Source of the DNA: Escherichia coli | GTDB lineage: Bacteria > Pseudomonadota > Gammaproteobacteria > Enterobacterales > Enterobacteriaceae | Length of the DNA: 64,000 bases | Reading direction: 5' to 3' (one strand) | Assembly: GCF_030013595.1 (NCBI RefSeq) | Contig: NZ_CP122769.1 | Shown here: piece by piece, positions 1 through 64,000 of the stretch | Layout of the letters: the number at the start of each line of letters is the position of its first letter | Position numbering within the stretch: position 1 is the stretch's first letter | Program-made: the position numbers and the translations under genes | The notes under the pieces: model-generated | The model's input: the letters and a program-made list of their open reading frames with translations, nothing else | Database searches by the model: none | Told to the model about the DNA's origin: nothing

Positions 1-1206
1 CGTAATCCACAGGAAGTATCTGAACACTTTATTAAACTCGTTCATGCTCGAATTGCTGAAGTGTCTGGCTGGAAGTATATATTCGAAAGAATACCTGCTT
101 TCAAAGACGCTTGTGCAAAAGCCCCGAGCCAGGTTCCTTGCCCGTTTACTGGCGCAGGGAAATCGAAGTTTCGTTTCCGACAAAAAGACCTTTATACCGG
201 ATGTGCGATCCATAATGACTTTCCGGTAAATGAGTTTTGCGACGGAATTGATGTTCTGGCGAAATATTATGAATTAAGTAAAACGCAGACTTGCAAAAAG
301 ATTCTCTCAGATTTTTTCGGGATGGATCTGCATGCTCCGTTAACTGACGCCGACATTGAAAATGAACGACGCTATAAATCAGCAGTTCGTGCCACAGAAA
401 CTCTTGACCGAGAGGAAGTGGCAAAGCGAATGCGAAAACTTGATGTGATGTATCACTATACCGGTGAAATCAAGCCTAATACTCCTGTTGCTTTGTACCT
501 CCGTAATCGTGGGATCTCCCGCTTACTGAGTCACTTACCAAAGGATTTAGGCTTTAATAACCGGATCTACTATTGGGATAAAGATAAGCAGAAATCGATT
601 ATCTATCCGGGAATGATTGCGATCTATCGTGACACCCGAGGTCGGCCTCTGACTATTCATAGAACATACGTAGACAAAAATGGTGATAAGGCACCTGTAG
701 AAAATCCAAAGCTGATGATGAAGCCTCCTGCCGATATGACAGGTGGCTCAATTCAGTTGTTTGACCCTCACTATGATTCAGGTAGTTCGACCTGGACACT
801 GGGAGTGGCTGAAGGGATCGAGAACGCGCTTTCTGTTGTAGAAGCGACTTCAACACCATGCTGGGCAGCCAGCTCCGCATGGTGCCTTGAAAACGTTACT
901 GTTCCTGATTTTTTACTGCCTCCGCCGGATGTAAAATCTATAAACTTTTATATCTGGGCGGATAAGGATATTGCTAACTCACAAGGCACTCGTGCCGGTA
1001 TTGAAGCTGCTCAGCGACTTCAAAGCCGCATGGTTGAGTTTTTGGCTAAACGATATCCCGCATCAAAGCTGACAATTGAAGTCTTCGAACCAGCACAAGA
1101 TATTCCTGATGGGAAAAAGGGTATCGACTGGAACGATGTTCTCCAGTTAACAGGGCAGGATGGATTCCCGATTCACTGGGCTCCTGAATGTCTTAATCAG
1201 CTGTAA
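1..1206 (+). CDS. DNA primase-like protein (degenerate P4-type zinc-ribbon + Toprim), probably 5'-partial
   Basis: Reading frame is open from base 1; the ORF-track start at 61 is GTG with no SD. Motif CPFTGAGKSKFRF resembles the primase zinc-ribbon with Cys replaced; YIWADKDIANSQG is Toprim-like. Confidence 0.45.
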   Translation, partial: RNPQEVSEHFIKLVHARIAEVSGWKYIFERIPAFKDACAKAPSQVPCPFTGAGKSKFRFRQKDLYTGCAIHNDFPVNEFCDGIDVLAKYYELSKTQTCKKILSDFFGMDLHAPLTDADIENERRYKSAVRATETLDREEVAKRMRKLDVMYHYTGEIKPNTPVALYLRNRGISRLLSHLPKDLGFNNRIYYWDKDKQKSIIYPGMIAIYRDTRGRPLTIHRTYVDKNGDKAPVENPKLMMKPPADMTGGSIQLFDPHYDSGSSTWTLGVAEGIENALSVVEATSTPCWAASSAWCLENVTVPDFLLPPPDVKSINFYIWADKDIANSQGTRAGIEAAQRLQSRMVEFLAKRYPASKLTIEVFEPAQDIPDGKKGIDWNDVLQLTGQDGFPIHWAPECLNQL

Positions 1207-1215
1207 CAACGATAA

Positions 1216-1245
1216 CTCCCCCGCTTTTTGCGGGGGGGGTTATCT
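1216..1245 (+). terminator. Rho-independent terminator-like hairpin after primase-like gene
   Basis: ctcccccgc-ttttt-gcgggggg stem-loop followed by T-containing tract. Confidence 0.5.
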
Positions 1246-1476
1246 TATCAATATTATATTTTAAAATTGTATTGATAAGATAACCGCTTTCCTTCGTGAT
1301 AATTACCTGCCTTTAAGGTCTTTTCACGGCTGAGATGCTTGCTCAGTTAAATAAATGTGCGGTACTACTGGCTATGGTCGGTTGTATGACATGGTTATTC
1401 CATAAACTATTAAAACCCATAACGGGAGTATTACCGTTATGGTGATGCTCGTCGTTTTACATCGGAGAGCATTTTA

Positions 1477-1998
1477 ATGAATTTTCAAATTAACGAAGTT
1501 TTTAATAAATTTGCTGCTGTTATAAAATCGCGCATCGTCAATGAACCATCGTCATGCTATTTGCTGCATGATAATGAGATAGATATAACGATTTTGAAAC
1601 ATAGCATATTAGAAAATGACAGAAACCTGTTGTACGTAGTTCGTCCTTCAGGAACGTGTTTGTTGCGTTGTGACAAATATTTCTATCCGAAATATTATCT
1701 TCGTTGCCGTGGAGATTATAAGTCATTCATATATGTCCATCTTGATCTACATAGTGGTGAAGCTAAAGAAATCACATGGGAGCAAGCAGACGATATGCTG
1801 TCTAGTCCAGGAAAACCCCCATTAAAAGGGAATCTTGGACGATTTGAGTATATAAAAGTTGTGGTTGAGGACCTTCGTATTCGAGGTTACGCTGATTATC
1901 TTCCTGCGTATAATCTTGATGACCTTCGCCGTTTTGCCTTACAGGACGACCGCCCATCCCTTGTCAGATACATTGACAATGTCATGGCAACGGTCTGA
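1477..1998 (+). CDS. hypothetical protein
   Basis: 173-codon ORF, no recognisable motif. Confidence 0.5.
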   Translation: MNFQINEVFNKFAAVIKSRIVNEPSSCYLLHDNEIDITILKHSILENDRNLLYVVRPSGTCLLRCDKYFYPKYYLRCRGDYKSFIYVHLDLHSGEAKEITWEQADDMLSSPGKPPLKGNLGRFEYIKVVVEDLRIRGYADYLPAYNLDDLRRFALQDDRPSLVRYIDNVMATV

Positions 1999-2076
1999 TT
2001 GATTGCTAATTGATTTACATATTTTCCCTGATGGCCAACCTGCATCAGGGAGGCCTCAATAACGAATGGAGGCTGT

Positions 2077-2955
2077 ATGAAGTTAGCTACGGACCTGGTA
2101 AAAGCTATTTTGATTAGAAATGGCGTTGAACCAGTAAATATAAGCGAATCATCTAAGTTATCTTTGAAACAACCACTGACAGAACTTAAATTCAGTTTAT
2201 ATTTGCGAACTGAGCATTTATCTCACTTCCTACCCGGTTATGTTTATTCTATAAAAGAATGTCCACTGTCATATGACATCGGGATCGAAATTCAGAAAAT
2301 CTTCGAAAGTTTACATTTGTTAAACGAAGAATTTGAATCCCTCGGTTTTGTTTCTGTATGGATAGAAATGCATCAAAGCATTTTTGAACAAAGTCGGTTT
2401 AAGAAAAGTAACTTTACTTTTCGGGAGGAAGAGGTCGAGCTTGCTAAAGGGCTTGTTTGTTCTCACAATTCACAAATAAGTAATGCGGCTTATTTCTGGC
2501 TTCAGCACTTTGAGGAGTTTATGATTTATGTTCGTAATAAGCTTATCGACCTCTTTCGAGAGGCCTATGACCTGATCCTTGGAATGCAGCAAGTATTTTT
2601 CATTCGGGAAAAGGAAGAGCTGTTGAAAACTATAAGTTATGGCGATGAGCTGTATGAGGTGAAATTCATGGCGGCTGAGCTTTACTCTATCGAACAGAAC
2701 TTAAAGTGTTCTGAATCGATAAGTACAAAATCTCAAGCTTCGGCATATATTAACCGCATCCGTGAGTTTGTGCGTTCGGGGTGGAGGCAGGGCTATATAG
2801 TCTGCCATCATAAGCGAAGTAATCAAATTTCATCATTGTCATTACCGATGTACTTGAAAGATACGTCAGGCCGAAGTGCTCGAAAGCGAGTAAAACGTCT
2901 TATATCTTCTACAGTTTGTGGTAGAAATAAAGATTTAGGTCTTACAGATTTTTAA
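2077..2955 (+). CDS. hypothetical protein, paralogue family member 1
   Basis: 292-aa ORF; N-terminal pattern DLVKAILIRNGV shared with ORFs at 3026, 4030, 7147, 8257; preceded by hairpin ccctgatg/catcaggg at 2027-2051. Confidence 0.55.
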   Translation: MKLATDLVKAILIRNGVEPVNISESSKLSLKQPLTELKFSLYLRTEHLSHFLPGYVYSIKECPLSYDIGIEIQKIFESLHLLNEEFESLGFVSVWIEMHQSIFEQSRFKKSNFTFREEEVELAKGLVCSHNSQISNAAYFWLQHFEEFMIYVRNKLIDLFREAYDLILGMQQVFFIREKEELLKTISYGDELYEVKFMAAELYSIEQNLKCSESISTKSQASAYINRIREFVRSGWRQGYIVCHHKRSNQISSLSLPMYLKDTSGRSARKRVKRLISSTVCGRNKDLGLTDF

Positions 2956-2973
2956 TTAAATTATACCCATGTG

Positions 2974-3009
2974 GGGATCACACCCCATATGGGAGTGATC
3001 CCTTTTTTT
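2974..3009 (+). terminator. GC-rich hairpin plus T7 run (terminator-like)
   Basis: gggatcac ... gtgatccc inverted repeat followed by ttttttt. Confidence 0.55.
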
Positions 3010-3025
3010 ATTGAGAGAGGATCAC

Positions 3026-3961
3026 ATGAAAATTATCGAAAAAATCATTAATGCCTTTTTGGTTGTTCAACATAAAAAAATACAGGTTAAAAACATTACA
3101 TTTTTAGACAATGGGCAGGGCATGTTCTCTGGTATGTCTTTTGATGCTGATGTTTCACTGGAGTTTATGTATGAATCAGCAAAAGCATATAGTTCTTGTT
3201 TCTTTGATATTCCCTTTCCAGGTTTTGAAGATGCAAATCTGGAGGAAATTACGAAATTTCAATTAGATGCTTTGAAGCAAAGAAAGAATCATTCTTTCTT
3301 TGTTAACCATTTGAGGTTTCCTATAGTTTTAAGGGAAGGGTGCAAAATCGAAAGAGGAGAAGTCTATTCAATTTCGAATTGCACTTATAATAAAGAAAGA
3401 TTGCAGTATCTTTTTTCTCAGGATATTTACGGTAAGTTGTATAATTCCTTAGAGAAAGAATTAAGCTCGTTTTTCTCATTTATCAATGTTGAGGTGCACG
3501 AGTTGTTAAAAGATGCTGTATGCTTTGCATTAAAAATCCTGAATAAGATATCTTTGGATACACCTGAAAGACTTATTAAAGCTTTTAATTATCGTGACTG
3601 GTATTGTAGTTACGATGTTGAGCTTTTTAGGAAAGGCTTACCTGGTCATATTCTGGAAGAGCTCATTGCTCCAGATATCTTACTTTCAGACCTTAACGGT
3701 TGTAGAAAAATACTTAGAAATGCAAAACGATTTCTAAATGGACATACACAAACCAATTGTGTTTATATTAAATATGAATGGTGGTTGGGGCCTGTTGATA
3801 CCTCACACTCAGCTAAGTTGATGTCTGACAAAGAAATTAATAACCGAAGTGACTTGAAGAATTTTTCAAAGGTCTTTTTCAAAGAGTGTTTAAGTTCTGG
3901 TAAGTCGGAATATGAAAACCATCTTAGTGAAAAAGAACATGCGCTTCGCTATAATTATTAA
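3026..3961 (+). CDS. hypothetical protein, paralogue family member 2
   Basis: ATG at 3026 with RBS agagagg upstream (ORF-track TTG start at 3011 less likely); N-terminus KIINAFLVVQ fits family pattern. Confidence 0.55.
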   Translation: MKIIEKIINAFLVVQHKKIQVKNITFLDNGQGMFSGMSFDADVSLEFMYESAKAYSSCFFDIPFPGFEDANLEEITKFQLDALKQRKNHSFFVNHLRFPIVLREGCKIERGEVYSISNCTYNKERLQYLFSQDIYGKLYNSLEKELSSFFSFINVEVHELLKDAVCFALKILNKISLDTPERLIKAFNYRDWYCSYDVELFRKGLPGHILEELIAPDILLSDLNGCRKILRNAKRFLNGHTQTNCVYIKYEWWLGPVDTSHSAKLMSDKEINNRSDLKNFSKVFFKECLSSGKSEYENHLSEKEHALRYNY

Positions 3962-3974
3962 TTAAAATTATTTT

Positions 3975-4003
3975 CTCCCATAGGGATTTCTCCCTATGGG
4001 AGA
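3975..4003 (+). repeat. 13-bp-arm perfect inverted repeat (hairpin) between paralogues
   Basis: tctcccataggga-ttt-tccctatgggaga. Confidence 0.6.
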
Positions 4004-4029
4004 AATCCCTCTATTAAGAGGGTATTGAA

Positions 4030-4701
4030 ATGAATGCTATACAAAAGTTAGTTGAATCTATTCTTGTTAAAATGGGTTTTGTTGGCGCTGTAGTGGAAAA
4101 TATATATTTGGATTCAAAACCATTTCGGCATATTCGATTTGTGGCTGATATTCCAGTAATATCTTTTCTACCTCATTTGGTGAAATATCTTAAGGGTGCA
4201 GACCATCTTTACAGTGGTAACGATGATTTGCATCCTCTTTTCATTTATTTTTCCGAAGCGGCTACATTAAAAGCAGGTCCTGTAAATCTCGCGAACTTTC
4301 GTTTTGAAGTTTCTATAGCTTCAACTCATTTACGACTGGTCTCAGAGCAGCCTGATTTGCTTTTCAAAGGATTTAACCGGGATAATCTAGAATACGTTTA
4401 TTACCGCTCAGATTTGGCCTCTAGGGATCTTATACTAGGCCTTGTTGAACACGGTTCTCCTTTCATAAAACATCTACATGGACTTATACAAAAGCGAATT
4501 TTAAACGAGTTCTCTCTGATTTTTTCTGTTCTTGAAAAGATTTTAGAAAGCGCGAAGCCACAAATTCTTGCTTGCTTCCATAGTGTTGATTATGAAATGA
4601 ACGTAAAAATAATAGCCGAAGCTATACCTGAAACTGTATCTAATCAGATAGTCACATCTGATTATATAGTTAATGTTAGCGCCAATGATATAAGACTGTA
4701 A
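4030..4701 (+). CDS. hypothetical protein, paralogue family member 3; 3' end probably truncated by IS insertion
   Basis: N-terminus KLVESILVKMGF fits family; stop codon 4699-4701 abuts the IS21-family terminal inverted repeat. Confidence 0.5.
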   Translation: MNAIQKLVESILVKMGFVGAVVENIYLDSKPFRHIRFVADIPVISFLPHLVKYLKGADHLYSGNDDLHPLFIYFSEAATLKAGPVNLANFRFEVSIASTHLRLVSEQPDLLFKGFNRDNLEYVYYRSDLASRDLILGLVEHGSPFIKHLHGLIQKRILNEFSLIFSVLEKILESAKPQILACFHSVDYEMNVKIIAEAIPETVSNQIVTSDYIVNVSANDIRL

Positions 4702-4774
4702 TTCGCCATTTGGGTTGTCCGCTCCACCCAACATGTTGTTTCCTTGAGGTTCTCACACCAGAAAGGACATCGAC

Positions 4775-6744
<1,970 letters not shown>

Positions 6745-6775
6745 TCAAATAGCGGACATTAAAAATGGCGAAAAC

Positions 6776-7080
6776 CGGCCATAAATCTTGGCGTTGACAT
6801 TAATTCTATATCAGATGCGGACAAGTTTATAAATCATGTTCGTCGCTATTTAGCAGGCAGGGTAATGAAGAGGCGGATATACGCTGAATTAGATGTTTGT
6901 GAAGAAACATCAAGTATTTCACTAGTGAACTTAGGATGCTTTACGTCTCCTCTGCTCGTTACGGAATATCAAATGTTTAAGCCACACTCTTCAGGGTTAT
7001 ATCGAAAAGCTATAAACAACTCCTTAAAACAGTTCAAACCAGAAATGCATGTACCTTCTGAAGAACTCTTTTATAATTAA
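6776..7080 (+). pseudogene. possible 3' remnant of the IS-disrupted paralogue
   Basis: Frame is open from the IS right end (6776) through ORF 6865-7080; followed by the same type of hairpin as other family members. Confidence 0.3.
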
Positions 7081-7090
7081 TCTAACCCAT

Positions 7091-7128
7091 CCGGGAACCT
7101 GCTTCCCGGTGGGAAGCACTTCCTTTTT
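7091..7128 (+). repeat. GC-rich hairpin upstream of paralogue 4
   Basis: ccgggaa/ttcccgg and gcttccc/gggaagc arms, then ttttt; conserved with element at 8197-8235. Confidence 0.5.
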
Positions 7129-7146
7129 AGTCATGAGGTAGTGTAA

Positions 7147-8085
7147 ATGTTTAAAGAATCTGACCACGTGGAATTTGTTAGTGCCTTTCTTTATCAAAAT
7201 TTAGGCCTTAATGTTTCCGCTGACGATATAACCGTTCAATTATCTGATACTTCGTTCGACAAAGTAACCTTTGATTACGATGTAGATATCGATAATTTAA
7301 ATTGTATGTTGGATCTCTACATATCTGAGCTAATAAAGCACAACGCATCTTACTCCGATTCTATTCTTTTGAAACAAAAAATAATTTATTTTCTTGGAGT
7401 ATTTAAGAATTTCGGATTTTTTACGTTTGATATTCGCGGATATAGTAATACTTTAAGCCCAGTTAAAGTTATTGATATTGTTTCAATGATTATTAATGAC
7501 TGTGAAGAGTTATCTAAAGCTAATTCTTCTACTGATGCTATAAGAAATCTTTATCTCGATAAAATGAAGGTGGATGGGAAAGTGTTAGTTGCGAAATTTG
7601 CACTTAAACAGTTTTTTCATTCCGACTTTGGTGACTTTATCTCATTTGTCGAGAAAAGAATTACAGATTGTCTTAATGAAACTTTAAGGATTATCAAAGC
7701 TGTTGAACATGGCTTTGTACGTGTAGGGCAGCATAAGATTAATCGCCGTATTAATGATGACTTAAAGTTATGCATTGATTTCAATACTGATGATTATCCG
7801 GCAAATATGCCAGATATATATATTAAGTTTAACGATACATTTGATGGGAACGGGGCGTTATATTGTGACAATGATGCCCTCATATCCCTCTATACCGATG
7901 TTGCTTCAATTATCAATGTGCCGGTGATGATGGAAGTAAGATTGATCAATAAAAGAGGGCGTGTTGTCTGTGATTCTTCGCATTCAACTTACGTATCTCT
8001 CGAAAGTAATGACCGATACAGAGTAACTGATCGCACATTACTAATAACTGAAGCTTTTGACGATTTTCGTAACGCGTCTCAATGA
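7147..8085 (+). CDS. hypothetical protein, paralogue family member 4
   Basis: 312 aa; clear similarity to ORF 8257 (VDGKVLVAKFALKQFF vs VDGQVMIARFALQQFW; ITEAFDDFRN vs VSEVFDNLRN); RBS context gaggtagtgtaaATG. Confidence 0.6.
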   Translation: MFKESDHVEFVSAFLYQNLGLNVSADDITVQLSDTSFDKVTFDYDVDIDNLNCMLDLYISELIKHNASYSDSILLKQKIIYFLGVFKNFGFFTFDIRGYSNTLSPVKVIDIVSMIINDCEELSKANSSTDAIRNLYLDKMKVDGKVLVAKFALKQFFHSDFGDFISFVEKRITDCLNETLRIIKAVEHGFVRVGQHKINRRINDDLKLCIDFNTDDYPANMPDIYIKFNDTFDGNGALYCDNDALISLYTDVASIINVPVMMEVRLINKRGRVVCDSSHSTYVSLESNDRYRVTDRTLLITEAFDDFRNASQ

Positions 8086-8196
8086 TCCTTTTGCTTCAGT
8101 CCAAAAAAGTAACTTTGGTTGGCTGAAGACACTTGTCTATGACAATGTAAAATCTGTCGCTGGCATCTTCTTTTAGCTTAACCAAATTTTTATCTA

Positions 8197-8235
8197 ACCC
8201 AGTGGGGAAGTCGCTTCCCTTCTGGGGCACTTCCT
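8197..8235 (+). repeat. GC-rich hairpin upstream of paralogue 5
   Basis: gggaag-tcg-cttccc; similar to 7083-7125 (shared taaccca, gcttccc, cacttcc). Confidence 0.5.
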
Positions 8236-8256
8236 CTCAAATTCGAGGTAGTGTAT

Positions 8257-9213
8257 ATGACACATTCATCTGATGATAAAAACTATGTCCGAGCAGTTCT
8301 GAGTTATCTTGGCATAGATTTTGATGAGGCGGATATAGTATTAAGTGTTTGCCATTGTCAAAGTGACGAGCTTTCTTTTACCTGTAATATCAAAGCTATT
8401 GAACTCAAGAATGCTGTTGATTTATATGTCGATAGTATCTCTGAGAATGAAATAGAAGCTTTAAACAGAGAATCTTTAAAATCGCGACTCTGTTACTTTC
8501 TTGAGGTGTTTGACGCAGTCTCTGGTCAGTACCTTGAAATTTCAGGAAAACACTTTGCAACTAGTCGTTTTGAATATGATGATGTTTGTAGTGAAGTTCT
8601 TAGCATGTCTAATGATGTTTCTCAGTCGAAAGGTTATGACCGGGATGAATATAACAGACTGATGCAGGTTGATGGTCAGGTTATGATTGCCCGTTTTGCT
8701 TTGCAACAGTTCTGGGATACTCATTTTATTGGACTAATAACATTTGTATCTGAGTCTATAACATCGAGCCTCTATAAAGCTTATGAAACTTTTAGTGATA
8801 TTAGTTTGGCTTGCTATAAACTGAGTGAATATTCTTATTCACGCTCTATCAACAGTGAATTGACCCTTAATATTTCACTTAAAGAAAATGACTTCTGTGA
8901 GGACCTATCTGATTGCTATATGGAAGATGAGGCTTTACCTTCTGGTAGGGTAATTTCTCGACGCAACAATGACTCCATAATAAGTATTTATGAGAGCTAT
9001 GCTGCGGCTTCTTATATTCCGATGATTGCATCTTTGGAAGTCGTTGATGAATACGGCGAAGTGGTTACTGACCTCTGCCATACCGTTTATGTTTCAGAGT
9101 TAACCGGTGGGCGGATTAAAATCCACGACCGTAATGACTTAGTATCTGAAGTTTTCGATAACCTAAGAAATTTAAATCTTGCAGTTGGAGATTCAGTTTC
9201 ACAAGCTGCTTGA
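8257..9213 (+). CDS. hypothetical protein, paralogue family member 5
   Basis: ATG at 8257 in context gaggtagtgtatATG identical in layout to paralogue 4. Confidence 0.6.
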   Translation: MTHSSDDKNYVRAVLSYLGIDFDEADIVLSVCHCQSDELSFTCNIKAIELKNAVDLYVDSISENEIEALNRESLKSRLCYFLEVFDAVSGQYLEISGKHFATSRFEYDDVCSEVLSMSNDVSQSKGYDRDEYNRLMQVDGQVMIARFALQQFWDTHFIGLITFVSESITSSLYKAYETFSDISLACYKLSEYSYSRSINSELTLNISLKENDFCEDLSDCYMEDEALPSGRVISRRNNDSIISIYESYAAASYIPMIASLEVVDEYGEVVTDLCHTVYVSELTGGRIKIHDRNDLVSEVFDNLRNLNLAVGDSVSQAA

Positions 9214-9252
9214 TTCTTTCCCTGATTTTGATTTTTTCTCACATACTCTTAT

Positions 9253-9276
9253 GGCACGGTTTCCGTGCCTTTTTTT
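9253..9276 (+). terminator. Rho-independent terminator
   Basis: ggcacgg-ttt-ccgtgcc followed by T7. Confidence 0.65.
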
Positions 9277-9475
9277 GCCTCGCTTACAAGCGTCTACTCC
9301 TCTTCTACCTATCCCACCTTACATCACCACTTAAAATCTATCTTTCTAATTCCATTATCCTTTTCGTAGCCTCTAATGCTCTGGTATGAACATACTCTTT
9401 AAACTCAAAAAAGTGCTATTAACGAAAAAAAATCCCTAAAGAGATTTGTATACTGTTCTCAACCAAGGAGAGCTC

Positions 9476-9751
9476 ATGAATGAACTAAAATCCAAAAACG
9501 AGAACAGTACCAAAAGCAACTTTCCCCCGGTTGATAATCAGTTTTGCTTTTACCATGTTGATTTCAGCATAGAACGACTACTTTCTACGGCCGAGGATCT
9601 CCAGCTTGAGTACATCTTCCAGAAACCTGGAAGTGAAGTAAGAAAGGATTTGGTTGAGCGATTTGAACGTGGAGAGCGCTTTGTTACAGCTTCACACTGT
9701 GACAATTTCTGTGAAATCCTTGGTTGTCAAGGCCATCAGGAAAATGCATAA
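9476..9751 (+). CDS. hypothetical protein
   Basis: ORF with internal ATG at 9476 (track start 9446); no recognisable motif. Confidence 0.4.
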   Translation: MNELKSKNENSTKSNFPPVDNQFCFYHVDFSIERLLSTAEDLQLEYIFQKPGSEVRKDLVERFERGERFVTASHCDNFCEILGCQGHQENA

Positions 9752-9795
9752 ACCCATAAACCTACATTTCCACTTTTAAGGATGTTCACTAAAGA

Positions 9796-10386
9796 ATGAT
9801 TGGAGAAAGTATTTTTGACTGGGTAATTTACGGAATATCCATTTTGATATTTGCCTCAGCACTAATTGAAGGAAAGACAACTCGCTACCCAGCACTTTTT
9901 TTCTATGGGAGTTTAATTTTAATGTTAATCCTGATAGTTGCTGGAGGCCTTAACTGGTGGTTCTACAGGTCAAAATATGGCGCAGTAATCGTTATCTTCA
10001 CAGTGGTTTCTTTACTGATGACTCGATTCCGCCTGGTCATATATAAATTAAGATTAAGAAAGTTAGTTTCAGAGATCAGATTTCGTATAAAAACGGGTTT
10101 TCGTATAATTCTTGTTTTGTCGGATAATGAGGATGAGCGTAATGTTCTGCTGTCTATGCTTAGCAACGTATTGCCAGAGCAAACGCTTATTCACACGCGT
10201 GATGCTCTCGGACCTCATTCAGGGCCTATCCTAAAAGCTCTTGAGCTACATCATCAACAGGGAACAGGTTACATACTCGTCTGTGAACAACAAATCTCAG
10301 CGCGTACGTGGTTGAGTATCGTAGAAAATGGGAAACCTGATACATCTATAGCTGTTAATTTTCATTCGATCCCAGAAATGGAGTGA
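9796..10386 (+). CDS. hypothetical membrane protein (about 3 N-terminal TM helices)
   Basis: Hydrophobic segments ISILIFASALI, LILMLILIVAGGL, AVIVIFTVVSLL. Confidence 0.5.
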   Translation: MIGESIFDWVIYGISILIFASALIEGKTTRYPALFFYGSLILMLILIVAGGLNWWFYRSKYGAVIVIFTVVSLLMTRFRLVIYKLRLRKLVSEIRFRIKTGFRIILVLSDNEDERNVLLSMLSNVLPEQTLIHTRDALGPHSGPILKALELHHQQGTGYILVCEQQISARTWLSIVENGKPDTSIAVNFHSIPEME

Positions 10387-10393
10387 TTTTTCA

Positions 10394-10651
10394 ATGAGTA
10401 GAACCGTTTCACAAAGTGTCACAGAAGATTGTCTTTTTGATACCCGCACACAAGTCAGATTACAACTAAGTCGAAGCGTTCATAAAACGCTGGCATCTGC
10501 TAAAGAAATTTTACAGGGAAGGGGGGTTGATTCGGTCTCTATTGAAGATCTTGTGCGAGCCTGTCTTGAAGAGAACCAGCCAATTGATCTCGCCTCACTT
10601 TACCTTGAAAATCTCTTAAAACAGAAAGGTACCAGCATTTGCGATTTTTAG
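10394..10651 (+). CDS. hypothetical protein
   Basis: 85-aa ORF, 8-nt spacing from upstream gene. Confidence 0.4.
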   Translation: MSRTVSQSVTEDCLFDTRTQVRLQLSRSVHKTLASAKEILQGRGVDSVSIEDLVRACLEENQPIDLASLYLENLLKQKGTSICDF

Positions 10652-10724
10652 TGTTTTCAAACCTATTAGATAAAATGCCGGTTGTGTTTATATAACATCA
10701 ATAATTTCATGCAACAGGTAAAAC

Positions 10725-11261
10725 ATGAGTACTCAAAAGCAACTTTCCAGAACAACCGGCACTGAACGTATGTTTAAGGAAGAGCTGGCGTTATCCTTAA
10801 TTTGTTGGGTTTTCACCAGTCCATTTACCAACTGGACCGATAAAGTCTTCAGTGGTATTGAAGTTCCGTCTGAAGGACCGTCAACATTACTGGGTGAGGC
10901 TGAAAAATTCTTTCGTTTTGTCGTTAATGAAGAAGGCTACGACGCAGGAAGGGCTGCTCTTGGTCTTGACCTATGTTGTTTTTCACTTCCGTCGTGTTTG
11001 TTCCCGGACGCTGCCCTGTCTGAGGAAGAGGTTATGAGTAAGTTAACCGGAGAAGTTATCCATGGGATTCTTCTTTCCTTACCTGAATTTATTGATATGC
11101 CAGAAGTGCTCGCTTACCAGGTCAGGGATGAAATTCTTGCTTTTAACACTCGCTGTGGAGACGGGATCTTTCATGGTTGGAACACGGCTTCAGAATTGTG
11201 GAAGTTTGAAATCTTTCCCCGCACCACCATCATGATGCAGCATACTTCGGCAATACATTAA
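10725..11261 (+). CDS. hypothetical protein
   Basis: 178-aa ORF. Confidence 0.45.
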   Translation: MSTQKQLSRTTGTERMFKEELALSLICWVFTSPFTNWTDKVFSGIEVPSEGPSTLLGEAEKFFRFVVNEEGYDAGRAALGLDLCCFSLPSCLFPDAALSEEEVMSKLTGEVIHGILLSLPEFIDMPEVLAYQVRDEILAFNTRCGDGIFHGWNTASELWKFEIFPRTTIMMQHTSAIH

Positions 11262-11277
11262 AATTAGGCGGGGCAGA

Positions 11278-11724
11278 ATGCATAAAAAACTTTTTCTTCT
11301 CGAATGGAAACCCTGTCAGAGCCGCGTATGGGCCGGTTGGATGGCCCTGTGGTTGACTATCAGTTTTCTGATGTTATCTGCCTTGCTTATGACAGATCAT
11401 CTCCTGAACAAAGTCATCCTGCCGCCAACATGGTTGTTGATCTGGTTTTCGCCAATGCTGGGGTTTTTGATAAAAGTTCGCGTCGTCGAAACTCAACATT
11501 TCCTGGAGCATGACCTCTGTGTTGCAGGTTTCTCTTTTTACCGCTGGAAGAGGTTAGTTTCTCCCGGGCTTTGGTCAGTTGACTGTATAAATGGTCGTTT
11601 TCGCCTCAATCGGATCACCCAGGTGGGTAAGACTATCCACTATCCATGGCGTCTCCATTATCATCCTTTGTTCATGAGCCCTATCGAACATAAATCGCAT
11701 GCTGTGAAAGCTGTTTCAAAATGA
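11278..11724 (+). CDS. hypothetical membrane protein
   Basis: Hydrophobic N-terminal half (WMALWLTISFLMLSALLM). Confidence 0.4.
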   Translation: MHKKLFLLEWKPCQSRVWAGWMALWLTISFLMLSALLMTDHLLNKVILPPTWLLIWFSPMLGFLIKVRVVETQHFLEHDLCVAGFSFYRWKRLVSPGLWSVDCINGRFRLNRITQVGKTIHYPWRLHYHPLFMSPIEHKSHAVKAVSK

Positions 11725-11796
11725 CTTCTTTAGAGGTTTACATGACATTTATGTTCTGCAAGGTCAGCCAGGGCAGCAAAATTGATTTGAAATAAC

Positions 11797-12777
11797 ATGA
11801 GCCTGGAGAAACGTATGAGTTATGACGATTTGCCCTATTTTCGTGACCAGATTCTGGAACGTATCGACTCGCTTAAGTGTTTTCTTTCGAACACCCCCCC
11901 GCTGATGGCAAACCTGATGACTGTCTCCACCGTATCTCGAACAGAAGAGCGACTGAAGCAGGTTAAACCCATCAGGGTTAGTGTTAAAGACGATGCTTCG
12001 GTTGAGGAAATTATTCAGGCACTTACTGACATCTGTGTGGATGACATAGAGTCATTAAGTCATGATTCCACCAAAGTGACCACTAAATACCCGGGTCTTA
12101 TCATTGTCCCAGAAAGAGCAGATCTTCTCGAAAGCTTGATCACATCTATAAATGAAGCAAAAAATGATTTTGCTGCGGCAATGAGGCGTATCGATAATAA
12201 AAAGAATGTCCGTTTTGATAAAGTGCACAAGAAGCTCCCGGGCCTTGTCGCTATGCACTCAACAAGAAATGTCCTTTTCATCAAGTCCCAGCTTAAAAAA
12301 GTTACTTTTTCATGGCGGCTAAACCGAAACCAGGAAGTTAAAACAGCAGAGCAACTTGTGAGTTTGTTGGAGCGCAGGAGAGCCTCAGAAGTAAAAAATG
12401 TAGCAACTACCAATTTGAATGTCGTGTCTAATATCGATAAGGCTTTACACCGTCTTGAATTTCACCCACTGAAGCAGGGCGAATCTTATCGCCTTTGTCG
12501 AACTAACTCTTTCCCTGTTCCGATTGCTCACATTTTTGCATTTAGGCCTGAAGGGCAGGAACGAAACGGGAATAAATATGCTGAGACTGATTATTCAGTA
12601 GTAAAAGCATCCTTGCCCATTTTCGCAGCAGGCAACATACCTCAATTAAAAACGCTCTCTGACTGGGCTCCTGAAAACAGCCAGGGCCCGTCCAACCAAC
12701 GGAAGCTGAGCCTGAAATATACAGAACTCGTGCCGGGGGCTGAGCTGGGCATTTTCATTGTCAGCCCCGAAAATTAA
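11797..12777 (+). CDS. Tus-like replication terminus-binding protein homologue
   Basis: Segment FDKVHKKLPGLVAMHSTRNVLFIK..FSWRLNRN recalls the E. coli Tus region [29 protein letters not shown] (from memory); similar length. Confidence 0.5.
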   Translation: MSLEKRMSYDDLPYFRDQILERIDSLKCFLSNTPPLMANLMTVSTVSRTEERLKQVKPIRVSVKDDASVEEIIQALTDICVDDIESLSHDSTKVTTKYPGLIIVPERADLLESLITSINEAKNDFAAAMRRIDNKKNVRFDKVHKKLPGLVAMHSTRNVLFIKSQLKKVTFSWRLNRNQEVKTAEQLVSLLERRRASEVKNVATTNLNVVSNIDKALHRLEFHPLKQGESYRLCRTNSFPVPIAHIFAFRPEGQERNGNKYAETDYSVVKASLPIFAAGNIPQLKTLSDWAPENSQGPSNQRKLSLKYTELVPGAELGIFIVSPEN

Positions 12778-12786
12778 GGAACAACA

Positions 12787-13692
12787 ATGCAATGGATTTC
12801 CACAGCCAGCCAGAAAATCGATGAGCGTCTCTATCGTGTCTGCGTCTGGGTAAAAAAATATCACGCTGATGCGATTAACCGCGTTGTGCTTACCGTTGAT
12901 CTAAGTAAAGCCCGACATGACCCTGACGAGGACCAGGTAAGAGCAGAGCTGCTGTGCGGCCATTATTTTTTGCTTCGTAAGGAAAACGCTTCGAACTCTG
13001 CGCCTGACGATCAAAAGTTTGCTTTCCTGCCTGACGGGCGCAATCTGTGTTGGCAGACCGCAACCCCGGTGCTTCAGCATCTCCTGCTCAATAAAAACGT
13101 TCCTGAGTCGCTGAGGTTGCTTACGGACTACATACATATGCGTCTGGCCAGGCTGACAATGGTACCAATGTCCGGAACCATCATGAACGAGGCTCTGCTG
13201 GACAGCATCAGCTGGGTTAAGGTGGATTTGACCTACTTCTGGCAGTATGAACAGCTCAGCTCTCATCTGGGACCCATCCAGATAACCCACAAGGCACTAG
13301 TACGCTTCGGGCATCTGGCAAAGAATGATGAAAACTCCAGTGCCATAAGAATCCTGCGTCAGCGTCTGTCTTCAGAATTCTTACAAGAATTTCAGATGGC
13401 TGAGGATGAGCTAAAGCGCAAACAGTCGTTGATGGGCACCATGGACGTGAAAATGCTGTTTCATGCTCATTACCCCAGCCAGAAGATGCTGGTGGCTCGA
13501 TATAAAAATGGTTGGGTAATGGTGGATTGTTTTCTGTTTCATCATACCAAACCTAAGAAAAAAGCAAAAAACAAAACTACTGTGGCTAAGCCTCAACTTA
13601 AAGAGACTAAAAGAGAAGGGAGTGAAAATGGAACTGGGCATTATGGTGTGCATCGTGTTGTTACTCTCCGTGGCGGCGGCGTGGATCAGTAA
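12787..13692 (+). CDS. hypothetical protein
   Basis: 301-aa ORF with Lys-rich C-terminus. Confidence 0.5.
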   Translation: MQWISTASQKIDERLYRVCVWVKKYHADAINRVVLTVDLSKARHDPDEDQVRAELLCGHYFLLRKENASNSAPDDQKFAFLPDGRNLCWQTATPVLQHLLLNKNVPESLRLLTDYIHMRLARLTMVPMSGTIMNEALLDSISWVKVDLTYFWQYEQLSSHLGPIQITHKALVRFGHLAKNDENSSAIRILRQRLSSEFLQEFQMAEDELKRKQSLMGTMDVKMLFHAHYPSQKMLVARYKNGWVMVDCFLFHHTKPKKKAKNKTTVAKPQLKETKREGSENGTGHYGVHRVVTLRGGGVDQ

Positions 13693-13972
13693 TAAGACAG
13701 TTGATTTGCTCGAAAGATTCTATTTCAAGCGTCCGCTGAGCATGGAGTACGCGGCATGGCTACGTGTAATGTGTGCAGGCTTGTTATTGGTTTTTATTCA
13801 GGTTGCTCCACAATTTACACTTCTGTATACCCTTAAACTTGTCACGCTTATTAATCTTGGAATCCAGACAATGAAATTAAATGGCGTGTACAAATATAAA
13901 AGAACGGGAATTTTGCCTCCGGGAGGGGCACTCTCTAATCTCACCAGACTTAACCCGTTCAAGAAAAAATAA
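13628..13972 (+). CDS. small hypothetical membrane protein
   Basis: Two hydrophobic helices (MVCIVLLLSVAAAWI, MCAGLLLVFIQ). Confidence 0.35.
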   Translation: MELGIMVCIVLLLSVAAAWISNKTVDLLERFYFKRPLSMEYAAWLRVMCAGLLLVFIQVAPQFTLLYTLKLVTLINLGIQTMKLNGVYKYKRTGILPPGGALSNLTRLNPFKKK

Positions 13973-13993
13973 AGTTATGCGCCCGTGAGGGCG

Positions 13994-15184
13994 CTATTCA
14001 TCAAAGGCATTTCGCATAAGCTTGATCATTGCTTTTTTACCAGCTTCAATATTACGAATGTAGCGCATAACCATTTCTTCATTCGACCAGTTCCCCATTT
14101 CCATAATCTGTGGTAGCGAGTAACCTTCAATATTTAGCTGTATCGCTCCGCCTACACGAACGCTGTGCCCTGTCCAGTAACGAGTTTTAGTCTCATTTGG
14201 ATAAAGCTCATTCCACATCTCTTTAAATGCTCGTAAAAGGGAATTTTTGCTGAGCATACCGGCATCGTCCACAGTGTCTTCTTCATCTTCATCTTCATCG
14301 TTCAGAAGACTTTGCTTAGCACGATAGGGTAGGTTATGCCTTTTAAGAAGTTCAGATAGCTCATTCCCCTTACTCCGAAGCTTCCAGCCGGGTGGCATAT
14401 AGCCTGTATCATGGAAATTTACGGCCTGGAAAAGGAATTCATCCGGATGACTGTGCTGATCCATTTTCACGAGGTTCATCAATCTCAAGAGGCAGTTAGT
14501 TAACTGACGTGTCAGCCGGTAGGTAAGAAGTGTACTAATGTTCGTTTTTGTACGGTATACCGTCAGGTTAAATTCACCGGTCATACTATCCAGAGACAGA
14601 TCTTTCAGACGTATACGTCGAATTTCGGATGAACGGAGCAGTGTTTCAAAGCCTGTCCAGATCAGGCACAGGTCACGAAGTTTACGAACTGAGTTTGTAG
14701 TACTGCGTAACTTTATCAGAGCCTTGAGATCGCCAATAAGAAAGGGAGTTGCCTGTTTAGTCGTCTTTCGCTTCCGGGCTTCCGATTGTTTTAAGGCTTC
14801 CAGCATGTACCATGCTTCAGACGTAATAATCCCGGGCAGGTTAAGCCCTTTTTTATGGATACTATTTAAGGCCTGAAGACAGCTGTTTATGCTGCTTCGT
14901 GACAATTTGCCTTCAAGATGCCCCATAAACGCAAGCAGAGCGTCCTCAGACACGGGGAGCGAACTTACTGGCCAGTCTGTATGCAACCGGGCATTCGCCA
15001 GATACCATTCGTTCCATACTCGTAGCCAGTGCAGATAGGTTTTAGCAGTGTTGTATCTCAGATGGGAAAAGTAACGGATCAAGCGTGAAAGCTGTTTATC
15101 ATGGTTGCCGAACGTTTCCAGCTGCTGATGCAATTCGCTTTCCGAAAACTGTCTGATCACTGATTGATTCTTCATCCTGCTCAC
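13994..15184 (-). CDS. tyrosine site-specific recombinase (phage integrase family)
   Basis: C-terminal catalytic region GHSVRVGGA..LPQIMEMGNWSNEEMVMRYIRN (R..H..R..Y signature). Confidence 0.75.
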   Translation of the reverse strand: MSRMKNQSVIRQFSESELHQQLETFGNHDKQLSRLIRYFSHLRYNTAKTYLHWLRVWNEWYLANARLHTDWPVSSLPVSEDALLAFMGHLEGKLSRSSINSCLQALNSIHKKGLNLPGIITSEAWYMLEALKQSEARKRKTTKQATPFLIGDLKALIKLRSTTNSVRKLRDLCLIWTGFETLLRSSEIRRIRLKDLSLDSMTGEFNLTVYRTKTNISTLLTYRLTRQLTNCLLRLMNLVKMDQHSHPDEFLFQAVNFHDTGYMPPGWKLRSKGNELSELLKRHNLPYRAKQSLLNDEDEDEEDTVDDAGMLSKNSLLRAFKEMWNELYPNETKTRYWTGHSVRVGGAIQLNIEGYSLPQIMEMGNWSNEEMVMRYIRNIEAGKKAMIKLMRNAFDE

Positions 15185-15345
15185 CGGGATACACTGGTTT
15201 TAATTACAGGTCATTTTAGCACTCATGTACCTGGTTATGAACAGGGTGGAAACAACGAAAAAGGTTGTGAAATCGTTAGGCTTAAGTGAAAAATGATATT
15301 AAGATTATCCTTGGCCAGTTGAGGCCTGTCTAAAGAAGGTTGATT

Positions 15346-15558
15346 ATGTCTGACACAAAGCAGTCTTATTTAATGAAATTCCGTAAGTGTAGTTCGTTCG
15401 AAACGCTCGAAAAAGTATTTGAAAGGTTATGTGAAAAAAACTCGGGTGTCGCCTCTCTTGAAATTTCTGGTGCTTATGATCATCGTAAAGCCGAACTGAC
15501 AATGAAAAAGTTATATGACAAAGTTCCTGCGAGTGTGTGGACCTTTGTTCGCGAGTAA
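15346..15558 (+). CDS. hha: Hha/YmoA-family expression modulator
   Basis: YLMKFRKCSSFETLEKVFE ... DHRKAELTMKKLYDKVPASVW closely matches Hha (..LRRC..ETLERV.. ADHRLAELTMNKLYDKIP..VW). Confidence 0.85.
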   Translation: MSDTKQSYLMKFRKCSSFETLEKVFERLCEKNSGVASLEISGAYDHRKAELTMKKLYDKVPASVWTFVRE

Positions 15559-15888
15559 TTATTAATATTGGCACAACAAAAAGACTGTGCCTGGATTTGA
15601 AAATAGTTTATGCCCCTTTCGGGGCTAAAGGCATTGTAATAGCCTGTCTTTTAAAGTTGTTTATTAAGTTCGGAGAAAAACTTTAATCATAAGCCAAGCC
15701 CACTGCTAAATACATCCGATATTCTCCTTCATTTTATTAGAAGTGATAAAAGTTACTTTACCTAAACTTCTCTCTCAATATTTGTAAGGCTCTCATTTGA
15801 TTTTTGTCAAACATTAATCTGGAAGACGGAAAAATCATTTCTTTTAATACGTTTTACAGAAATCCTCCTCCGTTATTTCGGATATAGT

Positions 15889-17001
15889 TTGAATCATTAT
15901 CAAAAACGGGGTGCAGCCATGCGTAAGAGTTATACATTTGGTATTCCATTTGGACTCCAGCGTGAATCAGGACTCTTTTTAGATATTACAGAGGTCAGCC
16001 GGGGTATTGACTGTAACTGCATCTGCCCCGCTTGCAAAACTGATCTGTTAGCAAAGCAGGGGGAGGTCAAGCTTTGGCATTTCTCACACAGTACAGCTGT
16101 AGCCGGTGACTGTGATGGTCTGATGGAAGCCATCCGGGGAAAGATTATTGAAGTCATCAACGAGCACCAGGTTCTTGGTTTCCCAAATCTTCTCGCTGGC
16201 GACGATGGTGGGCCGGTTTCACTGAATGAGGTTAGTGGAAGCGGCAGTATGTTCGGAGGCACAGCTGATCTGTTCGTAAAGGTTAATGATTTATGTGTGG
16301 CCGTCTTTCTGGACAGGGATCGCAGCATTTCAGAGAAGTTAACCTTTGACCATCTTCATCCTTCCGAAAGAGTTGCCGCATTGCGTATCGATCTTCCTGA
16401 TATTGAATATGAAATCAGTCAGGTGCAGCTCGGGCGACGTAAAACAACATACAGTGAGTGCATTGAAAGCCTGATCATTGATGAGACCAGTTCCCGGGAA
16501 TGGCTATATCATCCATTAATGCATGAACTTGAATCTGAACCTCTTCAGGAGTATCGGGGACGGGAGCCTTCAGAGGAAGGGCCTCTTCTTCAGCGCCTTG
16601 CTGACTGTAAGATGAAATTGCCTGATATCCTTCCGGGCAGTCATAACGCGCTAGTCAGGTTACAGCAGGATACGATTGTATGTCTGTGTCGGTTAACGGT
16701 TCGGGCTTATGACATCGCTCAGACCGATGAATTTCCTTTGTTCCTTCGCTATTTCAGGTTGCACTGCCTGGAAAACAGCGAACATGTCAGTTACGAAAGA
16801 CTGATCTGCTGGCAGGAAATGATTTCAAAAACCCAGGAAGGCCAGTCCTTGACACAAAACGAACTTGAATATCTTCATGAGATTGTCCGCATCGCCTTTT
16901 ACAATCACCGGCTTAACAATGTCAGTATTTCAGATGTTAAAAACCATGACACTGGAAAGAAGAGCGGCAGGGTAGAGTCACAAAACTATTCACTTTTATA
17001 A
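15889..17001 (+). CDS. hypothetical protein with CoiA-like N-terminal zinc-finger/nuclease-type motif
   Basis: CNCICPACKTDLLAKQGEVKLWHFSH resembles the CoiA-family C-P-x-C ... HFxH motif. Confidence 0.4.
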   Translation: MNHYQKRGAAMRKSYTFGIPFGLQRESGLFLDITEVSRGIDCNCICPACKTDLLAKQGEVKLWHFSHSTAVAGDCDGLMEAIRGKIIEVINEHQVLGFPNLLAGDDGGPVSLNEVSGSGSMFGGTADLFVKVNDLCVAVFLDRDRSISEKLTFDHLHPSERVAALRIDLPDIEYEISQVQLGRRKTTYSECIESLIIDETSSREWLYHPLMHELESEPLQEYRGREPSEEGPLLQRLADCKMKLPDILPGSHNALVRLQQDTIVCLCRLTVRAYDIAQTDEFPLFLRYFRLHCLENSEHVSYERLICWQEMISKTQEGQSLTQNELEYLHEIVRIAFYNHRLNNVSISDVKNHDTGKKSGRVESQNYSLL

Positions 17002-17167
17002 ATAACTTGGGCTTTGCGCATTAAACCCTTGCCGCAGGCGGTGTACCGCATATCCGGCACAGACAGTCAGTTTTTTCTGGCAGCTTAAATTTGACACTGC
17101 TTAATATAGTGATTCATTAAACAGGTTCAGTATGCTGCCAGAACGTTTTAGTCGTAATGGGCGTCCG

Positions 17168-18721
17168 TTAGTTTTCAACTAACTGAACGACGACCAGCCT
17201 GCCGCCTTCCTCCTTTGACAGAACAAACTGAGCGTTATTCGTCAGTTCAATTTTTTCCCCAATGGCAATCTGTCGTTTATCCGGTAATGACATAAGCCCA
17301 TTTATGCCTTCATTTACTAACCACCACTGATCGTTATGGAAAACAAAATACCCAACTCGTTTCCTTTGTGCATCGGTTGTGCGCTCATTTGGCGCAATGA
17401 GGCGATTCACATGCCACGCATAGATTGACTGCCCGCTCCACACCATCAACCGGTGGTCGTCAGGACGATAACTGCCTTCCTTTCGGGATGAATATAAATT
17501 TAGAACCGGTAATTTACCCTTGTATGGCGTACCGCAGTAGGGACAAACCGGCTTTGTCTTACCTGAGAAAACGTACCATTTCTGTTCACACGCCTTGTTC
17601 TGGCAGGGCTGTATCAGATCGACTGTTTTAACCAGGGCACTTTCCCACTCATCGGCGGTCGGGCGTTTATTGGCATCGTGTAAGCCATCAATAAAGGCGC
17701 GTTCAAACAAAGGCGTCAAATAAGGGCCCATGATGGTGTAAGGAATTTTCTCCGGGTCAGCCCAGGGCAGTGAAAAGGAGGATATCTGACTGACTTTGAC
17801 TGCATTGCTTTTGTCTGTCGGATGTTCAATGAAGAGTGCCTTCTCACCCATAGATAAGGTCTCATCACGTACTTCATCCGACATGTCATGTATTTTTCCG
17901 CCACGTAGCGGATGACGGAAGAACAGATACATGTAGATAAGCACCGACAGCGCATGACGGTCAGTAGAAATGCTTGGCAATACGCGGTTCGGATCCTCTT
18001 TGGAAAGATGGCTGGTTTTCACCACTTCCGGAGCGATAAAATCCGGGGTGCCCACGACGTCGGGAGGATACTTTCCAGGGACAACCAGGCCGTCTACGTC
18101 AATGATGCAGGCATGTCCCATTTCTGGATCGATAAGCACGTTTTTATAGCTTAGATCGCTGTGACAGAGACCTGCCGCATGCATCCTTCTGACGGCTCTT
18201 GTTAGCAGCAGACAGACCTTGAGATAGGTAAGCGTATTGCCTCGTTCACGTGGGTCGAGAAATTTATTCTGGTTGCTGGCGCTGGCAAACCATTTGCCTT
18301 CCTTTTCACGGCCTTTTATGCCAAGAAAATCATCGTTTTTAGAGCCGTATTTAAAGAAAAAGTAGCTTTTGTAGGTTGGAACCACGATGCCGATTTTATC
18401 CCCATGCTCAACAACGTGGGTCGGCCAGCAAAACAGGTCCTTCCAGTATTCACCTCCGGACTGGCCAAAAATGTTTTGCCTGTAGCGTCCGGTGATCATA
18501 TCAATCCGATCCCGGGCCTGCTCGTTCTGCGGTTTATGATAAAAAGCGACGACGTATGATTTATCAGGCGAGAAGTAAACATCCTTCATCGAGCCCGAAC
18601 CAATTACCTCGTCAACATACTGGACTGTTTCGCCGTCCTTTGTTTTGCACGTAACAATATTTGCCATATTGATCACCGAAGAAGCGTATCCCTTACCACA
18701 ACACCGCAATAGTGCGGTCAT
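17168..18721 (-). CDS. Ser/Thr protein kinase with C-terminal zinc ribbon and FHA-like domain (ter-linked)
   Basis: Catalytic loop HSDLSYKNVLI, DVDG (DFG-like), GTPDFIAPE; CQNKACEQ..CPYCG zinc ribbon; WWLVNEGINGL FHA-like; alternative start at 18667 (MANIVT) avoids overlap with phosphatase gene. Confidence 0.8.
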   Translation of the reverse strand: MTALLRCCGKGYASSVINMANIVTCKTKDGETVQYVDEVIGSGSMKDVYFSPDKSYVVAFYHKPQNEQARDRIDMITGRYRQNIFGQSGGEYWKDLFCWPTHVVEHGDKIGIVVPTYKSYFFFKYGSKNDDFLGIKGREKEGKWFASASNQNKFLDPRERGNTLTYLKVCLLLTRAVRRMHAAGLCHSDLSYKNVLIDPEMGHACIIDVDGLVVPGKYPPDVVGTPDFIAPEVVKTSHLSKEDPNRVLPSISTDRHALSVLIYMYLFFRHPLRGGKIHDMSDEVRDETLSMGEKALFIEHPTDKSNAVKVSQISSFSLPWADPEKIPYTIMGPYLTPLFERAFIDGLHDANKRPTADEWESALVKTVDLIQPCQNKACEQKWYVFSGKTKPVCPYCGTPYKGKLPVLNLYSSRKEGSYRPDDHRLMVWSGQSIYAWHVNRLIAPNERTTDAQRKRVGYFVFHNDQWWLVNEGINGLMSLPDKRQIAIGEKIELTNNAQFVLSKEEGGRLVVVQLVEN

Positions 18722-20333
18722 CGTGGTTCCCTGTGGAGAAAAAGTTAAGCCAGTCGCCTAACCTCTCAGGCGCAATACTGGCGTCTGTAAGGACAGGGAT
18801 GAGCTCATCAAGGAGACGGGTCCATTTTTCGTCACTGCGAAGCCCGTTATCTGTCTCAAACAGAGGGTCTGATACGCCATCTGTCATGAGGATCAAGTGA
18901 GATACATCATTCCATTTACCCACGCTGATGCGGCCGCTAAACGAGGGGTCTGCGATAATGCTCTGGTCAAGAAAGCGGGTTTGTCCTGCGTATTCTCCGC
19001 TATCGGGATTTCCCAGTATCCTGACTTTACCGGAAGGGCTGTATGCACCTATCGCACCATCACCAAGCCAGAATGCAGCCGCAAACAGCTCGTTATCAGT
19101 TCGTAGCGCTACAGTTGCCAGTAGGGTTGTTGAATAGGATTTCACAGGTTGTTCTGCACAAATGGCTTCGTTCTGGATACTGTTGACCGCGAGCGTAGCT
19201 GCCTGTTTAAAATGATGAAGCATGGCGTTTATGGTTGCCTGCTGATCGCTCCCTTCCCACGCCGTGATGTGCTGCTTTAGATGGACGCCTTTCAAACCAC
19301 TGAGCTGATTGAAAAGGTAATCGCCAGCCGTTTGGACTGCAATCCGGGAGCCTTCCCGGGAATTTACCGCACTACCGGCCCCGTCTGCGACCAGCATGAC
19401 AGACCATCCTGTTTCCTGGCAGTGGTTGATATAGAAGTCGTCATCTCTGAAGCTCCCGGCATGCTCATGAGATCGTCCCCGGCGACTGGCGGCAGCAATA
19501 CGTATGTCACCCCTGACCAGGCCAGCAGCGTCCAGATGGGACTTAGGGTAGGAAGCGTCTGCTGGTGGCTCTACCACCTTCCACAGGCTTCTCGGATCGG
19601 GATTGACTATAAAAAGCTGTTTTGTTTCGCATTCGTCGTGCGAAGCGCATGACCAGAGTACTGAAAGCTCTATATCGCCGCTTTCGGTGGGTGTACCTGT
19701 CAGCAACTTATGCTCTTTGTCAAAGGTCAGGCCAATGTTCCTGGGAAAGACAACGTCCCTGACAGTAGCCTGCTGGCCCTCATCCAGAACTATAGCAACC
19801 GGCGAAGAGAAACGTTCGCCTGCGCGGGCGTTGGGAATAACTATTTTAGCTCTCGGGGGAACGGCAGGTGGCACAGCTAATCCGGCCCGCTGCTGGCCTG
19901 TCGGTATCTGCCCGGGTTTTAATACCAGGGAAGACAGGTTTTCGTCTTCCCTCTGTGCTGGTTTATCAAATTCGTAATAAGGCATCAGCTTCCAGAACGG
20001 AGGATGAGGTTCATTTTCTGGCAGGGGTTGCAGTAATGGTGTATCGGTAGCGTCAATGCCCGGGTTATCAGCATCACTTACGACCGTTTGTTGCTGATCG
20101 GAAAGGCTGGATGCTGACGAGGGGGCGATCTCTGCGTCGTTATAACCTTCGCTAACCCGCGCAGATAAACCCTGTGCAAGGCTCTCAATCCGCTCTTTAA
20201 GCCGCATAATCTCTTCAGTAAGGGAAGGGTCGTGCGATAGAAGAAAAAGCCGCTCACCTTCTACAGGGTGGCCCAGCTCAGACAGCACTAAGCGGATAAT
20301 CTTCTCTTCAAGTAAAACATTTTGCGACATCAA
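18693..20333 (-). CDS. PP2C-family Ser/Thr protein phosphatase (ter-linked)
   Basis: PP2C motifs RRGRSHEHAGSFRDDDF, VADGAGSA, LILMTDGVSD. Confidence 0.8.
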   Translation of the reverse strand: MMSQNVLLEEKIIRLVLSELGHPVEGERLFLLSHDPSLTEEIMRLKERIESLAQGLSARVSEGYNDAEIAPSSASSLSDQQQTVVSDADNPGIDATDTPLLQPLPENEPHPPFWKLMPYYEFDKPAQREDENLSSLVLKPGQIPTGQQRAGLAVPPAVPPRAKIVIPNARAGERFSSPVAIVLDEGQQATVRDVVFPRNIGLTFDKEHKLLTGTPTESGDIELSVLWSCASHDECETKQLFIVNPDPRSLWKVVEPPADASYPKSHLDAAGLVRGDIRIAAASRRGRSHEHAGSFRDDDFYINHCQETGWSVMLVADGAGSAVNSREGSRIAVQTAGDYLFNQLSGLKGVHLKQHITAWEGSDQQATINAMLHHFKQAATLAVNSIQNEAICAEQPVKSYSTTLLATVALRTDNELFAAAFWLGDGAIGAYSPSGKVRILGNPDSGEYAGQTRFLDQSIIADPSFSGRISVGKWNDVSHLILMTDGVSDPLFETDNGLRSDEKWTRLLDELIPVLTDASIAPERLGDWLNFFSTGNHDDRTIAVLW

Positions 20334-21370
20334 CCTCTCCCTCTGTTTACGTCGAAGTTAGTGTTTCCGCCATCATTGCTGAATGACAGACCTGTTTCAC
20401 ACCACGGGCAGATCACGTCATCCGGGCCGTCAATGCACAGCAATTTTCCGCATGAGCACAGGGCAAACGCACTGGCATTACCGCAGTGAGGGCAACCCGG
20501 TACGCCATGCAGTTCGCTGGTGTTTACCTGCAAACCGGTAGCGGTGGCATCTGACCATGCAAAATAGTCCTCATCGATGGGATAGCATCCGGCAATATTA
20601 AAGCTGTTCAGGTTCAGGCTGAAATCGAGCCCGGAAATCCTTGCTGGTGGCCGTTCATACTTCATCAGATACGGACGACGGGTCTTGCTGCAACGGCCGG
20701 TAAGCGTAACGCAGTTTTCGTCGTACGCTTTTACTGGCTCGTCCTTGGCCAGCCGGACTATGTATTCAGTCTGGCTGAGCTCAGGTTGTTTGTCGTCTCC
20801 GACGCTGCGGCTGTGCGCCGTAACCGAGGCTGTGATCCATTTGATGAAGCGGGTAAAGTCCCCTTCCTGAGACTCGGTGAACAGCATGACATTCTCTGTC
20901 AGTTGCCGCAGGGTATTCAGGTCCGCTGACGGCCCCAGGCCAACGGCAATGAGATTCACTTTACTCGCGTAGTGATCCTTCCAGCGCTTCACTTCTGCGG
21001 TTGTGTCGTCAGTCGGACGTCCGTCGGTAAGGAGATACACGACGGGTTTCCAGTCGCCTTTAGCCTCATGAGTGGTTTTTCTGACCTGGGTATCAATTTG
21101 TACGGTCAGCTCACGCAATGCGGCCCCAAGGCTCGTACCGCCGCCAACGGGAAGGCGGGGAGGGTAGAACGAGGCAATTTCGTGAAGAGGTACAATCGTA
21201 CGGGCTACACCGGCAAATGCGATTACCGAAACCCAGGCTGTTTCAAGTGCGTGTGGATCCTTTCTTAAATCTCCGATGATCATTTGCAGACCATCAGTCA
21301 TTTTTTTCAGGTTTTCACCAATCATGGACTCTGAACAGTCCAGGACAAAAAACACGGGAAGGCGTCTCAT
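20330..21370 (-). CDS. TerY-like vWA domain protein with C-terminal zinc ribbon
   Basis: MRRLPVFFVLDCSESM (vWA MIDAS motif) ... CPHCGNASAFALCSCGKLLC..CPWC; start assigned to internal ATG (21370) by analogy with the other TerY paralogues. Confidence 0.75.
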   Translation of the reverse strand: MRRLPVFFVLDCSESMIGENLKKMTDGLQMIIGDLRKDPHALETAWVSVIAFAGVARTIVPLHEIASFYPPRLPVGGGTSLGAALRELTVQIDTQVRKTTHEAKGDWKPVVYLLTDGRPTDDTTAEVKRWKDHYASKVNLIAVGLGPSADLNTLRQLTENVMLFTESQEGDFTRFIKWITASVTAHSRSVGDDKQPELSQTEYIVRLAKDEPVKAYDENCVTLTGRCSKTRRPYLMKYERPPARISGLDFSLNLNSFNIAGCYPIDEDYFAWSDATATGLQVNTSELHGVPGCPHCGNASAFALCSCGKLLCIDGPDDVICPWCETGLSFSNDGGNTNFDVNRGRG

Positions 21371-21455
21371 AATTTTCCTCGTACGGCTGGTACGGCCAGC
21401 AGAAAACGTTGCTGTACAGAAAGGTGCTGCCCGGAAAGCAGCACCTTTCTGTCTG

Positions 21456-22097
21456 TCAGAGCACCAGCTGGATTTCTGGTGGAGGAGGGGGAAGGGTATC
21501 AGTTCCGTTATTGATCCCCGCGCTTGTGCTGCCGGAAGACACGCTGGCCGATACCCATTTAAAGAAACCTGCAAACGCGGTTGAATCTAGCGTCTCCAGA
21601 GACACAACCTTATCGGTGAGCTGTTTTAAGTGCTCATGGCCTGCTTTAGGACCAACGGCGCAGGCAATGATGGATCCGAATCCCCGGCCGCGAATCGCTT
21701 TTACCGCTTCACCGTACGCCAGGGCATCAGAAGGGGTTCCATCAGTCATCAGGAATACCAGAGGACGCCAGTCTCCTTTTGTATCACCATCTGAGCGACG
21801 TACATCCCGTTCAACACACTGCATCAGACATTCAAGGGCAGCACCGGTGAACGTCCCGCCTGCGCTTGGCACAACGATGTCAGAAAACTGGAAGTCTTCC
21901 AGCGGCGTGAGAGGAATGAACTCACGCGCCTCATTGTCATAGGTGATAATGGAGATATGAACGCTTTCGAGGGCGTAGGGATCCTGGCGAAGAGCGCTAA
22001 GCATCGCCTGAATTCCAACGTTAACGGAATGGATGGACTCACCGCGCATCGAGCCGGATGTGTCGATAACAAGGTAAACAGGCAGGCGGCGCATCAC
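21456..22097 (-). CDS. terY: TerY (vWA domain) tellurite-resistance-associated protein
   Basis: MRRLPVYLVIDTSGSM MIDAS motif; 213 aa. Confidence 0.85.
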   Translation of the reverse strand: MMRRLPVYLVIDTSGSMRGESIHSVNVGIQAMLSALRQDPYALESVHISIITYDNEAREFIPLTPLEDFQFSDIVVPSAGGTFTGAALECLMQCVERDVRRSDGDTKGDWRPLVFLMTDGTPSDALAYGEAVKAIRGRGFGSIIACAVGPKAGHEHLKQLTDKVVSLETLDSTAFAGFFKWVSASVSSGSTSAGINNGTDTLPPPPPEIQLVL

Positions 22098-22735
22098 ATG
22101 TAATTCCTCAGGTGCGAGACAAACGAATCTGATTCTGAAGGCTCACCAATTGCCCTGAGTTTCCAGCCTGTAGCCTCGCGTATCAGCTCGGCAAAAACCA
22201 TGGAGCGCTGGCTGGCGAAGGCGGGTCCGCCAGAAAGATCGAATCGTGCCATTTCAATATTACGGGCATCTACTGCCCGGATGAAGGCATTCTGAACTTT
22301 ACCAAAGTGCTGCTGGAGCTTTTCACCATTGTAGATCTGAACGATGAACACAATTTTCTCGTACTGAGCGTCAAGGGAATTCAGGCGCACAATAATTTGC
22401 TCATCGTCACCATCACCGGCTCCGGTTCGGTTATCGCCCGTCAGCCAGATATTTCCTGACTTATGGCGAAGGCTGTTGAAAAAGATGATATCGCCATTCA
22501 CAAGCGTTGGTTTACCATTTTCCACATTGCCGAGATCGGTCACCTTTCCGGCTGAATTACACAGGAAAGCGATCACATCAAGGTCGTATTCTTCTTCTTT
22601 TTTACCAAAGATCCCGCCGAGGAAACCTTTCTTTTCCTCATTAATATCCCAACCCAGGCCGATAGTAACGGACGAGAGATCGTATTCATTTTTTTTCAGG
22701 CTTACGCCCTGGCCTTTGCTCAGACTGACAGACAT
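22094..22735 (-). CDS. terX: TerX (TerD-family) protein
   Basis: TerD-domain signature GDNRTGAGDGDDEQI; 213 aa. Confidence 0.85.
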   Translation of the reverse strand: MSVSLSKGQGVSLKKNEYDLSSVTIGLGWDINEEKKGFLGGIFGKKEEEYDLDVIAFLCNSAGKVTDLGNVENGKPTLVNGDIIFFNSLRHKSGNIWLTGDNRTGAGDGDDEQIIVRLNSLDAQYEKIVFIVQIYNGEKLQQHFGKVQNAFIRAVDARNIEMARFDLSGGPAFASQRSMVFAELIREATGWKLRAIGEPSESDSFVSHLRNYM

Positions 22736-22757
22736 GACATCCCCTTAATTAATAAAA

Positions 22758-23396
22758 TTATAAGACCACGTTTACTTCTGGCGGCGGCGGTGGCAGGTCT
22801 TCAAGACCGATCACTTCTTTTTTGCTGGACTCCACTTTCTGACTGCCTACCGAAATGCTCGCACTGACCCATTTAAAGAAAGCTTTAATCGTCGAACTGT
22901 CAGCTGTATCGAGCTGAACCACGATTTCAGTGATTTCTTTGAGGACGCTGGTATCGGCATCATGCCCGGCTGCACATGCCACAACAACGCCGGTTCTGGC
23001 CGCTTTAAAGTCATTCAGGCCTTTACGCCAGTCATCATTCGGACTTCCATCCGTCATCAGGAATACAAGGGGACGCCAGTCACCTTTAGTGTCAGCCGTC
23101 GTTTTCTGTACTTCTTTGGCAATGGAGCTGGCCGTCAGGGTAAGCGCTGCGCCAAGAGAGGTGGTGCCGCTGGCTGTTAGTGCTGGCATCTGGAAACTCA
23201 GGAGGTCTGTCAGGGGGACTGCCTGTCGGGCTGAAGAATCAAAGGTGATCACTGACACGTAAGCCGTTTCGAGTGCATACGGATCCTGTTTCAGCGTGGT
23301 AAGCAGCGTCTGAACGCCATTCTTAACCGCTTCGATAGGCTCTCCGTGCATAGAGCCGGACGTGTCGAGTAGCAGATATACGGGTAAGCGTCTCAA
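22758..23396 (-). CDS. terY: TerY (vWA domain) protein; probable TTG start
   Basis: LRRLPVYLLLDTSGSM; TTG at 23396 preceded by aaggaa RBS gives an N-terminus like the paralogues (the ATG-based ORF extends to 23477). Confidence 0.75.
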   Translation of the reverse strand: MRRLPVYLLLDTSGSMHGEPIEAVKNGVQTLLTTLKQDPYALETAYVSVITFDSSARQAVPLTDLLSFQMPALTASGTTSLGAALTLTASSIAKEVQKTTADTKGDWRPLVFLMTDGSPNDDWRKGLNDFKAARTGVVVACAAGHDADTSVLKEITEIVVQLDTADSSTIKAFFKWVSASISVGSQKVESSKKEVIGLEDLPPPPPEVNVVL

Positions 23397-23859
23397 ATGT
23401 AATTCCTTCTTAAGAGATCGGAAGAGGAGAGTAGTTTCAGGAAGAGGCCAGAGTTTGTAGATTTGATAAAACGGCACGACATCTGTCGGGTGGAGATTAA
23501 ATACTCAGAAGCGGCATTAAAGAAATAAGTTAACCACCATTGAATTACCGACATGTGAATGGCCTCTTATCAGAGAAAAAAATTCAGACCGTACTGGAAT
23601 ATAAAATTTCTGAAAAAAACTCCGGCAAAAATAAACTTTCTTATGTATGAAAATCATCATACATCACAGATCTGCATGAATGGAGTGTAAATCGCCCAAA
23701 GATTGATGTGTAGCACAAGAGGATGTCAAGACACCAGGTTTTGTAGGCAGAAAGGCGCTGCTGACATTGCGGGAGGAGAATAGATCAAAACTCCGTCACG
23801 CAGATACAGAGGTGAAATATGACAAAACCGGGGTTTTCACCCCGGTCTGAGATTTAGCG

Positions 23860-24327
23860 TCAGGACTTTTTAGCGCTGTATTCTTTTATCAGTTCATCAA
23901 CGGAGTGCAGAGCCAGCTTCTCTACCGCTTCACTTCGGGTCGAGCCACTCAGCGCAGCCAGACGGTCAATTTTTCTTAAAATCCGCATGCGTAGCGATAA
24001 TGACACGGCTGTTTTTTTATCCTTATCGAGTACGACCTTCCCTGTGGACTCACCGGTTTTCAGTTCAGCATTCTGTGCGAGCGCTTCATTCATCCGGCGA
24101 AGGGTCTTTTTATCCAGCTGGCCCGGATTAACGAGATGGTAGGAATGACCTGCCTTGCTGTATTTGATCTCCGCAGAATATGACTCGCGTAGCTCTTTGA
24201 GTGCCCGGGTTAATGTCGGCTCTGAGCATTCCAGACTGGTTATAATGTCGGCAGCGGAAACGGGCTTGCCGGTGCCCAGTAAGTTGGCAAGCTTAAAAAT
24301 CCGGGCCTGTCTGGTATTTAATTGCAT
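23860..24327 (-). CDS. terW: TerW-like DNA-binding protein
   Basis: 155 aa, position downstream of terY-terX-terY matches terW; predicted wHTH N-terminus. Confidence 0.65.
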   Translation of the reverse strand: MQLNTRQARIFKLANLLGTGKPVSAADIITSLECSEPTLTRALKELRESYSAEIKYSKAGHSYHLVNPGQLDKKTLRRMNEALAQNAELKTGESTGKVVLDKDKKTAVSLSLRMRILRKIDRLAALSGSTRSEAVEKLALHSVDELIKEYSAKKS

Positions 24328-24344
24328 CGTAAGATTTAGCCTGC

Positions 24345-25553
24345 TTAAAGGGTTAGTGGTTCAATAGGCTGAAAAATGAAGGTACTGCTCATCTTTCGAA
24401 TAACCGGGTGATCGCCTAACGCTTCAACCGGATCAATGTGTTCTAAGCCTGCAAAATTTACTGACGACATCTGGCTGCGACTGCATTTGCAGGACAGGAT
24501 ATACTCATCCTCCAGATAGCCGGTCCGCTTACTGACCCGTTGCGTAAAGCCTGACACAATCACGTTGTCGAACGGTAGCGTATGTAAAACGATACCGACC
24601 AGGCGGAACAAGCAGCCATGGACGTGGCGGGCATAGTTTTCGCGTACGGCTTTTTGCGTCATGGCTTTTTCCGTCAGCTCCGTGCCCCGGGCATTAACGC
24701 CGTAAATCTTATCAGGGAAATCTTCAATCTCAGCTAAATCAACATCCAGCAGGACTGCTGATAGCTCCGGCTTTACTTCAAATGCAACAAGCGTTTCACG
24801 CGGCCATTCAGTTTCTGCCAGCACACCCGCCAGGTATGATTCGAAAAACGCGGCGTCTGTCCGGAACTGCTGCCGGGCATCTGCCTGAGCCGTGGCGAGC
24901 CGTTTTTCATGTTCTTCAGCCTCAAACTTCCAGTTTGCATACTGTTCGGCCCAGGCCGTCCGTTGTTGCTGGTACCGGTGCTGTCGAAGGGTATTCTCAC
25001 GCTCCACATCAATCAGCTCCTGCTGCCACCGGCGAAGATTTTCGGCGTGGCGCTCAGCTTTAGCTGATTCCGATTCAAACCATTTACCCAGAAAACTAAT
25101 GCCTTCGCTCTCGGCAGGCTTTTCCGGCAATGCAAGATAGTCTGGCTTTTCTGGACGCACCGGTGCCGGAACCTGAAAAGGCGACGTTCTGTTATGCAGG
25201 TATACTGCTTCCAGCTCTGCCCAGCTGATGCCTGTTTTAGGATCCGGCGTCAGCTCGTGAATATTACGGATTGCGGTCACCGCTGACATGAGATCAGCGG
25301 CTTCCTCCTCAAGCGCCTGTCTGAGCCCCGGGTCGGTAGCCGTCCGGTTCCCACCTCCGGAACGCGCGGCCCGATCAAGCCGGGTACGGTAACTCAGCCC
25401 GGTACCGGGCAAGCCCAGATTGGCATAGGTCCCCCGGCTTCCAAAAGAAACGGAAGCACCTCTCGGCCCGACACTCAGGCTCGGTGCACCGTTACTCAGG
25501 TTGAGGCGAACACCAGGAATAATGTTGATCGACTTTCTGAATCTGAACCCCAT
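24345..25553 (-). CDS. ter-linked hypothetical protein with DUF4236-like N-terminus
   Basis: N-terminus MGFRFRKSINIIPGVRLNLSNGAPSLSVGPRG characteristic Gly/Ser-rich beta-rich start; acidic/coiled C-terminal half. Confidence 0.5.
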   Translation of the reverse strand: MGFRFRKSINIIPGVRLNLSNGAPSLSVGPRGASVSFGSRGTYANLGLPGTGLSYRTRLDRAARSGGGNRTATDPGLRQALEEEAADLMSAVTAIRNIHELTPDPKTGISWAELEAVYLHNRTSPFQVPAPVRPEKPDYLALPEKPAESEGISFLGKWFESESAKAERHAENLRRWQQELIDVERENTLRQHRYQQQRTAWAEQYANWKFEAEEHEKRLATAQADARQQFRTDAAFFESYLAGVLAETEWPRETLVAFEVKPELSAVLLDVDLAEIEDFPDKIYGVNARGTELTEKAMTQKAVRENYARHVHGCLFRLVGIVLHTLPFDNVIVSGFTQRVSKRTGYLEDEYILSCKCSRSQMSSVNFAGLEHIDPVEALGDHPVIRKMSSTFIFQPIEPLTL

Positions 25554-25563
25554 TATGATTTCC

Positions 25564-26523
25564 TTAATGATGCTGGGTCACGGTAAGTAATCTGATTCCA
25601 TCAGCGCTTTGCTCGTTCTGTAACCCATAAAAACGAGCTCTGTCCAGAATGCCAGCCGCCCAGCGGCGATGTGTGGCGGGTTCACACATTGCTCCCTGCG
25701 ACTTAAACACGGCCTGGGTAGAGTTCAGGATCCGCAGAGCGTCAGAATGCTCACCCTGAGTGACCATCAGCGCGTTTTGAATGACCTCTATCTGACCCGG
25801 GTGAATGGCCGTTTTCCCAACAAGCCCATGTGCCATATCAAGAGCCAGCTCTCTGGCCATTACGGCATGATCGTCAATATGCTCACATACGGGCGCGGTC
25901 AGGGCAAAATCACGCGGGCCGAAGACCGAAACGAGCATTTTGATGACGTAGCCCATCGGGCTGTCATACAGCGTCAGGTCCCGGGGACGGCGAAGCGACA
26001 CAACGTTCATAAGATCGTTGCCGCCGATTCGAAGCGCAATAATGCGGTCGTGGCAGGGATGTTCCACCAGACGGGTGGCCAGCTCCCGCATCTGAACCAC
26101 GTCAAAGACGTCTTCTGTTTCCAGCGTTGGCATCATGCACAGGTGAGTCCCGCCCATGATATCCCACCATTCAGCTAACGAACTGAGGGTAAATTTCGGC
26201 AACACAAACCCGTCGACAGCGGAAAGATCATAATGCGCTTTTAACCATCTGCCCATTTCGGCATGCCGGGGGCGAATGAACACCAGAGGCCAGTCATTTT
26301 TACCCAGGCTATGCATGCTGTTACTGAGCTCGTGCAGCAGGTGCTCCAGATTTTTGAGGGCGACGGGGATGTCTGCTTCACTGACAGCATCCTCCAGGCA
26401 AATCACCAGAGAGCGCAAACCCGGGATTTTCCCGTGCAGGACGGCATCAGCAATATCTTCCCGTGTTGCAGGCATGTATAGCGTGGCTCCCAGATTCCAG
26501 GGAGAAAGACGATTTTTCATCAA
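25564..26523 (-). CDS. HpcH/HpaI aldolase / citrate-lyase beta (CitE)-like TIM-barrel enzyme
   Basis: Overall CitE-like pattern (..FIRPRHAEMG.., ..LETEDVFD.., ..RIGGNDL..); ATGA overlap with upstream gene. Confidence 0.65.
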   Translation of the reverse strand: MMKNRLSPWNLGATLYMPATREDIADAVLHGKIPGLRSLVICLEDAVSEADIPVALKNLEHLLHELSNSMHSLGKNDWPLVFIRPRHAEMGRWLKAHYDLSAVDGFVLPKFTLSSLAEWWDIMGGTHLCMMPTLETEDVFDVVQMRELATRLVEHPCHDRIIALRIGGNDLMNVVSLRRPRDLTLYDSPMGYVIKMLVSVFGPRDFALTAPVCEHIDDHAVMARELALDMAHGLVGKTAIHPGQIEVIQNALMVTQGEHSDALRILNSTQAVFKSQGAMCEPATHRRWAAGILDRARFYGLQNEQSADGIRLLTVTQHH

Positions 26524-27599
26524 AGTACCTTCTTGATAATGGTTACAGCCCGATACTGGCCGAGGGTTCCCCCCATTTCTGTAACAACTATTCCCTTTTC
26601 ACGAGCAAGCCCTACAAGCAAGGCAACGTCCGGGTCGTCAATAGAACGCACAAATACATGGTCCGGTACCCGACGTAATACAGCCCGGGTTGCTTCAGCA
26701 ATACCGGGTTTTATACGATTGACGCTGTCCACTTTAAATTCATCGGCCAGGAACGCGATAACGTCGCGACTTGTCTGCCATAAGATCCGGGCTGACTCCG
26801 TATTCCAGCTCAGGGGAGCGAGGGATGACGGGGTTAACTTCTTACGGAAATGAGCGACGGTATCGACAAGCATCCGGCTGCATTCGAATTCACTGAGATG
26901 CTCGCAAACCATGCACCCGTGTAATCCTTCAGAGGACCACACTGACCGGGAGATCAGGCCTGACACCGGCGCACCCATGATGCCAAAAGGAATGAGCCAG
27001 TCATCATCACTGGCTGCAAGCCAGGAGCAGCCACAGGGATCGGCCAGGACAACCAGTCGCGGCTGCTCAGGATAGCCCGGGCGATCTTTCAGTGCGCGTA
27101 CAAGCTCTCCGGTAATTGCGCCTTTACCTGTCCATCCGTCAACAAAGACAATACCGCTGGTACCATGCCGCTCTTCAATGACGTCGAGGGCTGCACCGTC
27201 AATTCCACGATCCCGGATAATGCTGATACCGTAATGCCATGAGGTTTTCCCCATGTCACGCAGGGCCTGGTGCAGCATAACGCCGAGCGGCACGCCAGCC
27301 CTGACAAGACTGGCCAGTACAATGGGCTCATCACCAAAGCGTTTGGCCAGAGCAATAGCGAGCTGTGTGACTTCTTTTGCAAGTCTCTCTGCGCCCCGAT
27401 CCAGCGCCCGGTGAAACAAATCAAGATGCCATTGTGTTGGCGCTGGCTCCTGACTGAGCATGTCCGAATAATGTTTCTTCCCTGACTGAATCAGCTCTTC
27501 TTTTTGCTCAACCGGCGTCATCTCAATGACAACCGGCTTTAGCAGAAATTCCACGTCACCGGGCTGGTATGAGCCGGTAAATGTGTCATGTGGCTGCAT
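26520..27599 (-). CDS. ter-linked PRTase-like / StiP-like protein
   Basis: Member of the ter biosynthetic operon; start placed at internal ATG (27599) adjacent to HAD stop. Confidence 0.45.
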   Translation of the reverse strand: MQPHDTFTGSYQPGDVEFLLKPVVIEMTPVEQKEELIQSGKKHYSDMLSQEPAPTQWHLDLFHRALDRGAERLAKEVTQLAIALAKRFGDEPIVLASLVRAGVPLGVMLHQALRDMGKTSWHYGISIIRDRGIDGAALDVIEERHGTSGIVFVDGWTGKGAITGELVRALKDRPGYPEQPRLVVLADPCGCSWLAASDDDWLIPFGIMGAPVSGLISRSVWSSEGLHGCMVCEHLSEFECSRMLVDTVAHFRKKLTPSSLAPLSWNTESARILWQTSRDVIAFLADEFKVDSVNRIKPGIAEATRAVLRRVPDHVFVRSIDDPDVALLVGLAREKGIVVTEMGGTLGQYRAVTIIKKVL

Positions 27600-27600
27600 T

Positions 27601-28374
27601 TTAATTTTCTCCAAAAATTCGCTGTGAAATGGCATCTGCAAACTGACTCTGACGCGGGATGCCAAACCAGCTGCACAGTTTCATAAAACGATGATCGCTC
27701 AGGCTGTCGCCCAGGCCAATTACGGGGAAGACTCCGCGTTCAGCCCGAAGTTTTTCAAGCAGCCATCTGACTGCCAGCCCTTTCTCAACCGGGGTGGGAA
27801 GCCAGGCCACGTTATTACTGTTGCGGTGGATGTAGAAGCCCTCGGTCGGAAACACCGTTTCTATCTCATCTGCAATGGCATTGAGCTCGTCAAGGCGGGT
27901 GCTGTCGCGGTGCTTCATCACCATATAAACCGCCGTTTCACAGTATTCGAAGTTCAGCCTTGCCCAGGCATTGATCCCTTTTGCGTCCATCATTTCAGTG
28001 ATCAGACGCTGCATCGATGTCAGCTTTTCCTGGTAGGGAGCCAGCTGGCCAAGCATATGGGCCTTCCACTCCTCGTCGGGTTTGCCTTCAGGCGTGAGAA
28101 TGACGGCCCCGTGCGTGGTGATTGCCCAGGAGTGGAAAGGGATCCGGACGCGGCTGATTTCTTCAGTTCCCCGGGCGGTAACAGGTATGAGTTCAGCCTG
28201 CTCCAGGAGCCAGTCCACCAACATGGACTGTTCTTCCGTCATAAAGCTTCGTGGATTCAGGGTGCGATCAACGGCACCGGTACGGAATGGCTCCAGGGCC
28301 AGCTCGTCCACCATTTTACGACGGGTCTGAAAGAGCGTGTCGTCAAGGTCGCTCAGAACAACGGGTTTATTCAT
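27601..28374 (-). CDS. HAD-superfamily phosphatase
   Basis: HAD motif I VVLSDLDDTLF; start at internal ATG (MNKPVV) because the longer ORF overlaps the upstream PRTase by about 340 nt. Confidence 0.7.
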   Translation of the reverse strand: MNKPVVLSDLDDTLFQTRRKMVDELALEPFRTGAVDRTLNPRSFMTEEQSMLVDWLLEQAELIPVTARGTEEISRVRIPFHSWAITTHGAVILTPEGKPDEEWKAHMLGQLAPYQEKLTSMQRLITEMMDAKGINAWARLNFEYCETAVYMVMKHRDSTRLDELNAIADEIETVFPTEGFYIHRNSNNVAWLPTPVEKGLAVRWLLEKLRAERGVFPVIGLGDSLSDHRFMKLCSWFGIPRQSQFADAISQRIFGEN

Positions 28375-29515
28375 AGGTAACAATCTCCACGACGGGCGCA
28401 ACCTCAGCCAGGGCTTTAAGAAGCTGCGTGTCAATACTTTCTGCGGGTGTCTCAGTACACACAAGAATACGGTCAAACTGCTGGTGGGCGACGTTATAGA
28501 CAAAATTGGGGATGCCCAGCCCGTAGTTATCCGTAAAGGAAATGGCGGACTCAATGGCATAACCAACGGCGATAGGGGAGCGGGTGGTCGAACCATAAAG
28601 TGCCTGTGCTCCGGCAGCTTCGAGCCGTTCAGCAAGCAGGAACGGCTCCCAGACGAATTCCCCGGTCCCGAGAACCAGAATACGTTCCCCCTTGCGGACG
28701 GAGACCTCATGGCCGAGATCGGCCGCAGGTGCGAGCATCCCCAGTCGACCCCAGGACTGTTTTCCCAGGATGTCCCATTCTCCGCGTGAAGTTACGTTGA
28801 CTTTCGGCATGTCCGGGACAGGTGCATCAGGTAATGGGGTCCATCCCCACTGACCGCTTACAAGCGAAACCGAAGTGACGGGCAAGGATGTGCGCTCCGA
28901 CAGGGCGTTGCTACTCCAGTCGGTAAGCGTAACGGCGATAACCTGTTCAATATGTTGAAGCTTGCCGGTATTACGCAGGGCAGAAAGCAGGTTAATAAAG
29001 GTATTACCGGTGGTTGCCTCGTCATCAATCAAAACCAGCGTTCGTGCGTTGGTAACACGACGTCTTTTCTCTTCATCATCTGGCAGATAGATCAGATGAT
29101 CGGTGGCGTGGCTGTGTTCTTCCTTGAACTCGCAAAGTAACGTGCCATCAACCGGGTGACGGGTAGAGGTCAGATAGACAGATTCACGATGCTGGTGGCG
29201 CACTTCATCAAACACACCGGCCCCTAGCCCAACGGCGGTTTCAGCCATACCGATAAAAAGTACGGGCCCTGTCAGCGTTGCGGGGAACTGGCTGGCAAGC
29301 TGTCTGTAGGCCTGCCGCATGACTGAGGGTGGCACGGGAATGTGCCTGCCGAGTACTTTGCTGACAAACAGAAAGGCGCGTTTCGGGTTACGTCTTTCAG
29401 CGATATCAAACAGGTCATCGAGCGAAACATCACCCTGGTCGCGGGTTACCTGTATCGTACCGCATGAGAGGGTACGGCGATAAATCATATCTTCGAGGGT
29501 ATCAGACATAAACAC
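28367..29515 (-). CDS. phosphoribosyltransferase (PRTase) domain protein
   Basis: PRPP-binding motif LVLIDDEATTGNT. Confidence 0.7.
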   Translation of the reverse strand: MFMSDTLEDMIYRRTLSCGTIQVTRDQGDVSLDDLFDIAERRNPKRAFLFVSKVLGRHIPVPPSVMRQAYRQLASQFPATLTGPVLFIGMAETAVGLGAGVFDEVRHQHRESVYLTSTRHPVDGTLLCEFKEEHSHATDHLIYLPDDEEKRRRVTNARTLVLIDDEATTGNTFINLLSALRNTGKLQHIEQVIAVTLTDWSSNALSERTSLPVTSVSLVSGQWGWTPLPDAPVPDMPKVNVTSRGEWDILGKQSWGRLGMLAPAADLGHEVSVRKGERILVLGTGEFVWEPFLLAERLEAAGAQALYGSTTRSPIAVGYAIESAISFTDNYGLGIPNFVYNVAHQQFDRILVCTETPAESIDTQLLKALAEVAPVVEIVTYE

Positions 29516-29518
29516 GCC

Positions 29519-30577
29519 TTAATTCAGATGGTTAGAGAGTGATTCCGGGTAAACGATGACATCTGTGATGGATCTCACTGCAACCGGAGAAAAGGTATTT
29601 CTGGCGCTCTGGATCACCGCATCTTCAGACATCAGACCGAGCTTAAAGGCAGCAAACAACCCGGGAAGGTTCACCCCGCTGTGAAGGGTATAACCCACCC
29701 CGCCTGACGGACGCATGTTGGTTTCAAGCAGCACCGGGTTGCCATTCACATCGTTTCGCGTCTGAACATTCACCAGCCCGTCGGCCTTCATAACCCGGGC
29801 GCAGTCACAAGCCAGTTCCCAGGCGCTTCCTTCGTTTACCAGATACTGGATAGCCCCTTCCTTACGGCGTCCCACGGCTGCGAGTATTTCGCCCTTATCC
29901 GCGAGGATATCGACGGAAAATTCCGGGCCTGGCAGGTACGGCATCAAAACAAGGGGTTTAAACGACTCAGAAGCCGATGCTGCTGCAATATACTGTTGCG
30001 GACTGACCAGACGATGTTCGGGATGATTAAAGACGGCCATGGGCGAAGCACTGTCATCAAAGCGCCAGAATCCCATGCCATAGATACCCGTCACCGGCTT
30101 CACGCATACCGGGCTGTCCGAGAACGGCGGGGCCGCGAGGTGCGTCTTTAATTCTGCCAGCGTATTCACCCGCCAGGACGGTACGACCGGGAGCCCGTTT
30201 TGCTCCATAAACTGAGCAAAAGTAACTTTTTCGTCAGCCAGAGTTAACCAGTCGACGCCTGTTGCACCGGTAGTAAGGGTGGCTCCGGTCGATTCAATGG
30301 CTGAACGGTGTTCTTCAAACCACTGGCTGTTACGGCCAGTATGAATATGGTGGATGCCGTAGGTCTGAATGGTTTCCTGAATAAACTGAAGACGTTTTTG
30401 AGGATCTTCAGGTTCAGTCAAAGAATAATCGGCAACGGAAAGAATTTCATGTCTTTCGTTACGGTGGGAGGCAAATACGGTAATAGCAAAATTATTTTTT
30501 TGTGCAAATGATTTTACCCCCTGAATAATATCTCGCTGGGAGGACAAACCTTCCATAAACCAAATTTTCTTGTTCAT
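29519..30577 (-). CDS. ATP-grasp family ligase
   Basis: First gene of the ter-linked operon; ATP-grasp-like C-terminal region (..PVLLETNMRPSGG..). Confidence 0.6.
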   Translation of the reverse strand: MNKKIWFMEGLSSQRDIIQGVKSFAQKNNFAITVFASHRNERHEILSVADYSLTEPEDPQKRLQFIQETIQTYGIHHIHTGRNSQWFEEHRSAIESTGATLTTGATGVDWLTLADEKVTFAQFMEQNGLPVVPSWRVNTLAELKTHLAAPPFSDSPVCVKPVTGIYGMGFWRFDDSASPMAVFNHPEHRLVSPQQYIAAASASESFKPLVLMPYLPGPEFSVDILADKGEILAAVGRRKEGAIQYLVNEGSAWELACDCARVMKADGLVNVQTRNDVNGNPVLLETNMRPSGGVGYTLHSGVNLPGLFAAFKLGLMSEDAVIQSARNTFSPVAVRSITDVIVYPESLSNHLN

Positions 30578-30899
30578 TTTTTTTAATTATCCGGAACGCC
30601 ATGCAAATTTATGATTGAGAAGTGAGTCTATGAGTGTCTACGCTACATGTCAATCATAATATGATTAATAACTTCAGTGGTTATGGAGTGCGTCAGTGTT
30701 TTTTTAGTACCTTATAACGTATTGATATTTAAATTAAAAATAGAAAAATGAACACCATGAAAAGGATTTATTTTTGTGTTTTTGAAGAAAACTACCAAAA
30801 TTTCCCTTGTCAGAGAACTTCATCATGATATGATTTTCTTCGTCAGTTACTAAATATACCTTTGATTGTCTCGGTCATTACCATTTTAAGGAATAAAAC
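30578..30899. promoter_or_regulatory. AT-rich divergent promoter region between biosynthetic operon and terZ
   Basis: 322-bp AT-rich non-coding spacer between divergently oriented operons. Confidence 0.5.
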
Positions 30900-31481
30900 A
30901 TGGTTTCATTAGTTAAGAACCAGACGGTATCACTCAGCAAAGAATCAGCTGCATTAAGCCAGCTTCATTTCGGTCTCGGTTGGGATCCGGTTAAGAAAAA
31001 AGGTCTTCTTGGAGGATTGTTTGGAGGCAACGACTCAATCGATCTCGATGCTGGCTGCGTATTAATGGACAGCACCGGTAAAACAATTGACACCATCTGG
31101 TTCCGCAAACTGGAATCCACCTGCGGCGCTGTTGTGCACAGTGGCGATAACCTGACCGGTGAGGGTGACGGTGACGATGAGGTGATTAAGGTCAACCTCT
31201 CCCGACTGCCTGCAAACGTTGAATACCTGGCGTTTACGGTAAACAGCTTCCGTGGTCAGTCGTTCAATGACGTCGAAAACGCGTTCTGCCGCGTTGTCGA
31301 TCAAACCGGCAAAGAGCTGGCTCGCTACAAGCTGACTGAGCAGGGCTCACATACCGGGATCGTTATTTCTTCGCTGCGCCGTAATAACGGCAACTGGGAC
31401 TTTACCGCCCTTGGCCATGCCTGTCGCGGCCGCACAATTGACGATATGCACTCCGATATCGTTTCAGCGGTTATTCGCTAA
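30900..31481 (+). CDS. terZ: TerZ tellurite resistance protein (TerD family)
   Basis: 193 aa; [13 protein letters not shown] motif. Confidence 0.9.
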   Translation: MVSLVKNQTVSLSKESAALSQLHFGLGWDPVKKKGLLGGLFGGNDSIDLDAGCVLMDSTGKTIDTIWFRKLESTCGAVVHSGDNLTGEGDGDDEVIKVNLSRLPANVEYLAFTVNSFRGQSFNDVENAFCRVVDQTGKELARYKLTEQGSHTGIVISSLRRNNGNWDFTALGHACRGRTIDDMHSDIVSAVIR

Positions 31482-32638
31482 TGAACCTGACGCCGGGGGG
31501 CAATGCCCCCGTTCCAGCCCAGGAGTTGCGGGTCCGGATCACCTCGGGCGGCCAGGTGGATGCTTCGGCGTTTCGCCTGTATGCCGACGGGAAGGTGCAG
31601 GGTGATGCGGACATGGTGTTTTATGGTCAGCCACGTAACGATGATGGTACCGTCAGCCTGGTCAGTGAAGGCCAGTACTCAACCTTTACTGTCGCGCTCA
31701 ACCGGCTGAAACCTGATGTCCAGAAAATTGCGTTCACCGTGACCTGTGACGGTGGGCAGACGGTGTCCGGTCTTCGTAATCTTTCCATCGACGTGGAGCA
31801 AGGGGCTACCGGCCTGGTTAGCGGCAGTGTCGAACTGAGCGGCCGTCAGGAAGCAGCCTTAATTCTGGGTGAATTTTACCGTCGTAATAATGACTGGAAA
31901 TTCCGCTTCGTTGCGCAGGGGTTCAACGGTGGACTTAAACCGCTGGCAGAGCATTTCGGCGTAAATATTGCCGACGAACCGGCTCCCGCAGCCCCGACTC
32001 CTCCGGTTGTAACCCCTCCGCCAGTTGAGACAAAAATCAGCCTGAGCAAGGTATCGCTGACAAAAGAGAAGCCTGCAATCAGCCTGACCAAACGGGATAA
32101 CTTCGGTGAAATCCGGATCAACCTGAACTGGCACCGGGGCAGCGGCAAATCAGGCTTTGCAGGCATGTTCGGCTCCAAAGGAATCGACCTGGATCTGGGG
32201 GCCTTTGTTGAGCTTCAGGACGGGTATAAATCGGTCATTCAGGCGCTCGGTAATGCATTCGGTAATTATCGCGATGAACCGTATGTTCAGCTCAAGGGCG
32301 ATGACCGGACGGGTGATGTATCAGACGGCGAGTGGCTGCATATCAATGGACGTGAATGGAAGCATATCCGCGAAGTGCTGATTTACGCCTTTATTTATGA
32401 AGGTGTTCCCAGCTGGGACAAGACTGATGGTGTGGTCACCATTCATGTGCCGGATCAACCGCCCATTGAGACCCGCCTGACCGAAGGTGAAAACCGTCGC
32501 ACATTGTGCGCCATTGCCAGACTCGTAAACGAAAACGGCGCAATTAAAGTCGAGCGAATTAACCAGTACTTCAAAGGCCAGGACGAAATGGACCGGGCAT
32601 TTGGCTGGGGATTTCGCTGGAGCGCCGGTTCTAAATAA
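31481..32638 (+). CDS. terA: TerA tellurite resistance protein
   Basis: 385 aa with tandem TerD-like domains; 1-nt overlap with terZ stop. Confidence 0.9.
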   Translation: MNLTPGGNAPVPAQELRVRITSGGQVDASAFRLYADGKVQGDADMVFYGQPRNDDGTVSLVSEGQYSTFTVALNRLKPDVQKIAFTVTCDGGQTVSGLRNLSIDVEQGATGLVSGSVELSGRQEAALILGEFYRRNNDWKFRFVAQGFNGGLKPLAEHFGVNIADEPAPAAPTPPVVTPPPVETKISLSKVSLTKEKPAISLTKRDNFGEIRINLNWHRGSGKSGFAGMFGSKGIDLDLGAFVELQDGYKSVIQALGNAFGNYRDEPYVQLKGDDRTGDVSDGEWLHINGREWKHIREVLIYAFIYEGVPSWDKTDGVVTIHVPDQPPIETRLTEGENRRTLCAIARLVNENGAIKVERINQYFKGQDEMDRAFGWGFRWSAGSK

Positions 32639-32660
32639 CACAGCAACAAAGGAAACAGGT

Positions 32661-33116
32661 ATGAGCTTTTTCGACAAGGTAAAAGGTGCCATTAACTCTG
32701 GCCGGGACGAACTGACCCGCCAGGTTGGTCGTTTCAAAAACAAAAAATTTATGCACGGCACCGTTGCTGTATGTGCCCGTATTGCCGTATCGAGTGACGG
32801 CGTGAGTTCGGAAGAAAAGCAGAAAATGATGGGCTTTCTTCGCTCTTCAGAAGAGCTGAAGGTCTTCGATACCAATGAGGTGATCGAGTTCTTCAATAAA
32901 CTGGTTTCAAGCTTCGATTTCGATGTTGAAATCGGCAAGGGCGAAACCATGAAATACATCCTGGCGCTGAAAGATCAGCCTGAGGCCGCTCAGCTGGCCT
33001 TACGTGTTGGTATTGCCGTTGCGAAAAGTGACGGTAACTTCGATCAGGACGAGAAACTGGCCTCCCGCGAGATCGCTATCGCGTTGGGCTTCGACCCGGC
33101 TGAATTTGGCCTCTGA
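32661..33116 (+). CDS. terB: TerB tellurite resistance protein
   Basis: 151 aa from ATG at 32661 (MSFFDKVKGAINSG); the ORF-track start at 32601 is an upstream extension. Confidence 0.9.
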   Translation: MSFFDKVKGAINSGRDELTRQVGRFKNKKFMHGTVAVCARIAVSSDGVSSEEKQKMMGFLRSSEELKVFDTNEVIEFFNKLVSSFDFDVEIGKGETMKYILALKDQPEAAQLALRVGIAVAKSDGNFDQDEKLASREIAIALGFDPAEFGL

Positions 33117-33138
33117 TCCACATCCCTAAGGGTAAAAT

Positions 33139-34179
33139 ATGGTTTCCACACACATCGGCTTCCCGACTGAAACGGTCATTGTTTTCATTGCGCTTTCAGT
33201 CGGTGCCATCTTTATTGACCTGTTTATGCACCGTGATGACAAGCCCATTTCCCTGAAGAGTGCGGCGCTCTGGTCCGTATTCTGGGTTGTGGTTGCGATG
33301 GCATTTGCCGGTTTCCTCTACATCCACCACGGTGCTGAGGTTGCCAGCCTGTTTGTAACGGGTTATGCGCTGGAGAAAGTGCTGTCGGTCGACAACCTGT
33401 TTGTCATGATGGCCATCTTCTCCTGGTTCGCCGTTCCTGATCGTTACCGCCACCGTGTTCTCTACTGGGGGATCATTGGTGCCATCGTCTTCAGGGGCAT
33501 CTTTGTCGCCATCGGTACGAGCCTGCTGAGTCTGGGGCCGTATGTTGAAGTTGTCTTCGCTATCATCGTCGCCTGGACGGCGGTCATGATGCTTAAAAGC
33601 GGTGATGACGATGATGAAATTGAGGATTATTCCCAGCATCTGGCTTACCGCATGGTTAAACGCTTCTTCCCTATCTGGCCGAAGCTCAGAGGTCATGCTT
33701 TCCTGCTTAACCAGAAGGAAGTGGATGCCGAACTGGCGAAACCAGAAAACAGCGATGTCACCATTGGCCGTGGTAAAAAGGCGGCGCTGTATGCGACCCC
33801 TCTGTTCCTGTGTGTGGCCGTGGTTGAACTCTCGGATGTTATGTTTGCGTTTGACTCGGTACCGGCAATCATTGCCGTCAGTCGTGAACCGCTTATCGTC
33901 TATAGTGCCATGATGTTTGCTATCCTGGGCCTGCGTACTCTGTACTTTGTCCTTGAAGCACTGAAACAGTACCTGGTTCATCTGGAGAAGGCCGTTATCG
34001 TGCTGCTGTTCTTCATCGCGGCAAAACTGGGCCTGAATGCGACCGATCACATTTGGCATCATGGTTACAGCATCGCGGCGACAACCAGCCTGTATGTTGT
34101 ACTGGGTGTTTTGGCGCTGGGCATTCTCGCAAGCGTCATGTTCCCGGGCAAACCTGAATCTGAGGAAAAGGGGAGCTGA
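33139..34179 (+). CDS. terC: TerC integral membrane protein
   Basis: 346 aa, multiple TM helices. Confidence 0.9.
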   Translation: MVSTHIGFPTETVIVFIALSVGAIFIDLFMHRDDKPISLKSAALWSVFWVVVAMAFAGFLYIHHGAEVASLFVTGYALEKVLSVDNLFVMMAIFSWFAVPDRYRHRVLYWGIIGAIVFRGIFVAIGTSLLSLGPYVEVVFAIIVAWTAVMMLKSGDDDDEIEDYSQHLAYRMVKRFFPIWPKLRGHAFLLNQKEVDAELAKPENSDVTIGRGKKAALYATPLFLCVAVVELSDVMFAFDSVPAIIAVSREPLIVYSAMMFAILGLRTLYFVLEALKQYLVHLEKAVIVLLFFIAAKLGLNATDHIWHHGYSIAATTSLYVVLGVLALGILASVMFPGKPESEEKGS

Positions 34180-34227
34180 TCCCCTGAAGTGTTAACCTGA
34201 ACAATTACTAATCGAAGAGGTTATTTT

Positions 34228-34806
34228 ATGAGTGTTTCTCTTTCCAAAGGCGGGAACGTCTCCCTGAGTAAAGCAGCTCCGTCAATGAAAAACGTCCTGG
34301 TGGGCCTTGGCTGGGATGCGCGTTCAACAGACGGTCAGGACTTTGACCTGGATGCTTCAGCATTCCTGCTGGCCGCAAATGGCAAAGTGCGCGGCGATTC
34401 AGATTTCATCTTCTATAACAACCTGACGTCATCTGACGGTTCCGTAACCCATACCGGTGATAACCGTACCGGTGAAGGTGATGGTGATGATGAATCGCTG
34501 AAAATTAAACTGGACGCCGTCCCGTCTGATGTTGACAAGATCATCTTCGTTGTCACTATCCATGATGCTCAGGCTCGTCGCCAGAGCTTTGGTCAGGTAT
34601 CCGGTGCGTTTATTCGCCTGGTCAATGACGATAACCAGACTGAAGTCGCTCGCTACGATCTGACCGAAGATGCGTCCACTGAGACTGCCATGCTGTTCGG
34701 CGAGCTGTATCGCCACAATGGTGAGTGGAAATTCCGCGCAGTGGGCCAGGGTTATGCTGGTGGTCTGGCATCTGTATGTGCTCAGTACGGCATTAACGCG
34801 TCCTGA
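34228..34806 (+). CDS. terD: TerD tellurite resistance protein
   Basis: 192 aa; [13 protein letters not shown]. Confidence 0.95.
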
Positions 34807-34873
34807 TCGAAAAGTAACTTTTCACCCGGGGCTGTTAATGCAGCCCTCATTCAACTGTTTGCAGGAGCTAAAA

Positions 34874-35449
34874 ATGGCAGTTTCTCTCGTAAAAGGCGGC
34901 AACGTATCTCTGACCAAAGAAGCACCAACCATGAATATCGCTATGGTTGGCCTCGGCTGGGATGCCCGTGTAACTGACGGTCAGGCTTTTGACCTGGACG
35001 CTTCCGTGTTCGCAGTAGGCGAAGACGGTAAAGTGCTGTCAGATGCGCATTTCATTTTCTTCAATAACAAAACCAGCCCTGATGGCGCGGTAGAGCACCA
35101 GGGCGACAACCGTACCGGTGAAGGCGACGGTGACGATGAGCAGGTCAAAATCGATCTGACCAAAGTCTCAGCAGATATCAAAAAACTGGTGTTTGCCGTT
35201 ACCATCTATGATGCAGAAGCGCGTAAACAAAACTTCGGCATGGTGAGCAACAGCTTCATGCGCGTTTACAACAACGACAACGGCACGGAAATTGCCCGTT
35301 TCGATCTGTCTGAAGATGCCTCAACCGAAACCGCTATGGTCTTCGGTGAACTGTATCGTCATGGCGCTGAGTGGAAGTTTAAAGCTGTCGGTCAGGGCTT
35401 TGCCGGTGGCCTGGCGGCTCTTGCCTCCCAGCACGGCGTTAACATCTAA
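34874..35449 (+). CDS. terE: TerE tellurite resistance protein
   Basis: 191 aa from ATG 34874 ([13 protein letters not shown]), RBS ggagc upstream; the ORF-track start at 34670 is an extension. Confidence 0.95.
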
Positions 35450-35466
35450 AACAACGCTGAATCATA

Positions 35467-35491
35467 CCCCGGCAATGCCGGGGTTTTTTTT
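35467..35491 (+). terminator. Rho-independent terminator after terE
   Basis: ccccggca-a-tgccgggg followed by T8. Confidence 0.8.
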
Positions 35492-35877
35492 GGTTGCGAT
35501 CCGCTTTCAGGAGGGAGTAGTAGAAAGGGGACTGGAAATTTCAGAAAGCAGGTCATGTTAATTCAGACCTGAGCCTTTTAAAGGCAGGAAACGGATTTAT
35601 CTCTGGTTGCTGGTTAAAGCCGGTATTCCGTGCCTTTTATCAACAGAATGCCCCTCTGATATATGTTACTTTTGCGGTTTATGAAGGAACGGGATCTGGA
35701 ACATAAGATACCCGGTCAATCAAAATTCCAGTTCAACAGGTATAGAAACTTCAGCGTGATGAAATATGGTGTCACACCATATATACGCCTCACCAGAAAT
35801 CCAGCGTCCTGAACTAAGCCTGGGGAACATATATAAGCGCTGCGCTTTAAAAATAATCAAAAATCAGGAGAGTTAAT

Positions 35878-37119
35878 GTGAATCTACAATCCGGACAAAA
35901 CATACCGCTTCAGCAATCTGCGATCAGGCTGAATCTTCAGTACCCTGCCAAATCCGGCTTTAAAGGCGAACCCGATACCTGCCTCTTCCTGCTTAATGCT
36001 CAGGGAAAGGTAACCGGCGATTCTGACTTTATCTTTTATAATAATCTGTCTTCTCCTGAAGGGGCAGTAAAGCTCGTTACCGGTTCTCAGCAGTCCAGCA
36101 TTGAGATAGCACTGGATCGTGTTCCGGCGAACGTCAGTAAGATTGCGATCACCGTTGTCATTGATGGTGAAGATACTATCAGTGGGCTCAGTTTATTGAG
36201 CATTCAGGCTCCTGGTATCGCTGATTTTCAGGCTGAGACTCAGGGCCGCAGTGAGAAAGCAATCATCCTGGGTGAAGTATATCGGCACAATGGCGCCTGG
36301 AAGCTTCGTGCGCTCGGGCAGGGTTTCAACGGTGGTCTTGAGCCTCTGGCCATTAGCTTTGGCGTTGATGTCGCACAGCCAGCTCCGCAGCCAGCAAAGC
36401 CCGCTCGTATCAGTCTGGAAAAGAAACTTGAAACCAGATCTCCGCGCCTCGTAAGCCTCGCTAAAAAAGCCTCGGTCAGTCTCACTAAAAATAAACTGGA
36501 CACCCTTGAGGCAGCGGTTGCATTTGTACTTGACGCATCCGGCTCAATGAGTGGCCAGTTCAGTAAGGGCAACGTTCAGTCTGTGCTGGACCGCATCGCC
36601 GTTCTTGCCGCCCAGTTCGACGACGACGGTGAAATGGATGTCTGGGGATTTGGAGAGAAGCACAAGAAGTATCCAAACGTCACACTGGACAACCTGGACA
36701 CATATATTCAGTCCATTCGCGGGTCTGGAAAGCGTTCAGCCTGGGAGAACCTGCCGGGACTTGGTGGGACAAACAATGAGCCCCCTGTGATGGAAGAAAT
36801 TGTCGACTACTTTAAGGACTCGAAAATCCCGGTATATGTTGTATTTATTACCGATGGCGGGATCAGCAAGACCCGGGCGATTAAAGATGCAATCCGGCGT
36901 TCTGCCAACTACCCCATCTTCTGGAAGTTTGTCGGCCTGGGTGGTTCAAGCTACGGTATCCTCAAAAATCTGGATGACTTTACTGACCGCCGGGTTGATA
37001 ACACCCACTTCTTTGCCATGGATGATTTCGGTTCGATCAGCGATGAAAAGTTATATGATAATTTACTGGAAGAATTCAGACCGTGGATCGATGAAACAAA
37101 AAGGTTAGGCATCCTGTAA
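35878..37119 (+). CDS. terF: TerF (TerD-domain + vWA domain) protein
   Basis: 413 aa; N-terminal TerD-like domain, C-terminal vWA (VLDASGSM); GTG start with aggag RBS. Confidence 0.8.
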
Positions 37120-37681
37120 TACGCACAGTTTTCGCATGGTTAAAGGAGCTCTACAGCAGCTTAATACTGTAGAGCCTTTGTTCACTGGAAATCGTACAGG
37201 GAGGAGCATATGGACCGCATCAAGTACCTGAAATGGATAGCTGAAGAATCACCAACTGATGATGAAATCGACAACTACGATAGTATCATTAGTCGGGGCG
37301 CAGAAAGGGCCGAGAAGGTTCAGTTGTCTTTAAGACGTTAATATACGGGAGTTTAAATGTTCGCAGAAATCAAAGATAATTATTCGTTAGGTGGATAAAG
37401 AAAGGTTGCCATTACCAGCTTTCGACGAGTCGAAAATAAAAACCTTATTTATAGTGACAGGGAGTATGAGCTGACGCTTGCCAATGGAACAATAATTAAA
37501 AATGTACTTAGAAAAGAAGAGTGGGAACTGTTAGAAAGCAATTCAATTAAGGTTATATTATAACGAAAATATATTTACAGTTTTGGATAGGTTTCAAACG
37601 AGTCCGGACATTTGTACCTGAAGTATCTGACATTACAGTTAAGTGACGATTATGTCAGCACGTCTGTTGCTGGCAGCTTAG

Positions 37682-37963
37682 CTATCGGTCTAAAAGCTGA
37701 TCCATTAATAATTCTTCGTAAAGCCCAGAGGTATCGGGCTTTATTACAATATCCGTTATTTCGAAGCGTTCAAGTACAAATTGCAGATATTCCGGAGTAA
37801 CGTAGTAGGGATCAGGTTCAGCCAGATTAGTATAGAGTGGGTCTTCTGCTGCATTAATGTCATAATCAATGCACATATGAAACCACTGCAAAGGTGGATC
37901 CCAGCCTAACATCACCTGAACAATTCCCTGATTGCTTTTCACCTCATACCAGTGCTGGCTCAT
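37682..37963 (-). CDS. hypothetical protein
   Basis: 93-aa ORF. Confidence 0.35.
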   Translation of the reverse strand: MSQHWYEVKSNQGIVQVMLGWDPPLQWFHMCIDYDINAAEDPLYTNLAEPDPYYVTPEYLQFVLERFEITDIVIKPDTSGLYEELLMDQLLDR

Positions 37964-38012
37964 ACTTAGTCCTTAAGAAAATTTGTCATCGGAAAATAAC
38001 ACGAAGCCTGCA

Positions 38013-38204
38013 TCATCGAGGCGCATAACCTTCTTCCCTTAACGCCTGTTGTAATTTATCAACTGCGCTTTTCATTACCCAGGCTTCTTCGTCACTCACA
38101 GCACAACCACGTAGATCGCTCCAGCTCAGACGTTTAACAAATTGAGCAAGGGCCATAGTTTCGTTCTCATCAAGCCGCAAACTCAGTGTCTCAATACCTT
38201 CCAC
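38013..38204 (-). CDS. small hypothetical protein
   Basis: 63-aa ORF. Confidence 0.3.
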   Translation of the reverse strand: MEGIETLSLRLDENETMALAQFVKRLSWSDLRGCAVSDEEAWVMKSAVDKLQQALREEGYAPR

Positions 38205-38295
38205 TATCTAACCTCCCTTATAATGAAAAATGGCGCTTTACTTCTGACCAGATGCCGAAGCCTTGAATGCAGCCGGAACTGTCGTTGTTTCTACT

Positions 38296-38667
38296 TTACA
38301 GAAATGGAATTAAAAAGTGGTGATGCTGGGCACGTTTCTTTTCCAGCCGGGGTTTAAGCCAGAGCTGAAACTCATTCAACTTCTCAGCAGCCAAAACCGC
38401 TTCAACGGGGAAAACTTTATATTTACCCTGTTGCTGAGGTTCACCCAGCCATCGCCTGATGGCTCCGTCAGTCCATAAACGAGTCTCTTTTAGCCTAGTT
38501 ACAGTGACCCATTTTCTGGACCATTCATCAAATTGTCGCTGGCGATCCCGATAACGTTGTTCTTCCTGCTGCCGAAGCCACTCGCGATCAACAGCAAATT
38601 TTCGGTATCCAACAAAGAGCCCTTGTACTTTGGCCATGTCATATTCCGGTTGCTTAGAGTTACTCAT
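38296..38667 (-). CDS. hypothetical protein (basic, Arg/Gln-rich)
   Basis: 123-aa ORF. Confidence 0.4.
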   Translation of the reverse strand: MSNSKQPEYDMAKVQGLFVGYRKFAVDREWLRQQEEQRYRDRQRQFDEWSRKWVTVTRLKETRLWTDGAIRRWLGEPQQQGKYKVFPVEAVLAAEKLNEFQLWLKPRLEKKRAQHHHFLIPFL

Positions 38668-38970
38668 TCAACCAAAACCTAAACGTCGATACAAACTCTG
38701 TTTCATAACCAGGGTTTTATCCTTACCGCGACAGTAAGTAACAGGGGCTGCATAAACCGGTCATTTAGTCCGTTATGCAAAAATTATTGAGGATCCGGGC
38801 TGTTAAACTGTTCTTCCTCTTTCGCTTCCGGTGAAAAGGGGAGGTGTCACCCTGCGAGCCCGTGTAGTGAAAGGGATTCGTCGTAATACAGGCCAAAGGC
38901 TAACATGACCGCAAAGGACGCCCGGGCGACCGGATACCTGCCGGGTTGTGCGATGTAAAATCCGGAAGCA

Positions 38971-39402
38971 GTGATAACACAAACAGGCCCCTACAGCGTA
39001 AGGATTGTGATGGACGATAAAGAGCAGTTTACGAATCTTGTGGCAAAGCATGCCTCCGGACTCACCGAAGAGCAGCTGGCCGGGTACGATGCCTGTTCCC
39101 TGGATGGTGAATGCGTCACGCCTTCATACGAGGTTTTCCGGGGGTATCGTACCCGCCACACACTGGATGAATTTCTGGAGATGGCCATATCGCTGAATGC
39201 CATCCACCCGGATGAATATTTAACGGATATGCTGCTGAAGCCTCATGAGGTGATCGGCGCTCTGGCCGATGAAGGCGACCAGCTGAACAACGCCACCCCG
39301 GTTTATTTCTTTCCGGATACCGGCGTCTATGCAGCGGCCGTTAGTGAAACCCGGGTGCTCGATGCCTGGCTTTGCTGGCCATGCTACCCGGCGAACTGGT
39401 AA
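38971..39402 (+). CDS. hypothetical protein
   Basis: 143-aa ORF; likely start at internal ATG about 39010 (MDDKEQ). Confidence 0.4.
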   Translation: MITQTGPYSVRIVMDDKEQFTNLVAKHASGLTEEQLAGYDACSLDGECVTPSYEVFRGYRTRHTLDEFLEMAISLNAIHPDEYLTDMLLKPHEVIGALADEGDQLNNATPVYFFPDTGVYAAAVSETRVLDAWLCWPCYPANW

Positions 39403-39876
39403 CGCGGCCGTTGGAATTGCACCGGCCGGATACGAATTTAACCGACCCCGTGGCGGGAAGGCTATCAGAGTTGCATGTCCTCATCCCTCAAGCCCCCTGC
39501 CAGGCCCCAACGTGCTGTCAGGCTTCGCCTGATTCCCGATCTGCGCCGATACTTCAGCCGATAACTTTTTGTTTTCTTTTTATTTTCTTCCCATCTCCTC
39601 AAAAATCGCGGGCGGCGTGGACAGGGCACCATTGCCGCATGTGGGGTCTTAATAAGGGCAGGGTGGTCAGTTTTGCTCGATGCCAGGGGTAGGCCCTCCC
39701 CTTCATGGGATGAGGACATGCAAGTAAGCTAACTATCTGAAATGACGAAGGTTCATTTGGTGAATGTCGCTTCATATTAATGTTGTGTCACTTATGATCG
39801 TATGTAGCTGGTTGCAAAGAGGAGCGATGAGACAATAAAGTTGTATCGCTAACAAGATTTATGCTGCCACATAGTA

Positions 39877-39975
39877 ACAGCCTAAAAGTTGTACGCCCTA
39901 TTTAACAGCTTTTAGGCTGTTAATTTGATATTACAGCTTTTAGGGTGTATGTTTAGGAAACAGCCTGCAAGGTGT
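39877..39975 (+). promoter_or_regulatory. hipBA promoter with four phased operator-like inverted repeats ACAGC-N6-GYTGT
   Basis: Sites at 39877-39892, 39905-39920, 39933-39948, 39960-39975 (27-28 bp spacing). Confidence 0.55.
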
Positions 39976-40002
39976 ATCAGAGGAAACTACTGAGGCCAGC
40001 TT

Positions 40003-40299
40003 ATGATCAATAATGATTACCCGTTAAACACGCTCAACCAGCTGCGTCCCTTGCTCATTGGTTTTCGCAAGGCGAATGGCCTGACGCAAAAAGACCTGTC
40101 CGAAAGGTTAGGCGTCACTCAACAGACATACTCACGTCTGGAAGCCAACCCTGCCAGTGCGAGCATTGAACGGCTATTCAAGGTGTTTTCCATCCTGGGC
40201 GTAAAAATCAGCTTCTCCTCGGCAACCACCTCTTCAGAGAGGAAGCAGACGGAAGAAATGCTTAAATCAAACTCACCTGCACGACAGGAGGATTGGTAA
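40003..40299 (+). CDS. hipB: HipB-like HTH (XRE family) antitoxin
   Basis: HTH GLTQKDLSERLGVTQQTYSRLE; directly upstream of hipA. Confidence 0.85.
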   Translation: MINNDYPLNTLNQLRPLLIGFRKANGLTQKDLSERLGVTQQTYSRLEANPASASIERLFKVFSILGVKISFSSATTSSERKQTEEMLKSNSPARQEDW

Positions 40300-40303
40300 C
40301 GAT

Positions 40304-41629
40304 ATGAGCCGGAAACAGCAACGTCTGGTAATTTGGATGAACGGCATCAAAGTCGGGTACTGGGAAAAAAGCAAAGGGGTAGACAGCTTAGAATACCTTC
40401 CTGAATGGGTTGCTGACGAACAGGGAAGGCCGCTGTCATTGTCCCTTCCTTTTACTCCCGGGAACCAGGTCTGGCGTGGAAATGTGGTACGTGACTATTT
40501 TGATAATTTACTGCCGGACAGCGAAGGCATACGCAGACGTCTGGCAATGCGTTACAAGGCCGATAGCCTGGAGCCTTTTGATCTGCTGACGGAGCTGGGA
40601 AAAGACTGCGTGGGCGCGATACAGCTGCTTCATGACGGAGATGAACCCACTGATTTATATTCCGTGAAGTATCACCCGCTTACTGAATCAGAAATTGCGG
40701 CAACTTTGCGTAATACCACGGAGACATTGCTACCGGGCAGGCCAGAAGATAACGACGACTTACGTTTATCTATTGCCGGTGCTCAGGAGAAAACAGCCCT
40801 ACTGTGGCATGAAGATCGGTGGTGTATGCCGGAGGGTAATACACCAACGACGCATATATTCAAGCTACCGCTCGGACTTGTGGGGAACATGAAAGCCGAC
40901 ATGAGCTCGTCGGTTGAAAATGAATGGCTCTGCTCGGTACTTCTCGGCCAGTACGGGCTCCCCGTGGCAAGAACGCAGATTGCTCACTTTGAAGATCAGA
41001 AAGCGCTGGTGGTAGAACGTTTTGACCGAAAATGGTCAGGAGACGGACAATGGATCATTCGTTTACCCCAGGAGGATATGTGTCAGGCCCTGGGCGTTTC
41101 GCCATTACGAAAATATCAGGCGGACGGCGGGCCAGGTATATCGGAAATTATGGAGGTTCTGAGTAATTCAGACCGTGCTGAGCGTGACAAAGCGCAGTTT
41201 TTTATGACGCAGATAATTTTCTGGATGATGGCCGCAACAGATGGCCACGCTAAAAATTTCAGTATTTCTATTGGGCCACAGGGACGTTATCACCTTACAC
41301 CAAACTATGATGTGTTGTCGGCATGGCCGGTGATCGGTCATGGGAACAATCAGATATCCTGGCAGAAGTGCAAACTGGCGATGGCCGTACGTGGCAGTAG
41401 CAACTATTACCAGATATATCGAATACAACGACGCCACTGGATCAGGCATGGTGAGATAACCGGCCTGAGTAAACAGCAGACAGAGGCGATGATAGAGGAA
41501 ATCATCGCCAGAACCCCGGGTGTCATTGAACGTGTTAGCGGGCTTCTTCCGGACCAGTTCCCCCAGCAGCTTGCGGAAAGTATTTTTGATGGAATGAGGC
41601 AGCAATGCAGGCGCCTGGCTGAGAAATGA
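40304..41629 (+). CDS. hipA: HipA-family Ser/Thr kinase toxin
   Basis: 441 aa; motifs SIAGAQEK and DGHAKNFSI. Confidence 0.9.
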   Translation: MSRKQQRLVIWMNGIKVGYWEKSKGVDSLEYLPEWVADEQGRPLSLSLPFTPGNQVWRGNVVRDYFDNLLPDSEGIRRRLAMRYKADSLEPFDLLTELGKDCVGAIQLLHDGDEPTDLYSVKYHPLTESEIAATLRNTTETLLPGRPEDNDDLRLSIAGAQEKTALLWHEDRWCMPEGNTPTTHIFKLPLGLVGNMKADMSSSVENEWLCSVLLGQYGLPVARTQIAHFEDQKALVVERFDRKWSGDGQWIIRLPQEDMCQALGVSPLRKYQADGGPGISEIMEVLSNSDRAERDKAQFFMTQIIFWMMAATDGHAKNFSISIGPQGRYHLTPNYDVLSAWPVIGHGNNQISWQKCKLAMAVRGSSNYYQIYRIQRRHWIRHGEITGLSKQQTEAMIEEIIARTPGVIERVSGLLPDQFPQQLAESIFDGMRQQCRRLAEK

Positions 41630-41689
41630 CAGCCGCAATTTATAGTGTGCATGTTTTCAGAATAGCTGATGTAAGCGTGAGGATTCAGT

Positions 41690-41896
41690 ATGACTGAAGA
41701 ACAAAAAAGAATAGAGCGGGCTATTGAGTTGGCTTGTCGTTACGGCGGAACCGATGAAATGCATCATCTGCAATGGGTCGTGGATCAGATGGTAAGAGAA
41801 CTTGCTGGAGAACGTTATGCACAGATTGTAGCTGATGCCACCAGCGGAGAAGATGGGCCTGATACTTACAAATGGAGTGTTGGGATCGCGCCTTAA
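41690..41896 (+). CDS. small hypothetical protein
   Basis: 68-aa ORF. Confidence 0.3.
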   Translation: MTEEQKRIERAIELACRYGGTDEMHHLQWVVDQMVRELAGERYAQIVADATSGEDGPDTYKWSVGIAP

Positions 41897-41997
41897 CAGC
41901 TGTCGGTCTGGGGGTGAAAACGTATTCTTCATTCAGCGAATTCCCAGGCTTCACATTAAGACTAAAGCGGCGGCCGCAGTAACGTAAGAGAAAATAA

Positions 41998-42408
41998 ATG
42001 GCTATTTTAGCAATCATTGCAGTTATCGCCCTGGGTGGGTACGCCTACGGATTTATTAAAACCCGTGAGCTGAGCGCTTTGCGTAAAGAAATGAAACTAT
42101 ACGTGGATCGCATGGAAGCGGCGGAGCTGGACTTACACGCAATCAGAAGTGTAGCGGAGCACCGGTTGCACGGTGCAGGTAAACAGTTTGCCGACCTTTA
42201 CAGCCGTATCGACGGTGCAACTGTGACGCTGACACCCGAAGATCAGCTGTTACTGGCAACGATGCCATTTAATATTCAGGATGTAGAAGACATCGTAAAC
42301 GAGCGCGGTCCAAAGACAATTAGCGGCCGTCCATTCTGGGAAGTTGAGCCAGGCCTGCATGATTATGAATATGGCCCGCAATATCCGTATTTCCCAGACC
42401 AGCGCTAG
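41998..42408 (+). CDS. hypothetical membrane-anchored protein
   Basis: N-terminal TM helix MAILAIIAVIALGGYAYGFI. Confidence 0.45.
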   Translation: MAILAIIAVIALGGYAYGFIKTRELSALRKEMKLYVDRMEAAELDLHAIRSVAEHRLHGAGKQFADLYSRIDGATVTLTPEDQLLLATMPFNIQDVEDIVNERGPKTISGRPFWEVEPGLHDYEYGPQYPYFPDQR

Positions 42409-42420
42409 GAAGAGATCAAG

Positions 42421-43236
42421 ATGAGAGAGCCAAGACCACGCCATACCTTGCAGGTCATTCGTGTACCTTCTCTGGAGGTTCAGGACCTGGGGCTGACCAG
42501 CTTTGATAGCTGGCTTGACGAGCACGGGTATGACAAAACGAATGCCAGAAATAACCGTACCATCTGGGCGAGAGAAGGCGGATGGCATCTGAAACGTTGC
42601 AGAAATCTTGAAACTGGCACGGACGATTTCTGGTTTATCGCTTTCGATGGTAAAGGCGGGAAGATTTACCCGCTGAAAACCCAAAGAGACTACCGGGCTG
42701 CATATCGTAAGCTGGAAGCAGAAGGTTATGCGCCTGCGGTCATCGAGCAAATGACCACAGGCGCAGCATATAACCTGGCCTATCCACGTTCCACCCTAAA
42801 ACAAGCTGAGACGGCCACCAGCGAGCCAATTCGGAAACCTGACGTAGATATCCAGGGTGAGCACTGCGAGCGCGTAGTGACGCAACGTAGTGGCGTGGCA
42901 CAGGGTAAATTCAAAGCTCTGCTCATCGAGAATTTCGCAGGCCGTTGTGCGGTAACCGGTTGGGTTAATGGAGGTGTCCTGGATGCGGCACACATTGAAC
43001 ATGGAACCCGGTACAATCCGTCTAATGGCATCCTGATGACTCCAACAATGCATGCGCTGTTTGATGCCGATCTTATGGGCATAGATCCGGCCACCCTGAC
43101 CGTTCATTTTAAGCCAGGCATTGAGGTGGGCGAGCTGTTTGAAGGCCGTAAAATCACACCGCTGGTGTACGATCTGGACTTAGAGCGGCTGGCCGTACGC
43201 TGGGCAGAATACCAGGGCCTTGCTCAGGACCAATGA
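42421..43236 (+). CDS. HNH endonuclease-domain protein
   Basis: C-terminal motif FAGRCAVTG..LDAAHI..NGILMTPTMHALFD (HNH_2-type). Confidence 0.7.
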   Translation: MREPRPRHTLQVIRVPSLEVQDLGLTSFDSWLDEHGYDKTNARNNRTIWAREGGWHLKRCRNLETGTDDFWFIAFDGKGGKIYPLKTQRDYRAAYRKLEAEGYAPAVIEQMTTGAAYNLAYPRSTLKQAETATSEPIRKPDVDIQGEHCERVVTQRSGVAQGKFKALLIENFAGRCAVTGWVNGGVLDAAHIEHGTRYNPSNGILMTPTMHALFDADLMGIDPATLTVHFKPGIEVGELFEGRKITPLVYDLDLERLAVRWAEYQGLAQDQ

Positions 43237-43489
43237 AGGGTGACAGCCAGGTTGTGCCTAAACCTGGCAGTAAAACCTGCATGCCACAAACCTTTAAATT
43301 CTGACTCAAGAGCCTGGCACAAGATAAAAGCGAAATGAAAAGGTTAAAACCGGTGCACCAGACCTCTTAGGTTTAATACCTGAGCCAGTATACTGGCAGT
43401 CTCAGGTAAGTGGGTATCATACACTTCAGAAATATCCACACCGAGATAACCGCAACAGTTAAAGAGCTAAAAAGGACGGTTTTAATTTT

Positions 43490-43611
43490 ATGAATAAAAC
43501 AGCTTTAATTATGATTCTGGGAATCCTCGGATGTGGTAAAGCATTTGCAGCCACTGAATTACAGCTCCAGCAAAAACGCGTTATGCATTTCTGTGCCAAT
43601 GCCAGCCTTCC
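43490..43611 (+). pseudogene. small secreted/lipoprotein-like gene truncated by IS1
   Basis: ATG with aaggacgg RBS, signal-peptide-like MNKTALIMILGILGCGKAFAA; reading frame runs into IS1 inverted repeat. Confidence 0.4.
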
Positions 43612-43667
43612 GGGTGATGATGCCAACTTACTGATTTAGTGTATGATGGTGTTTTTGAGGTGCTCCA

Positions 43668-43943
43668 GTGGCTTCTGTTTCTATCAGCTGTCCCTCCTGT
43701 TCAGCTACTGACGGGGTGGTGCGTAACGGCAAAAGCACCGCCGGACATCAGCGCTATCTCTGCTCTCACTGCCGTAAAACATGGCAACTGCAGTTCACTT
43801 ACACCGCTTCTCAACCCGGTACGCACCAGAAAATCATTGATATGGCCATGAATGGCGTTGGATGCCGGGCAACCGCCCGCATTATGGGCGTTGGCCTCAA
43901 CACGATTTTCCGCCATTTAAAAAACTCAGGCCGCAGTCGGTAA
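43668..43943 (+). CDS. insA: IS1 InsA
   Basis: 91 aa, [23 protein letters not shown]. Confidence 0.95.
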
Positions 43944-44365
43944 CCTCGCGCATACAGCCGGGCAGTGACGTCATCGTCTGCGCGGAAATGGACGAACAGT
44001 GGGGATACGTCGGGGCTAAATCGCGCCAGCGCTGGCTGTTTTACGCGTATGACAGGCTCCGGAAGACGGTTGTTGCGCACGTATTCGGTGAACGCACTAT
44101 GGCGACGCTGGGGCGTCTTATGAGCCTGCTGTCACCCTTTGACGTGGTGATATGGATGACGGATGGCTGGCCGCTGTATGAATCCCGCCTGAAGGGAAAG
44201 CTGCACGTAATCAGCAAGCGATATACGCAGCGAATTGAGCGGCATAACCTGAATCTGAGGCAGCACCTGGCACGGCTGGGACGGAAGTCGCTGTCGTTCT
44301 CAAAATCGGTGGAGCTGCATGACAAAGTCATCGGGCATTATCTGAACATAAAACACTATCAATAA
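43862..44365 (+). CDS. insB: IS1 InsB (expressed as InsAB' by -1 frameshift)
   Basis: 167-aa ORF overlapping insA in the -1 frame. Confidence 0.9.
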
Positions 44366-44523
44366 GTTGGAGTCATTACCGGCAGCATCAACTACATCGC
44401 AAGCAGTAAGAGTAAGTGACGATGCCACAGCAAGACACAATAAAGAAAATCTGTTTTTGAACATATTTGAGACCTTTTATAAAAATAAAATAACAGGAGA
44501 ATTGTATCATTAACAGTCTAGTT

Positions 44524-45189
44524 CTAACGACTACCACTTTTAAGTATGTATTGAGCCAGTTTTATATTCAGGCACACCATATTGCACTCTAGCTCTTTCA
44601 TCATTCTTGAAGAACTCTTAATTAAGTATTCTTCAAGTGGGCCAGCATATGCCCCTGATGTCACGATCGTTAGTTGCGTAAGAGGATGAGTCAAACTCTC
44701 AATGCCCTTCAGGATGTCATTCTGGACAGCAGCAATATAAACAGGCGAAGCCGCAATCAAATATTCATCATTCGGGCTGGACTGCATTAACTGGCTTATA
44801 GTTGCGCAACGGTTATGCTTACCTAGTGATTTTGTGATGGCTTTCCACCAGAGATCATGCCTGAATGGTACTTGATGAAATGTCGCCTCGTAAGAGGGCA
44901 CCCGATCTCGACTATTTAAAAACCCCATCCCGGCAGAGATTATCCACAACTCCAGATTTCTGGTTGAGTTTAAAATTTCCTTTGCCGTAGACCAGTGATT
45001 ACCTGAATACAAGGACAATGCCGGTACCGCCTGATTACTTCTGGCGTCGTCTACAATGTTACTCCAGGCATATGCTGCGTCGTCCGGGGTTTGTTTTGGA
45101 TCTATGTCCAATGTCGGCCAGACGTGGCCCTGATGATTCTTGCCCTTTGTACAGGAAGTGATTAAGTGTACTGAGCGTTCAGAGAACAT
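44524..45189 (-). CDS. hypothetical protein
   Basis: 221-aa ORF, no recognisable motif. Confidence 0.5.
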   Translation of the reverse strand: MFSERSVHLITSCTKGKNHQGHVWPTLDIDPKQTPDDAAYAWSNIVDDARSNQAVPALSLYSGNHWSTAKEILNSTRNLELWIISAGMGFLNSRDRVPSYEATFHQVPFRHDLWWKAITKSLGKHNRCATISQLMQSSPNDEYLIAASPVYIAAVQNDILKGIESLTHPLTQLTIVTSGAYAGPLEEYLIKSSSRMMKELECNMVCLNIKLAQYILKSGSR

Positions 45190-45246
45190 TATCTTCCTTA
45201 CATACCCATAGAACAGCTTTCTAAGAACGGTGGGCTCGCCTGAAAA

Positions 45247-45627
45247 TTACAAATCAGCCCCTTTCACGGCATCATTTTGATTCTTCGCGTCTGCCCCCAG
45301 TAAGATGACCGGTTTTCTGCATGACAGTGTTATTCCTAACAAACGCAACACAAAACCACGCCAGCCAGAGCAAATTTTTTCATTTGCTGCGTAAAGCCTA
45401 TTGTTTTCTCTTTTAAGCTTCGCCCACTCGTTACAGAGGGTAACATCATCAAGCGCTGTTATATGCTTCGCCTCACCTTCGACGATAACGGTATGGATAC
45501 CGTATGCTGTAAATCTCATACTATTTTCCAGAACCCAGTTGCGGTATTCGTCGAGTCCACCTTCGGAACCGGTAGCTCTGCGCCACATTTCAATTTGCTT
45601 GTGTGATGGGTCAAGTGTACTTGTCAT
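45247..45627 (-). CDS. hypothetical protein
   Basis: 126-aa ORF upstream of and co-directional with 44524-45189. Confidence 0.45.
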   Translation of the reverse strand: MTSTLDPSHKQIEMWRRATGSEGGLDEYRNWVLENSMRFTAYGIHTVIVEGEAKHITALDDVTLCNEWAKLKRENNRLYAANEKICSGWRGFVLRLLGITLSCRKPVILLGADAKNQNDAVKGADL

Positions 45628-45895
45628 TGAAGCCTCGTCTCAGCGATAACGCTTGAAATAGCCCGCTTTGGTCATCATGAAATTAGCCATCTGACTGGCG
45701 ATTTGATTGTATCTTACTCATAGTGCCCTACCTATAGGTTAAAAAGGGGCATTTTCGCTTTATAGCGTGTTCAGCAGCATCAATCCTCCCAAGAAAGGCT
45801 GGCTTATTAAGCCGGTCCATCATTTTCTGTATATCTCTCATCAATTTTTATATCCGCCCTGGAGTGCACCGTTCAAGCACACCGATTAGGCAGAT

Positions 45896-45954
45896 AGTCA
45901 CTAGTTAACTCTTTACTAGTGACTAAATTCCATTGATATACGTGACAACGTCAC
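45896..45954. repeat. palindromic elements in intergenic region
   Basis: agtcactagt-taactcttt-actagtgact (10-bp arms) and gtgac-aac-gtcac. Confidence 0.5.
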
Positions 45955-46220
45955 GTCATGAAAGCTTTTAAATGCCTATTTTTCATACAATGGGATTTAA
46001 TTAGGAGTAAATCCCATAGGCTTACATAAGGATGACAATTAAAAGCGTTAAATATCAACCAGATAGAATGATTACCCCCAATTAATGGGCTCATCACATT
46101 ATTTCACTGGCTGGGGTTATTGCTGGCATATCTGAAAGTGCTAATATGTTAGTCATTAGTAATTAGTAAAGCCTTTACTAAACGCGTTTCTACGTAAATT
46201 CTATAGGTTTTATAGGGTCC

Positions 46221-46301
46221 TGTCCGAGGACAATAAAGTTGTACACAAAGCACTAAAGTTGTAACCATTCTCAAAAAACGACGCTAATGTTGTATACTTA
46301 C
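46221..46301 (+). repeat. Tn7-like right-end terminus with TnsB-binding-site-like repeats
   Basis: TGTCCGAG-GACAATAAAGTTGTA... parallels the Tn7R terminus TGTGGGCG-GACAATAAAGTCTTA (from memory); further AAGTTGTA/ATGTTGTA repeats at 46251-46270 and 46282-46301; about 80 bp upstream of tnsA. Confidence 0.55.
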
Positions 46302-46378
46302 TGAATGTGTGGTTATAGGGTTGGAGACTATAAAATGCACATATAGGTACGTATCAATGTCGTTTTTAGGGTACGATC

Positions 46379-47221
46379 ATGGCTAGGGGTAGGCGTCTCA
46401 AATCCTATTTGGATTATGAAAATGCGCTAGGTGACGGCATAGGAGTGGGCTATGGCCAAAGTTATCAGCCCTGGCTTAGAGCTCAGGACGTTAAATCCCG
46501 TGGAAACCGTTCGATAGTCTTTGGCCTTAAGACGTTTCGAAACCATCATCTCCTTTCTTCTGTCGAAAGTAACTTTTTCTATCTGGCTGAGTTTAATGAC
46601 TCGGTGATTGATATCCGGGAACAATTCCCACTCTTTCCTCTCCGGCTTACCCAACAAATAGCAAATCATCTACATTTTCAACATCCTATGGTGAGGGGAG
46701 TAAGAGGAGTACCTGTCGAAGTTCTGAATGTTATGACAACCGATTTTTTACTGACCTTGAGAACTCCTGAAGGCGGACTTCGATACAAAGCTATAGCAGT
46801 AAAACATAACGAGAGCATACCTGAACGCGAAGCCCAAAAACTTGAAATAGAGAGGATGTTTTGGCAGTTGATTGATGTTGAGTTTCAAATTTATGTTGGC
46901 TCGGAACTCAATAACGTCGTCGGTAAAAACATTTGCTGGGCTACTTCTGTATTAAGAGATGGTTCTGAATTTTATGATAAATATCCTCTTGATAAAATCC
47001 TATGGAAGCTTAAACCAGATGTTTATCCCATAGTAGGACTACGTGCAATGATTTCATCAATCTTTGGGGTAGATGCACAAGAAGCGATGATGTTATTGCA
47101 GGCAATGATTGGATTAAAAATGATAAATGTTGATTTATCATATCCAATACTCGAAACCGGTCTGATAAAGATAATTTCCAATGACCACTATATAGGACTG
47201 AACGCAAATGGATATTATTAG
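46379..47221 (+). CDS. tnsA: Tn7-like transposase subunit TnsA
   Basis: 280 aa, position and size; overlaps tnsB start. Confidence 0.75.
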   Translation: MARGRRLKSYLDYENALGDGIGVGYGQSYQPWLRAQDVKSRGNRSIVFGLKTFRNHHLLSSVESNFFYLAEFNDSVIDIREQFPLFPLRLTQQIANHLHFQHPMVRGVRGVPVEVLNVMTTDFLLTLRTPEGGLRYKAIAVKHNESIPEREAQKLEIERMFWQLIDVEFQIYVGSELNNVVGKNICWATSVLRDGSEFYDKYPLDKILWKLKPDVYPIVGLRAMISSIFGVDAQEAMMLLQAMIGLKMINVDLSYPILETGLIKIISNDHYIGLNANGYY

Positions 47222-49331
47222 GAATTCAGTCTGGCTCTCTCAAGGCACTGATTTGCTTGCAGAGGGACTTTACCGTGTTTTGGATTTTGACAGAAAGGTC
47301 GATTTGTTAATTTTGTTTAAAATAAAATCAGAAAGAACGGGTAAGCCAATCCCTTTCTCATTTTCAATGTTTAAATATTATATTGAATCAAATAGCATAA
47401 CTTGTAAAGATTATATATATCCTTCATATATGTTAGTAGATGAGAAAGAATTAACAGATAAAGACAGAGGAAGGCGAGATGAAAATTACAATATCATTAA
47501 AGATCTTGTAGATGACAGAATGTTTCTGTTCGACTATGCATTACATAAAAAGTCGCACCTTTTAATGGATTACTCAAGAAATAAAAAAATATCACAATAT
47601 ACTATCAGAACGCTTCTGGCGTTGTATTGGCGACATGGGCAGGATATTTATGCATTGCTACCCGCATTCTCGAACTGTGGCGCCGCTGGGAAAAGTAGAA
47701 TCAAACATGAAATTAAACTTGGGAATTCCAAAAAAAACAGAGCATTACCTAATGAACGATCACGTGTTTTCATTCTTAATGAAAGAGATATAAATAATAT
47801 TAGAAAATCTCTCATTACGTATCATTATAAAGTTAACGGAGATACGATAAAGAAAACATTAGAGAGACATATTGATTTGTATTTTAGGGATGAAATTAAA
47901 ACAGCAAACCTAGAAAATAGAGCTCCATATGTTCCTTCTTTAAAACAATTTTCATACTGGAATAAAAAACTCTTCACTAAAGATTTCTCGATAAATAAGA
48001 AGAACACGAAAAAAGAAATAGACCTCAAAATGCGGGCGCTTTTAGGTAGTGTGGCTAATACAACTGTTTTGCCGGGTGATGTTTTCGAAATAGACTCAAC
48101 TGTCGCTGATGTACATCTTATTTCGAGTTTAAACAGACGAAAAGTCATTGGGCGTCCTACTATTTATACAGTGGTGGATCGTGCAACAAGAATGATTGTT
48201 GGCCTTCATGTTTCTTTATACCATGCTTCATGGCGAGCCGCCCGACAAGCGTTAGCAAATTGCTTTATGCCAAAAAAAGAATATTGTAGATTATTTGGAA
48301 TCTCTATTACTGATGATGATTGGCCTTGTTCTCACATTCCATTAACATTGATGTGTGACAACGGGGAGATGATTGGTCTTAAACCTCAGGAAGAGATGAC
48401 CCCCCTGACAAAACTTGAGTTTGCGCCAGTCGGTAGAGGCGACAGAAAAAGCATTGTTGAACGCTGTTTCGGCATTCTGAATGATGAGGTTATTCATAGG
48501 CTTATTGGAACAACACGAAGGGGAAAGATTGTTAAAGGAGAGCCAACACCGCAATCCAGGGCTTGTTTAACGATTCAGGAGGTCACGTCTTTACTGATTC
48601 GGGAGATACTTGCACATAATCAGAGAACGTATGAGGAACTGGCTTATATCAATCCCTTACTGATTGAAAATGATCTCGTAATATCACCAAAAAATAGTTG
48701 GATGATAAGCTTAAAGCACGGGAGATTCAGCGCAAGAGCCGTTGGGGCCGACGAAGTGATCGCACGATTGTTAATCCCTGTGAACGCTAACATTACCGCC
48801 GGTGGGATTCAGTACAATAATCTTTTTTATGAATGTGATCCTGAAATTGCATCAGGTGTCAGAGTATTTGGAAGAACCACTTGTGAAGCAAGAATAGATG
48901 ACAATTGCGTAGATTATATATATGTAAGATTTGACAAAAATAGCATTTTCAAAAAACATTACCTACTTAAGAAAAGAGATGTATTTAAAGGGAAAGCTCA
49001 TCTTGATACAGATGTAATGGCTGATTGGGTAGATACTCAAAAAGAAATTAATTTATTTACTCTGGATTCGCTCAGCAATATCAATAATAAAGATGAATTT
49101 AACAGGAAAGGTAACGAAAGATTAAATGAAATATACGAATCTCGCCGGGTACATGGTAAAGATATTAAAAAGAACAGAAAAAATGAACTTGATTCATTAG
49201 GGCGAACTCATGTTGCTAATGGAAGATCTGAACCCCTACTTCCTTCATCCAGTAATGTTCTGCTTTTGCCTGGCCGGGAGGAGAAACAAAGATGGTTAAA
49301 AGGTAAGAAGAAGACTGAGGACGCAGAATAA
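47208..49331 (+). CDS. tnsB: Tn7-like DDE transposase TnsB
   Basis: 707 aa; DDE core region (EIDSTVADV..VVDRATRMIVG..MCDNGEM). Confidence 0.85.
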   Translation: MDIIRNSVWLSQGTDLLAEGLYRVLDFDRKVDLLILFKIKSERTGKPIPFSFSMFKYYIESNSITCKDYIYPSYMLVDEKELTDKDRGRRDENYNIIKDLVDDRMFLFDYALHKKSHLLMDYSRNKKISQYTIRTLLALYWRHGQDIYALLPAFSNCGAAGKSRIKHEIKLGNSKKNRALPNERSRVFILNERDINNIRKSLITYHYKVNGDTIKKTLERHIDLYFRDEIKTANLENRAPYVPSLKQFSYWNKKLFTKDFSINKKNTKKEIDLKMRALLGSVANTTVLPGDVFEIDSTVADVHLISSLNRRKVIGRPTIYTVVDRATRMIVGLHVSLYHASWRAARQALANCFMPKKEYCRLFGISITDDDWPCSHIPLTLMCDNGEMIGLKPQEEMTPLTKLEFAPVGRGDRKSIVERCFGILNDEVIHRLIGTTRRGKIVKGEPTPQSRACLTIQEVTSLLIREILAHNQRTYEELAYINPLLIENDLVISPKNSWMISLKHGRFSARAVGADEVIARLLIPVNANITAGGIQYNNLFYECDPEIASGVRVFGRTTCEARIDDNCVDYIYVRFDKNSIFKKHYLLKKRDVFKGKAHLDTDVMADWVDTQKEINLFTLDSLSNINNKDEFNRKGNERLNEIYESRRVHGKDIKKNRKNELDSLGRTHVANGRSEPLLPSSSNVLLLPGREEKQRWLKGKKKTEDAE

Positions 49332-50779
49332 TGAATCTTATACGGCGCGTTTCAGCGATATATAAAGAACAGGAGTTACCTGAGTATCGTGGCAATCCCT
49401 TAATTGAAGCACTTCCTGAAGCGCTTACGGAAGATGAAGTACTTCTGGAAATGAGTTATTTCCCCGAAATTGACGAAAAAATCCGCTGGACTGCCCCGGC
49501 GAATGTTAGAGAGCAGTATGTCGAACGTATAAAGAAATTCCGTTGCCCTCAAACCAATCTTATCCAGGCTTATAAGATGATCTTACGGGCACTTAGGGAA
49601 AGCTATGCAGCTCGTAATCCTTTAAAAAGCGGAACAATTCAATATCTTCATTACTATGGAAATGAGCGTCCTGATATTGAGCCAGAAAGTGGATATTTTA
49701 AATCCCAGGCTGAAACTATTACGATAGTTGGAATGAGTGGTTCTGGAAAAACTACCATGATTGAGCAAGTCATGGAACATTTCCCTCAGATTATAGAACA
49801 CAGCAGCTATAAAGGAGTTTTTCCCGGCTTCAGTAAGCAAATTGTATGGGTAAAGATTAATTGTCCATACAATTCAAGTGTGAGAGACCTTTGTGAAGAG
49901 ATTTTACAAAAATTAGATGATGCAATTGGTATTGAACGAACTACACCTGAGATTAGAAATGGTGCTCTGGCTCGCCAGATTGCACAAAGAATTAAATCAT
50001 CATTTTTGGGTATCCTTGTTATTGATGAAATGCAGAGGCTTAAATTTTCAAGAACCGGGGGTGAGAGTAAGTTGATTGATTTTTTACATGAAATTGTAGA
50101 TTCCATGGGGGTATCTATGGTTTTTTGTGGAAATCATCCTTTTGACGAGACGCTGACAAAGAAAATGAGAATTGCCAGGCGGGCAGAGTCTGGTGGTTAC
50201 ATGAAAATTAAGAATGTTAGATACGATTCACAAGACTGGCAATCGTTTATTCATTATTTATGGCCATTACAATGGACAAATGTTGAAACTCCATTAAATG
50301 ATGAGTTAAACGAAAAATTATTCATTTTATCTAAAGGCAATATTGGATTGGCTCAGATGATTTATCGGGGGGCACAATTAAAGGTTATCGGTAGCGGCAA
50401 TGAAATCATCACTGGCGCAGTCTTGTCGGCCTCTGTACCGGTACTCGTGAGTCATACGGAGGAATATAAGGATACTCCACTCCCGGGGGCCGCGACTGAA
50501 GATGAGGAAGCTAAATGGCTCTCTGCATCTAATGAGGGTGATGCTTCGGCTAAAATCATGGCAGAGAAGTCCCTAAAGTCTTTGATCCCTGGGGATATAG
50601 ACAGGCCACAGCACAAGGAATTCGTAGGAAAAATAGACGAGGTTTTGCGCAATTTCGACGAGAAAATACTGTCTCTTGACCACGATCTTGTTATCAACAG
50701 AACAGCTGAAAAGAAAAATACCTACGATGCTCTTCAGCGTTGCGGGCTTATAAATATAGATCCACTTAATAAATTGTAA
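49331..50779 (+). CDS. tnsC: Tn7-like AAA+ ATPase TnsC
   Basis: Walker A GMSGSGKTT, Walker B VIDEMQ. Confidence 0.85.
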   Translation: MNLIRRVSAIYKEQELPEYRGNPLIEALPEALTEDEVLLEMSYFPEIDEKIRWTAPANVREQYVERIKKFRCPQTNLIQAYKMILRALRESYAARNPLKSGTIQYLHYYGNERPDIEPESGYFKSQAETITIVGMSGSGKTTMIEQVMEHFPQIIEHSSYKGVFPGFSKQIVWVKINCPYNSSVRDLCEEILQKLDDAIGIERTTPEIRNGALARQIAQRIKSSFLGILVIDEMQRLKFSRTGGESKLIDFLHEIVDSMGVSMVFCGNHPFDETLTKKMRIARRAESGGYMKIKNVRYDSQDWQSFIHYLWPLQWTNVETPLNDELNEKLFILSKGNIGLAQMIYRGAQLKVIGSGNEIITGAVLSASVPVLVSHTEEYKDTPLPGAATEDEEAKWLSASNEGDASAKIMAEKSLKSLIPGDIDRPQHKEFVGKIDEVLRNFDEKILSLDHDLVINRTAEKKNTYDALQRCGLINIDPLNKL

Positions 50780-50819
50780 TGAGGTAACAGTTCGTAACGG
50801 TCAAAGAGAGGTGTGGGAA

Positions 50820-52376
50820 ATGAGAATGTTGCCTGTTTTGCCTGATGAATCCTTGTTCAGCCGGTTTTGTCGGACAACTACCGTGTACGGTATGTCCCCA
50901 TCTTCTCTGTTAACGATCATTTTCAACAAACCTGATATGAACGTCCATCCAATTCTCAATTCAGGATTAAAGGCTATTTCTCTTCATACATCCGAAAGTG
51001 CAGATCAGCTCTGGCATGAACAGACTTTACTCCCTCTTTTTGCCTGGGCACTACCAATCAGTCGTAATGAAATTATGGATTTCAACACGACCCCTGCCAG
51101 GCTTAATCGATTGTGCCGCCTTAGTAATTTTTCACTAGGGCAGCGCACACTATTGAAGTTTTGCCCGGTTTGCGCTCGTGAAGATACTTTTCATTATGGT
51201 GTTACTTATTGGCATCTGGCGCATCAGCTTCATGGGGTTACAACCTGCCATCGGCATCCGGTAGCGCTTGAAAGCATCCATGTCCCTTCTTCACCGCACA
51301 TACGTATTGGACTGATGCCTCCTGTTTCGTATACAGAACAACTTAGCAATGAGATAGACTTCGATTTTGCTAAGTTTTGTTATGAGTCCCTAAATATAAT
51401 CAGAAGAAAAGATATTACACACCCCAATTACATGGATGTACTTAAAAAGTTGAATTTATTATCATTGGATGGAAATTTAAAGAAAAATGTATTCTACGCA
51501 CATGTTTATGCTAAGTGCCAGTTATTTGGGGAGGGTTCATCGGGACTTATACCAACATCCCTAACTGATTATCATTACTGGGAGCCTATACTCAAAGACA
51601 AATGTTGTCAGCATCCCACAAAGCATCTTTTGCTTTGTTATTGTTTGTTAAATACTTGCTGGCCAACGTATGCAGGAAGTCGTACTAATAAAAAGAAAGA
51701 AATCTTTAAAAGTCATAAGAAATACAGTTTTCATATAGTTGAAAATAATACTAGTGTTAGCAACCTTGGGAAGGAATTTAGTCGCAGCAGATGTTACATT
51801 AAAACACTTATTTATAAAAAATACCTGAGGGCGTTTAAGCGAAACACAAAAATTAATATATTCACTGAATTGCTTATCAAGTCTATGGCTGTAAGGGGGT
51901 TTAGTCTGGCATCCATAGCTGAGAAAAACTCATTATCGGAAGGAGCTGTATCCTCTGTAATTTCATCTTGTTACGGTTTATGCTCATGGCGTAAAAAATG
52001 TAAAAAAGATTCTTTAAGACGGCGTCATAAGCAGAAAATATTAAGATTTATACATAATCAATCCGTTTCTATAACACGAAAGTTAGTCAAAGAAAGTTGT
52101 TATGCAAGTTTCTATTGGCTAAATAAACATGAATGTGACTGGCTTAATTCCTGTCTTCCTAAAACAATACGATGCTATAAAAATAAAAGAGTAGACTGGA
52201 GCGAGAGAGATATTATCTCATCATCATTAATAAATGATGTTTTATCTCAGGGGCAGTACTCGATGTCACTTACAAGTCTAGATGCTTTACTGGGAGGGCA
52301 TGGCTGGCTTTTGAAATACAGAGATAAACTACCAATGACAATGATACTTCTCAGAAAAATGGAACTAATTAAATAA
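50820..52376 (+). CDS. tnsD: TnsD/TniQ-family target-selection protein
   Basis: N-terminal LPDESLFSRF and zinc finger CPVC..H..CHRH; ATG 50820 with gagagg RBS. Confidence 0.7.
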   Translation: MRMLPVLPDESLFSRFCRTTTVYGMSPSSLLTIIFNKPDMNVHPILNSGLKAISLHTSESADQLWHEQTLLPLFAWALPISRNEIMDFNTTPARLNRLCRLSNFSLGQRTLLKFCPVCAREDTFHYGVTYWHLAHQLHGVTTCHRHPVALESIHVPSSPHIRIGLMPPVSYTEQLSNEIDFDFAKFCYESLNIIRRKDITHPNYMDVLKKLNLLSLDGNLKKNVFYAHVYAKCQLFGEGSSGLIPTSLTDYHYWEPILKDKCCQHPTKHLLLCYCLLNTCWPTYAGSRTNKKKEIFKSHKKYSFHIVENNTSVSNLGKEFSRSRCYIKTLIYKKYLRAFKRNTKINIFTELLIKSMAVRGFSLASIAEKNSLSEGAVSSVISSCYGLCSWRKKCKKDSLRRRHKQKILRFIHNQSVSITRKLVKESCYASFYWLNKHECDWLNSCLPKTIRCYKNKRVDWSERDIISSSLINDVLSQGQYSMSLTSLDALLGGHGWLLKYRDKLPMTMILLRKMELIK

Positions 52377-52387
52377 GAGGGAGTTAT

Positions 52388-53314
52388 ATGGTTTACGAAA
52401 ATGAATTGTGGCACAGTTTTCTTCTGCGTTCACAGATAATGTATAACTTATCCAATTGCAGGAACATAATATCAAAGCATGGCGCACTAAGGTACGATGC
52501 CTTTCCTCGTTTCGAACTGATTGATATGTACAAATTGCATAGCTTGCAGGATATATATGACATTCTTGCCACTAGAAATGGTTATATACTAACTTCCAAT
52601 ATAGTGTCGTTATCTTCTGGTGTTTACGGGTATTTTAACGCTGTTGAAGATGCCTGTCGGAAAAATTTTCACATAACTAATTCATATCCATTGGTAAACA
52701 TCTCAAACATTCGTTACTGTCACAAATGTATTGTTGAAGATATACACTCTAAAGGCATTGGTTATCTGCGTCATAGATGGTTGTTTGAATCTAAATGTGC
52801 AGTTCATAGTACCAGTTTATATGAGGTTTGTTTTGATAACTATTTGAATGCAGTGAAAGGACTTAGTGACTTAATTATAAGTGGAATAAATCCTCATGGT
52901 TATTGTTCCCTTGTGGTTGACGTTTCAAACCCTTTCAAAAATCCAGTGTATATATTACCATGTGCACGTAATAAAATTTTAAAATGGATTTCGGACAATA
53001 AAAATATGCTGATTTACTTTCTCTTTGATCTCTTCAAATGTAAGTCGCATTCAAGTTTATCTAAGGTTATCGAAGTCAAGATAATGCATGATAGATATAT
53101 TTCTGCGGTGTTCAAGATGTTAAGTGAAGTTAATTTTTGTAATTTCAACTCATTTATTTCTGATATTTTTGAGGACGTAAGTTATGCCTCTATCGGACTT
53201 GATGATTATTCTGTTAATGTGCATTTTCTCAGGCTAAGGGCTGCAGATTGTAAATTTTGCCAGTTGAATGGTAAATATTTTTGCTCACTTTACAATGTAA
53301 AATTTCTTCGCTAA
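52388..53314 (+). CDS. second TniQ-like protein (short)
   Basis: N-terminal ENELWHSFLLRS and C-x2-C-x22-C-x2-H motif (CHKC...CAVH). Confidence 0.5.
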   Translation: MVYENELWHSFLLRSQIMYNLSNCRNIISKHGALRYDAFPRFELIDMYKLHSLQDIYDILATRNGYILTSNIVSLSSGVYGYFNAVEDACRKNFHITNSYPLVNISNIRYCHKCIVEDIHSKGIGYLRHRWLFESKCAVHSTSLYEVCFDNYLNAVKGLSDLIISGINPHGYCSLVVDVSNPFKNPVYILPCARNKILKWISDNKNMLIYFLFDLFKCKSHSSLSKVIEVKIMHDRYISAVFKMLSEVNFCNFNSFISDIFEDVSYASIGLDDYSVNVHFLRLRAADCKFCQLNGKYFCSLYNVKFLR

Positions 53315-53586
53315 TTTCACTTCATTTATAAAATACTAAGAAAGCTAGTTAGATAAGGTTTTATATTTTGACTGGGGCAGGAATAAATTATCACTCATAG
53401 AGTTTCCCTGGGGGTTACCACCTGTGTATGATGCCGGTTAGCAACAACGTCTAAAAGACCTGCGATCACGTGGGTCCCTCTCCAGCAAAGGGGCAAGGGG
53501 TGCTATATAACGGTGTACTGCTTACCCAATACGGCCTTGTATTTGAAAGATGCCGCATCTTGGCAGGATTCGTATTACAGCCTATA

Positions 53587-53629
53587 GTCTGTTAATGAGC
53601 ATTACAGCCTATATGCTGTAAATCCCTGC
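53587..53629 (+). promoter_or_regulatory. operator-like inverted repeats upstream of hipB paralogue
   Basis: ACAGC-N6-TCTGT at 53587-53602 and ACAGC-N6-GCTGT at 53614-53629, same type as hipBA operators. Confidence 0.45.
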
Positions 53630-53666
53630 GTTATGCTTGTTAACTCGTCGATACGGAAGGTCACTT

Positions 53667-53966
53667 ATGAACACTCAATACGCTTTGAAGACTTTGAATC
53701 AGTTACGTCCTGTTTTAATCGGCTTTCGCAAAGCCAATGGACTGACGCAAAAAGATGTTTCTGAACGTTTGGGTATAACACAGCAAACTTATGCCCGACT
53801 AGAGGCCAACCCTGCAAGTGCGGGTTTTGAGCGTTTGTTTAGGGTGTTCAGCGTCCTTGGAGTGGAGATCGTACTTTCATCCAGGGAACCATTGTCAGAT
53901 GCAAAGCCCGAATACGGAGCTATGCACAATTATTCTTCACTTCCAGCCAGGCGGGAGAAATGGTGA
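53667..53966 (+). CDS. HipB-like HTH regulator (orphan paralogue, no adjacent hipA)
   Basis: MNTQYALKTLNQLRPVLIGFRKANGLTQKDVSERLGITQQTYARLE closely parallels hipB at 40003. Confidence 0.75.
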   Translation: MNTQYALKTLNQLRPVLIGFRKANGLTQKDVSERLGITQQTYARLEANPASAGFERLFRVFSVLGVEIVLSSREPLSDAKPEYGAMHNYSSLPARREKW

Positions 53967-54529
53967 CGCCTGGCGCTTCCCGGTCTAATTTTTCTTCAAC
54001 AAGATTAACCCCTTAGCGGCCTGAAGTATCAGGTTGCGATAGAGCCTTTCATTTCTTCTGTTATGTTAAATACACCATTTTGAGCTATTTCGCTCGGCCT
54101 TAAATTATCTCTTCATTCTTCAGTGAAAATTTTATGTCGATCACATTATCGATGAATTTAGGAAATAATCCGTAAATGAAAATCTATCTTCTTTTAAATT
54201 CATCAGTGTCAGTAGCAAATATTACGCATAAAAGAATGGTTATTATTATCATTTAAATTATAAAGCTCATGAGTCAATTCCAAAAAATATAATAAGCATT
54301 GAAATCATTACCCGTGATTCTGGAGTTTTAACTTTGCCATGTAACCAACCACAAGTTAGTTTCCGGTGTTTTGAGGGGCAGTAAAGTTCTGAAAGCGCGA
54401 CCAGATCATAATCCCGAAATGTCGTTAAGATATTCTGAATAACGGTTATCCCTGCTTGTTGGCAGGCATTTGAAAATATATTTTGTATTCAGGTTGCAGC
54501 AAAACGCTTTCTTACACACAGGACTTCAT

Positions 54530-56355
54530 ATGCGGCTCAGAAAATTAAAACTGAAAAACTTCAGAGGCTACAGAAACTCTACTGAAATCATTATTGATGA
54601 AAGCATGACGGGTATTGTCGGTCGTAATGACTTTGGGAAATCAACGCTTCTGGAAGCGCTGGCTATTTTTTTTGAAACAGAAGGAATGAAGGCTGACAAG
54701 AATGACATGAACTGTTTCAGCCTAAGAGAAGGGGACGGCCGTTTTGAAATAGCCTGTGAATTTGATGACCTGCCCGATTTTATCATGATCGACGACAGGG
54801 TGCAGACCACGCTCGCCTCAGAACATCTGCTGAATGAGGACGGCAATTTTGAAATCGTCAAAACGTTTAAAGCAACGACCTCAGGAAAACCGGAGCAGAC
54901 CTGCATCCGCTGCATCCACCCGGATGAGGAGCCCCTGAGAAATTTACTGGGCATGAAAATTTCTGAGCTCAAGGCGGTGGGAAAAGAAGTTGAAAAAAAT
55001 GTGGCGGATAAACGCACTGCATCGTTATGGCGTCAGGCCATCAGGGAAGCCGCAGCCCCCTATACCTGTTCGGAAATTATGCTGGATGTCGATAAAGAGT
55101 TCGGAACCGACACAAAATCATTATGGGGTAAGATCCTCGATTTGCTGCCCACGTATGCGATTTTCAAAGCCGACAGGGAAAGCAGCGACGGGGATTCCGA
55201 AGCTAAAAACCCCTTACAGCAGGCCGTAAAAGACGCTCAGGCTGCGCTGCAGGACAAAATTACAGCGCTGGAAAATGAGATTCAGGACAGCGTCCTGGAT
55301 GTCGCACAGAGAACGCTGGATAAATTACGTGAAATGGCCCCCGAACTCGCCAGTGAACTGACTCCACGATTTAAGGAGAAACCCAAGTGGACCTTCAATT
55401 TCACCCTGGACGGGGAAAATGGCATCCCCATCAATAAGCGCGGCAGCGGGATAAGGAGGCTTATCCTGTTGAATTTTTTCGGGCTGAGGCTGAAAAGAAT
55501 GTCGCGGGGACGCCCAGAAATGTGATTTATGCCATAGAGGAGCCTGAAACGTCACAGCATCCGAACTATCAGATGATGCTGATGAAAGCGTTACTGGCAC
55601 TGGCAGGCCAGCCGCACCGTCAGATTATCGTCACCACCCATGTCCCGGCGCTGGCCGGATTAATCCCTGTCGAAGGCGTACGTTATGTTACCCGAAATGA
55701 GGCGGGTGAACCCGTAGTAAAAATGCCGGATGACGCAGTGCTGAAGGAAGCCACTGAAAGCCTGGGGGTGCTGCCAGAGACCGGTATGGAAAGGGCGCAG
55801 GGGATTGTTCTGGTAGAGGGAAAGTCGGATGTTACTTTCCTGAGGCATGCGGCCAGTTCATTAAAACAGTCAGGTGCGCTGCCAGCCTCTCTGGAGGACG
55901 TGAAAATAGTGCCAGTCCTCATAGGAGGGTGTGGTAGCGTCAAACACTGGGTTACATTGAATCTGGCCAAAGATCTGGGGCTTCCCTGGTGCGTATTTCT
56001 GGACTCCGATATTGGGGGAGACCCTGCACAGGTTCTGTCCATCCAGAAGCGTAAAAAAGAAGTAGAGGAGGCCGGTAAGGTATTTTTCGCTACGCGCAAA
56101 CGTGAGATAGAAAACTATCTGTGCCCGGATCTTATCGAGGAAATTACTGGTGTAGCCGTCACGTTTACGGACACCTGTGACGCTAAAAAAATAATCGGCC
56201 GGGCTGTGGGAATGAAACCCGATAATGTACTAGATAAATTCTGGCCTCAGATGACATCAGAAAGAATCATCTCAAGATCAACCTATCATGACGGAACGCA
56301 GGAGAGAAGCGAGCTGGTTGAGATCCTGAGCGACATTGTATCCATGACGAGATAA
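54530..56355 (+). pseudogene. OLD-family ATP-dependent nuclease (AAA ATPase + Toprim), apparent frameshift
   Basis: Walker A GRNDFGKST; downstream frame has IEEPETSQHP and Toprim VLVEGKSDV / VFLDSD; frames switch at the T6C run 55474-55480. Confidence 0.65.
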
Positions 56356-56453
56356 TGTATTAAATAAGCATCTCAGGTGCATATATTCCGGTCCTCAACA
56401 AAGGACCGGAGTACAGAGTAGTAAAAACCCGAAATTAAGGTAATGACTCCAAC

Positions 56454-56957
56454 TTATTGATAGTGTTTTATGTTCAGATAATGCCCGATGACTTTGTCAT
56501 GCAGCTCCACCGATTTTGAGAACGACAGCGACTTCCGTCCCAGCCGTGCCAGGTGCTGCCTCAGATTCAGGTTATGCCGCTCAATTCGCTGCGTATATCG
56601 CTTGCTGATTACGTGCAGCTTTCCCTTCAGGCGGGATTCATACAGCGGCCAGCCATCCGTCATCCATATCACCACGTCAAAGGGTGACAGCAGGCTCATA
56701 AGACGCCCCAGCGTCGCCATAGTGCGTTCACCGAATACGTGCGCAACAACCGTCTTCCGGAGCCTGTCATACGCGTAAAACAGCCAGCGCTGGCGCGATT
56801 TAGCCCCGACATAGCCCCACTGTTCGTCCATTTCCGCGCAGACGATGACGTCACTGCCCGGCTGTATGCGCGAGGTTACCGACTGCGGCCTGAGTTTTTT
56901 AAGTGACGTAAAATCGTGTTGAGGCCAACGCCCATAATGCGGGCGGTTGCCCGGCAT
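56454..56957 (-). CDS. insB: IS1 InsB
   Basis: Near-identical to copy 1 InsB. Confidence 0.9.
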
Positions 56958-57151
56958 CCAACGCCATTCATGGCCATATCAATGATTTTCTGGTGCGTAC
57001 CGGGTTGAGAAGCGGTGTAAGTGAACTGCAGTTGCCATGTTTTACGGCAGTGAGAGCAGAGATAGCGCTGATGTCCGGCGGTGCTTTTGCCGTTACGCAC
57101 CACCCCGTCAGTAGCTGAACAGGAGGGACAGCTGATAGAAACAGAAGCCAC
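56876..57151 (-). CDS. insA: IS1 InsA
   Basis: Near-identical to copy 1 InsA (one substitution F to L). Confidence 0.95.
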
Positions 57152-57299
57152 TGGAGCACCTCAAAAACACCATCATACACTAAATCAGTAAGTTGGCAGC
57201 ATCACCGAAATTAATCGGGTTTGAATTGTATAAAGATTAACCGACTCCCGCGCCCAGGAACGATGTAAAATCACGCTTGTCGTGACATTTCTACAATGT

Positions 57300-57650
57300 T
57301 TACTTTTGACTATCAAGCCATTTATTCATCTGCTCAATTTCACCTTTTTGAGCTTTAATGATGTCCTGCGCGAGCTTTCTCATTTTCGGATCTTTTCCGT
57401 ATTTGAGCTCGGTCTCAGCCATTGCTATTGCCCCTTCATGGTGCGCTACCATGCCTTTCGCAAAAGCCTTGTCGGGATCGGACTCATTTACGGCAGCCAT
57501 CATTTTGTCATGCATGTCTTTCATGCCAGCCATATATTCCTGTGACGAAGCCGAGGTAGACATATCAGTCATTTTCATTTCTGAATGTTCTGCTGAAATC
57601 GCTGGCAGGGATAACATTAATACTGCAAATAAAGTGTTTCTGGCTTTCAT
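57300..57650 (-). CDS. DUF305-like periplasmic Met/His-rich protein
   Basis: Signal peptide; MVAHHEGAIAMAE..LAQDIIKAQKGEIEQMNKWL resembles DUF305. Confidence 0.6.
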   Translation of the reverse strand: MKARNTLFAVLMLSLPAISAEHSEMKMTDMSTSASSQEYMAGMKDMHDKMMAAVNESDPDKAFAKGMVAHHEGAIAMAETELKYGKDPKMRKLAQDIIKAQKGEIEQMNKWLDSQK

Positions 57651-57797
57651 AAAAAATATCCTTTTAGCGTTGATGCCCGTTAACTGTAGCAGAATCTGAT
57701 AAAAATGCCCCCTGTAGGGGGCAAAGATGTTGCCATATATCCGGTTACGGAAAAATCTATCAAGGAAATAAGGACAGCACAGATACTTCCCTCGCCG

Positions 57798-58229
57798 TCA
57801 GCCTGCACTGAGCATGCGACGATGCGCTTCGGCCATGGCCTGATGTGGGCCAGACTGACCGTTATTCATAAATTCATGGGCAACTGCAGCTCTTTCATGC
57901 TCATTCATTGCCGCTAATGACTTCGACGGCCCGGTAGGGGAAACGGTCTGACTTCCCATCATCCTCTGATGACTTTCCACCATTTTCTGGTGCGCATCCG
58001 CCGACCCGTTCGTCATGGTTTCATGAGCAATAATGGCCTGTTCATGCTGGTCCATACCGGTCATACGAGGAGCAGTCCCCTGGATCCCGACAGGAGCCGC
58101 AGCAGACTGCATCTGGTGAGCAGGAGCCTGTGCATTGTTGACGCGATCATGGATATTCACGGTTTCAGTGGCCCAGGCCGATGAAATTAAACCAAAGCCC
58201 AGCAAAGATGCTAATACGATATTTTTCAT
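57798..58229 (-). CDS. silE: SilE periplasmic silver-binding protein
   Basis: 143 aa from MKNIVLASLLGF..; His/Met-rich repeats; the ORF-track start at 58346 is an upstream extension. Confidence 0.9.
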   Translation of the reverse strand: MKNIVLASLLGFGLISSAWATETVNIHDRVNNAQAPAHQMQSAAAPVGIQGTAPRMTGMDQHEQAIIAHETMTNGSADAHQKMVESHQRMMGSQTVSPTGPSKSLAAMNEHERAAVAHEFMNNGQSGPHQAMAEAHRRMLSAG

Positions 58230-58448
58230 GATAACTCTCCATTTCTGAATTAGTGATGTCCGGGGAAGTACAACCGGTGTTTTCAGTTCCATAACTGAAA
58301 CAAGTTCGGCAGCGTTTATTTCTCCGGAAGAGGGCTGGATATTCATTTCCTGGCGTACTCTGACGCCGGGTATTGATGAAGCAATCCAGCCTTCCTGATA
58401 AGTTGCACTAATTATATCGAATGGCTTCTGTTTGCTGCATGACAGGCT

Positions 58449-58466
58449 AATGACATCTTTGTCATT
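58449..58466 (-). promoter_or_regulatory. SilR/CusR-type box upstream of silE
   Basis: aATGACAtctTTGTCATt palindrome. Confidence 0.55.
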
Positions 58467-58479
58467 TACATCTTTATTT

Positions 58480-59955
58480 TCAGCATTGGGTTTCCGGGAT
58501 CATTTTCTCCAGTCTGGGCACGGATAAGATAAAACGCGTGGAGCGTACGTCTGATTCCACCTGCACTCTTCCGTGATGTGCTTCCACGATTGACTTCACA
58601 ATCGCAAGGCCGATGCCGCTGCCTTCTCCTTTGCGTTGTCTGGATGGATCCACCCGATAAAAACGGTCAAACAGCCTTGATAAATGTTCTTCAGGGATCG
58701 GTTTCCCCGGATTTTCAATCACAAGGTCAAAAAAGCTCTCCTGCTCTCTTATTGAGACGGTGATTGCCTGTCCCTCCGGGGTATAACGCAGGGCATTGGA
58801 TAACAGATTATTGATCGCCCTTCTGAACATTTGTGGATCTCCCTCAACCAGGCAGGGCATCCCGTTAAATTTGAGCGTGATATTGCGTTCTTCGGCCCAG
58901 GCTTCGAAAAACTCGAAGACTTTCATGACTTCCGCTCTGAGGTCAAACATGACCCTGTCAGGTATCAGCTGATTATTATCTGCCTGTGCCAGGAACAGCA
59001 TATCGCTGACCATTTTGGTCATCCGGTTATACTCTTCAAGACTGGAATAGAGGACATCCTCAAGTTCCCTCTGTGTTCGATCCTGACTCAGTGCGATTTC
59101 AGTCTGCGTCACCAGATTGGTGATGGGCGTTCTGATCTCATGCGCGATATCGGCAGAGAAATTGGCCTGGCGGGTAAAGACATCCTCAATCTTTCCAATC
59201 ATATGATTGAACGAGATAACCAGTTGCTCCAGCTCAATGGGAACGCGTGTCGGTTCCAGTCGCGCATCAAGATTCTCGGAGGTGATGTTTTTAATGGCAT
59301 TGCTGACATTACGAAGGGGCAGGTGCCCCTGACGGACAGCGATTCGAATGATCAGAACAATCAACAGGCTTATCACGACGGCAATCGCAATCAGGTTCTT
59401 TTTCAGCGCATCGAGGTAATGGAGATGGAAATTAATGGATAGGCCAGTCAGCATGACATAGTTCTGCTGTTTGCCCTGAAATATCGCCTGACCAGAGGAG
59501 GCGATAATCCTGTATGTTTCCATCTTCATTTCGGACCCGGTATCCATCGGTCCCGCAGGATCCTCCACCGTCCAGAGAAAGACATCCCGTGCGCGGCTGT
59601 GCTCGCTAAAATCTGCTGAATTCACTGCCGGGCGTAGTGCCGCCCCCTGAGCTGAGCTAAAGAGCACTTCACCCCTGGGATTGAGGAGCAAAAGGGCAAC
59701 GTTGCGGTAGCTGGCAATTGATTCCTTTATTTTGCTTATTTTTTTATCATCCGGATCCACCGGGGACTGCAGTATACGGTTCAGTGTGGTGCTGATTTGT
59801 TGAAGATCGCTGACATCCTGCTCGGCAAAATGATTTTCAACAGAATGCAGCATAAACCAGGTGAAGGCGATAAAAGCCAGTATCGTGGACAGGCTGATAA
59901 AAAAGGTCAGCCGCAGAGCGAGTGAGAAAGGGCGTCTGGAAGGTTTGCTATGCAT
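58480..59955 (-). CDS. silS: SilS sensor histidine kinase (CusS-like)
   Basis: Two TM segments, H-box [10 protein letters not shown], ATPase motifs. Confidence 0.9.
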
Positions 59956-60628
59956 CCGGGACCTCCAGCATGTAGCCCACGCCCCGGACTGTCTGGATCA
60001 GCTTTGTCCCGTAATCGTTGTCTATTTTAGCGCGGAGTCGCTTTACTGCGACATCGATCGCATTAGTGTCGCTGTCAAAATTCATGTCCCAGACCTGAGA
60101 GGCAATCAGGGAGCGGGGAAGAACCTCTCCCTGATGGCGAATGAAGAATTCCAGCAGGCTGAACTCTTTACTGGTGAGTACAATGCGGTTTCCGGCGCGA
60201 CTGACTTTTCTGGATACGAGATCAATCGAGAGGTCAGCCACCTTAAACTGGCTTTCCGTGATCATCGTGTTTCCCCGCCTCAGAAGGGTTCTCACCCGGG
60301 CGAGCAGTTCGGCAAACGCAAAGGGTTTAACCAGATAATCGTCCGCACCCAGTTCCAGTCCTTTGACCCTGTGTTCGATCGTGCCGAGGGCTGTCAGCAG
60401 TAAGACCGGCATACCCTTTCCGGCAGTGCGCAGCATGCGGATGATATCCCAGCCGTTCACATCAGGTAGCATGATATCCAGAATGACTAAATCATACTCG
60501 GCTGTCATGGCGAGATGATATCCGGTAAGACCATTATCAGCGTGATCCACTACGAACCCTGCCTCTGTAAGCCCTTTGCTGAGATATTCACCTGTTTTAA
60601 TTTCGTCTTCGACGATCAATATTTTCAT
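59948..60628 (-). CDS. silR: SilR response regulator (CusR-like, OmpR family)
   Basis: MKILIVEDE receiver domain, winged-helix C-terminus. Confidence 0.9.
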
Positions 60629-60695
60629 CTTGCTCCCCGGCTGGCTGCTAATGTCATTCTATTGCGCCCACGATCGTTATCAACGGATTACAGCA

Positions 60696-60716
60696 AAAAT
60701 GACAACATTGTCATTA
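60696..60716 (+). promoter_or_regulatory. SilR/CusR box in silRS-silCFB divergent promoter
   Basis: aaaATGACAAcaTTGTCATta. Confidence 0.65.
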
Positions 60717-60817
60717 TCCTGTCACCCGGCAAACAGAGAGCGTTAGGTAAAGTACCCCTATCAATACTCTGGACTTCGTTTGAACCATTTACCAGGTCTG
60801 CCTGTACGAGAAGCGTT

Positions 60818-62203
60818 ATGTTCAAATTAAAATTACTCAGCATCAGTACCATATTCATCCTGGCTGGTTGTGTTTCTCTGGCACCTGAATATCAGCGTCC
60901 GCCAGCTCCGGTTCCCCAGCAGTTTTCATTGTCTAAAAACAGTCTGACGCCTGCGGTAAACAGCTATCAGGATACGGGCTGGCGAAACTTTTTTGTCGAT
61001 CCCCAGGTCAGCAGGCTGATCGGTGAAGCCCTGAATAATAACCGTGATTTGAGAATGGCTGCCCTGAAGGTTGAAGAGGCCCGGGCCCAGTTCAACGTCA
61101 CGGATGCAGATCGTTATCCCCAACTGAATGCCTCATCCGGGATCACATACAACGGTGGTCTGAAAGGTGACAAGCCGACCACACAGGAGTACGACGCGGG
61201 TCTGGAGCTCAGCTATGAGCTCGATTTTTTTGGCAAACTTAAGAACATGAGTGAGGCTGATCGCCAGAACTACTTTGCCAGCGAAGAAGCCCGTCGTGCC
61301 GTACACATCCTGCTGGTCTCCAACGTTTCACAGAGCTATTTCAGCCAGCAACTGGCGTACGAACAACTCCGTATTGCGCGGGAAACGCTGAAAAATTATG
61401 AACAGTCCTATGCTTTCGTTGAGCAACAGCTCGTGACCGGGAGTACGAACGTTCTGGCACTTGAACAGGCGAGAGGACAAATCGAAAGTACCCGCGCCGA
61501 AATAGCCAAACGAGAAGGCGATCTGGCTCAGGCAAACAATGCCCTGCAACTGGTGCTGGGAACGTACCGCGCACTTCCGTCAGAAAAAGGGATGAAAGGC
61601 GGGGAGATCGCACCAGTAAAATTGCCACCAAATCTATCTTCACAAATTTTGCTGCAGCGACCGGATATTATGGAAGCGGAATATCAGCTGAAAGCGGCTG
61701 ATGCCAATATTGGCGCAGCGCGAGCGGCCTTTTTCCCCTCCATTACCCTGACCAGTGGTCTTTCCGCAAGCAGTACGGAGCTGTCAAGCCTGTTTACGTC
61801 AGGAAGTGGAATGTGGAATTTTATCCCTAAAATTGAAATTCCTATTTTTAATGCTGGCAGGAATAAAGCCAATCTGAAGCTGGCTGAAATTCGCCAGCAA
61901 CAATCGGTGGTTAATTACGAACAAAAAATTCAGTCAGCCTTTAAGGATGTTTCCGACACGCTTGCGCTGCGCGACAGCCTTAGCCAGCAACTTGAGTCAC
62001 AGCAGCGTTATCTTGATTCACTTCAGATAACTCTCCAGCGTGCCAGAGGATTATATGCAAGTGGTGCTGTCAGTTACATCGAAGTGCTGGATGCAGAACG
62101 TTCCCTCTTCGCTACGCAGCAAACCATTCTCGATCTTACCTATTCCCGACAGGTTAACGAAATTAATCTGTTTACCGCGCTGGGTGGCGGTTGGGTAGAG
62201 TAA
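60818..62203 (+). CDS. silC: SilC outer-membrane efflux channel (CusC-like)
   Basis: 461 aa from MFKLKLLSISTIFILAGC lipoprotein signal; the ORF-track start at 60515 is an extension. Confidence 0.9.
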   Translation: MFKLKLLSISTIFILAGCVSLAPEYQRPPAPVPQQFSLSKNSLTPAVNSYQDTGWRNFFVDPQVSRLIGEALNNNRDLRMAALKVEEARAQFNVTDADRYPQLNASSGITYNGGLKGDKPTTQEYDAGLELSYELDFFGKLKNMSEADRQNYFASEEARRAVHILLVSNVSQSYFSQQLAYEQLRIARETLKNYEQSYAFVEQQLVTGSTNVLALEQARGQIESTRAEIAKREGDLAQANNALQLVLGTYRALPSEKGMKGGEIAPVKLPPNLSSQILLQRPDIMEAEYQLKAADANIGAARAAFFPSITLTSGLSASSTELSSLFTSGSGMWNFIPKIEIPIFNAGRNKANLKLAEIRQQQSVVNYEQKIQSAFKDVSDTLALRDSLSQQLESQQRYLDSLQITLQRARGLYASGAVSYIEVLDAERSLFATQQTILDLTYSRQVNEINLFTALGGGWVE

Positions 62204-62230
62204 ATTTATTTAATTAATCAGGAAATTAAA

Positions 62231-62584
62231 ATGCGTAATTCACTTAAAGCCGTTTTATTTGGTGCCTTCTCTGTCATGTTTTCTGCCGGTCTTCATGCTG
62301 AAACACATCAGCATGGCGATATGAATACTGCCAGTGATGCTTCGGTACAGCAAGTTATCAAGGGCACCGGTGTCGTTAAAGACATTGATATGAATACTAA
62401 GAAAATCACCATTTCGCATGAAGCAATTCCAGCGGTGGGCTGGCCTGCAATGACCATGCGCTTTACTTTTGTTAATGCAGACGATGCTATTAATGCCCTG
62501 AAAACAGGCAACCATGTCGATTTCTCGTTTATTCAGCAGGGCAATATCTCCTTACTCAAAAGCATTAACGTGACGCAGTCCTGA
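62231..62584 (+). CDS. silF: SilF periplasmic metallochaperone (CusF-like)
   Basis: 117 aa with signal peptide and MTMRF motif. Confidence 0.85.
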   Translation: MRNSLKAVLFGAFSVMFSAGLHAETHQHGDMNTASDASVQQVIKGTGVVKDIDMNTKKITISHEAIPAVGWPAMTMRFTFVNADDAINALKTGNHVDFSFIQQGNISLLKSINVTQS

Positions 62585-62697
62585 TTGGCTGTCCGGAGCG
62601 ATTACATCCTGTGCGCCTGTACATTCACATAGGTATATGTGTGAGTTAACCGTCAGGCGCATATGCCAGGTGTTTTGATTTTTTAGCGGAAAATTGT

Positions 62698-63990
62698 ATG
62701 GCTTCTTTAAAGATAAAATATGCTGCAATAATTATCAGCAGCCTCATAGCAGGGGGGCTGATATCGGTTACTGCCTGGCAGTATGTAAACTCATCACAAA
62801 AAACAGTACAAACCGAACAAAAGGCACCGGAGCGAAAGGTACTTTTCTGGTATGACCCGATGAAACCGGATACCAAATTTGATAAACCCGGAAAATCGCC
62901 CTTTATGGATATGGACCTGGTGCCAAAATATGCTGATGACAGTGGCGATAAAAGCAGTGGCGGGATCCGTATCGACCCAACCCAGGTTCAGAATCTGGGA
63001 TTAAAAACGCAAAAAGTCACGCGAGGAATGCTGAATTATTCTCAGACAATCCCGGCTAATGTCAGCTATAACGAGTATCAGTTTGTTATTGTGCAGGCGC
63101 GTTCTGACGGGTTTGTCGAAAAAGTCTACCCCATGACGATTGGCGATCATGTGAAGAAGGGGACGCCACTTATCGATATTACCATTCCGGACTGGGTGGA
63201 AGCACAGAGTGAATTCCTTCTGTTATCCAGCACCGGTGGTACTTCCACGCAAATTAAAGGCGTTCTGGAACGGCTTCGCCTGGCAGGTATGCCGGAAGAG
63301 GATATTCAGAGACTGCGTTCTACCCGGAGCATTCAGACCCGTTTTACCATTAAAGCACCTATTGATGGTGTCATTACTGCATTTGACCTGCGCACCGGCA
63401 TGAATATTTCGAAAGATAAGGTGGTGGCTCAGATTCAGGGAATGGACCCGGTCTGGATCAGCGCTGCAGTGCCAGAATCTATTGCCTATCTGCTGAAAGA
63501 TACGTCGCAGTTTGAAATTTCGGTACCGGCTTATCCGGATAAAACATTCCATGTCGAAAAATGGAATATTCTTCCCAGCGTGGATCAGACAACCCGTACG
63601 CTTCAGGTCCGTCTCCAGGTTTCTAATAAGGATGAGTTTCTCAAGCCGGGCATGAATGCCTATCTGAAACTGAATACCAGAAGCCAGGAGATGCTGCTGA
63701 TACCAAGCCAGGCCGTTATCGATACCGGCAAAGAACAGCGCGTGATTACTGTTGATGATGAAGGCAAGTTTGTGCCGAAACAGATCCACGTTCTGCATGA
63801 GTCACAGCAACAGTCCGGCATCGGCTCCGGCCTGAATGAAGGCGATACCGTGGTGGTCAGTGGCCTGTTCCTCATTGACTCTGAAGCCAATATTACGGGC
63901 GCACTGGAACGTATGCGCCACCCTGAAAAAACAGAAAGCAGTATGCCAGCAATGTCTGACCAGCCTGTAAATATGCATTCAGGGCACTGA
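62698..63990 (+). CDS. silB: SilB membrane fusion protein (CusB-like)
   Basis: 430 aa; N-terminal TM anchor. Confidence 0.9.
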   Translation: MASLKIKYAAIIISSLIAGGLISVTAWQYVNSSQKTVQTEQKAPERKVLFWYDPMKPDTKFDKPGKSPFMDMDLVPKYADDSGDKSSGGIRIDPTQVQNLGLKTQKVTRGMLNYSQTIPANVSYNEYQFVIVQARSDGFVEKVYPMTIGDHVKKGTPLIDITIPDWVEAQSEFLLLSSTGGTSTQIKGVLERLRLAGMPEEDIQRLRSTRSIQTRFTIKAPIDGVITAFDLRTGMNISKDKVVAQIQGMDPVWISAAVPESIAYLLKDTSQFEISVPAYPDKTFHVEKWNILPSVDQTTRTLQVRLQVSNKDEFLKPGMNAYLKLNTRSQEMLLIPSQAVIDTGKEQRVITVDDEGKFVPKQIHVLHESQQQSGIGSGLNEGDTVVVSGLFLIDSEANITGALERMRHPEKTESSMPAMSDQPVNMHSGH

Positions 63991-64000
63991 GGAGACGACG

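What the first reader, a model, noticed from the sequence alone, without database searches (positions are those of the whole stretch)
30900..37119. Complete terZABCDE plus terF with strong terminator after terE
Seven ter genes are intact with canonical lengths. terF (TerD + vWA fusion) is a separate unit after a terminator (35467-35491) and uses a GTG start. ter islands on such plasmids are linked to tellurite, colicin and phage resistance.
Basis: partly seen in the sequence, partly recalled or inferred. Interest (0 to 1): 0.3.

Follow-up and report, generated by a model that had tools for sequence, protein, structure and literature searches.

The report
Known IncHI2 plasmid tellurite-resistance operon
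[quoted passage not shown] The only refinement is that a conserved terminator separates terE from a more variable terF.

Summary
Seven intact genes lie at 30900-37119 on the + strand: terZ 193 aa, terA 385, terB 151, terC 346, terD 192, terE 191 and terF 413. All carry the expected Pfam domains. An intrinsic terminator follows terE (8-bp stem at 35466-35484, then T8). It is the only site of that strength in the 64-kb window, and none appeared in 100 shuffles. terF starts at GTG 35878, behind an AGGAG ribosome-binding site.

The 6.6-kb stretch is 100% identical to many IncHI2 plasmids, and 702 plasmid records are at least 99% identical. The window matches Salmonella plasmid NZ_CP117034.1. This is the published IncHI2 "ter-type 2", so it is already known. 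The other half of the island (terW, terY1-X-Y2-Y3, kinase/PP2C and a biosynthetic module) lies divergently at 17168-30577.

- **Terminator:** the hairpin stem is invariant in five of six diverged ter lineages although loop and flanks differ.
- **Downstream of terE:** this part is variable. It is a 428-nt spacer here, 87 nt in Klebsiella, an extra gene in one Enterobacter plasmid, a truncated terF in O157 and an IS4 with no terF in a deer strain.
- **terF:** it diverges far more than terZ-E.
- **"Separate unit" claim:** not proven. No promoter is predicted in the spacer, and two lineages leave no room for one. The terminator is probably leaky and keeps terF expression low.

Interest is low.

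The parts
30807..30834 (+). Promoter-like site upstream of terZ (TTGTCA-16-TATGAT, extended TG); putative terZABCDE promoter
   Evidence: 10 of 12 matches. This is a consensus match only, and function is inferred.
30900..31481 (+). terZ, 193 aa, TerD-fold protein with an intact acidic (Ca2+) loop
   Evidence: (TerD, 157.9 bits)
31481..32638 (+). terA, 385 aa. The N-terminal TerD domain lacks the acidic loop and the C-terminal domain is a degenerate TerD fold. The start overlaps the terZ stop (TAATG).
32661..33116 (+). terB, 151 aa (ATG 32661, not the TTG at 32601)
   Evidence: TerB, 74 bits; 2JXU, residues 1-151
33139..34179 (+). terC, 346 aa, integral membrane protein of the TerC/Alx family
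   Evidence: TerC, 145 bits; TIGR03718, 360 bits
34228..34806 (+). terD, 192 aa, TerD-fold Ca2+-binding protein
   Evidence: 294.5 bits; 2KXT, E 2.7e-122
34874..35449 (+). terE, 191 aa, TerD paralogue (ATG 34874, not the upstream ATG 34670)
   Evidence: (286 bits)
35466..35492 (+). Intrinsic terminator: 8-bp stem ACCCCGGC/GCCGGGGT, loop AAT, T8
   Evidence: unique in 64 kb, 0 of 100 shuffles; stem invariant in five lineages
35493..35877 (.). terE-terF spacer specific to the IncHI2/O157 lineage. It has no gene, no known RNA and no predicted + strand promoter. It contains a palindrome at 35764-35782 and the terF ribosome-binding site AGGAG at 35866-35870.
35878..37119 (+). terF, 413 aa, GTG start. 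It is a TerA-like TerD domain fused to a vWA domain with MIDAS residues.
   Evidence: (vWA-TerF-like 233.8 bits, TerD 121.4 bits)
24345..30577 (-). Divergent biosynthetic module: ATG-grasp-type ligase gene (ATP-grasp) 29519-30577, PRTase 28367-29509, HAD-like 27601-28374, StiP+PELOTA 26520-27599, TIM-barrel C-C lyase 25564-26520, DUF4236 24345-25553
23863..24327 (-). terW, 155 aa, with weak HTH-type hits
   Evidence: (AMRFinder terW, 100%)
20330..23396 (-). terY1 (vWA) 22758-23396, terX (TerD) 22094-22735, terY2 (vWA) 21456-22094, terY3 (vWA+TerY-C) 20330-21370
17168..20330 (-). PP2C phosphatase 18693-20330 and protein kinase 17168-18667. Together with terY3 they form a TerY-P-like triad.

Best explanation
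The region is the terZABCDE-terF half of the IncHI2 plasmid tellurite / phage-inhibition / colicin-resistance island (published 'ter-type 2'). It is intact and identical to widely circulating plasmids.

Inferred transcription: a sigma-70-type promoter about 65 nt upstream of terZ drives a tightly packed terZABCDE mRNA. The terZ stop and terA start overlap as TAATG, and the other gaps are 22, 22, 48 and 67 nt. The mRNA ends, mostly, at a strong conserved intrinsic terminator 16 nt after the terE stop.

terF is a TerA-like TerD domain fused to a vWA/MIDAS domain. It lies 428 nt further on, has a GTG start, and is most likely expressed at a low level. That expression would come from terminator read-through and/or a weak spacer promoter. 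terF is an accessory, separately evolving module.

Inferred function, from family knowledge and the literature: TerC is a TerC/Alx-family inner-membrane divalent-metal transporter and forms the membrane anchor. TerB, the Ca2+-binding TerD-fold proteins TerD/TerE/TerZ, and TerA/TerF (whose TerD domains lack the Ca2+ loop) assemble on it. Together they form a metal-sensing, envelope-stress-tolerance complex. This complex indirectly limits tellurite damage, pore-forming colicin action and phage multiplication. The biochemical mechanism is not known.
For: **Shown here**
- Seven intact ORFs with TerD, TerB, TerC and vWA-TerF-like domains far above the Pfam cut-offs.
- TerC scores 360 bits against TIGR03718 TerC/Alx, whose cut-off is 246.
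- TerD and TerB align end to end with solved K. pneumoniae structures 2KXT and 2JXU.
- The stretch is 100% identical to IncHI2A-typed plasmids, and 702 records are at least 99% identical.
- The terminator is unique in the window and absent from shuffles. Its stem is invariant in five of six lineages whose loop and flanks differ.
- A promoter-like site TTGTCA-16-TATGAT with an extended TG lies at 30807-30834.
- The acidic loop [13 protein letters not shown] is present in TerZ/D/E/X and deleted in TerA-N and TerF-N. These two are each other's closest paralogues (45% identity, E 8e-43).
- TerF carries the MIDAS residues DASGS...T...D.
- terF diverges much more than terZ-E. Amino-acid identity is 68% against 89-97% versus Klebsiella, and 86% against 96-100% versus pEB3_IMP1.

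**From the literature**
- IncHI2 carries ter-type 2 (PMC8193136).
- terBCDE are essential and terF dispensable for tellurite resistance (PMC8123226). A terZABCDE-deltaF clone keeps the wild-type MIC (PMC11003894).
- Insertions in terZ/C/D abolish the Te, Phi and PacB phenotypes, while insertions in terE/F have no effect (PMC12054061, citing Whelan 1995).
- A Klebsiella terC deletion loses tellurite, Zn and Mn resistance and part of its phage resistance (PMC12054061).
- TerC is needed for tolerance to envelope-active stresses (PMC9933665).
- TerC-family proteins export or metalate with Mn (PMC10550928).
Against: - No transcript data were available, so the promoter, terminator efficiency and the source of terF expression are all inferred.
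- No + strand promoter is predicted in the spacer.
- The proposed complex and its link to the three phenotypes rest on published two-hybrid, localisation and in-silico work, not on a demonstrated biochemical mechanism.
- PADLOC models do not recognise any of the seven proteins as a catalogued defence system.
Confidence: 0.9

Rival explanations
1. terF is a fully independent transcription unit. The terE terminator stops essentially all transcription, and a promoter inside the 428-nt spacer drives terF. The perfect palindrome at 35764-35782 might act as its operator.
For: - The terminator is strong and conserved.
- The spacer is long enough to hold a promoter.
- A perfect 9+1+9 palindrome lies 96 nt upstream of the GTG and is unique in the window.
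- An IS1 insertion in the spacer of pEC361_1 leaves terF intact with about 260 nt upstream.
- terF has a separate evolutionary history.
Against: - No sigma-70-like site is predicted on the + strand of the spacer.
- Spacer divergence from O157 (86.6% identity) matches third-codon-position divergence of terE (85.9%), so the spacer looks neutral.
- The palindrome is imperfect in O157.
- Klebsiella and pEB3_IMP1 leave no room for a promoter after the same terminator.
Confidence: 0.3
2. terZABCDEF is one seven-gene operon, as most papers write it. The hairpin would act mainly as a 3' stabiliser or processing site with little termination.
For: - The literature treats terZABCDEF as 'the ter operon' and assumes that terC mutations are polar on terDEF (PMC8115787).
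- There is no room for a promoter downstream of the hairpin in two lineages.
Against: - An 8-bp stem with 7 G-C pairs, a 3-nt loop and U8 is a textbook efficient intrinsic terminator.
- It is unique in 64 kb.
- Everything downstream of it is evolutionarily variable or lost.
- Published operon names for Yersinia stop at terE (PMC4633105).
Confidence: 0.15
3. The primary, selected function of the island is dedicated anti-phage defence, with tellurite resistance as a by-product. Ter proteins would sense infection at the membrane. The divergent module would make a nucleoside-like effector and signal through the TerY/PP2C/kinase triad.
For: - Phage inhibition maps to terZ, terA, terC and terD (PMC12054061, citing Whelan 1995).
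- A Klebsiella terC mutant gives larger plaques (PMC12054061).
- A vWA+TerY-C / PP2C / kinase triad is present at 17168-21370. TerY-P-like triads work as stand-alone defence systems (PMC11090510, citing Gao 2020).
- ATP-grasp, PRTase, HAD-like, C-C lyase and StiP/PELOTA genes lie next to terZ.
Against: - No PADLOC model matches any of the seven Ter proteins or the triad beyond weak generic kinase hits.
- The published phage effects are modest.
- ter also confers metal and envelope-stress phenotypes and gut fitness without phage (PMC8115787, PMC9933665).
Confidence: 0.25

Closest known systems
ter cluster of IncHI2 plasmids (R478 prototype; 'ter-type 2' of Nguyen et al. 2021, PMC8193136)
   Same: Same replicon type (IncHI2A), gene order, gene lengths and divergent terW/terXY/biosynthetic half. 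The sequence is 100% identical to many deposited IncHI2 plasmids.
   Different: Nothing of substance. A second plasmid lineage (e.g. pEh10_1, about 95% identical across the terE-terF junction) shares the GTG start. It differs downstream of terF, where homology ends about 46 nt into the next ORF.
E. coli O157:H7 chromosomal ter island (OI-43/48, 'ter-type 1')
   Same: Same order and lengths for terZ-E, same terminator, and a 422-nt spacer.
   Different: terF starts with ATG and is truncated to 128 aa, followed by a transposase remnant and iha. Identity falls along the operon from 99% at terZ/A to 86% at the spacer and terF.
Klebsiella pneumoniae plasmid ter locus (pNDM-MAR / pK2044 type)
   Same: Same seven genes, with terF again 413 aa. 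The same hairpin stem ACCCCGG/CCGGGGT follows terE.
   Different: Nucleotide identity is only 66-86%. The terE-terF gap is 87 nt, terF starts with ATG, and a HAD hydrolase gene lies downstream of terF.
TerC/Alx/MeeF-MeeY metal exporters
   Same: TerC here passes the TerC/Alx subfamily model TIGR03718.
   Different: It sits mid-operon, 22 nt after terB. No yybP-ykoY Mn riboswitch or any other Rfam family is found in the window. It works together with TerB and TerD-fold partners.

Membership tests
terZABCDEF tellurite-resistance operon (IncHI2 / R478 type) | Seven co-oriented genes in the order Z-A-B-C-D-E-F, with TerD, TerD, TerB, TerC, TerD, TerD and TerD+vWA domains | tested here: met
   All domains score far above the Pfam gathering cut-offs.
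terZABCDEF tellurite-resistance operon (IncHI2 / R478 type) | Near-identity to annotated ter loci on IncHI2 plasmids | tested here: met
   100% identity over 6601 nt to many IncHI2A plasmids, and 702 records at 99% or more.
terZABCDEF tellurite-resistance operon (IncHI2 / R478 type) | Divergently linked terW, terY1-X-Y2-Y3 and ATP-grasp/PRTase biosynthetic module | tested here: met
   These genes lie at window 17168-30577 on the - strand.
terZABCDEF tellurite-resistance operon (IncHI2 / R478 type) | Confers tellurite resistance, phage inhibition and colicin resistance | not testable with these tools
   Phenotypes are known only from the literature on homologous clusters (PMC12054061, PMC8123226, PMC11003894).
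TerD-fold Ca2+-binding proteins (PF02342; PDB 2KXT) | Acidic loop [13 protein letters not shown] | tested here: met
   The loop is present in TerZ, TerD, TerE and TerX. It is not met in the N-terminal domains of TerA and TerF, which have a 7-residue deletion and no acidic run. That this loop binds Ca2+ is recalled from the 2KXT structure paper and was not tested here.
TerC/Alx family membrane metal transporters (TIGR03718) | Score above the curated cut-off over the full length | tested here: met
   360 bits against a cut-off of 246.4, covering residues 10-336.
vWA domain with MIDAS site (TerF C-terminus, PF10138) | vWA-TerF-like domain plus the DxSxS...T...D motif | tested here: met
   (233.8 bits). 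The residues DASGS, GGT and TDG were read from the translation.
Rho-independent (intrinsic) terminator | G+C-rich stem, 3-8 nt loop and a U-tract of at least 7 directly downstream | tested here: met
   Termination in vivo is not testable here.
TerY-P anti-phage triad (Gao 2020 type) | vWA (TerY) + PP2C phosphatase + Ser/Thr kinase encoded together | tested here: met
   vWA+TerY-C at 20330-21370, PP2C at 18693-20330, kinase at 17168-18667.
TerY-P anti-phage triad (Gao 2020 type) | Recognised by defence-system profile HMMs (PADLOC) | tested here: not met
   Only weak generic kinase hits appeared. The validated systems have an OB-fold on the kinase (PMC11090510), which was not examined here.
Catalogued anti-phage defence systems (PADLOC-DB 2.0) | Any of TerZ-F matches a defence model | tested here: not met
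   No hits at E <= 0.01.

The most novel reading that the evidence does not exclude
The hairpin after terE is a conserved leaky terminator. It sets a fixed high ratio of TerZABCDE to TerF and marks a recombination boundary. Downstream of it, a variable accessory slot is exchanged between lineages: terF alone, an extra membrane gene plus terF, a truncated terF, or nothing. In the IncHI2/O157 lineage a 340-nt lineage-specific spacer with a palindromic site may have made terF independently regulated.
Probability: 0.35. Interest if true: 0.2.

Novelty: already known. Interest (0 to 1): 0.08.

Why it matters
The ter island is a widespread, clinically associated accessory locus on IncHI2 resistance plasmids, EHEC islands and Klebsiella virulence plasmids, and its biochemical mechanism is still unknown. 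This copy adds nothing new, because it is sequence-identical to hundreds of deposited plasmids. The small practical point concerns experimental design. Papers usually treat terZABCDEF as one operon and assume polarity onto terF. A conserved strong terminator lies between terE and terF, and terF is the variable, dispensable part. Both facts should be considered when designing mutants and complementation constructs.

Tried and rejected
- **Relic gene in the spacer.** I asked whether the 428-nt terE-terF spacer is a decayed copy of the 216-aa gene found at that position in E. hormaechei pEB3_IMP1. tblastn and blastn gave only chance-level matches (best E 0.15-0.4). Rejected.
- **Structured RNA or known RNA family in the spacer.** Fold z-scores are -1.5 (+ strand) and -2.4 (- strand). 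Rfam gave nothing at gathering threshold. The E-value scan gave only sub-threshold hits on the hairpin itself. Rejected.
- **Repeated or mobile element in the spacer.** It is single-copy in 1193 plasmids and always lies between terE and terF. Rejected.
- **Selective constraint on the spacer.** Identity to O157 is 86.6%, close to terE third-position identity of 85.9%. There is no sign of constraint.
- **Palindrome 35764-35782 as a shared operator.** It has no second copy in the window and is imperfect in O157. Left as unexplained and probably chance.
- **Long antisense ORFs inside terC (288 aa) and terA/terB (212 aa).** The terC one has 5 stops in the Klebsiella homologue. Spurious.
- **PADLOC search of the seven Ter proteins.** No hits.
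- **Whelan 1995 (PMC177279).** It could not be read, so its statements are cited second-hand.
Full report
**1. Observation**

ORF listing shows seven uninterrupted + strand reading frames between 30900 and 37119. Two mechanical ORFs begin too far upstream: terB from TTG 32601 and terE from ATG 34670. The real starts are ATG 32661 and ATG 34874. This follows from the RefSeq annotation of a 100% identical plasmid and from end-to-end alignment with solved structures: TerB 2JXU over residues 1-151 and TerD 2KXT over 1-192.

The final coordinates are:

| Gene | Coordinates | Length (aa) |
|---|---|---|
| terZ | 30900-31481 | 193 |
| terA | 31481-32638 | 385 |
| terB | 32661-33116 | 151 |
| terC | 33139-34179 | 346 |
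| terD | 34228-34806 | 192 |
| terE | 34874-35449 | 191 |
| terF | 35878-37119 | 413 |

These lengths equal those annotated in E. coli O157:H7, K. pneumoniae pNDM-MAR and E. hormaechei pEB3_IMP1.

Pfam gives the following:
- TerD for TerZ, TerA, TerD, TerE and the N-terminus of TerF.
- TerB for TerB, and TerC for TerC.
- vWA-TerF-like (233.8 bits) for the C-terminus of TerF.

TerC passes the TerC/Alx subfamily model, with 360 bits against a cut-off of 246.

**2. Terminator and GTG start**

The hairpin ACCCCGGC-AAT-GCCGGGGT at 35466-35484 is followed by T8. It folds at -19.9 kcal/mol with z = -3.0. The generic terminator scan as a whole is at chance level: 10 sites found against 9.9 expected. 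I therefore ran a strict scan requiring a perfect 8-bp stem, at least 6 G-C pairs, a 3-8 nt loop and at least 7 T in 8. The terE site was the only hit on either strand of the 64-kb window. None of 100 dinucleotide-preserving shuffles contained any hit.

The terF GTG at 35878 lies 7 nt after AGGAG (35866-35870). The overlapping ATG at 35876 runs straight into TGA. The Pfam TerD profile aligns from residue 1. The homologous codon is ATG in O157, Klebsiella and pEB3_IMP1, and GTG in pEh10_1. The start position is thus anchored by homology, and the GTG is a lineage trait.

**3. Where the window comes from**

The 6.6-kb stretch is 100% identical to many IncHI2A-typed plasmids of Salmonella, E. coli, Klebsiella and Yersinia. 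In total 702 plasmid records are at least 99% identical. The tested parts of the window (1-25000 and 39001-64000) match Salmonella enterica plasmid NZ_CP117034.1, at 100% identity to the reported precision. Its annotation maps one-to-one onto window coordinates. Nguyen et al. 2021 (PMC8193136) classify the IncHI2-borne operon as 'ter-type 2'.

**4. The rest of the island**

These genes lie divergently from terZ on the - strand:

| Gene or product | Coordinates |
|---|---|
| ATP-grasp | 29519-30577 |
| PRTase | 28367-29509 |
| HAD-like hypothetical | 27601-28374 |
| StiP + PELOTA | 26520-27599 |
| TIM-barrel C-C lyase | 25564-26520 |
| DUF4236 | 24345-25553 |
| terW (weak HTH hits) | 23863-24327 |
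| terY1 (vWA) | 22758-23396 |
| terX (TerD) | 22094-22735 |
| terY2 (vWA) | 21456-22094 |
| terY3 (vWA + TerY-C) | 20330-21370 |
| PP2C phosphatase | 18693-20330 |
| protein kinase | 17168-18667 |

The 322-nt A+T-rich divergent region holds promoter-like sites in both directions. The + strand site is TTGTCA-16-TATGAT with an extended TG at 30807-30834. The - strand site is TTGACA-17-TAGACT at 30653-30625.

**5. Operon anatomy**

The terZ stop overlaps the terA start as TAATG. The other gaps are 22, 22, 48 and 67 nt, which fits one transcript with translational coupling. This is an inference.

**6. Is terF a separate unit?**

I compared six ter lineages:
- The hairpin stem ACCCCGG/CCGGGGT and the T-run are invariant in five of them: the window's IncHI2 plasmid, pEh10_1, O157, Kp pNDM-MAR and Eh pEB3_IMP1. 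The loop varies (CAATG, CCTGT, TGCTGTCA) and so do the flanks.
- In the sixth, a deer 'type 4' chromosome, an IS4 element has inserted inside the 3' arm and terF is absent.

What lies downstream of the hairpin varies by lineage:
- A 428-nt spacer then terF, here and in pEh10_1.
- The same spacer with an IS1 inserted, in pEC361_1.
- A 422-nt spacer and a terF truncated to 128 aa, in O157.
- Only 87 nt in Klebsiella.
- An extra 216-aa membrane-protein gene whose ATG sits 14 nt after the T-run, then terF, in pEB3_IMP1.

Divergence is mosaic:
- Against O157, identity falls from 99% (terZ/A) through 96% (terC) and 94% (terE) to 86-87% (spacer and terF).
- Against pEB3_IMP1, terB and terC are 99.6-99.7% identical but terF is only 78%.
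- Against Klebsiella, TerF is 68% identical at the protein level, compared with 89-97% for TerB-E.

terF is therefore a separable, less constrained module, and the terminator marks the edge of the conserved core.

An independent terF promoter is not supported, however. None is predicted on the + strand of the spacer. None is predicted anywhere on the + strand of the Klebsiella terE-terF region. In Klebsiella and pEB3_IMP1 there is physically no room for one after the terminator. My preferred reading is a leaky terminator that keeps terF, already weakened by its GTG start, at low dosage. An independent spacer promoter in the IncHI2/O157 lineage remains possible.

The literature usually writes 'terZABCDEF operon' and assumes polarity onto terF (PMC8115787). 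I found no transcript mapping in the accessible papers.

**7. The spacer itself**

- It holds no relic of the pEB3_IMP1 gene.
- It gives no Rfam hit and no unusual fold.
- It is single-copy and unannotated in 1193 plasmids.
- Its divergence is neutral-like.
- A perfect palindrome, ATATGGTGT-C-ACACCATAT at 35764-35782, is unique in the window but imperfect in O157. It remains unexplained.

**8. Protein-level details**

TerZ, TerD, TerE and TerX keep the acidic loop [13 protein letters not shown]. From memory of the 2KXT structure paper, this is the Ca2+ site. The N-terminal TerD domains of TerA and TerF share a 7-residue deletion there and are each other's closest paralogues (45% identity, E 8e-43). 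The C-terminal domain of TerA is a degenerate TerD fold. The vWA domain of TerF keeps the MIDAS residues DASGS...T...D.

**9. Mechanism**

Established from the literature:
- terBCDE are required and terF is dispensable for tellurite resistance (PMC8123226, PMC11003894).
- Insertions in terZ/C/D abolish tellurite, phage and colicin resistance. terA insertions affect only phage inhibition. terE/F insertions have no effect (PMC12054061, citing Whelan 1995).
- terZA are toxic without terW (PMC4633105, citing Whelan 1997).
- Klebsiella terC contributes to Te, Zn, Mn and phage resistance, and the operon is Zn-inducible (PMC12054061).
- TerC supports tolerance to envelope-active stress (PMC9933665) and gut fitness (PMC8115787).
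- TerC-family proteins export or metalate with Mn (PMC10550928).

Inferred: a TerC-anchored complex of TerB and TerD-fold proteins senses or buffers divalent cations at the inner membrane. It raises envelope-stress tolerance and so indirectly gives the three classical phenotypes. TerF and the TerY proteins (vWA domains), with the PP2C/kinase pair, add a signalling layer. The neighbouring enzymes may make a nucleoside-like metabolite, as Anantharaman et al. 2012 proposed (cited in PMC12054061 and PMC11090510). No PADLOC model recognises any of the Ter proteins or the triad.

**10. Verdict**

The sequence is identical to hundreds of public plasmids and the system is a textbook one. It is already known and of low interest. 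The only added value is the comparative evidence that the terE terminator is conserved and that terF is a variable accessory gene, probably dependent on read-through.

Noticed in passing
L004 6259-6909 (E. hormaechei pEB3_IMP1): An extra 216-aa predicted membrane protein with no Pfam family lies between the terE terminator and terF. Its ATG is 14 nt after the T-run. No relic of it exists in the window's spacer.
   Followed up: partly
L008 about 6225-6320 (E. coli deer isolate, 'ter-type 4'): An IS4-family element is inserted inside the 3' arm of the terE terminator hairpin, and terF is absent. Type 4 strains are reported to have lower tellurite MICs (PMC8193136).
   Followed up: partly
window 35764-35782: A perfect 9+1+9 palindrome, ATATGGTGT-C-ACACCATAT, lies 96 nt upstream of terF. 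It is unique in the window and imperfect in O157. It could be an operator or chance.
   Followed up: partly
window 37210-37341: This annotated 43-aa CDS shares only its first 46 nt (100% identical) with a 151-aa ORF that follows terF in pEh10_1. After that, homology stops. This marks a recombination breakpoint at about 37256, the right edge of the conserved ter module.
   Followed up: yes
window 17168-21370 (- strand): A TerY-P-like triad is present: vWA+TerY-C, a PP2C phosphatase and a protein kinase. The architecture matches a class with validated anti-phage members, but no PADLOC TerY-P model hits it.
   Followed up: partly
window 30900-37119 vs L002/L004: Divergence is mosaic. Against O157, identity falls from 99% (terZ/A) to 86% (terF). 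Against pEB3_IMP1, terB/C are 99.6-99.7% identical but terF only 78%. This implies recombination within the operon.
   Followed up: partly
window 33196-34062 (-) and 32321-32959 (-): Long antisense ORFs of 288 and 212 aa lie inside terC and terA/terB. The terC one carries 5 stops in the Klebsiella homologue, so it is spurious.
   Followed up: yes
window 40006-41629: An HTH regulator and a HipA-family toxin pair, followed by an HNH endonuclease gene at 42421-43236 (annotation of the identical plasmid).
   Followed up: no
window 46379-64000: Tn7-like transposition genes (TnsA-N, transposase, ATP-binding protein, TnsD-like) are followed by sil copper/silver resistance genes. Sister plasmids also carry pco here.
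   Followed up: no
window 4775-6744, 43668-44365, 11815-12777, 15346-15558: An IS21 element (istAB), an IS1B copy, a Tus-like replication-terminus-binding protein gene and an Hha/YmoA gene. In sister plasmids such as pSE08-00436-1, an ISApl1-mcr-1 unit replaces the kinase/PP2C region upstream of terY3.
   Followed up: no

Follow-up and report, generated by a model that had tools for sequence, protein, structure and literature searches.

Among described systems, those closest to the genes considered here are the RelB/DinJ antitoxins of RelBE and DinJ-YafQ, a 7.8-kDa DUF7706 protein of pOXA-48 (IncL), the immunity proteins TriX (8s2m_A) and TriTu (7zhm_D) of Rhs/polymorphic toxins, and the deletion-fusion and nonsense pseudogenes found in plasmid accessory regions of bacteria. 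The N-terminal RelB/DinJ ribbon-helix-helix domain of the antitoxins recurs, above curated cut-offs, in a 179-aa protein encoded in fuller relatives of our locus but absent from the 64,000-nt stretch of an Escherichia coli plasmid (NZ_CP122769.1) analyzed in this work, referred to below as the window. This protein differs from the antitoxins by an unrelated C-terminal extension of about 110 aa, and a zinc-ribbon gene and B come after it in place of a RelE, YafQ or ParE toxin. The pOXA-48 protein, the only copy for which abundant expression has been reported, is 51% identical to the product of gene D of the window, and both are plasmid-borne and about 7 kDa in size. However, in pOXA-48 the gene is the last of an operon that faces umuDC and whose first gene encodes a 395-aa RelB/DinJ-domain protein, whereas D sits between E and C. 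Among the structures closest to the model of protein C are TriX and TriTu; C is predicted to resemble them as a cytoplasmic protein of about 100 aa in which helices come after a three-stranded meander. Like the bacterial pseudogenes, ORF A arose by fusion in frame across a deletion, and B carries a single premature stop while intact alleles survive in sister plasmids. The sole peculiarity in comparison with ordinary plasmid pseudogenes is that the scar has become fixed in a very successful lineage and that RefSeq calls ORF A a normal hypothetical protein.

The replicon is a common IncHI2 resistance plasmid, and many plasmids of E. coli and Salmonella match it at 100% identity. Its terF-like gene, whose relatives carry Pfam TerD and vWA-TerF-like domains, closes the ter cluster downstream of terZABCDE-like genes, and the interval between it and hipBA holds all the small ORFs that the preliminary description placed there (Table 1). 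Five of them, A, C, D, E and F, have RefSeq annotations on identical plasmids. Very probably, the interval is a variable accessory segment with two dead leftovers (A and B) and four intact genes (C to F), in which C and D do not form a toxin-antitoxin pair; a real finding, though an ordinary one. All six products were compared with Pfam, NCBIfam, PHROGs and PADLOC; DUF7706 for D and a weak JetB match for E were the only results. Rfam gave no match between 36500 and 40500 at E<=1, and promoter and terminator scans gave no useful excess over the shuffled expectation. A 253-bp inverted-repeat unit at 39471-39723 was considered as a multi-copy MITE and rejected, being single-copy in every plasmid.

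Table 1 Features of the interval between the terF-like gene and hipBA, in window coordinates
Feature	Position	Strand	Basis or remark
terF-like TerD + vWA gene (413 aa), left flank	35878..37119	+	annotated vWA domain-containing protein
ORF A, chimeric deletion-fusion ORF (43 aa)	37210..37341	+	junction alignment; RefSeq hypothetical protein WP_000374059.1
Junction of the 1,317-bp deletion	37255/37258	.	blastn against full locus L012 (L012 2584-3900 missing)
Pseudogene B (68 codons)	37357..37563	+	six-frame translation; unannotated in RefSeq and PLSDB
Premature stop TAA, B codon 14	37396..37398	+	intact alleles have TAC (Tyr)
Gene C (93 aa), intact	37682..37963	-	unnamed family of ~100-aa proteins, pattern 'MSQH..GWDxPLQ.FF.VI..LYSNL'
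Gene D (63 aa), GTG start, strong SD	38013..38204	-	Pfam DUF7706 member; predicted small three-helix protein
Gene E (113 aa), intact, no named family	38296..38637	-	WP_001151575.1
Indel site	38653..38692	.	L011 and L012 have about 748 bp extra
Gene F (130 aa, acidic), intact	39010..39402	+	WP_000341066.1; dN/dS 0.12 vs L012
hipB-like HTH regulator gene and hipA-family toxin gene (hipBA), right flank	40006..41629	+	annotation

Genes C, D, E and F

All four of these genes are real, under purifying selection (dN/dS of 0.04-0.19) and selectively maintained. Each belongs to a family of its own, and these families are scattered independently over many plasmid types, usually in arrays of small genes. 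The C family comprises at least 141 clusters at 50% identity, with many plasmid members in Enterobacterales, Pseudomonas, Ralstonia and Vibrio; tblastn of a family member against phages gave no match, and a 3,500-aa eukaryotic FN3/phosphatase protein was rejected from the family as a spurious match. D falls well within DUF7706 (PF24806), scoring 89.9 bits (E=1.1e-25, model positions 7-63 of 63) against a gathering threshold of 27 bits. The predicted folds of C and D have pLDDT values of 88 and 91, respectively, and that of D consists of three helices after a disordered N-terminus. The ribbon-helix-helix (RHH) fold suggested for D by a sequence pattern is unsupported by this monomer model, and the search of D for a DNA-binding domain (RHH, HTH, AbrB, Phd/YefM) gave no RHH or HTH family match. 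E (dN/dS 0.04 vs L012) has homologues in 1,591 PLSDB plasmids, and it also occurs without D or C. F has no family and no relative of solved structure detectable by sequence in Pfam, NCBIfam, PHROGs, PADLOC and PDB, and PDB sequence searches with E and with profiles of C and D likewise gave nothing significant.

Judging from their size, fold and genomic company, C, D and E most likely bind or modulate proteins of the host or of competitors instead of acting as enzymes, and they would work separately as small plasmid accessory proteins. Their shared orientation and short gaps (91 and 49 nt) mean that E, D and C could be co-transcribed in this lineage, where they may to some extent cooperate. That they form one co-transcribed three-gene module, with E as its DNA-binding regulator, is an unlikely extension of this, although the gene order is retained in window-type, L010 and L012-L017 plasmids, and the single family match of E, to the C-terminus of PADLOC JetB (E=6.6e-5), suggests weakly that its C-terminal half may be a winged-helix-like domain. 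Against the module, the neighbours of E homologues in Klebsiella and Vibrio plasmids are unrelated genes, homologues of D and C likewise have unrelated neighbours, four diverse E proteins gave no match in Pfam, DNA-binding domains included, and a major lineage has lost C, yet its E and D are still under selection. Also unlikely is a reading in which the C family would be a new class of inhibitors or orphan-immunity proteins, carried by plasmids and shielding plasmid or host against the toxin of a competitor or a host defence, with D as an abundant modulator. Separately, the RelB-domain, zinc-ribbon and B operon lost from this lineage might, with similarly low probability, have been a new addiction-like module of three genes.

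The 1,317-bp deletion and the RelB/DinJ-domain gene that it removed

The blastn alignment with the full locus L012 pairs window 35800-37255 with L012 1128-2583 and window 37258-38652 with L012 3901-5310. Missing between these blocks are codons 17-151 of a 151-codon gene, the 179-aa RelB/DinJ-domain gene in its entirety and, from the zinc-ribbon gene, the first ~65 codons. What remains of the two outer genes is ORF A, whose codons 1-15 derive from the 151-codon gene, whose codon 16 straddles the junction and whose codons 17-43 are the C-terminal 27 residues of the 92-aa Cys4 zinc-ribbon gene; the full-length partners of both halves lie apart in the undeleted relative, and the halves are joined in frame here. 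The N-terminus of ORF A also matches proteins of 150-152 aa in L010/L011, and when the 92-aa zinc-ribbon protein was used as a tblastn query, 708 PLSDB records matched residues 66-92 only. The existence of full-length homologues of both truncated genes argues against the opposite event, the origin of the L012-type locus by insertion into a window-type ancestor. The 1,317-bp deletion joined the beginning of the 151-codon gene in frame to the zinc-ribbon tail, yielding ORF A, with loss of the RelB/DinJ-domain gene. The scar is common to about 710 PLSDB plasmids, and an identical junction, GAATCACCAACTGATGATGAAATC, is present in pE-33-mcr-9 (L022). Since the Shine-Dalgarno sequence and ATG of the 151-codon gene have been kept, ORF A could still be translated; neither it nor B probably yields a functional product.

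The RelB/DinJ-domain gene is present in L012-L017 and L021, on the strand opposite to C and D, and no gene matching the RelB/DinJ model was found within the window, as it sits inside the missing segment. Its 179-aa product scores 48.8 bits with TIGR02384 (cut-off 45.65) and 33.9 with Pfam RelB (22.4), and matches E. coli RelB 4fxe at E=3e-6. The gene overlaps the next one by 4 nt, and B begins 16 nt further on. Two independent deletions took it: that of the L035 type removed the zinc-ribbon gene and B outright as well, while that of the window type left the zinc-ribbon gene truncated, with a nonsense mutation in B coming later.

The antitoxin-like domain, this tight spacing and the repeated loss, in which the zinc-ribbon gene was hit each time and B ended up gone or dead, would be consistent with a toxin-antitoxin-like operon with either B or the zinc-ribbon protein as its toxin, where loss of the antitoxin forced the inactivation of B. 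We consider this highly improbable. pE-33-mcr-9 carries the same deletion and keeps B intact, so B is tolerated without the RelB-domain gene, and its candidacy as the toxin of the lost operon was rejected. Moreover, B homologues elsewhere are coupled to a different upstream ORF of 45-85 aa, neither RelB nor zinc ribbon, zinc-ribbon homologues occur in arrays of unrelated small genes, and neither B nor the zinc-ribbon protein matches a toxin family. The order of events follows from the same plasmid: with an identical junction and an intact B in pE-33-mcr-9, the deletion came first and the stop codon in B later.

Genes C and D as a candidate toxin-antitoxin pair

C and D had been put forward in the preliminary description as a possible toxin-antitoxin-like pair. 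Their adjacency holds, in that they lie on the same strand 49 nt apart, each with a Shine-Dalgarno sequence of its own (AAGGA for C, GGGAGG for D), but the functional reading fails on distribution, families and folds. A new type II system, one protein being the toxin and the other its neutraliser, would fit two small adjacent co-oriented genes (63 and 93 aa) of which the smaller, acidic one lies upstream, as well as the vicinity of a bona fide toxin-antitoxin module, hipBA. However, C and D do not co-occur as a pair across replicons. C proteins at 68-74% identity have unrelated upstream genes or none, with D not found within 5 kb, and C occurs without D in L003-L007; it is likewise encountered without E. 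Conversely, D is found without C in L008/L009, L011, L035, pOXA-48 and IncN and IncF plasmids; L011 and pKM58_1 retain D with C cut to about 18-20 codons. About 445 PLSDB records fall in the same D and E identity bands as the C-deleted type, so that D appears to have been kept with C deleted in about 445 IncHI2 plasmids. With separate Shine-Dalgarno sites and a gap of 49 nt, the two genes would seem not to be coupled by an overlap. Neither C nor D matches the toxin and antitoxin models of Pfam, NCBIfam and PADLOC, and their predicted folds matched no known toxin or antitoxin fold. The sole antitoxin-like gene at the locus is the RelB/DinJ-domain gene of the fuller relatives, gone from the window. 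As C and D travel separately, lack such models and folds, and the only antitoxin-like gene has been deleted, the pairing is unsupported; by distribution it is largely refuted, and we regard it as highly improbable.

Pseudogene B and the terF-to-helicase-gene interval

Six-frame translation gives B as one frame, from ATG 37357 to TAA 37561-37563. The preliminary description had recognized a decayed gene at 37357-37560, and rightly so, but had it split across frames near 37390, where the defect is instead an in-frame TAA; the larger sign of decay, the chimeric ORF A left by the deletion, had been missed. Because B is a single frame with an in-frame TAA where intact alleles have TAC, it is a nonsense pseudogene and not a frameshifted one. 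The comparison with intact homologues that had been recommended as a check bears this out. Searches with B gave significant matches, by tblastn to a Pantoea plasmid (E=7e-12) and by profile down to 1e-39. Its intact 68-aa alleles are P0063, which is present on contigs of the assembly collection in 140 blocks, and those of a Pantoea-type clade. Codon 14 is TAC in L012, L021 and L022, and Gly-Tyr occupies positions 13-14 in 11/11 family members. No in-frame ATG, GTG or TTG follows the TAA from which translation of B could restart. B gained the TAC-to-TAA mutation at codon 14 after the deletion.

In PLSDB a 60-mer over this site matched five records exactly, with TAC, and 710 with one mismatch, the TAA in the latter being deduced from the absent annotation at B, where plasmids with the stop codon carry none, and from listed examples. 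The about 710 PLSDB plasmids with the deletion scar almost certainly carry the stop codon of B as well. A sequencing error or readthrough, with B expressed normally, has next to no probability: a single base does separate the window from intact alleles, but the 60-mer with one mismatch recurs in 710 independently sequenced plasmids against five with TAC, no restart codon is available downstream in frame, and the TAA-A context is not known to be a recoding site.

Three architectures were found at the terF-hipBA site: a full one, the window type, and an Enterobacter type with a different deletion. The extra DNA of L011 and L012 at the indel site encodes a hydrophobic peptide of 51-52 aa. For annotation, the analysis identifies as a chimera an ORF (A) listed as a normal hypothetical protein in about 700 IncHI2 plasmids, many of which carry resistance, with some records named for mcr-1 or mcr-9, and adds the dead gene B, missing from annotation. 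It removes a false toxin-antitoxin lead and points out three widespread families of small proteins (C, D/DUF7706 and E). Sub-types of IncHI2 can be told apart by two simple lineage markers, the deletion junction and the TAC/TAA site. The RelB-domain operon was lost twice independently, and the interval from terF to the helicase gene is a gain-and-loss (indel) hotspot of independently shuffling small plasmid genes.

Deletion and nonsense mutation in the ORF A/B region

Many plasmids from E. coli and Salmonella, about 150-260 kb in size, are 100% identical to the part of the window between 37100 and 39500. Used as a query, this part matched 1,462 records in PLSDB and, among 5,426 complete E. coli genomes, 579; related records are typed as IncHI2A, MOBH and MPF_F. 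All ORFs of the preliminary description were found, five of them annotated as genes on an identical plasmid. Deletion and pseudogenisation of an ordinary kind, within an accessory region of the plasmid, produced the ORF A/B region.

Features of the terF-hipBA interval (genes, except B, according to the RefSeq annotation of an identical plasmid; homologous blocks according to blastn against L012)
Feature	Window position	Strand	Description
terF-like gene	35878-37119		TerD + vWA; end gene of tellurite-resistance cluster
Inverted repeat	37150-37175		8 bp; 30 nt past terF-like stop codon
A	37210-37341	+	43 aa
B	37357-37563	+	68 codons; no RefSeq annotation
Premature TAA of B	37396-37398	+	in frame
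C	37682-37963	-	93 aa
D	38013-38204	-	63 aa, DUF7706
E	38296-38637	-	113 aa
Indel	38653-38692		about 748 bp extra in relatives
F	39010-39402	+	130 aa
253-bp unit	39471-39723		bounded by 17-bp inverted repeats
Palindrome and direct repeat	39870-39948		upstream of hipB
hipBA	40006-41629		right flank of interval
Homologous block 1	35800-37255		L012 1128-2583; 99.8% identity
Homologous block 2	37258-38652		L012 3901-5310; 94% identity
Homologous block 3	38693-39723		L012 6059-7089; 94% identity

Contigs with intact B (L012-L017) and the K. variicola IncHI2A plasmid NZ_CP044051.1 carry a fuller locus, in the order terF, genes for proteins of 151, 179 and 92 aa, B (68 aa), the opposite-strand genes C, D and E, and finally F. 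It follows from the blastn blocks that the window lacks 1,317 bp of the undeleted reference locus (L012 2584-3900). The junction, GAA TCA CCA A/CT/GAT GAT GAA ATC, keeps the reading frame, and ORF A consists of the start of the 151-aa protein (MDRIKYLKWIAEESP), Thr and the final 27 residues of the 92-aa protein (DDEIDNYDSIISRGAERAEKVQLSLRR). L010, L011 and the E. hormaechei plasmid pKM58_1 carry an intact 151-aa gene; the 92-aa gene is full-length in C. freundii NZ_CP055589.1 and has relatives on Klebsiella, Pseudomonas and Vibrio plasmids. Since full-length homologues of both truncated genes exist elsewhere, the window form was derived by deletion, and ORF A is a deletion scar. In PLSDB 708 records match the 92-aa protein at residues 66-92 only, which is the scar, and a single one, the K. 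variicola plasmid, covers at least 80% of the full segment.

The stretch 37357-37560 had been suggested to be a decayed gene, apparently split between frames. Decay was borne out by a premature stop and intact homologues; the frame split was not, as six-frame translation gave a single frame, MFAEIKDNYSLGG-stop-RKVAITSFRRVENKNLIYSDREYELTLANGTIIKNVLRKEEWELLESNSIKVIL-stop, with a nonsense codon. No ATG, GTG or TTG follows in frame after that stop, so no truncated product can begin downstream. An uninterrupted 68-codon homologue from Pantoea vagans pPant4 (tblastn, 47% identity) has Tyr at the position of the stop. A profile search collected 11 clusters of the B family, all of them with Gly-Tyr at positions 13-14. 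Among these clusters is the intact 68-aa allele P0063, which occurs on contigs from 140 blocks of the assembly collection and is identical to the window frame at 67 of 68 positions with Tyr14 restored. Codon 14 is TAC in L012, NZ_CP044051.1 and pE-33-mcr-9, and TAA in the window. B is thus a nonsense pseudogene. A 60-mer with TAC gave five exact matches in PLSDB and 710 with one mismatch, all 710 unannotated at this site, hence the dominant IncHI2 lineage of E. coli and Salmonella is almost certainly fixed for the stop. Sequencing error as its source was rejected on account of these 710 records. Plasmid pE-33-mcr-9 has the identical junction and intact B, therefore the deletion predates the nonsense mutation. 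Decay in the interval, comprising the fusion ORF A besides B, goes further than initially stated.

The lost RelB-domain operon and other variation up to hipBA

The N-terminus of the 179-aa protein is a RelB/DinJ antitoxin domain (TIGR02384, 48.8 bits vs cut-off 45.65; Pfam RelB, 33.9 vs 22.4; E. coli RelB 4fxe, E=3e-6), followed by ~110 C-terminal residues without domain assignment. The 92-aa protein matched no family and has two Cys-x2-Cys pairs in a zinc-ribbon pattern. Their genes overlap by 4 nt and B begins 16 nt further on. The RelB-domain gene is the sole antitoxin-like element of the locus, lies on the strand opposite to C/D and is absent from the window. That B might be the toxin of this operon was rejected as a leading idea for four reasons: B is intact on pE-33-mcr-9, which lacks the RelB-domain gene; its relatives elsewhere are coupled to another small upstream ORF, some of them lying downstream of a PLD nuclease gene as the last gene of a type IV secretion operon; zinc-ribbon homologues occupy unrelated arrays of small genes; and none of the three proteins convincingly matched defence or toxin models.

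Between terF and the helicase gene at least three architectures occur. The full form is rare. Window-type plasmids have the 1,317-bp deletion, joined in nearly every record by the stop codon. Plasmids of the Enterobacter type carry another deletion and lack the F-hipBA-HNH segment beside E. In the Enterobacter IncHI2A lineage (pKM58_1, NZ_CP126812.1; comparison to window 37256-37910 and from 38659 on) the RelB-domain and zinc-ribbon genes, B and the greater part of C are gone through an independent deletion, so the RelB-domain region was lost at least twice. The indel segment of about 748 bp (L012 5311-6058; compare L011 3077-3235), present in some relatives and absent from the window, encodes a very hydrophobic peptide of 51-52 aa (MFITDGM...LRRE), which in size and composition resembles type I toxins or small membrane peptides.

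The inverted repeat past terF, CTCTACAG...CTGTAGAG then CCTTTGTT, was read by eye and is a possible weak terminator for the ter operon; a terminator scan did not report it. The 253-bp unit ends in perfect inverted repeats (TTGCATGTCCTCATCCC / GGGATGAGGACATGCAA), and window/L012 homology stops at its right end. It occurs once in each of 1,167 PLSDB plasmids, and in some Enterobacter plasmids the match is exactly the repeat-bounded unit with nothing outside. Its strand folds far better than shuffles (z=-4.7) and Rfam gave no match; candidate identities are a MITE-like relic, a recombination module and a structured RNA. An imperfect palindrome of 23 nt (core ACAGCCTAAAAGTTGT / ACAGCTTTTAGGCTGT) and a direct repeat of 21 nt at a spacing of 28 nt precede hipB; they are probably HipB operator sites and differ from the hipBA operators of E. 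coli K-12.

The small proteins C, D and E

Sequence comparison with diverged alleles (dN/dS: C 0.065, D 0.19, E 0.04, F 0.12) shows C, D, E and F to be genuine genes. The suggestion that C and D form a toxin-antitoxin-like pair is not supported. Homologues of C (68-74% identity) have unrelated neighbours, with D, E, A, B and F all absent within 5 kb. D homologues are present on 2,744 PLSDB plasmids, among them pOXA-48 (IncL), IncN and IncF types, and no C homologue adjoined D in any context inspected; at 71% identity D stands alone, adjoining HAD_PNKP (polynucleotide kinase-phosphatase-type HAD) and RecA-dependent nuclease genes. In L011 and pKM58_1 the separate deletion took out the RelB-domain gene, the zinc-ribbon gene and B, cut C to its first ~18-20 codons and spared D and E; about 445 PLSDB records fall in the corresponding identity bands for D and E. 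As C and D each persist without the other, neither is a toxin dependent on the other. Neither matched a toxin or antitoxin family in Pfam, NCBIfam, PHROGs or PADLOC, and the predicted structure of D (pLDDT 91), a three-helix protein, has generic helical matches only. The two genes are 49 nt apart, each with its own Shine-Dalgarno site.

The C family is broad and unnamed. At E<=1e-3 it comprises 141 representative clusters of proteins some 100 aa long, and its motif is GWDxPLQ.FF.VI ... LYSNL. On other plasmids its members lie within co-directional runs of small hypothetical genes, near antirestriction, ParA-like ATPase, topoisomerase, PAPS-reductase-family and Arc-family genes. E, too, is distributed independently: 1,591 PLSDB plasmids carry homologues, and those in Klebsiella and Vibrio have unrelated neighbours; four diverse members contained no Pfam domain, and the sole match, a weak one, was to the JetB C-terminus. 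At least one member of the D family, the DUF7706 protein of pOXA-48, is reported to be strongly expressed.

DUF7706 genes and genes of the B family stand at equivalent places, the ends of operons, on other plasmids (L024, pOXA-48-type IncL; L025, IncN; L018). On IncN-like plasmids the position follows virB11 and a PLD nuclease gene and faces the relaxase gene; on pOXA-48 the operon opens with a 395-aa RelB/DinJ-domain protein.

We infer that C, D and E are separate small accessory proteins that would bind host or competitor components, gathered in an indel hotspot and not forming an addiction module. The main use of the ORF A/B result lies in annotation and lineage typing, and the three uncharacterised small-protein families are of modest side interest.

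Follow-up and report, generated by a model that had tools for sequence, protein, structure and literature searches.

The stretch of DNA analysed here (the window, 64,000 nucleotides of the Escherichia coli contig NZ_CP122769.1, assembly GCF_030013595.1) is part of an IncHI2-type plasmid that carries tellurite-resistance genes, hipBA, IS1 and a sil-bearing Tn7-like transposon. It was found to share 99.9% identity with E. coli plasmids, among them pEco_M21170_247 (L002) and pAMSH1. The site under study lies upstream of the hipBA toxin-antitoxin operon, and the live Tn7-like element (the sil/pco element) begins downstream of that operon (Table 1). A search for structured RNA in 39300–40050 gave only sub-threshold noise from microRNA families.

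The plasmid backbone at 39000–39723 is conserved, with 97% identity in an R478-like IncHI2A plasmid (L004) and 89% in the IncHI1 plasmid pHCM1 (L005). Every lineage diverges right after ...GGATGAGGACATGCA at 39723, and the homology of the R478-like plasmid resumes at 39854. It was also observed that the part from 39403 to 39723, which has no annotation and is conserved at 89–97% between IncHI2 and IncHI1 up to this common breakpoint, contains an inverted repeat (39468–39487 versus 39707–39723), and that past the breakpoint three lineages have three unrelated sequences. The region 39403–39723 may be a recombination hot spot or a module boundary.

Table 1. Positions of the features discussed, in window coordinates unless another plasmid is named.
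Feature	Position	Strand	Details
130-bp lineage-specific segment with the relic	39724..39853	+	absent in L004 and L005; 87% identical to L006 8001-8130
Doubtful degenerate 'site 0', TGTCGCTT-CATATTAATGTTGTGTCACT	39765..39792	+	TGT exactly 8 bp before the weak site
Expected 8-bp terminal segment	39823..39830	+	reads AGCGATGA; terminal TGT absent
Orphan 22-bp TnsB-type site GACAATAAAGTTGTATCGCTAA, R1 equivalent	39831..39852	+	15-mer core 39831-39845; exact match to live R1
Deletion junction	39853..39855	.	1 bp microhomology (A at 39854)
Four HipB-type palindromes, ACAGC-N6-GNTGT	39877, 39905, 39933, 39960 (39877..39975)	+	spacing 28, 28, 27 bp
hipB (flanking toxin-antitoxin operon 40003..41629)	40003-40299	+	Pfam HTH_3; RefSeq annotation of identical plasmids
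hipA	40304-41629	+	Pfam HipA_C, Couple_hipA; RefSeq annotation of identical plasmids
Backbone attachment site of the live element	46163-46220 (window); 33237-33306 (L098); 1739-1808 (L023); 1592-1661 (L056)		empty: L001 13390-13500, L097 19725-20368
Live sil/pco right end and duplication	46216..46301	+	GGTCC 46216-46220; terminus TGTCCGAG at 46221; TnsB sites 46229, 46249, 46280
tnsA, tnsB, tnsC, tnsD and second TniQ-family gene	46379..53314	+	tnsA 46379-47221; tnsB 47208-49331; tnsD 50811-52376 (intact); second TniQ-family gene 52388-53314; Pfam, L002 annotation

The window does not reach the left end of the live element. Read inward from its terminus, this end is TGTGTAGA-GACATTAAAGTTGTATCC...GACTTTAAAGTTGTAAAG in pEco_M21170_247, where GGTCC follows it; because this repeats the window sequence at 46216–46220, GGTCC is the 5-bp duplication. 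The empty site of the element was seen in pAMSH1. The 28-bp ends were identical to the published ones (Fang et al. 2016, PMC4855149), and transposition of the sil/pco element into the yhiN/yhiM site of E. coli has been demonstrated experimentally (PMC8417528).

The first-pass annotation had noticed a 15-mer, GACAATAAAGTTGTA, upstream of hipB and placed it at 39835–39849. The 15-mer exists, but its true position is 39831–39845, 4 nt to the left, and it is identical, as had been claimed, to the first TnsB-site core of the live right end (46229–46243). These two copies, both on the plus strand, are the only exact ones in the window. When up to two mismatches were allowed, 3 matches were found against 0.22 expected, a number reached by none of 100 shuffles. 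The shorter AAAGTTGTA occurred four times (at 39837, 39885, 46235 and 46255) against 0.67 expected.

By a matrix trained only on the 5 sites of the live element, the orphan site scored 25.0 bits, compared with 24.3–27.8 bits for the training sites and a best score of 19.0 bits in 30 shuffled windows. A second matrix was trained on three intact elements, with 11 sites in all and none from the relic. It gave 26.6 bits, within the range of the true sites of the family (22.5–30.1 bits), while all other window positions outside the live end scored below 12 bits. The remark that a 15-mer match in an AT-rich 64-kb window is not far above chance is therefore contradicted once the site is scored against a predefined TnsB-site model, and the window, with A and T at 0.269 each, is not notably AT-rich.

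It had also been suggested, with reserve, that the 15-mer could be left over from the end of an earlier Tn7-like insertion, an idea to be given up if nothing similar extended beyond the 15-mer and no TGT boundary was present. In the window alone, similarity to the live right end indeed ended after the 15-mer (TCGCTAAC versus CACAAAGC) and no terminal TGT was found, so that the window by itself spoke against the idea.

A second repeat had been proposed at 39883–39897. This stretch does contain AAAGTTGTA, at 39885–39893, and the accompanying caution that it overlaps a hipB operator was correct: the first of the four operator palindromes, ACAGCCTAAAAGTTGT, has this copy as its right half. The pattern ACAGC-N6-GNTGT had 8 matches against 0.33 expected, and a promoter-like site at 39925–39953, directly upstream of hipB, overlaps operators 2 and 3. 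In E. coli hipBA, the operators are four TATCC-N8-GGATA palindromes bound by HipB. The array described here resembles them in having four evenly spaced palindromes upstream of hipB over a promoter-like site, which accounts for the second AAAGTTGTA; it differs in its half-sites (ACAGC-N6-GNTGT), and HipB would be its putative ligand. The R478-like plasmid has AAGGTTGTA where the window has the second AAAGTTGTA, and the 11-site matrix scored this copy as a TnsB site at 4.0 bits, which is background. By analogy with the E. coli operators, the second AAAGTTGTA is a putative HipB-type operator half-site and no part of any transposon end, and it was rejected as a part of the relic.

The segment that holds the orphan site is private to the lineage of the window, where about 700 plasmids carry it with 100% identity. 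It recurs in diverged form (87% identity) in pIMP-042001 (L006) and 17 other IncHI2A plasmids, and in these 18 plasmids the same site heads an array, of three sites in 17 of them and of two in the remaining one. The array of pIMP-042001 consists of GACAATAAAGTTGTATCGCT, AACATTAAAGTTGTATCGCT and GACATTAAAGTTGTATACTT at 0/20/53 bp, with scores of 26.6, 23.0 and 31.0 bits. In this plasmid, in p2723-384k (L098) and in the most diverged plasmid, pKAM645_2 (L094), which kept all three sites, the 15-mer of the window is the first of three in-register TnsB-type sites (23–31 bits). Although the window alone had argued otherwise, the sister plasmids thus support the idea of a remnant end.

In pIMP-042001 the array is followed by ~450 bp, a three-gene module and then hipBA. 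The window matches this plasmid up to 8130 and again from 11624, indicating that about 3.5 kb (8131–11623 of pIMP-042001), comprising sites 2 and 3 plus the three-gene module, were lost in the lineage of the window; only site 1 was retained, together with a few bases at the start of site 2. The three-gene module was found without the array in the R478-like plasmid and in a Lelliottia plasmid (L096), with homology beginning only at 8345 of pIMP-042001. In pESC15ND24-1 (L095, 1600–1640), exactly one 20-bp repeat unit is gone, a loss that slippage, or recombination of site 1 with site 2, could explain.

Genomes of 100,044 species, one per species, were scanned for AAAGTTGTA-N11-AAAGTTGTA. TGT-N5-(G)ACAATAAAGTTGTA emerged as a recurrent Tn7-like terminus across many phyla. 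The scan recovered the sil/pco right end in other hosts as well as intact relatives in Buttiauxella massiliensis (L044) and Citrobacter sp. NCU1 (L072), whose TnsA, TnsB and TnsC are 52–60% identical to the window proteins. The array adjoins tnsABCD in Buttiauxella and tnsA in Citrobacter. All four right-end arrays align in register with an invariant 15-mer, and their spacings are 0/20/51 (sil/pco), 0/20/53 (Buttiauxella), 0/20/52 (Citrobacter) and 0/20/53 (the relic in pIMP-042001), so that the number, orientation and spacing of the relic sites in pIMP-042001 are typical of right ends of this family. In the Citrobacter copy at yhiN (99–113), the 8 bp before the first site read TGGTGAAT, not TGT-N5, perhaps because the terminus has mutated or the sequence contains an error.

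An intact donor with a ...GTTGTATCG... array was found in none of the 100,044 species genomes, although the family itself was recovered. Of two scans of JGI metagenomes, the first gave 0 matches and the second 14, of which 3 were true and all belonged to the IncHI2 relic.

Several features of a functional end were looked for at the locus. Only one strong site was present in the window (39831–39852); several direct TnsB repeats of ~22 bp occur only in the sister plasmids, with three sites in pIMP-042001, pKAM645_2 and p2723-384k and two in pESC15ND24-1. No TGT stands exactly 8 bp outside the terminal TnsB site: the 8-mer AGCGATGA is the same in four lineages (the window, pIMP-042001, pKAM645_2 and pESC15ND24-1), all of which lack a TGT. 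Compared with the Buttiauxella terminus TGTGATGT, 5 of 8 positions match, and AGC stands in place of TGT. Minus-strand sites of at least 10 bits, one chance match excepted, were absent from the window, L001, the R478-like plasmid and pIMP-042001. There was thus no inverted partner end, and no 5-bp target-site duplication could be tested or found. The tblastn searches with the window TnsA, TnsB, TnsC, TnsD and second TniQ protein gave a best E of 0.12 (window 36000–46220, pIMP-042001 and the R478-like plasmid), so neither tnsA, tnsB or tnsC nor a tns pseudogene was found beside the relic. The flank of the relic was also considered as a yhiN-like or plasmid-type attachment site and was rejected, its similarity being not above shuffled controls.

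The exception on the minus strand, GAAAATAAAGATGTAAAT at 58464–58481 (11.4 bits), is a weak look-alike of a TnsB site directly after the stop codon of silS, and was judged to be a chance match. The match within it at 58467–58481 was rejected as the live left end because of this position; the real left end lies outside the window, past pcoE.

From these sequence comparisons, 39831–39852 is very probably the terminal-proximal, R1-type TnsB site from the right end of an extinct Tn7-like transposon in the IncHI2 backbone. The extinct transposon would have belonged to the same yhiN-targeting family as the resident sil/pco element but would have been a different member. It would have inserted in the IncHI2 backbone just beyond the variable hot spot (after 39723), and its tns genes, left end and terminal TGT would have gone before the present IncHI2 lineages diverged. 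What remained would be a solo array of three direct TnsB sites, persisting in 18 IncHI2A plasmids. In the lineage of the window, sites 2 and 3 and the three-gene module were then lost in an illegitimate deletion of ~3.5 kb with 1 bp of microhomology, which joined site 1 to the promoter region of hipBA and left only 32 bp between it and the first hipB operator. Against this reading stand the absence of a TGT, an inverted partner, a tns remnant and an intact donor, the single surviving site in the window, and a left flank unlike the flanks of the yhiN or plasmid attachment sites of the family. We also considered hipBA as leftover cargo of the dead element and found no support for this, because neither hipA nor hipB occurred in the part of the Buttiauxella relative that was examined and the live element held no hipA remnant.

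Since neither a TGT terminus nor a 5-bp duplication could be demonstrated, the relic is regarded as a dead fragment and not as a usable end. It would be impossible to cut or join it, because it lacks both a TGT/ACA terminus and a partner end. Because its core is identical to R1, it may plausibly still bind the resident TnsB; the relic would almost certainly be an inert molecular fossil.

It was further considered that the end might be longer, with its true terminus at the TGT at 39765, a degenerate site at 39773–39792 and a 58-bp gap before 39831. The TGT does lie 8 bp before a sequence with a GTTGTG core, and the TGT and GTTGTGTCACTTATGATCGTATG are invariant in four lineages. However, 'site 0' scored only 4.3 bits (2.0 bits in pIMP-042001), and 36 window positions score at least 3 bits. 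In each of the three intact relatives it is the GACAATAAAGTTGTA site that is terminal, at a distance of 8 bp from the end, and the lineage breakpoint is at 39723, not 39764. As this reading was moreover found post hoc, we consider it unlikely, and 'site 0' is probably outside the relic end.

Another possibility is that the relic is still a working cis element which binds the resident TnsB, either as a target-immunity signal or as a modulator of hipBA transcription. The Tn7 right end contains a tnsAB promoter that is repressed by TnsB. At the relic, the core identical to R1 would make binding plausible, and a promoter-like hexamer pair at 39771–39798 lies just upstream and is directed toward hipBA. 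The array was also unchanged between pIMP-042001 and the diverged pKAM645_2, with 0 substitutions in 83 bp, compared with 20 in 231 bp outside it. Nevertheless, the 89-bp identical run of these two plasmids ranked only 10th of 759 runs, which indicates no excess conservation, and selective constraint on the array was rejected on this ground. Live tnsB was found in 3 of the 18 array-bearing plasmids. In p2723-384k all three sites of the array are present together with a live element 13.3 kb away, which sits in the usual site at its own distinct position, and in the window the live element is 6.4 kb away. In view of this co-occurrence, target immunity or exclusion by the array found no support. 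The array also proved dispensable, one unit having been lost in pESC15ND24-1 and two in the lineage of the window. A working cis element is thus decidedly unlikely.

It is likewise improbable that the orphan site or the full array recruits the resident TnsB and so couples transposase levels to hipBA expression in the lineage of the window, or weakly biases the landing site on the plasmid. If this were true, it would mean, together with the orphan HipB homolog of the transposon described below, cross-talk between the transposon and the toxin-antitoxin system of its carrier plasmid.

There is very little to suggest that the repeats arose by convergence, as operators or iterons for a plasmid-encoded DNA-binding protein controlling the three-gene module downstream. 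Operons are commonly regulated through direct repeats lying in front of them, and the array of pIMP-042001 lies ~450 bp upstream of the three-gene operon; but the module occurs without the array in the R478-like and Lelliottia plasmids, and the sequence, orientation and spacing of the repeats all fit the right ends of this transposon family. Mere chance identity of the 15-mer with a TnsB-site core, in favour of which are the single site in the window, the missing TGT, the end of the match at the 15-mer and our own estimate of roughly 4 repeated 15-mer pairs in 64 kb (64000^2/4^15), has next to no probability, since the motif was predefined and rare even with 2 mismatches, its score stands far apart from the rest of the window, and three sites with right-end spacing at this exact locus in pIMP-042001, pKAM645_2 and p2723-384k effectively refute it.

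Several observations were made on the live element itself. It entered the same IncHI2 backbone site at least 3 separate times, in one orientation and within 4 bp. The insertion contexts were ...tatagGGTCC (the window and pEco_M21170_247), ...agagGGTA (p2723-384k) and ...agagggtcCTAC (L023 and L056). In addition to yhiN, the element seems to have in this backbone site a second dedicated attachment site, and it is perhaps the second TniQ-family protein that reads it. A perfect palindrome, TTAGTAAAG-C-CTTTACTAA (46163–46181), lies on the right-end side of the insertion point, 35 bp away from it. In Enterobacter asburiae (L022, 13300–13482), the sil/pco element interrupts a yhiN-type gene (HI0933-like, Pfam E = 4.5e-49) within its final codons, and the reading frame continues into the right end, finishing ...ALADVRGQ*.

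The element also carries an orphan HipB homolog (53637–53966, HTH_3), which is 64% identical to the plasmid HipB and has no hipA partner. Upstream of it are two HipB-type palindromes, ACAGCCTATAGTCTGT at 53575 and ACAGCCTATATGCTGT at 53604. Shared operators or antitoxin supply could conceivably allow cross-talk between this homolog and the plasmid hipBA. An OLD-family ATPase/TOPRIM gene (AAA_15 and OLD-like TOPRIM) is split in the window (54470–55525 and 55522–56355), whereas it is undivided in pEco_M21170_247 (1827 bp, 36840–38666); the split probably reflects a frameshift in this gene, a defence-type cargo of the transposon. In pEco_M21170_247, ISApl1 is inserted in the tnsD of this element (32058–34686).

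Taken alone, the relic matters little: decayed solo transposon ends are common, and this one is apparently inert. The reused IncHI2 attachment site and the HipB homolog of the transposon may outrank it in interest. Nevertheless, the relic would record colonisation of IncHI2 by a second, now extinct yhiN-targeting family member before the major lineage split, and its states (0, 1, 2 or 3 sites) provide a simple IncHI2 lineage marker. It also offers a natural test in which a three-site array without a terminus does not stop entry of the live sil/pco element into the same plasmid, which bears on the number of TnsB sites needed for target immunity in this family.

The sil/pco element is a copper/silver resistance transposon that occurs on IncHI2 plasmids and in enterobacterial chromosomes. 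Compared with its right end (28-bp end TGTCCGAGGACAATAAAGTTGTACACAA; PMC4855149, PMC8417528), the relic has an identical first-site 15-mer, the same direct orientation and the same three-site layout, and GTTGTATACTTAC is common to its site 3 and the live R3. The 7 bases after each core differ, however (TCGCTAA versus CACAAAG), as does site 2, which points to an origin from another family member and not from a copy of the resident element. Unlike the sil/pco right end, the relic has no TGT terminus, adjacent tnsA, left end or duplication. The right ends of the Buttiauxella and Citrobacter relatives resemble it in the terminal site GACAATAAAGTTGTAT and in spacing (0/20/53 and 0/20/52), and the third site of the Buttiauxella end finishes in GTTGTATACTTAA as in the relic. 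They differ in that they abut tnsA and the target gene (yhiN for the Citrobacter copy), neither of which adjoins the relic.

Canonical Tn7 has a right end of four overlapping 22-bp TnsB sites with the terminal 8 bp TGTGGGCG, and it makes a 5-bp duplication at attTn7/glmS. Like it, the family described here has an 8-bp terminal segment followed by GACAATAAAGT... and tight direct repeats at the tnsA-proximal end. It differs in the core, which is GTTGTA and not GTCTTA, in having three sites and not four, with no terminus in the relic, and in its target, the sil/pco family being directed to yhiN and not to glmS. The feature at 39831–39852 is previously undescribed, yet it is an ordinary relic of a known kind of element.

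Follow-up and report, generated by a model that had tools for sequence, protein, structure and literature searches.

Are the palindromes in front of the plasmid-borne hipBA genes the operators through which the antitoxin HipB controls its own operon? The module is carried by a large IncHI2-type resistance plasmid, a mosaic rich in mobile elements, and we analysed it within a stretch of 64,000 nucleotides (64 kb), hereafter the window. Plasmids of the IncHI2 type rank among the main vehicles of mcr, carbapenemase and metal-resistance genes, and hipBA serves as one of the modules by which they are maintained. Over 2 kb the module is 100% identical to pAPEC-O1-R; 268 further E. coli records are at least 99% identical to it, and its identity to the IncHI2A lineage is 97.9%. 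The same module, present on IncHI2/IncHI2A plasmids such as pAPEC-O1-R and pC45-VIM4, has been named 'HipBA' in surveys (PMC6657070). The records and papers on these plasmids name genes only: we found no description of the operators, promoter or regulation of the plasmid hipBA in the literature searched, and no experimental binding, footprint or transcription-start data for this module or any member of its subfamily in the searchable literature. Sequence comparison indicates that the region is very probably the control region, complete in itself, of a type II toxin-antitoxin operon, with the palindromes bound by HipB (Table 1).

Table 1. Features of the hipBA module and of the related orphan locus, with positions in the window.
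Feature	Position	Strand	Description
Operator-like site 1	39877-39892		ACAGCCTAAAAGTTGT; matches ACAGC-N6-GCTGT at 9/10 positions; most distal; some relatives lack it
Operator-like site 2	39905-39920		ACAGCTTTTAGGCTGT; perfect palindrome; ends 4 nt 5' of the predicted -35
Predicted -35 (TTGATA)	39925-39930	+	Between sites 2 and 3; TTGcat or TTGat kept there in relatives
Operator-like site 3	39933-39948		ACAGCTTTTAGGGTGT; takes up 16 nt within the 17-nt -35/-10 spacer
Predicted -10 (TATGTT)	39948-39953	+	First base is the last T of site 3
Operator-like site 4	39960-39975		ACAGCCTGCAAGGTGT; starts 7 nt past the -10; spans ~+1 to +16 of the predicted transcript
Shine-Dalgarno-like GAGG	39992-39995	+	7 nt 5' of the hipB ATG; read from the sequence
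hipB	40003-40299	+	98 aa; putative Cro/C1-type HTH antitoxin/repressor; Pfam HTH_3, E = 4.5e-15
hipA	40304-41629	+	441 aa; predicted Ser/Thr kinase toxin; Couple_hipA and HipA_C domains
Orphan-locus motif sites	53577-53619		ACAGCCTATAGTCTGT (53577-92) and ACAGCCTATATGCTGT (53604-19); centres 27 bp apart; upstream of the orphan hipB
Orphan hipB paralog	53667-53966	+	99 aa; 64-66% identical to the HipB of hipBA; first cargo gene of a Tn7-like element

Sequence reading and a pattern search located four palindromes of the type ACAGC-N6-GNTGT on the + strand within 39877-39975, the number of inverted repeats that the first-pass annotation had placed upstream of hipB. It had put their centres 27-28 bp apart, and the measured centres (39884.5, 39912.5, 39940.5 and 39967.5) are indeed separated by 28, 28 and 27 bp; 27 nt separate the end of site 4 from the hipB ATG (40003). 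The pattern it had given, ACAGC-N6-G(C/G)TGT, stands as regards the left half, the N6 and the sites themselves, but its right half had to be widened to G(C/G/T)TGT because site 1 reads GTTGT. Such an array is not expected by chance: ACAGC-N6-GNTGT gives 8 strand-matches in the 64-kb window against 0.33 expected, a value reached by none of 100 shuffles, and four pairs of sites 27-28 bp apart were observed in the window where 0.02 would be expected. When sites were scored over 10 positions, nine in the window reached at least 9/10 (1.95 expected), and six of these nine precede one or the other hipB gene. Those at 12940, 32755 and 55287 were discarded as singletons, matching the 1.95 expected by chance. 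We also considered an everted pairing, GCTGT-N12-ACAGC, in which the right half of one site joins the left half of the next in an orientation resembling that of Shewanella (GTGTA..TACAC). It was rejected because it would put the half-site centres 17 bp from one another, a distance that does not suit a Cro-like dimer, because the N6 within each site is itself palindromic (yTATAr), and because the orphan hipB loci hold exactly two complete palindromes.

The sites are interleaved with a candidate promoter. A sigma-70-like prediction coincides with the conserved TTGcat, 17-nt spacer and TAttgT around site 3, which would lie inside the spacer, with site 4 at the predicted ~+1. Its two predicted hexamers match the consensus at 9 of 12 positions, and the -10 of 22 distinct relatives follows the pattern TAnnnT (T 100%, A 95%, final T 100%).

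A scan with one genome per species retrieved 38 relatives, most of them with hipA directly 3' of hipB, and conserved, phased palindromes accompany hipB at 38 loci. In ~35 diverged relatives from the Enterobacterales and Burkholderiales the motif occurs three to four times upstream of hipB, with a separation of 27-28 bp and a fixed distance to the ATG, the site centres in relatives falling near -117, -90, -62.5 and -35.5. Among the 21 intact Enterobacterales loci, 14 have four sites, six have three and one has five; their spacings are 27 bp in 38 cases, 28 bp in 19 and another value in a single one. Site 1 is missing in about one third of the relatives, so that four sites are not obligatory. 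Sites scoring at least 9/10 number 81 within the 150 nt upstream of hipB (28 loci), compared with only one in the remaining 115 kb. The conserved blocks are palindromes of 16-18 bp, whereas the 10-12 bp between them have diverged freely with the exception of the promoter hexamers. Conservation and palindromy also extend to N6 positions outside the score (T 94%, A 86%), and the family consensus reads (T/A)ACAGC-yTATAr-GCTGT(A/T), with half-sites 11 bp apart, that is, one helical turn. The motif is found with hipB in chromosomes and plasmids of many genera, hipB (accompanied or not by hipA) being its sole constant neighbour. Homology among three unrelated contexts starts ~20 nt upstream of site 1, a boundary which places the sites within the mobile hipBA unit. 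In Enterobacterales, the HipB recognition helix TQQTYARLE goes with ACAGC..GCTGT sites, whereas in Burkholderiales the helix is TQQTYAQLE and only ACAG-N8-CTGT is kept. This paired change, R to Q in the helix and loss of C5/G12 in the operator, offers a natural specificity test, and the motif would set out the DNA sequence recognised by an entire HipB subfamily across both orders. Since these repeats travel with hipB, are interleaved with the promoter, and maintain their sequence, number, spacing and position relative to the ATG amid diverging spacers, they behave as operators, a reading that this comparative evidence supports.

The annotation of the two genes as a hipBA module was corroborated at the protein level. 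They form one operon with 4 nt between the hipB stop (40299) and the hipA ATG (40304). The best PDB sequence matches of HipB, whose recognition helix is TQQTYSRLE, are to E. coli HipB (E = 1.4e-6), to which it is 25% identical. Its AlphaFold (AF2) model, with a pLDDT of 77 overall and 88-95 in the HTH core, has as top Foldseek matches 5k98_B and 3dnv_B (E. coli HipB; TM 0.85 to target, rmsd 1.6 Å), followed by other HipB chains. The tail (residues 77-92) was modelled with pLDDT <50, and the C-terminal Trp, shared with E. coli HipB, does not vary within the subfamily; in E. coli the tail with this terminal Trp is the HipA-binding and degradation tail (PMC3376134). HipA contains PF13657 (Couple_hipA, E = 4e-21) and PF07804 (HipA_C, E = 4e-51), both exceeding curated cut-offs; a phmmer search against PDB retrieved E. 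coli 2wiu_A and 3dnt_A at E = 1e-100 over residues 7-431, and global identity to E. coli HipA is 41%. Residues S150, K181, D309 and D332 of E. coli HipA are kept in the alignment as S156, K187, D313 and D336, together with the GAQEK and DGHAKN motifs, all of which are catalytic or autophosphorylation features of the E. coli enzyme. The plasmid HipA also conserves all four positions of the HipA-HipA interface (the hipA7 interface residues), G22, P86, D88 and D291, whose role in the HipA-HipA contact was reportedly described by Schumacher and colleagues in 2015.

From these features we infer how the module might work. Dimers of the HTH antitoxin HipB would bind the four palindromes and, since site 2 stops just short of the -35, site 3 fills the spacer and site 4 covers the start, their occupancy would exclude RNA polymerase, such that the operon would repress itself. 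The E. coli system suggests by analogy that HipA may act as co-repressor when in complex with HipB, and HipA molecules on neighbouring operators, at 27-28 bp as in E. coli O1-O2, probably touch each other; these HipA-HipA contacts would make binding cooperative and hold the kinase inactive on DNA. Degradation of HipB would then open the promoter and leave free HipA to phosphorylate its target, presumably a tRNA synthetase such as GltX, leading to growth arrest. On a plasmid, hipBA might in this way contribute to post-segregational killing or stabilisation. This scheme leaves the general picture of hipBA function unchanged. Knowledge of the operators and promoter provides a handle for reporter, stability and de-repression experiments.

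The palindromes might instead be the sites of another regulator, either a plasmid or host factor or the orphan HipB borne by the Tn7-like element, with the adjacent HipB binding elsewhere or nowhere. In fact, the orphan HipB encoded in the window differs little in its recognition helix (TQQTYARLE), and its gene is likewise preceded by the motif, so that more than one protein in the cell could recognise the sites. We nevertheless consider this explanation very unlikely, because the sites co-travel with hipB, their only constant neighbour, in chromosomes and plasmids of more than 30 species in two orders, most of these loci have no nearby orphan paralog, and the motif of Burkholderiales departs from that of Enterobacterales in step with the HipB recognition helix.

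With HipB retained as the probable ligand of the hipBA sites, the orphan locus raises the matter of a second input. The orphan gene is followed by no hipA, and a tblastn search for a hipA remnant beside it gave nothing significant; its Tn7-like transposon is also found at 652 E. coli chromosomal places. Cross-talk between the orphan HipB and the plasmid hipBA is plausible from sequence, given that the orphan gene carries two sites of the same motif. A bolder proposal is that this HipB subfamily forms one continuous repressor assembly, with four HipB dimers 27-28 bp apart bridged by HipA-HipA contacts, and is in addition wired in trans, the orphan HipB co-repressing the plasmid hipBA promoter and perhaps neutralising the plasmid HipA. 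Such co-repression could occur given the shared recognition helix, operator motif and C-terminal Trp tail, although we regard the proposal as a whole as rather unlikely. If true, it would establish an anti-addiction or cross-regulation link between the transposon and IncHI2 plasmids.

It is also conceivable that the repeats act as RNA, forming leader hairpins, with site 2 and the T-rich run after it serving as an intrinsic terminator or attenuator, so that transcription arriving from upstream would not enter hipBA. A terminator scan did flag 39902-39923 with its T-rich tail, the site-2 hairpin reaches -9.9 kcal/mol (z = -3.8), and the 136-nt region folds better than shuffled sequences (z = -3.6). 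However, the hairpins of sites 1, 3 and 4 are weak, at -4.1 to -4.7 kcal/mol with z of 0 to -1.5, and folds of this kind are a by-product of any palindromic operator. Across relatives it is the bases themselves that are kept, with no compensatory changes, and site 3 has a conserved G (86%) at a position that breaks pairing. Moreover, no Rfam family matches and, if the predicted promoter is right, its transcript excludes sites 1-3. With a single site that folds well, no covariation and no Rfam match, we rejected RNA structure or termination as a highly improbable function. Finally, it is barely credible that the repeats are structural leftovers that play no part in hipBA control (small mobile-element ends, replication repeats of the iteron type or the product of a local tandem duplication): the array does contain detectable direct-repeat families with a unit period of 27-28 bp, and the surrounding plasmid is mosaic and full of mobile elements, but the restriction of conservation to the palindromes and promoter hexamers is unlike a recent tandem duplication, distant genomes keep the repeats at a set distance from the hipB ATG, and the motif is essentially absent elsewhere in the relatives' loci.

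The operator reading of the palindromes can be set against two characterised systems. Shewanella oneidensis MR-1 hipBA (SO0705/SO0706; PDB 4pu3-4pu8) likewise has four 5-N6-5 palindromes, GTGTA-N6-TACAC, with the same half-site distance and equal operator spacing (PMC4150777). Its half-site sequence is different, the gaps are 34 bp instead of the 11-12 bp found here, and the fourth operator lies inside hipB, unlike in the plasmid module; no GTGTA-N6-TACAC site occurs in the window. The HipB of Shewanella occupies neighbouring operators non-cooperatively (PMC4150777), so that architecture alone does not warrant assuming cooperativity. The evenly phased array, at 27-28 bp, represents a clean system in which to ask whether HipA-mediated higher-order repression, as proposed for E. 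coli, applies generally.

Among known systems the hipBA operon of E. coli itself comes closest, with HipA matching the E. coli protein at the E = 1e-100 given above and Shewanella HipA at E = 3e-21. Like the plasmid module, E. coli K-12 hipBA (b1508/b1507) has hipB followed by hipA, a Cro-like HTH HipB ending in Trp and a HipA kinase of 440 aa with identical catalytic residues. It also has four palindromic upstream operators, with the 28-bp centre spacing in O1-O2 and O3-O4 (PMC4150777), and a -10 between the third and fourth operator (PMC3920265, PMC4150777), in line with the shared multi-site, phased architecture proposed at first. The difference in operator sequence already noted at that stage was confirmed as well: TATCC-N8-GGATA, the E. 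coli counterpart of ACAGC-N6-GCTGT, has 0 matches in the window even with one mismatch, and the conserved blocks lie here 1 bp nearer the dyad. The plasmid array is uniformly phased (28/28/27 bp between centres), whereas that of E. coli is 28/39/28, with gaps of 10/21/10 bp between operators (PMC4150777); the middle centre spacing is 28 bp in the plasmid module and 39 bp in E. coli. The recognition helix is TQQTYSRLE in the plasmid HipB and KQATISNFE in the E. coli protein, and the two genes lie 4 nt apart in the plasmid-borne module, whereas hipB and hipA of K-12 overlap and are not carried by a plasmid.

Sequence reading and a pattern search of the stretch 39870-39980, upstream of hipB, identified four palindromes of the form ACAGC-N6-GNTGT, with centre-to-centre distances of 28, 28 and 27 bp. 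The first-pass annotation had described them as ACAGC-N6-G(C/G)TGT repeats; their number, placing and 27-28 bp phasing held, except that site 1 has GTTGT as its right half. In the 64-kb window the pattern occurs 8 times counting strands, against 0.33 expected, and a 10-position score retrieved 9 sites of at least 9/10 (1.95 expected). Neighbouring sites 27-28 bp apart were observed 4 times, with 0.02 expected. Chance is no explanation for the four palindromes.

Features of the hipBA region and of the Tn7-like element (window coordinates)
Feature	Position	Remarks
Site 1	39877-39892	ACAGCCTAAAAGTTGT
Site 2	39905-39920	ACAGCTTTTAGGCTGT; perfect palindrome
-35 (predicted)	39925-39930	TTGATA
Site 3	39933-39948	ACAGCTTTTAGGGTGT
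-10 (predicted)	39948-39953	TATGTT; 17-nt spacer from -35
Site 4	39960-39975	ACAGCCTGCAAGGTGT; ends 27 nt 5' of the hipB ATG
hipB	40003-40299	98 aa
hipA	40304-41629	441 aa
Small conserved hypothetical ORFs	41690-41896; 41998-42408	no Pfam match
HNH_2 endonuclease-domain ORF	42421-43236	271 aa
Tn7-like module	46379-53314	
Orphan hipB sites	53577-92; 53604-19	same motif, 27 bp apart
Orphan hipB	53667-53966	99 aa
OLD-family overlapping ORFs	54470-55525; 55522-56355	

The assignment of the two genes to a hipBA module was borne out as well. hipB encodes a Cro/C1-type HTH protein (Pfam HTH_3, E = 4.5e-15) and hipA a protein with HipA N-terminal and HipA_C domains, whose residues 7-431 match solved E. 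coli HipA structures in a PDB sequence search (E = 1e-100). Overall identity to E. coli HipA is 41%, and the alignment retains the autophosphorylated Ser (S150 in E. coli, S156 here), K181, D309, D332, GAQEK and DGHAKN. Every residue checked is kept, including G22, P86, D88 and D291, which we take to be HipA-HipA interface positions, with changes of the E. coli variant hipA7 among them; this residue set reportedly comes from Schumacher et al. 2015. HipB shares only 25% identity with its E. coli counterpart, which is nevertheless its top PDB sequence match. An AlphaFold model with 30 relatives as input (pLDDT 88-95 in the four-helix core, tail disordered) superposes best on the E. coli HipB chains 5k98_B and 3dnv_B (TM 0.85 to target, rmsd 1.6 Å), which belong to HipA-HipB-operator complexes, and the C-terminal Trp is invariant in the alignment of the subfamily and E. 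coli. The genes are separated by 4 nt, with GGAGG within the hipB 3' end. RefSeq starts hipB at an ATC one codon past the ATG, giving 97 aa (6307-6600 in L001, equal to 40006-40299 of the window); the ATG at 40003 seems the more likely start, as a GAGG precedes it by 7 nt. Some 800 nt downstream of hipA lies an HNH_2 endonuclease-domain ORF, preceded by two small hypothetical ORFs.

To compare relatives, four HipB relatives were aligned and one genome per species was then scanned, from which the true relatives (L005-L042) were retained. These belong to Enterobacterales (Klebsiella, Pantoea, Serratia, Citrobacter, Brenneria, Erwinia, Rahnella, Hafnia, Cedecea, Morganella, Mangrovibacter) and Burkholderiales (Paraburkholderia, Burkholderia, Trinickia, Duganella, Caballeronia), most with a full hipA directly downstream of hipB (HipA identity 67-81% and 55-61%, respectively). 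For every hipB, 150-220 nt of upstream DNA was searched for sites scoring at least 8/10 against ACAGC-N6-GCTGT. Of the 21 intact hipBA loci in Enterobacterales, 14 had four sites, six had three and one had five, and the spacing was 27 bp in 38 cases, 28 bp in 19 and another value in one. Their centres lie near -117, -90, -62.5 and -35.5 from the ATG, compared with -118.5, -90.5, -62.5 and -35.5 in the window. Sites of at least 9/10 numbered 81 in 4.2 kb of hipB-upstream DNA, whereas the remaining 115 kb of these loci contained a single one. The family consensus, (T/A)ACAGC-yTATAr-GCTGT(A/T), is palindromic through its centre, and a site logo showed that the unscored positions are conserved too, while the DNA between sites is unconserved except for promoter elements. 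With the -35 and -10 placed by consensus scan, site 2 stops 4 nt short of the -35, the spacer is taken up by site 3, and the start of site 4 lies 7 nt past the -10, close to +1. In 22 distinct relatives anchored on site 3, TTGcat/TTGat occurs 2 nt upstream of it (T 95%, T 73%, G 73%) and TAttgT begins on its last T (T 100%, A 95%, final T 100%), with a predicted promoter spacer of 17 nt in every case.

The HipB recognition helix, TQQTY(A/S)RLE, is invariant in Enterobacterales. In Burkholderiales loci the 27-bp phasing persists, with a core reduced to ACAG-N8-CTGT; their helix reads TQQTYAQLE and their HipB (L033-L042) has a C-terminal linker extended by ~70-80 aa, with many Ala, Lys and Pro residues, and mostly still ends in RE(D/N)W. 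Since the R-to-Q change coincides with the lost preference at C5/G12 of the 16-bp palindrome, these data suggest that Arg45 of HipB reads this base pair. Binding of the palindromes by some regulator other than the adjacent HipB is unlikely, because in both orders hipB is the one neighbour that they always have, and the motif changes along with the HipB recognition helix. An action as RNA hairpins or a terminator would suit site 2, which folds well (-9.9 kcal/mol), but sites 1, 3 and 4 fold no better than shuffles, bases are conserved rather than pairing (site 3 has a conserved pairing-breaking G), and an Rfam search of the region gave no family match. That they are repeat remnants is contradicted by the diverged spacers and the fixed distance to the ATG.

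As far as sequence analysis tells, the initial reading of the repeats as operators was thus right, as they are kept with hipB across relatives, and they are very probably HipB operators autoregulating hipBA. HipB dimers on all four sites would block the promoter, resulting in self-repression of the operon, with HipB-bound HipA as putative co-repressor. HipA-HipA contacts between neighbouring sites might stabilise a ~100-bp nucleoprotein complex and keep the kinase inactive; the spacing like that of E. coli O1-O2 and the retained interface residues indicate that neighbouring HipA are probably in contact, and we consider HipA-bridged cooperativity about an even call. HipA would be freed on loss of HipB or of the plasmid. 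The sequences show the sites, their phasing and conservation, the gene identities and the retained residues, from which binding, repression, cooperativity, a HipA target and a stability function are inferred.

The 2-kb module is 100% identical to that of pAPEC-O1-R, where tellurite-resistance genes lie upstream, and 268 E. coli records match it at 99% identity or more; 286 of 290 matching places are on plasmids of ~200-290 kb. PLSDB has it in 1359 plasmid records (Escherichia, Salmonella, Enterobacter, Klebsiella and others), and IncHI2A plasmids carry a second lineage, 97.9% identical. Surveys of these plasmids name 'HipBA' as annotation only. When the two IncHI2 lineages, that of the window plasmid and IncHI2A (L086), are compared with a contig of Klebsiella indica (L005), homology sets in sharply at ~39856, which marks the left edge of the transferable hipBA unit; as this is ~20 nt upstream of site 1, the site array belongs to the mobile unit.

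The same window encodes an orphan HipB, 64-66% identical to hipBA HipB (nearly the same recognition helix, TQQTYARLE; tail PARREKW), with no hipA downstream and no remnant found by tblastn. A predicted promoter, TTGGCA-17-TATAGT, is overlapped by its two sites. Orphan hipB leads the cargo of a Tn7-like element encoding TnsA-like, TniB/TnsC-like ATPase (TniB/AAA_22) and TnsD/TniQ proteins, a TnsB-sized ORF (707 aa) without Pfam match and a second, weakly matching TniQ-like ORF. The adjoining 431 bp occurs at 652 E. coli chromosomal places versus only 47 plasmid places, so in E. coli the element on the window plasmid is found mostly in chromosomes; one example adjoins yhiN, with sil genes beyond. 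The window also contains a gene for an OLD-family ATPase/nuclease (AAA_15 plus OLD-like TOPRIM) that is broken into two overlapping ORFs, the AAA_15 domain ending in the second, which suggests a frameshifted defence-type gene or a pseudogene of one. Other hipA-less relatives likewise have two sites 27-28 bp apart, and a crude tree suggests several independent origins of orphan hipB genes. In three loci (L005 2302-2406, L006 2354-2419, L008 2334-2423) a full operator array and hipB stand beside short remnants of hipA, which cover its first 35 aa or its last 22-30 aa; here the toxin has been lost and the repressor and operators retained. As helix and motif are common to both, either HipB protein, orphan or hipBA-encoded, could bind the operators of the other, allowing cross-regulation.

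This possible cross-talk is the only less expected angle: judged by its sequence, the window hipBA is a well-behaved HipBA family member whose operators have a sequence of their own and are regularly laid out. Our literature search found no paper describing an ACAGC-N6-GCTGT hipBA operator, the existence of which is what HipBA family biology predicts. E. coli K-12 has four TATCC-N8-GGATA operators with gaps of 10/21/10 bp and centres 28/39/28 bp apart (PMC3920265; PMC4150777), and Shewanella oneidensis has four GTGTA-N6-TACAC sites with 34-bp gaps, without cooperativity (PMC4150777). Neither motif occurs in the 64-kb window, in line with the proposed difference from the E. coli operator, and the recognition helix differs from the E. 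coli KQATISNFE, which fits a changed DNA specificity. The window array shares its N6 half-site geometry with Shewanella. The multi-site, phased architecture noted at first is indeed like that of E. coli: four copies, 28-bp neighbour spacing as in O1-O2 and O3-O4, and a -10 between sites 3 and 4 as TATAAT lies between O3 and O4, whereas the wider middle gap of E. coli is replaced by centres uniformly 27-28 bp apart.

Follow-up and report, generated by a model that had tools for sequence, protein, structure and literature searches.

IS1 copy 1 and the genes at its ends

The window (the whole stretch of 64,000 nucleotides that was analysed) is the backbone of an IncHI2 plasmid, as shown by its nearly identical sequence and shared gene order with plasmids of the type IncHI2A / MOBH / MPF_F. 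The gene order runs from the ter operon through hipBA, an HNH gene, a first copy of IS1 (copy 1) and two small genes to a Tn7-like tnsABCD element with sil/pco genes, which holds copy 2. In the set of complete E. coli genomes, the left flank of copy 1 (713 bp) matches 241 records and the right flank (820 bp) matches 230; nearly all matches are on plasmids of 150-370 kb and show at least 99% sequence identity. The window is 99.98% identical to NZ_CP117034.1 and collinear with it over 40.8 kb. This 232-kb IncHI2A/MOBH plasmid comes from a Salmonella enterica of pig faeces in Poland and bears mcr-1.1 and blaTEM-1. The window is also collinear with NZ_OY754830.1, plasmid pGPT21-001_1 of S. Typhimurium.

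The features at the locus, and the IS1 copy used for comparison, are as follows.

43490-43612, plus strand: 5' remnant of a gene for a secreted protein (41 of 141 codons, including the signal peptide; WP_001043843.1 in relatives)
43613-44380, plus strand: IS1 copy 1, 768 bp, apparently intact, without target-site duplication
43613-43635, plus strand: left inverted repeat (IRL) of copy 1, GGTGATGATGCCAACTTACTGAT, 23 nt, C8A variant
43668-43943, plus strand: insA, 91 aa (Pfam Zn_ribbon_InsA, 3e-21; HTH_Tnp_IS1, 1.7e-30)
43862-44365, plus strand: insB' frame, 167-aa ORF (Pfam DDE_Tnp_IS1, 2.3e-78)
44358-44380, plus strand: right inverted repeat (IRR) of copy 1, ...ATCAATAAGTTGGAGTCATTACC
44381-44464, minus strand: 5' remnant of a second conserved hypothetical gene (28 of 151 codons; WP_001572344.1 in relatives)
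44524-45189, minus strand: first intact gene to the right of copy 1, 221 aa, WP_000490638.1 (DUF6884 with 30.4 bits; Pfam cut-off 30)
56439-57206, minus strand: IS1 copy 2 (comparison copy), a simple insertion inside the Tn7-like sil/pco element

The gene next to that for the 221-aa protein (45247-45627) has no Pfam family. Within the Tn7-like element, a run of six T at 55473-55480 corresponds to seven T in NZ_CP117034.1 and splits the gene for a 609-aa AAA-family ATPase into two ORFs (54470-55525 and 55522-56355); the difference reflects either a true frameshift or a sequencing error in the homopolymer.

Copy 1 has the length of an IS1 element (about 768 bp) and imperfect inverted repeats of the expected type (about 23 bp, GGTGATG.../...CATTACC), which are 23 nt each and complementary at 19 of 23 positions. 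It also has the insA and insB' frames with their InsA and DDE_Tnp_IS1 domains (PF03811, PF12759, and PF03400, E-values 3e-21 to 2e-78). A programmed -1 frameshift motif of the A6C type, TTAAAAAAC, starts at 43917 (IS1 position 305), and both frames are open. In relatives, identical copies bear the annotation IS1-like element IS1B family transposase (WP_095033700.1). In a self-comparison of the window, copies 1 and 2 form an inverted pair of 768 bp with 99% identity.

The 8-9 bp target duplication of a simple IS1 insertion is present at copy 2 but absent at copy 1. Copy 1 is preceded by ...GCCAGCCTTCCG and followed by GGCAGCATCAAC.... Its terminal 9-mers, AGCCTTCCG and GGCAGCATC, are alike at 2 of 9 positions, and no direct repeat appears at any shifted boundary. 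The initial annotation had stated that these flanks are not direct repeats and had named matching repeats at the exact boundaries as the observation that would speak against its reading; none were found. The clean 8-bp duplication that it described at copy 2 is TTAATTTC on the strand of the element (57207-57214 and 56431-56438). It does not extend to 9 bp, and the chance of such a match is about 1.5e-5.

It had also pointed out a single substitution in the left inverted repeat, which proved correct: copy 1 reads A at position 8 and copy 2 reads C. The two copies also differ at five internal positions (298, 301, 304, 393, and 396), which had been overlooked. A8 pairs with the corresponding base of IRR, so that complementarity rises from 18/23 to 19/23, and for this reason A8 is unlikely to disable IRL. 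The other IS1 copies examined in this IncHI2 region all carry C8 and are otherwise identical to copy 1. In PLSDB, the A8 allele occurs in 98 records at 110 places, compared to more than 17,000 IS1 places among the matches listed. Among its carriers are IncHI1A plasmids that are unrelated and in which IS26 has cut the IS1. As a minority allele with such carriers, A8 is neither private nor informative, and we thus discarded the ideas of a private mutation and of a donor tracer.

Both ends of copy 1 lie within genes, which are convergent. As previously noted, an ORF with a signal peptide starts at 43490 and reads into the inverted repeat: it extends to 43639 and codes for 49 aa, of which 41 are native (MNKTALIMILGILGCGKAFAATELQLQQKRVMHFCANASLP) and 8 are encoded by IS1 (GDDANLLI), followed by a stop codon. 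The claim that IS1 truncates a gene for a small secreted protein is borne out by the relatives, where this gene has its full 141 codons. The truncated gene on the right side had escaped notice. Its ORF starts on the minus strand at 44464 with MFKNRFSLLCLAVASSLTLTAC..., which resembles a lipoprotein signal, enters IRR, and stops at 44300. Neither the 141-aa nor the 151-aa protein matches a family in Pfam, NCBIfam, or PADLOC. Both truncated genes are presumably dead.

The missing backbone segment

A target duplication is a property of the insertion event and not of the element itself. The decisive test is not the missing repeat but the distance between the two flanks in relatives that are free of IS1 at this site, a comparison which the initial annotation had proposed. 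In NZ_CP031547.1 (strain cq9, locus L001) and in pSA186_MCR1 (locus L014), 7,809 bp lie between the flanks. On L001, the left one extends to position 1719 and the right one starts at 9529; copy 1 thus stands exactly in place of L001 1720-9528, 7,809 bp of backbone which most relatives have. The segment codes for the following.

The C-terminal part (100 codons) of the signal-peptide protein WP_001043843.1 (141 aa)
A partial pseudogene for the M subunit of a type I R-M system
A 99-aa ORF
A 679-aa UvrD-family helicase (best PADLOC model GajB, 1.4e-51; RTasHel/DRT model, 6.3e-51)
A 284-aa ORF which overlaps the helicase gene and has no match in Pfam, NCBIfam, or PADLOC
A 112-aa HNH_2 protein
A 67-aa ORF
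A 134-aa protein of the H-NS family, with the two H-NS domains of Pfam and NCBIfam scores of 183 bits (StpA model) and 171 bits (H-NS model)
A 78-aa ORF
The C-terminal part (123 codons) of the 151-aa protein WP_001572344.1 (opposite strand)

GajA is not present beside the GajB-like helicase in the segment L001 3379-6269. As a side observation, the helicase and its 284-aa partner in this segment might form an as yet uncharacterised defence-like module of two genes on IncHI2 plasmids.

The HNH allele WP_001572439.1 is common to the lineage of the window, cq9, and SA186, and the ancestor therefore most likely had the 7.8-kb version found in L001. We infer the exact size of the loss from this version, since the middle part differs or is shorter in other IncHI2 plasmids.

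For an absence check, the complete plasmid NZ_CP117034.1 was rebuilt from six loci. BLAST finds no match to the 7.8-kb segment in any part of this plasmid or in the window. Since the closest plasmid lacks the segment throughout, it was lost, not moved, which rules out its relocation. The initial annotation had left open an IS1-mediated adjacent deletion or a rearrangement. The deletion is supported by the missing 7,809 bp, but an inversion or translocation is contradicted by the collinear gene order and by the absence of the segment from the closest plasmid.

The gene structures show that the state of the window is derived, and a deletion as such is close to certain. At both break points, the genes for the 141-aa and the 151-aa proteins are whole in the relatives, whereas the window has only their 5' ends, which abut the IS1 termini. 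The segment is variable among IncHI2 plasmids (its middle differs in locus L006, and loci L004 and L005 lack the helicase part), which might have pointed to an ancestral window and an insertion of 7.8 kb in the relatives. However, this reading is effectively refuted by the truncated genes, and the IS1 termini fall exactly on the end points; we give it practically no weight. An artefact, in which a repeat-induced misjoin over IS1 collapsed the segment during assembly, is nearly as implausible. A 768-bp repeat that occurs at least three times in the plasmid is a classic cause of misassembly, but the same junctions are found in the window and in two further assemblies (L003 and L007), which are not identical and differ from the window by SNPs and indels. 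In addition, the segment is missing from the entire closest complete plasmid.

Copy 1 shows what is expected of an IS1-bordered adjacent deletion: the ends of the IS are precise, a duplication is missing, and relatives without the IS have contiguous DNA between the two flanks. It lacks a target duplication because of the deletion. Copy 1 is a standard IS1 element that borders a standard IS-associated deletion, and it should be annotated as a deletion scar instead of a simple insertion, with the ORFs starting at 43490 and 44464 as gene remnants.

Copy 2 is older than copy 1, since a copy at the same site is present in the cq9 plasmid, which still has the 7.8-kb segment. An inversion or other recombination between copies 1 and 2 is ruled out by this shared site and by the intact duplication of copy 2; it is also at odds with the intervening gene order, which is collinear with that of relatives. 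A composite transposon formed by the two inverted copies is likewise ruled out, the outer flanks AGCCTTCCG and GAAATTAAT being unrelated. The sequence of copy 2 varies between plasmids. It has seven internal differences from the IS1B-type allele in the cq9 plasmid (positions 262, 298, 301, 304, 393, 396, and 444), five in the window and in NZ_OY754830.1 (298-396), and none in NZ_CP117034.1; the copies compared with that of the window include L015 9586-10353 and L003 33228-33995. Copy 2 thus looks like a mosaic under homogenisation by gene conversion.

The plasmid lineage holds at least three copies of IS1. The third one (NZ_CP117034.1 132934-133701, about L010 20935-21702) is outside the window and is also devoid of a target duplication. 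It links backbone beside a DNA cytosine methyltransferase gene to Tn2-derived sequence upstream of blaTEM-1, which is followed by mcr-1.1 and pap2, and is another IS1-bordered rearrangement. Recombination of copy 1 with this third copy is ruled out, since the flanks do not pair in either orientation.

Origin of the deletion

IS1-mediated adjacent deletion is an intramolecular replicative transposition and was first described for gal/chl deletions in E. coli. As in these classical cases, the IS is kept at copy 1, its ends are precise, there is neither a duplication nor microhomology, and the lost DNA is contiguous with the IS site. Unlike in the classical cases, both junctions are new relative to every known relative. 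IS26 adjacent deletions and IS-by-IS recombination in resistance plasmids have the same outcome, an IS without target duplication which borders a backbone deletion, although IS26 belongs to another family with a different chemistry (cointegrate formation in the IS6 family). The end points of the deletion have no microhomology, IS1 is intact, and the junctions are exactly at its termini, which fits IS1 activity and not illegitimate recombination.

Since both junctions are novel, at least two events are required, and their order is not observable. We consider it somewhat probable that a simple insertion was followed by an adjacent deletion. In a first step, an IS1B-type copy would have been acquired by simple insertion, probably at the AT-richer right junction, with duplication of GGCAGCATC. 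In a later transposition, intramolecular and replicative, the IRL end would have attacked a site 7.8 kb to the left and been joined to ...AGCCTTCCG. The DNA in between would have been lost along with one of the two target copies, and the IS would have remained where it was with its IRR junction unchanged. A single adjacent deletion predicts a progenitor which has IS1 at one of the two junctions and a duplication of 8-9 bp; for the route proposed here, IRR would be followed by GGCAGCATC and IRL preceded by CGTCATAGGCAGCATC. The two hypothetical progenitor junctions would be AAAGTCTCGTCATAGGCAGCATC followed by GGTGATG... and ...GTCATTACC followed by AGCCTTCCGTTGTTGATTGCC. We place the first insertion at the right junction on two grounds: its GC content (0.38 vs. 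0.46 at the left junction) and the analogy with a neighbouring series of IS1 copies.

This series is found in the same backbone. In pCFSAN061772_02 (locus L006), an IS1 in the same orientation and with the same allele apart from position 8 is located 115 bp to the right of the right junction of the window and has a 9-bp duplication, GGAGAATTG. About 28 plasmids of PLSDB and 18 of E. coli have the same IRR junction as L006, with IRL joined to L001 1571 (L002 type) or 1521 (L013 type). The backbone is thereby joined 8.07 kb (L002) or 8.12 kb (L013) leftward, and the same hns segment is gone. One junction is thus equal to that of a duplicated simple insertion, which identifies L006 as the progenitor state of the L002 and L013 types, so that IRL-side nested deletions from a resident IS1 recur in this backbone. 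Loci L004 and L005 also share one IRR junction and differ in their IRL junctions. Taken together, the compared sequences suggest that nested adjacent deletions in the IncHI2 IS1 series are always on the IRL side. The IS1 copies concerned are at L006 12125-12892, L002 9253-10020, L013 3203-3970, L004 4575-5342, and L005 11174-11941; the L001 positions of the IRL junctions are 9652 (with duplication), 1571, and 1521 and, separately, 6961 and 6886.

The L006/L002/L013 series resembles the window in its backbone, its IS1 allele (except for position 8), its orientation, and the removal of the hns segment, and its left end points are within 200 bp of that of the window (L001 1719). However, its IRR junction is at L001 9644 as compared to 9529 in the window, which indicates an independent insertion. 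The series has a progenitor in the databases and about 28 PLSDB plasmids, whereas the window type has no known progenitor and two plasmids.

A missing target duplication is usually explained either by adjacent deletion or by IS-by-IS recombination (PMC11708052), and the sequence of copy 1 carries no mark which would separate an adjacent deletion from recombination between two IS1 copies. The latter would be a homologous, RecA-dependent crossover between directly oriented copies at L001 1719 and 9529, which would have left one hybrid IS1, with the left flank of one copy and the right flank of the other, and perhaps have removed a resistance region that once lay between the copies. We regard this main rival as possible but rather doubtful. 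IS1-bounded resistance regions are located in exactly this segment in many IncHI2 plasmids (L004, L005, and the large class H125-H160), the lineage has at least three IS1 copies, and such crossovers are a standard cause of missing duplications (PMC11708052). However, three events would be required in place of two, and in no plasmid of the searched collections is either position occupied by IS1, singly or together with the other. Copy 1 also shows no chimeric pattern and equals the common IS1B-type allele except for position 8, which is uninformative if both parents had the same allele.

Alternatively, IS1 might have been captured in one step at a double-strand break or a deletion intermediate, without staggered cuts made by transposase. 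Both junctions are novel and no intermediate is known, and a route of this kind has been proposed for IS5 and IS481 events (PMC11708052). It is hypothetical even in that study, and missing intermediates are weak evidence in natural isolates. At both inverted repeats, IS1 ends with base precision, as predicted by transposase chemistry, and we consider one-step capture highly unlikely. In the LTEE, an earlier IS insertion was present at the site in all 14 of 14 IS-associated deletions (PMC11708052). A simple insertion followed by an IRL-side adjacent deletion is thus the reading that we prefer at the strength given above.

Distribution of the junctions and loss of the plasmid hns gene

In the PLSDB junction search, for which all matches with at least 74% coverage were listed, both junctions occur together in only 2 of 72,556 plasmids, both from Salmonella (NZ_CP117034.1 and NZ_OY754830.1). 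The junctions of the window were found in none of the 5,426 complete E. coli genomes. A progenitor with IS1 at just one of the two junctions was not encountered in PLSDB, the 5,426 E. coli genomes, the GTDB species representatives, or the JGI metagenomes. A literature search returned nothing specific on this particular deletion or on the loss of hns from IncHI2 plasmids. Events of this kind are known, and two public records already contain the exact sequence. The junction pair, ...GCCAGCCTTCCG joined to GGTGATGATGCC and GTCATTACC joined to GGCAGCATC, is a precise clonal marker for a small mcr-1 IncHI2 lineage, which has so far been seen in these searches only in Salmonella.

IncHI plasmids carry paralogues of H-NS, such as Sfh of pSf-R27 and the H-NS of R27. 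Like these, the deleted 134-aa protein belongs to the H-NS family (171-183 bits), and Hha is retained elsewhere on the plasmid. A difference is that the IncHI2 gene is commonly lost or truncated in its plasmid group. In the set of complete E. coli genomes, the left flank is present in 241 records, hns DNA of any length in only 162, and at least 80% of the gene in only 101; the gene is partial in about 61 further records. By these counts, truncation or loss of the plasmid hns gene is frequent in IncHI2 plasmids. As about 40% of the surveyed E. coli IncHI2 plasmids have a full-length hns, the gene is clearly dispensable.

IS1-bordered removal of the hns segment is seen in the window type, in the L002/L013 series, and in many plasmids which have a resistance region in its place. 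It is unlikely, in our view, that this recurrent and independent loss of the hns/helicase segment was selected and does not just reflect a hotspot for IS1. If there was selection, possible gains would be a lower cost or an altered thermoregulated transfer in Salmonella and E. coli, which have chromosomal H-NS/StpA.

The significance of the finding beyond annotation is small, copy 1 being an ordinary, textbook-type scar of an IS-mediated deletion. Its consequence for the lineage is the loss of the only plasmid-borne H-NS homologue: none is encoded across the whole 232 kb of NZ_CP117034.1, on which the Hha/YmoA gene is kept. The plasmid is thus presumably now reliant on the chromosomal H-NS/StpA of its host, together with the retained Hha.
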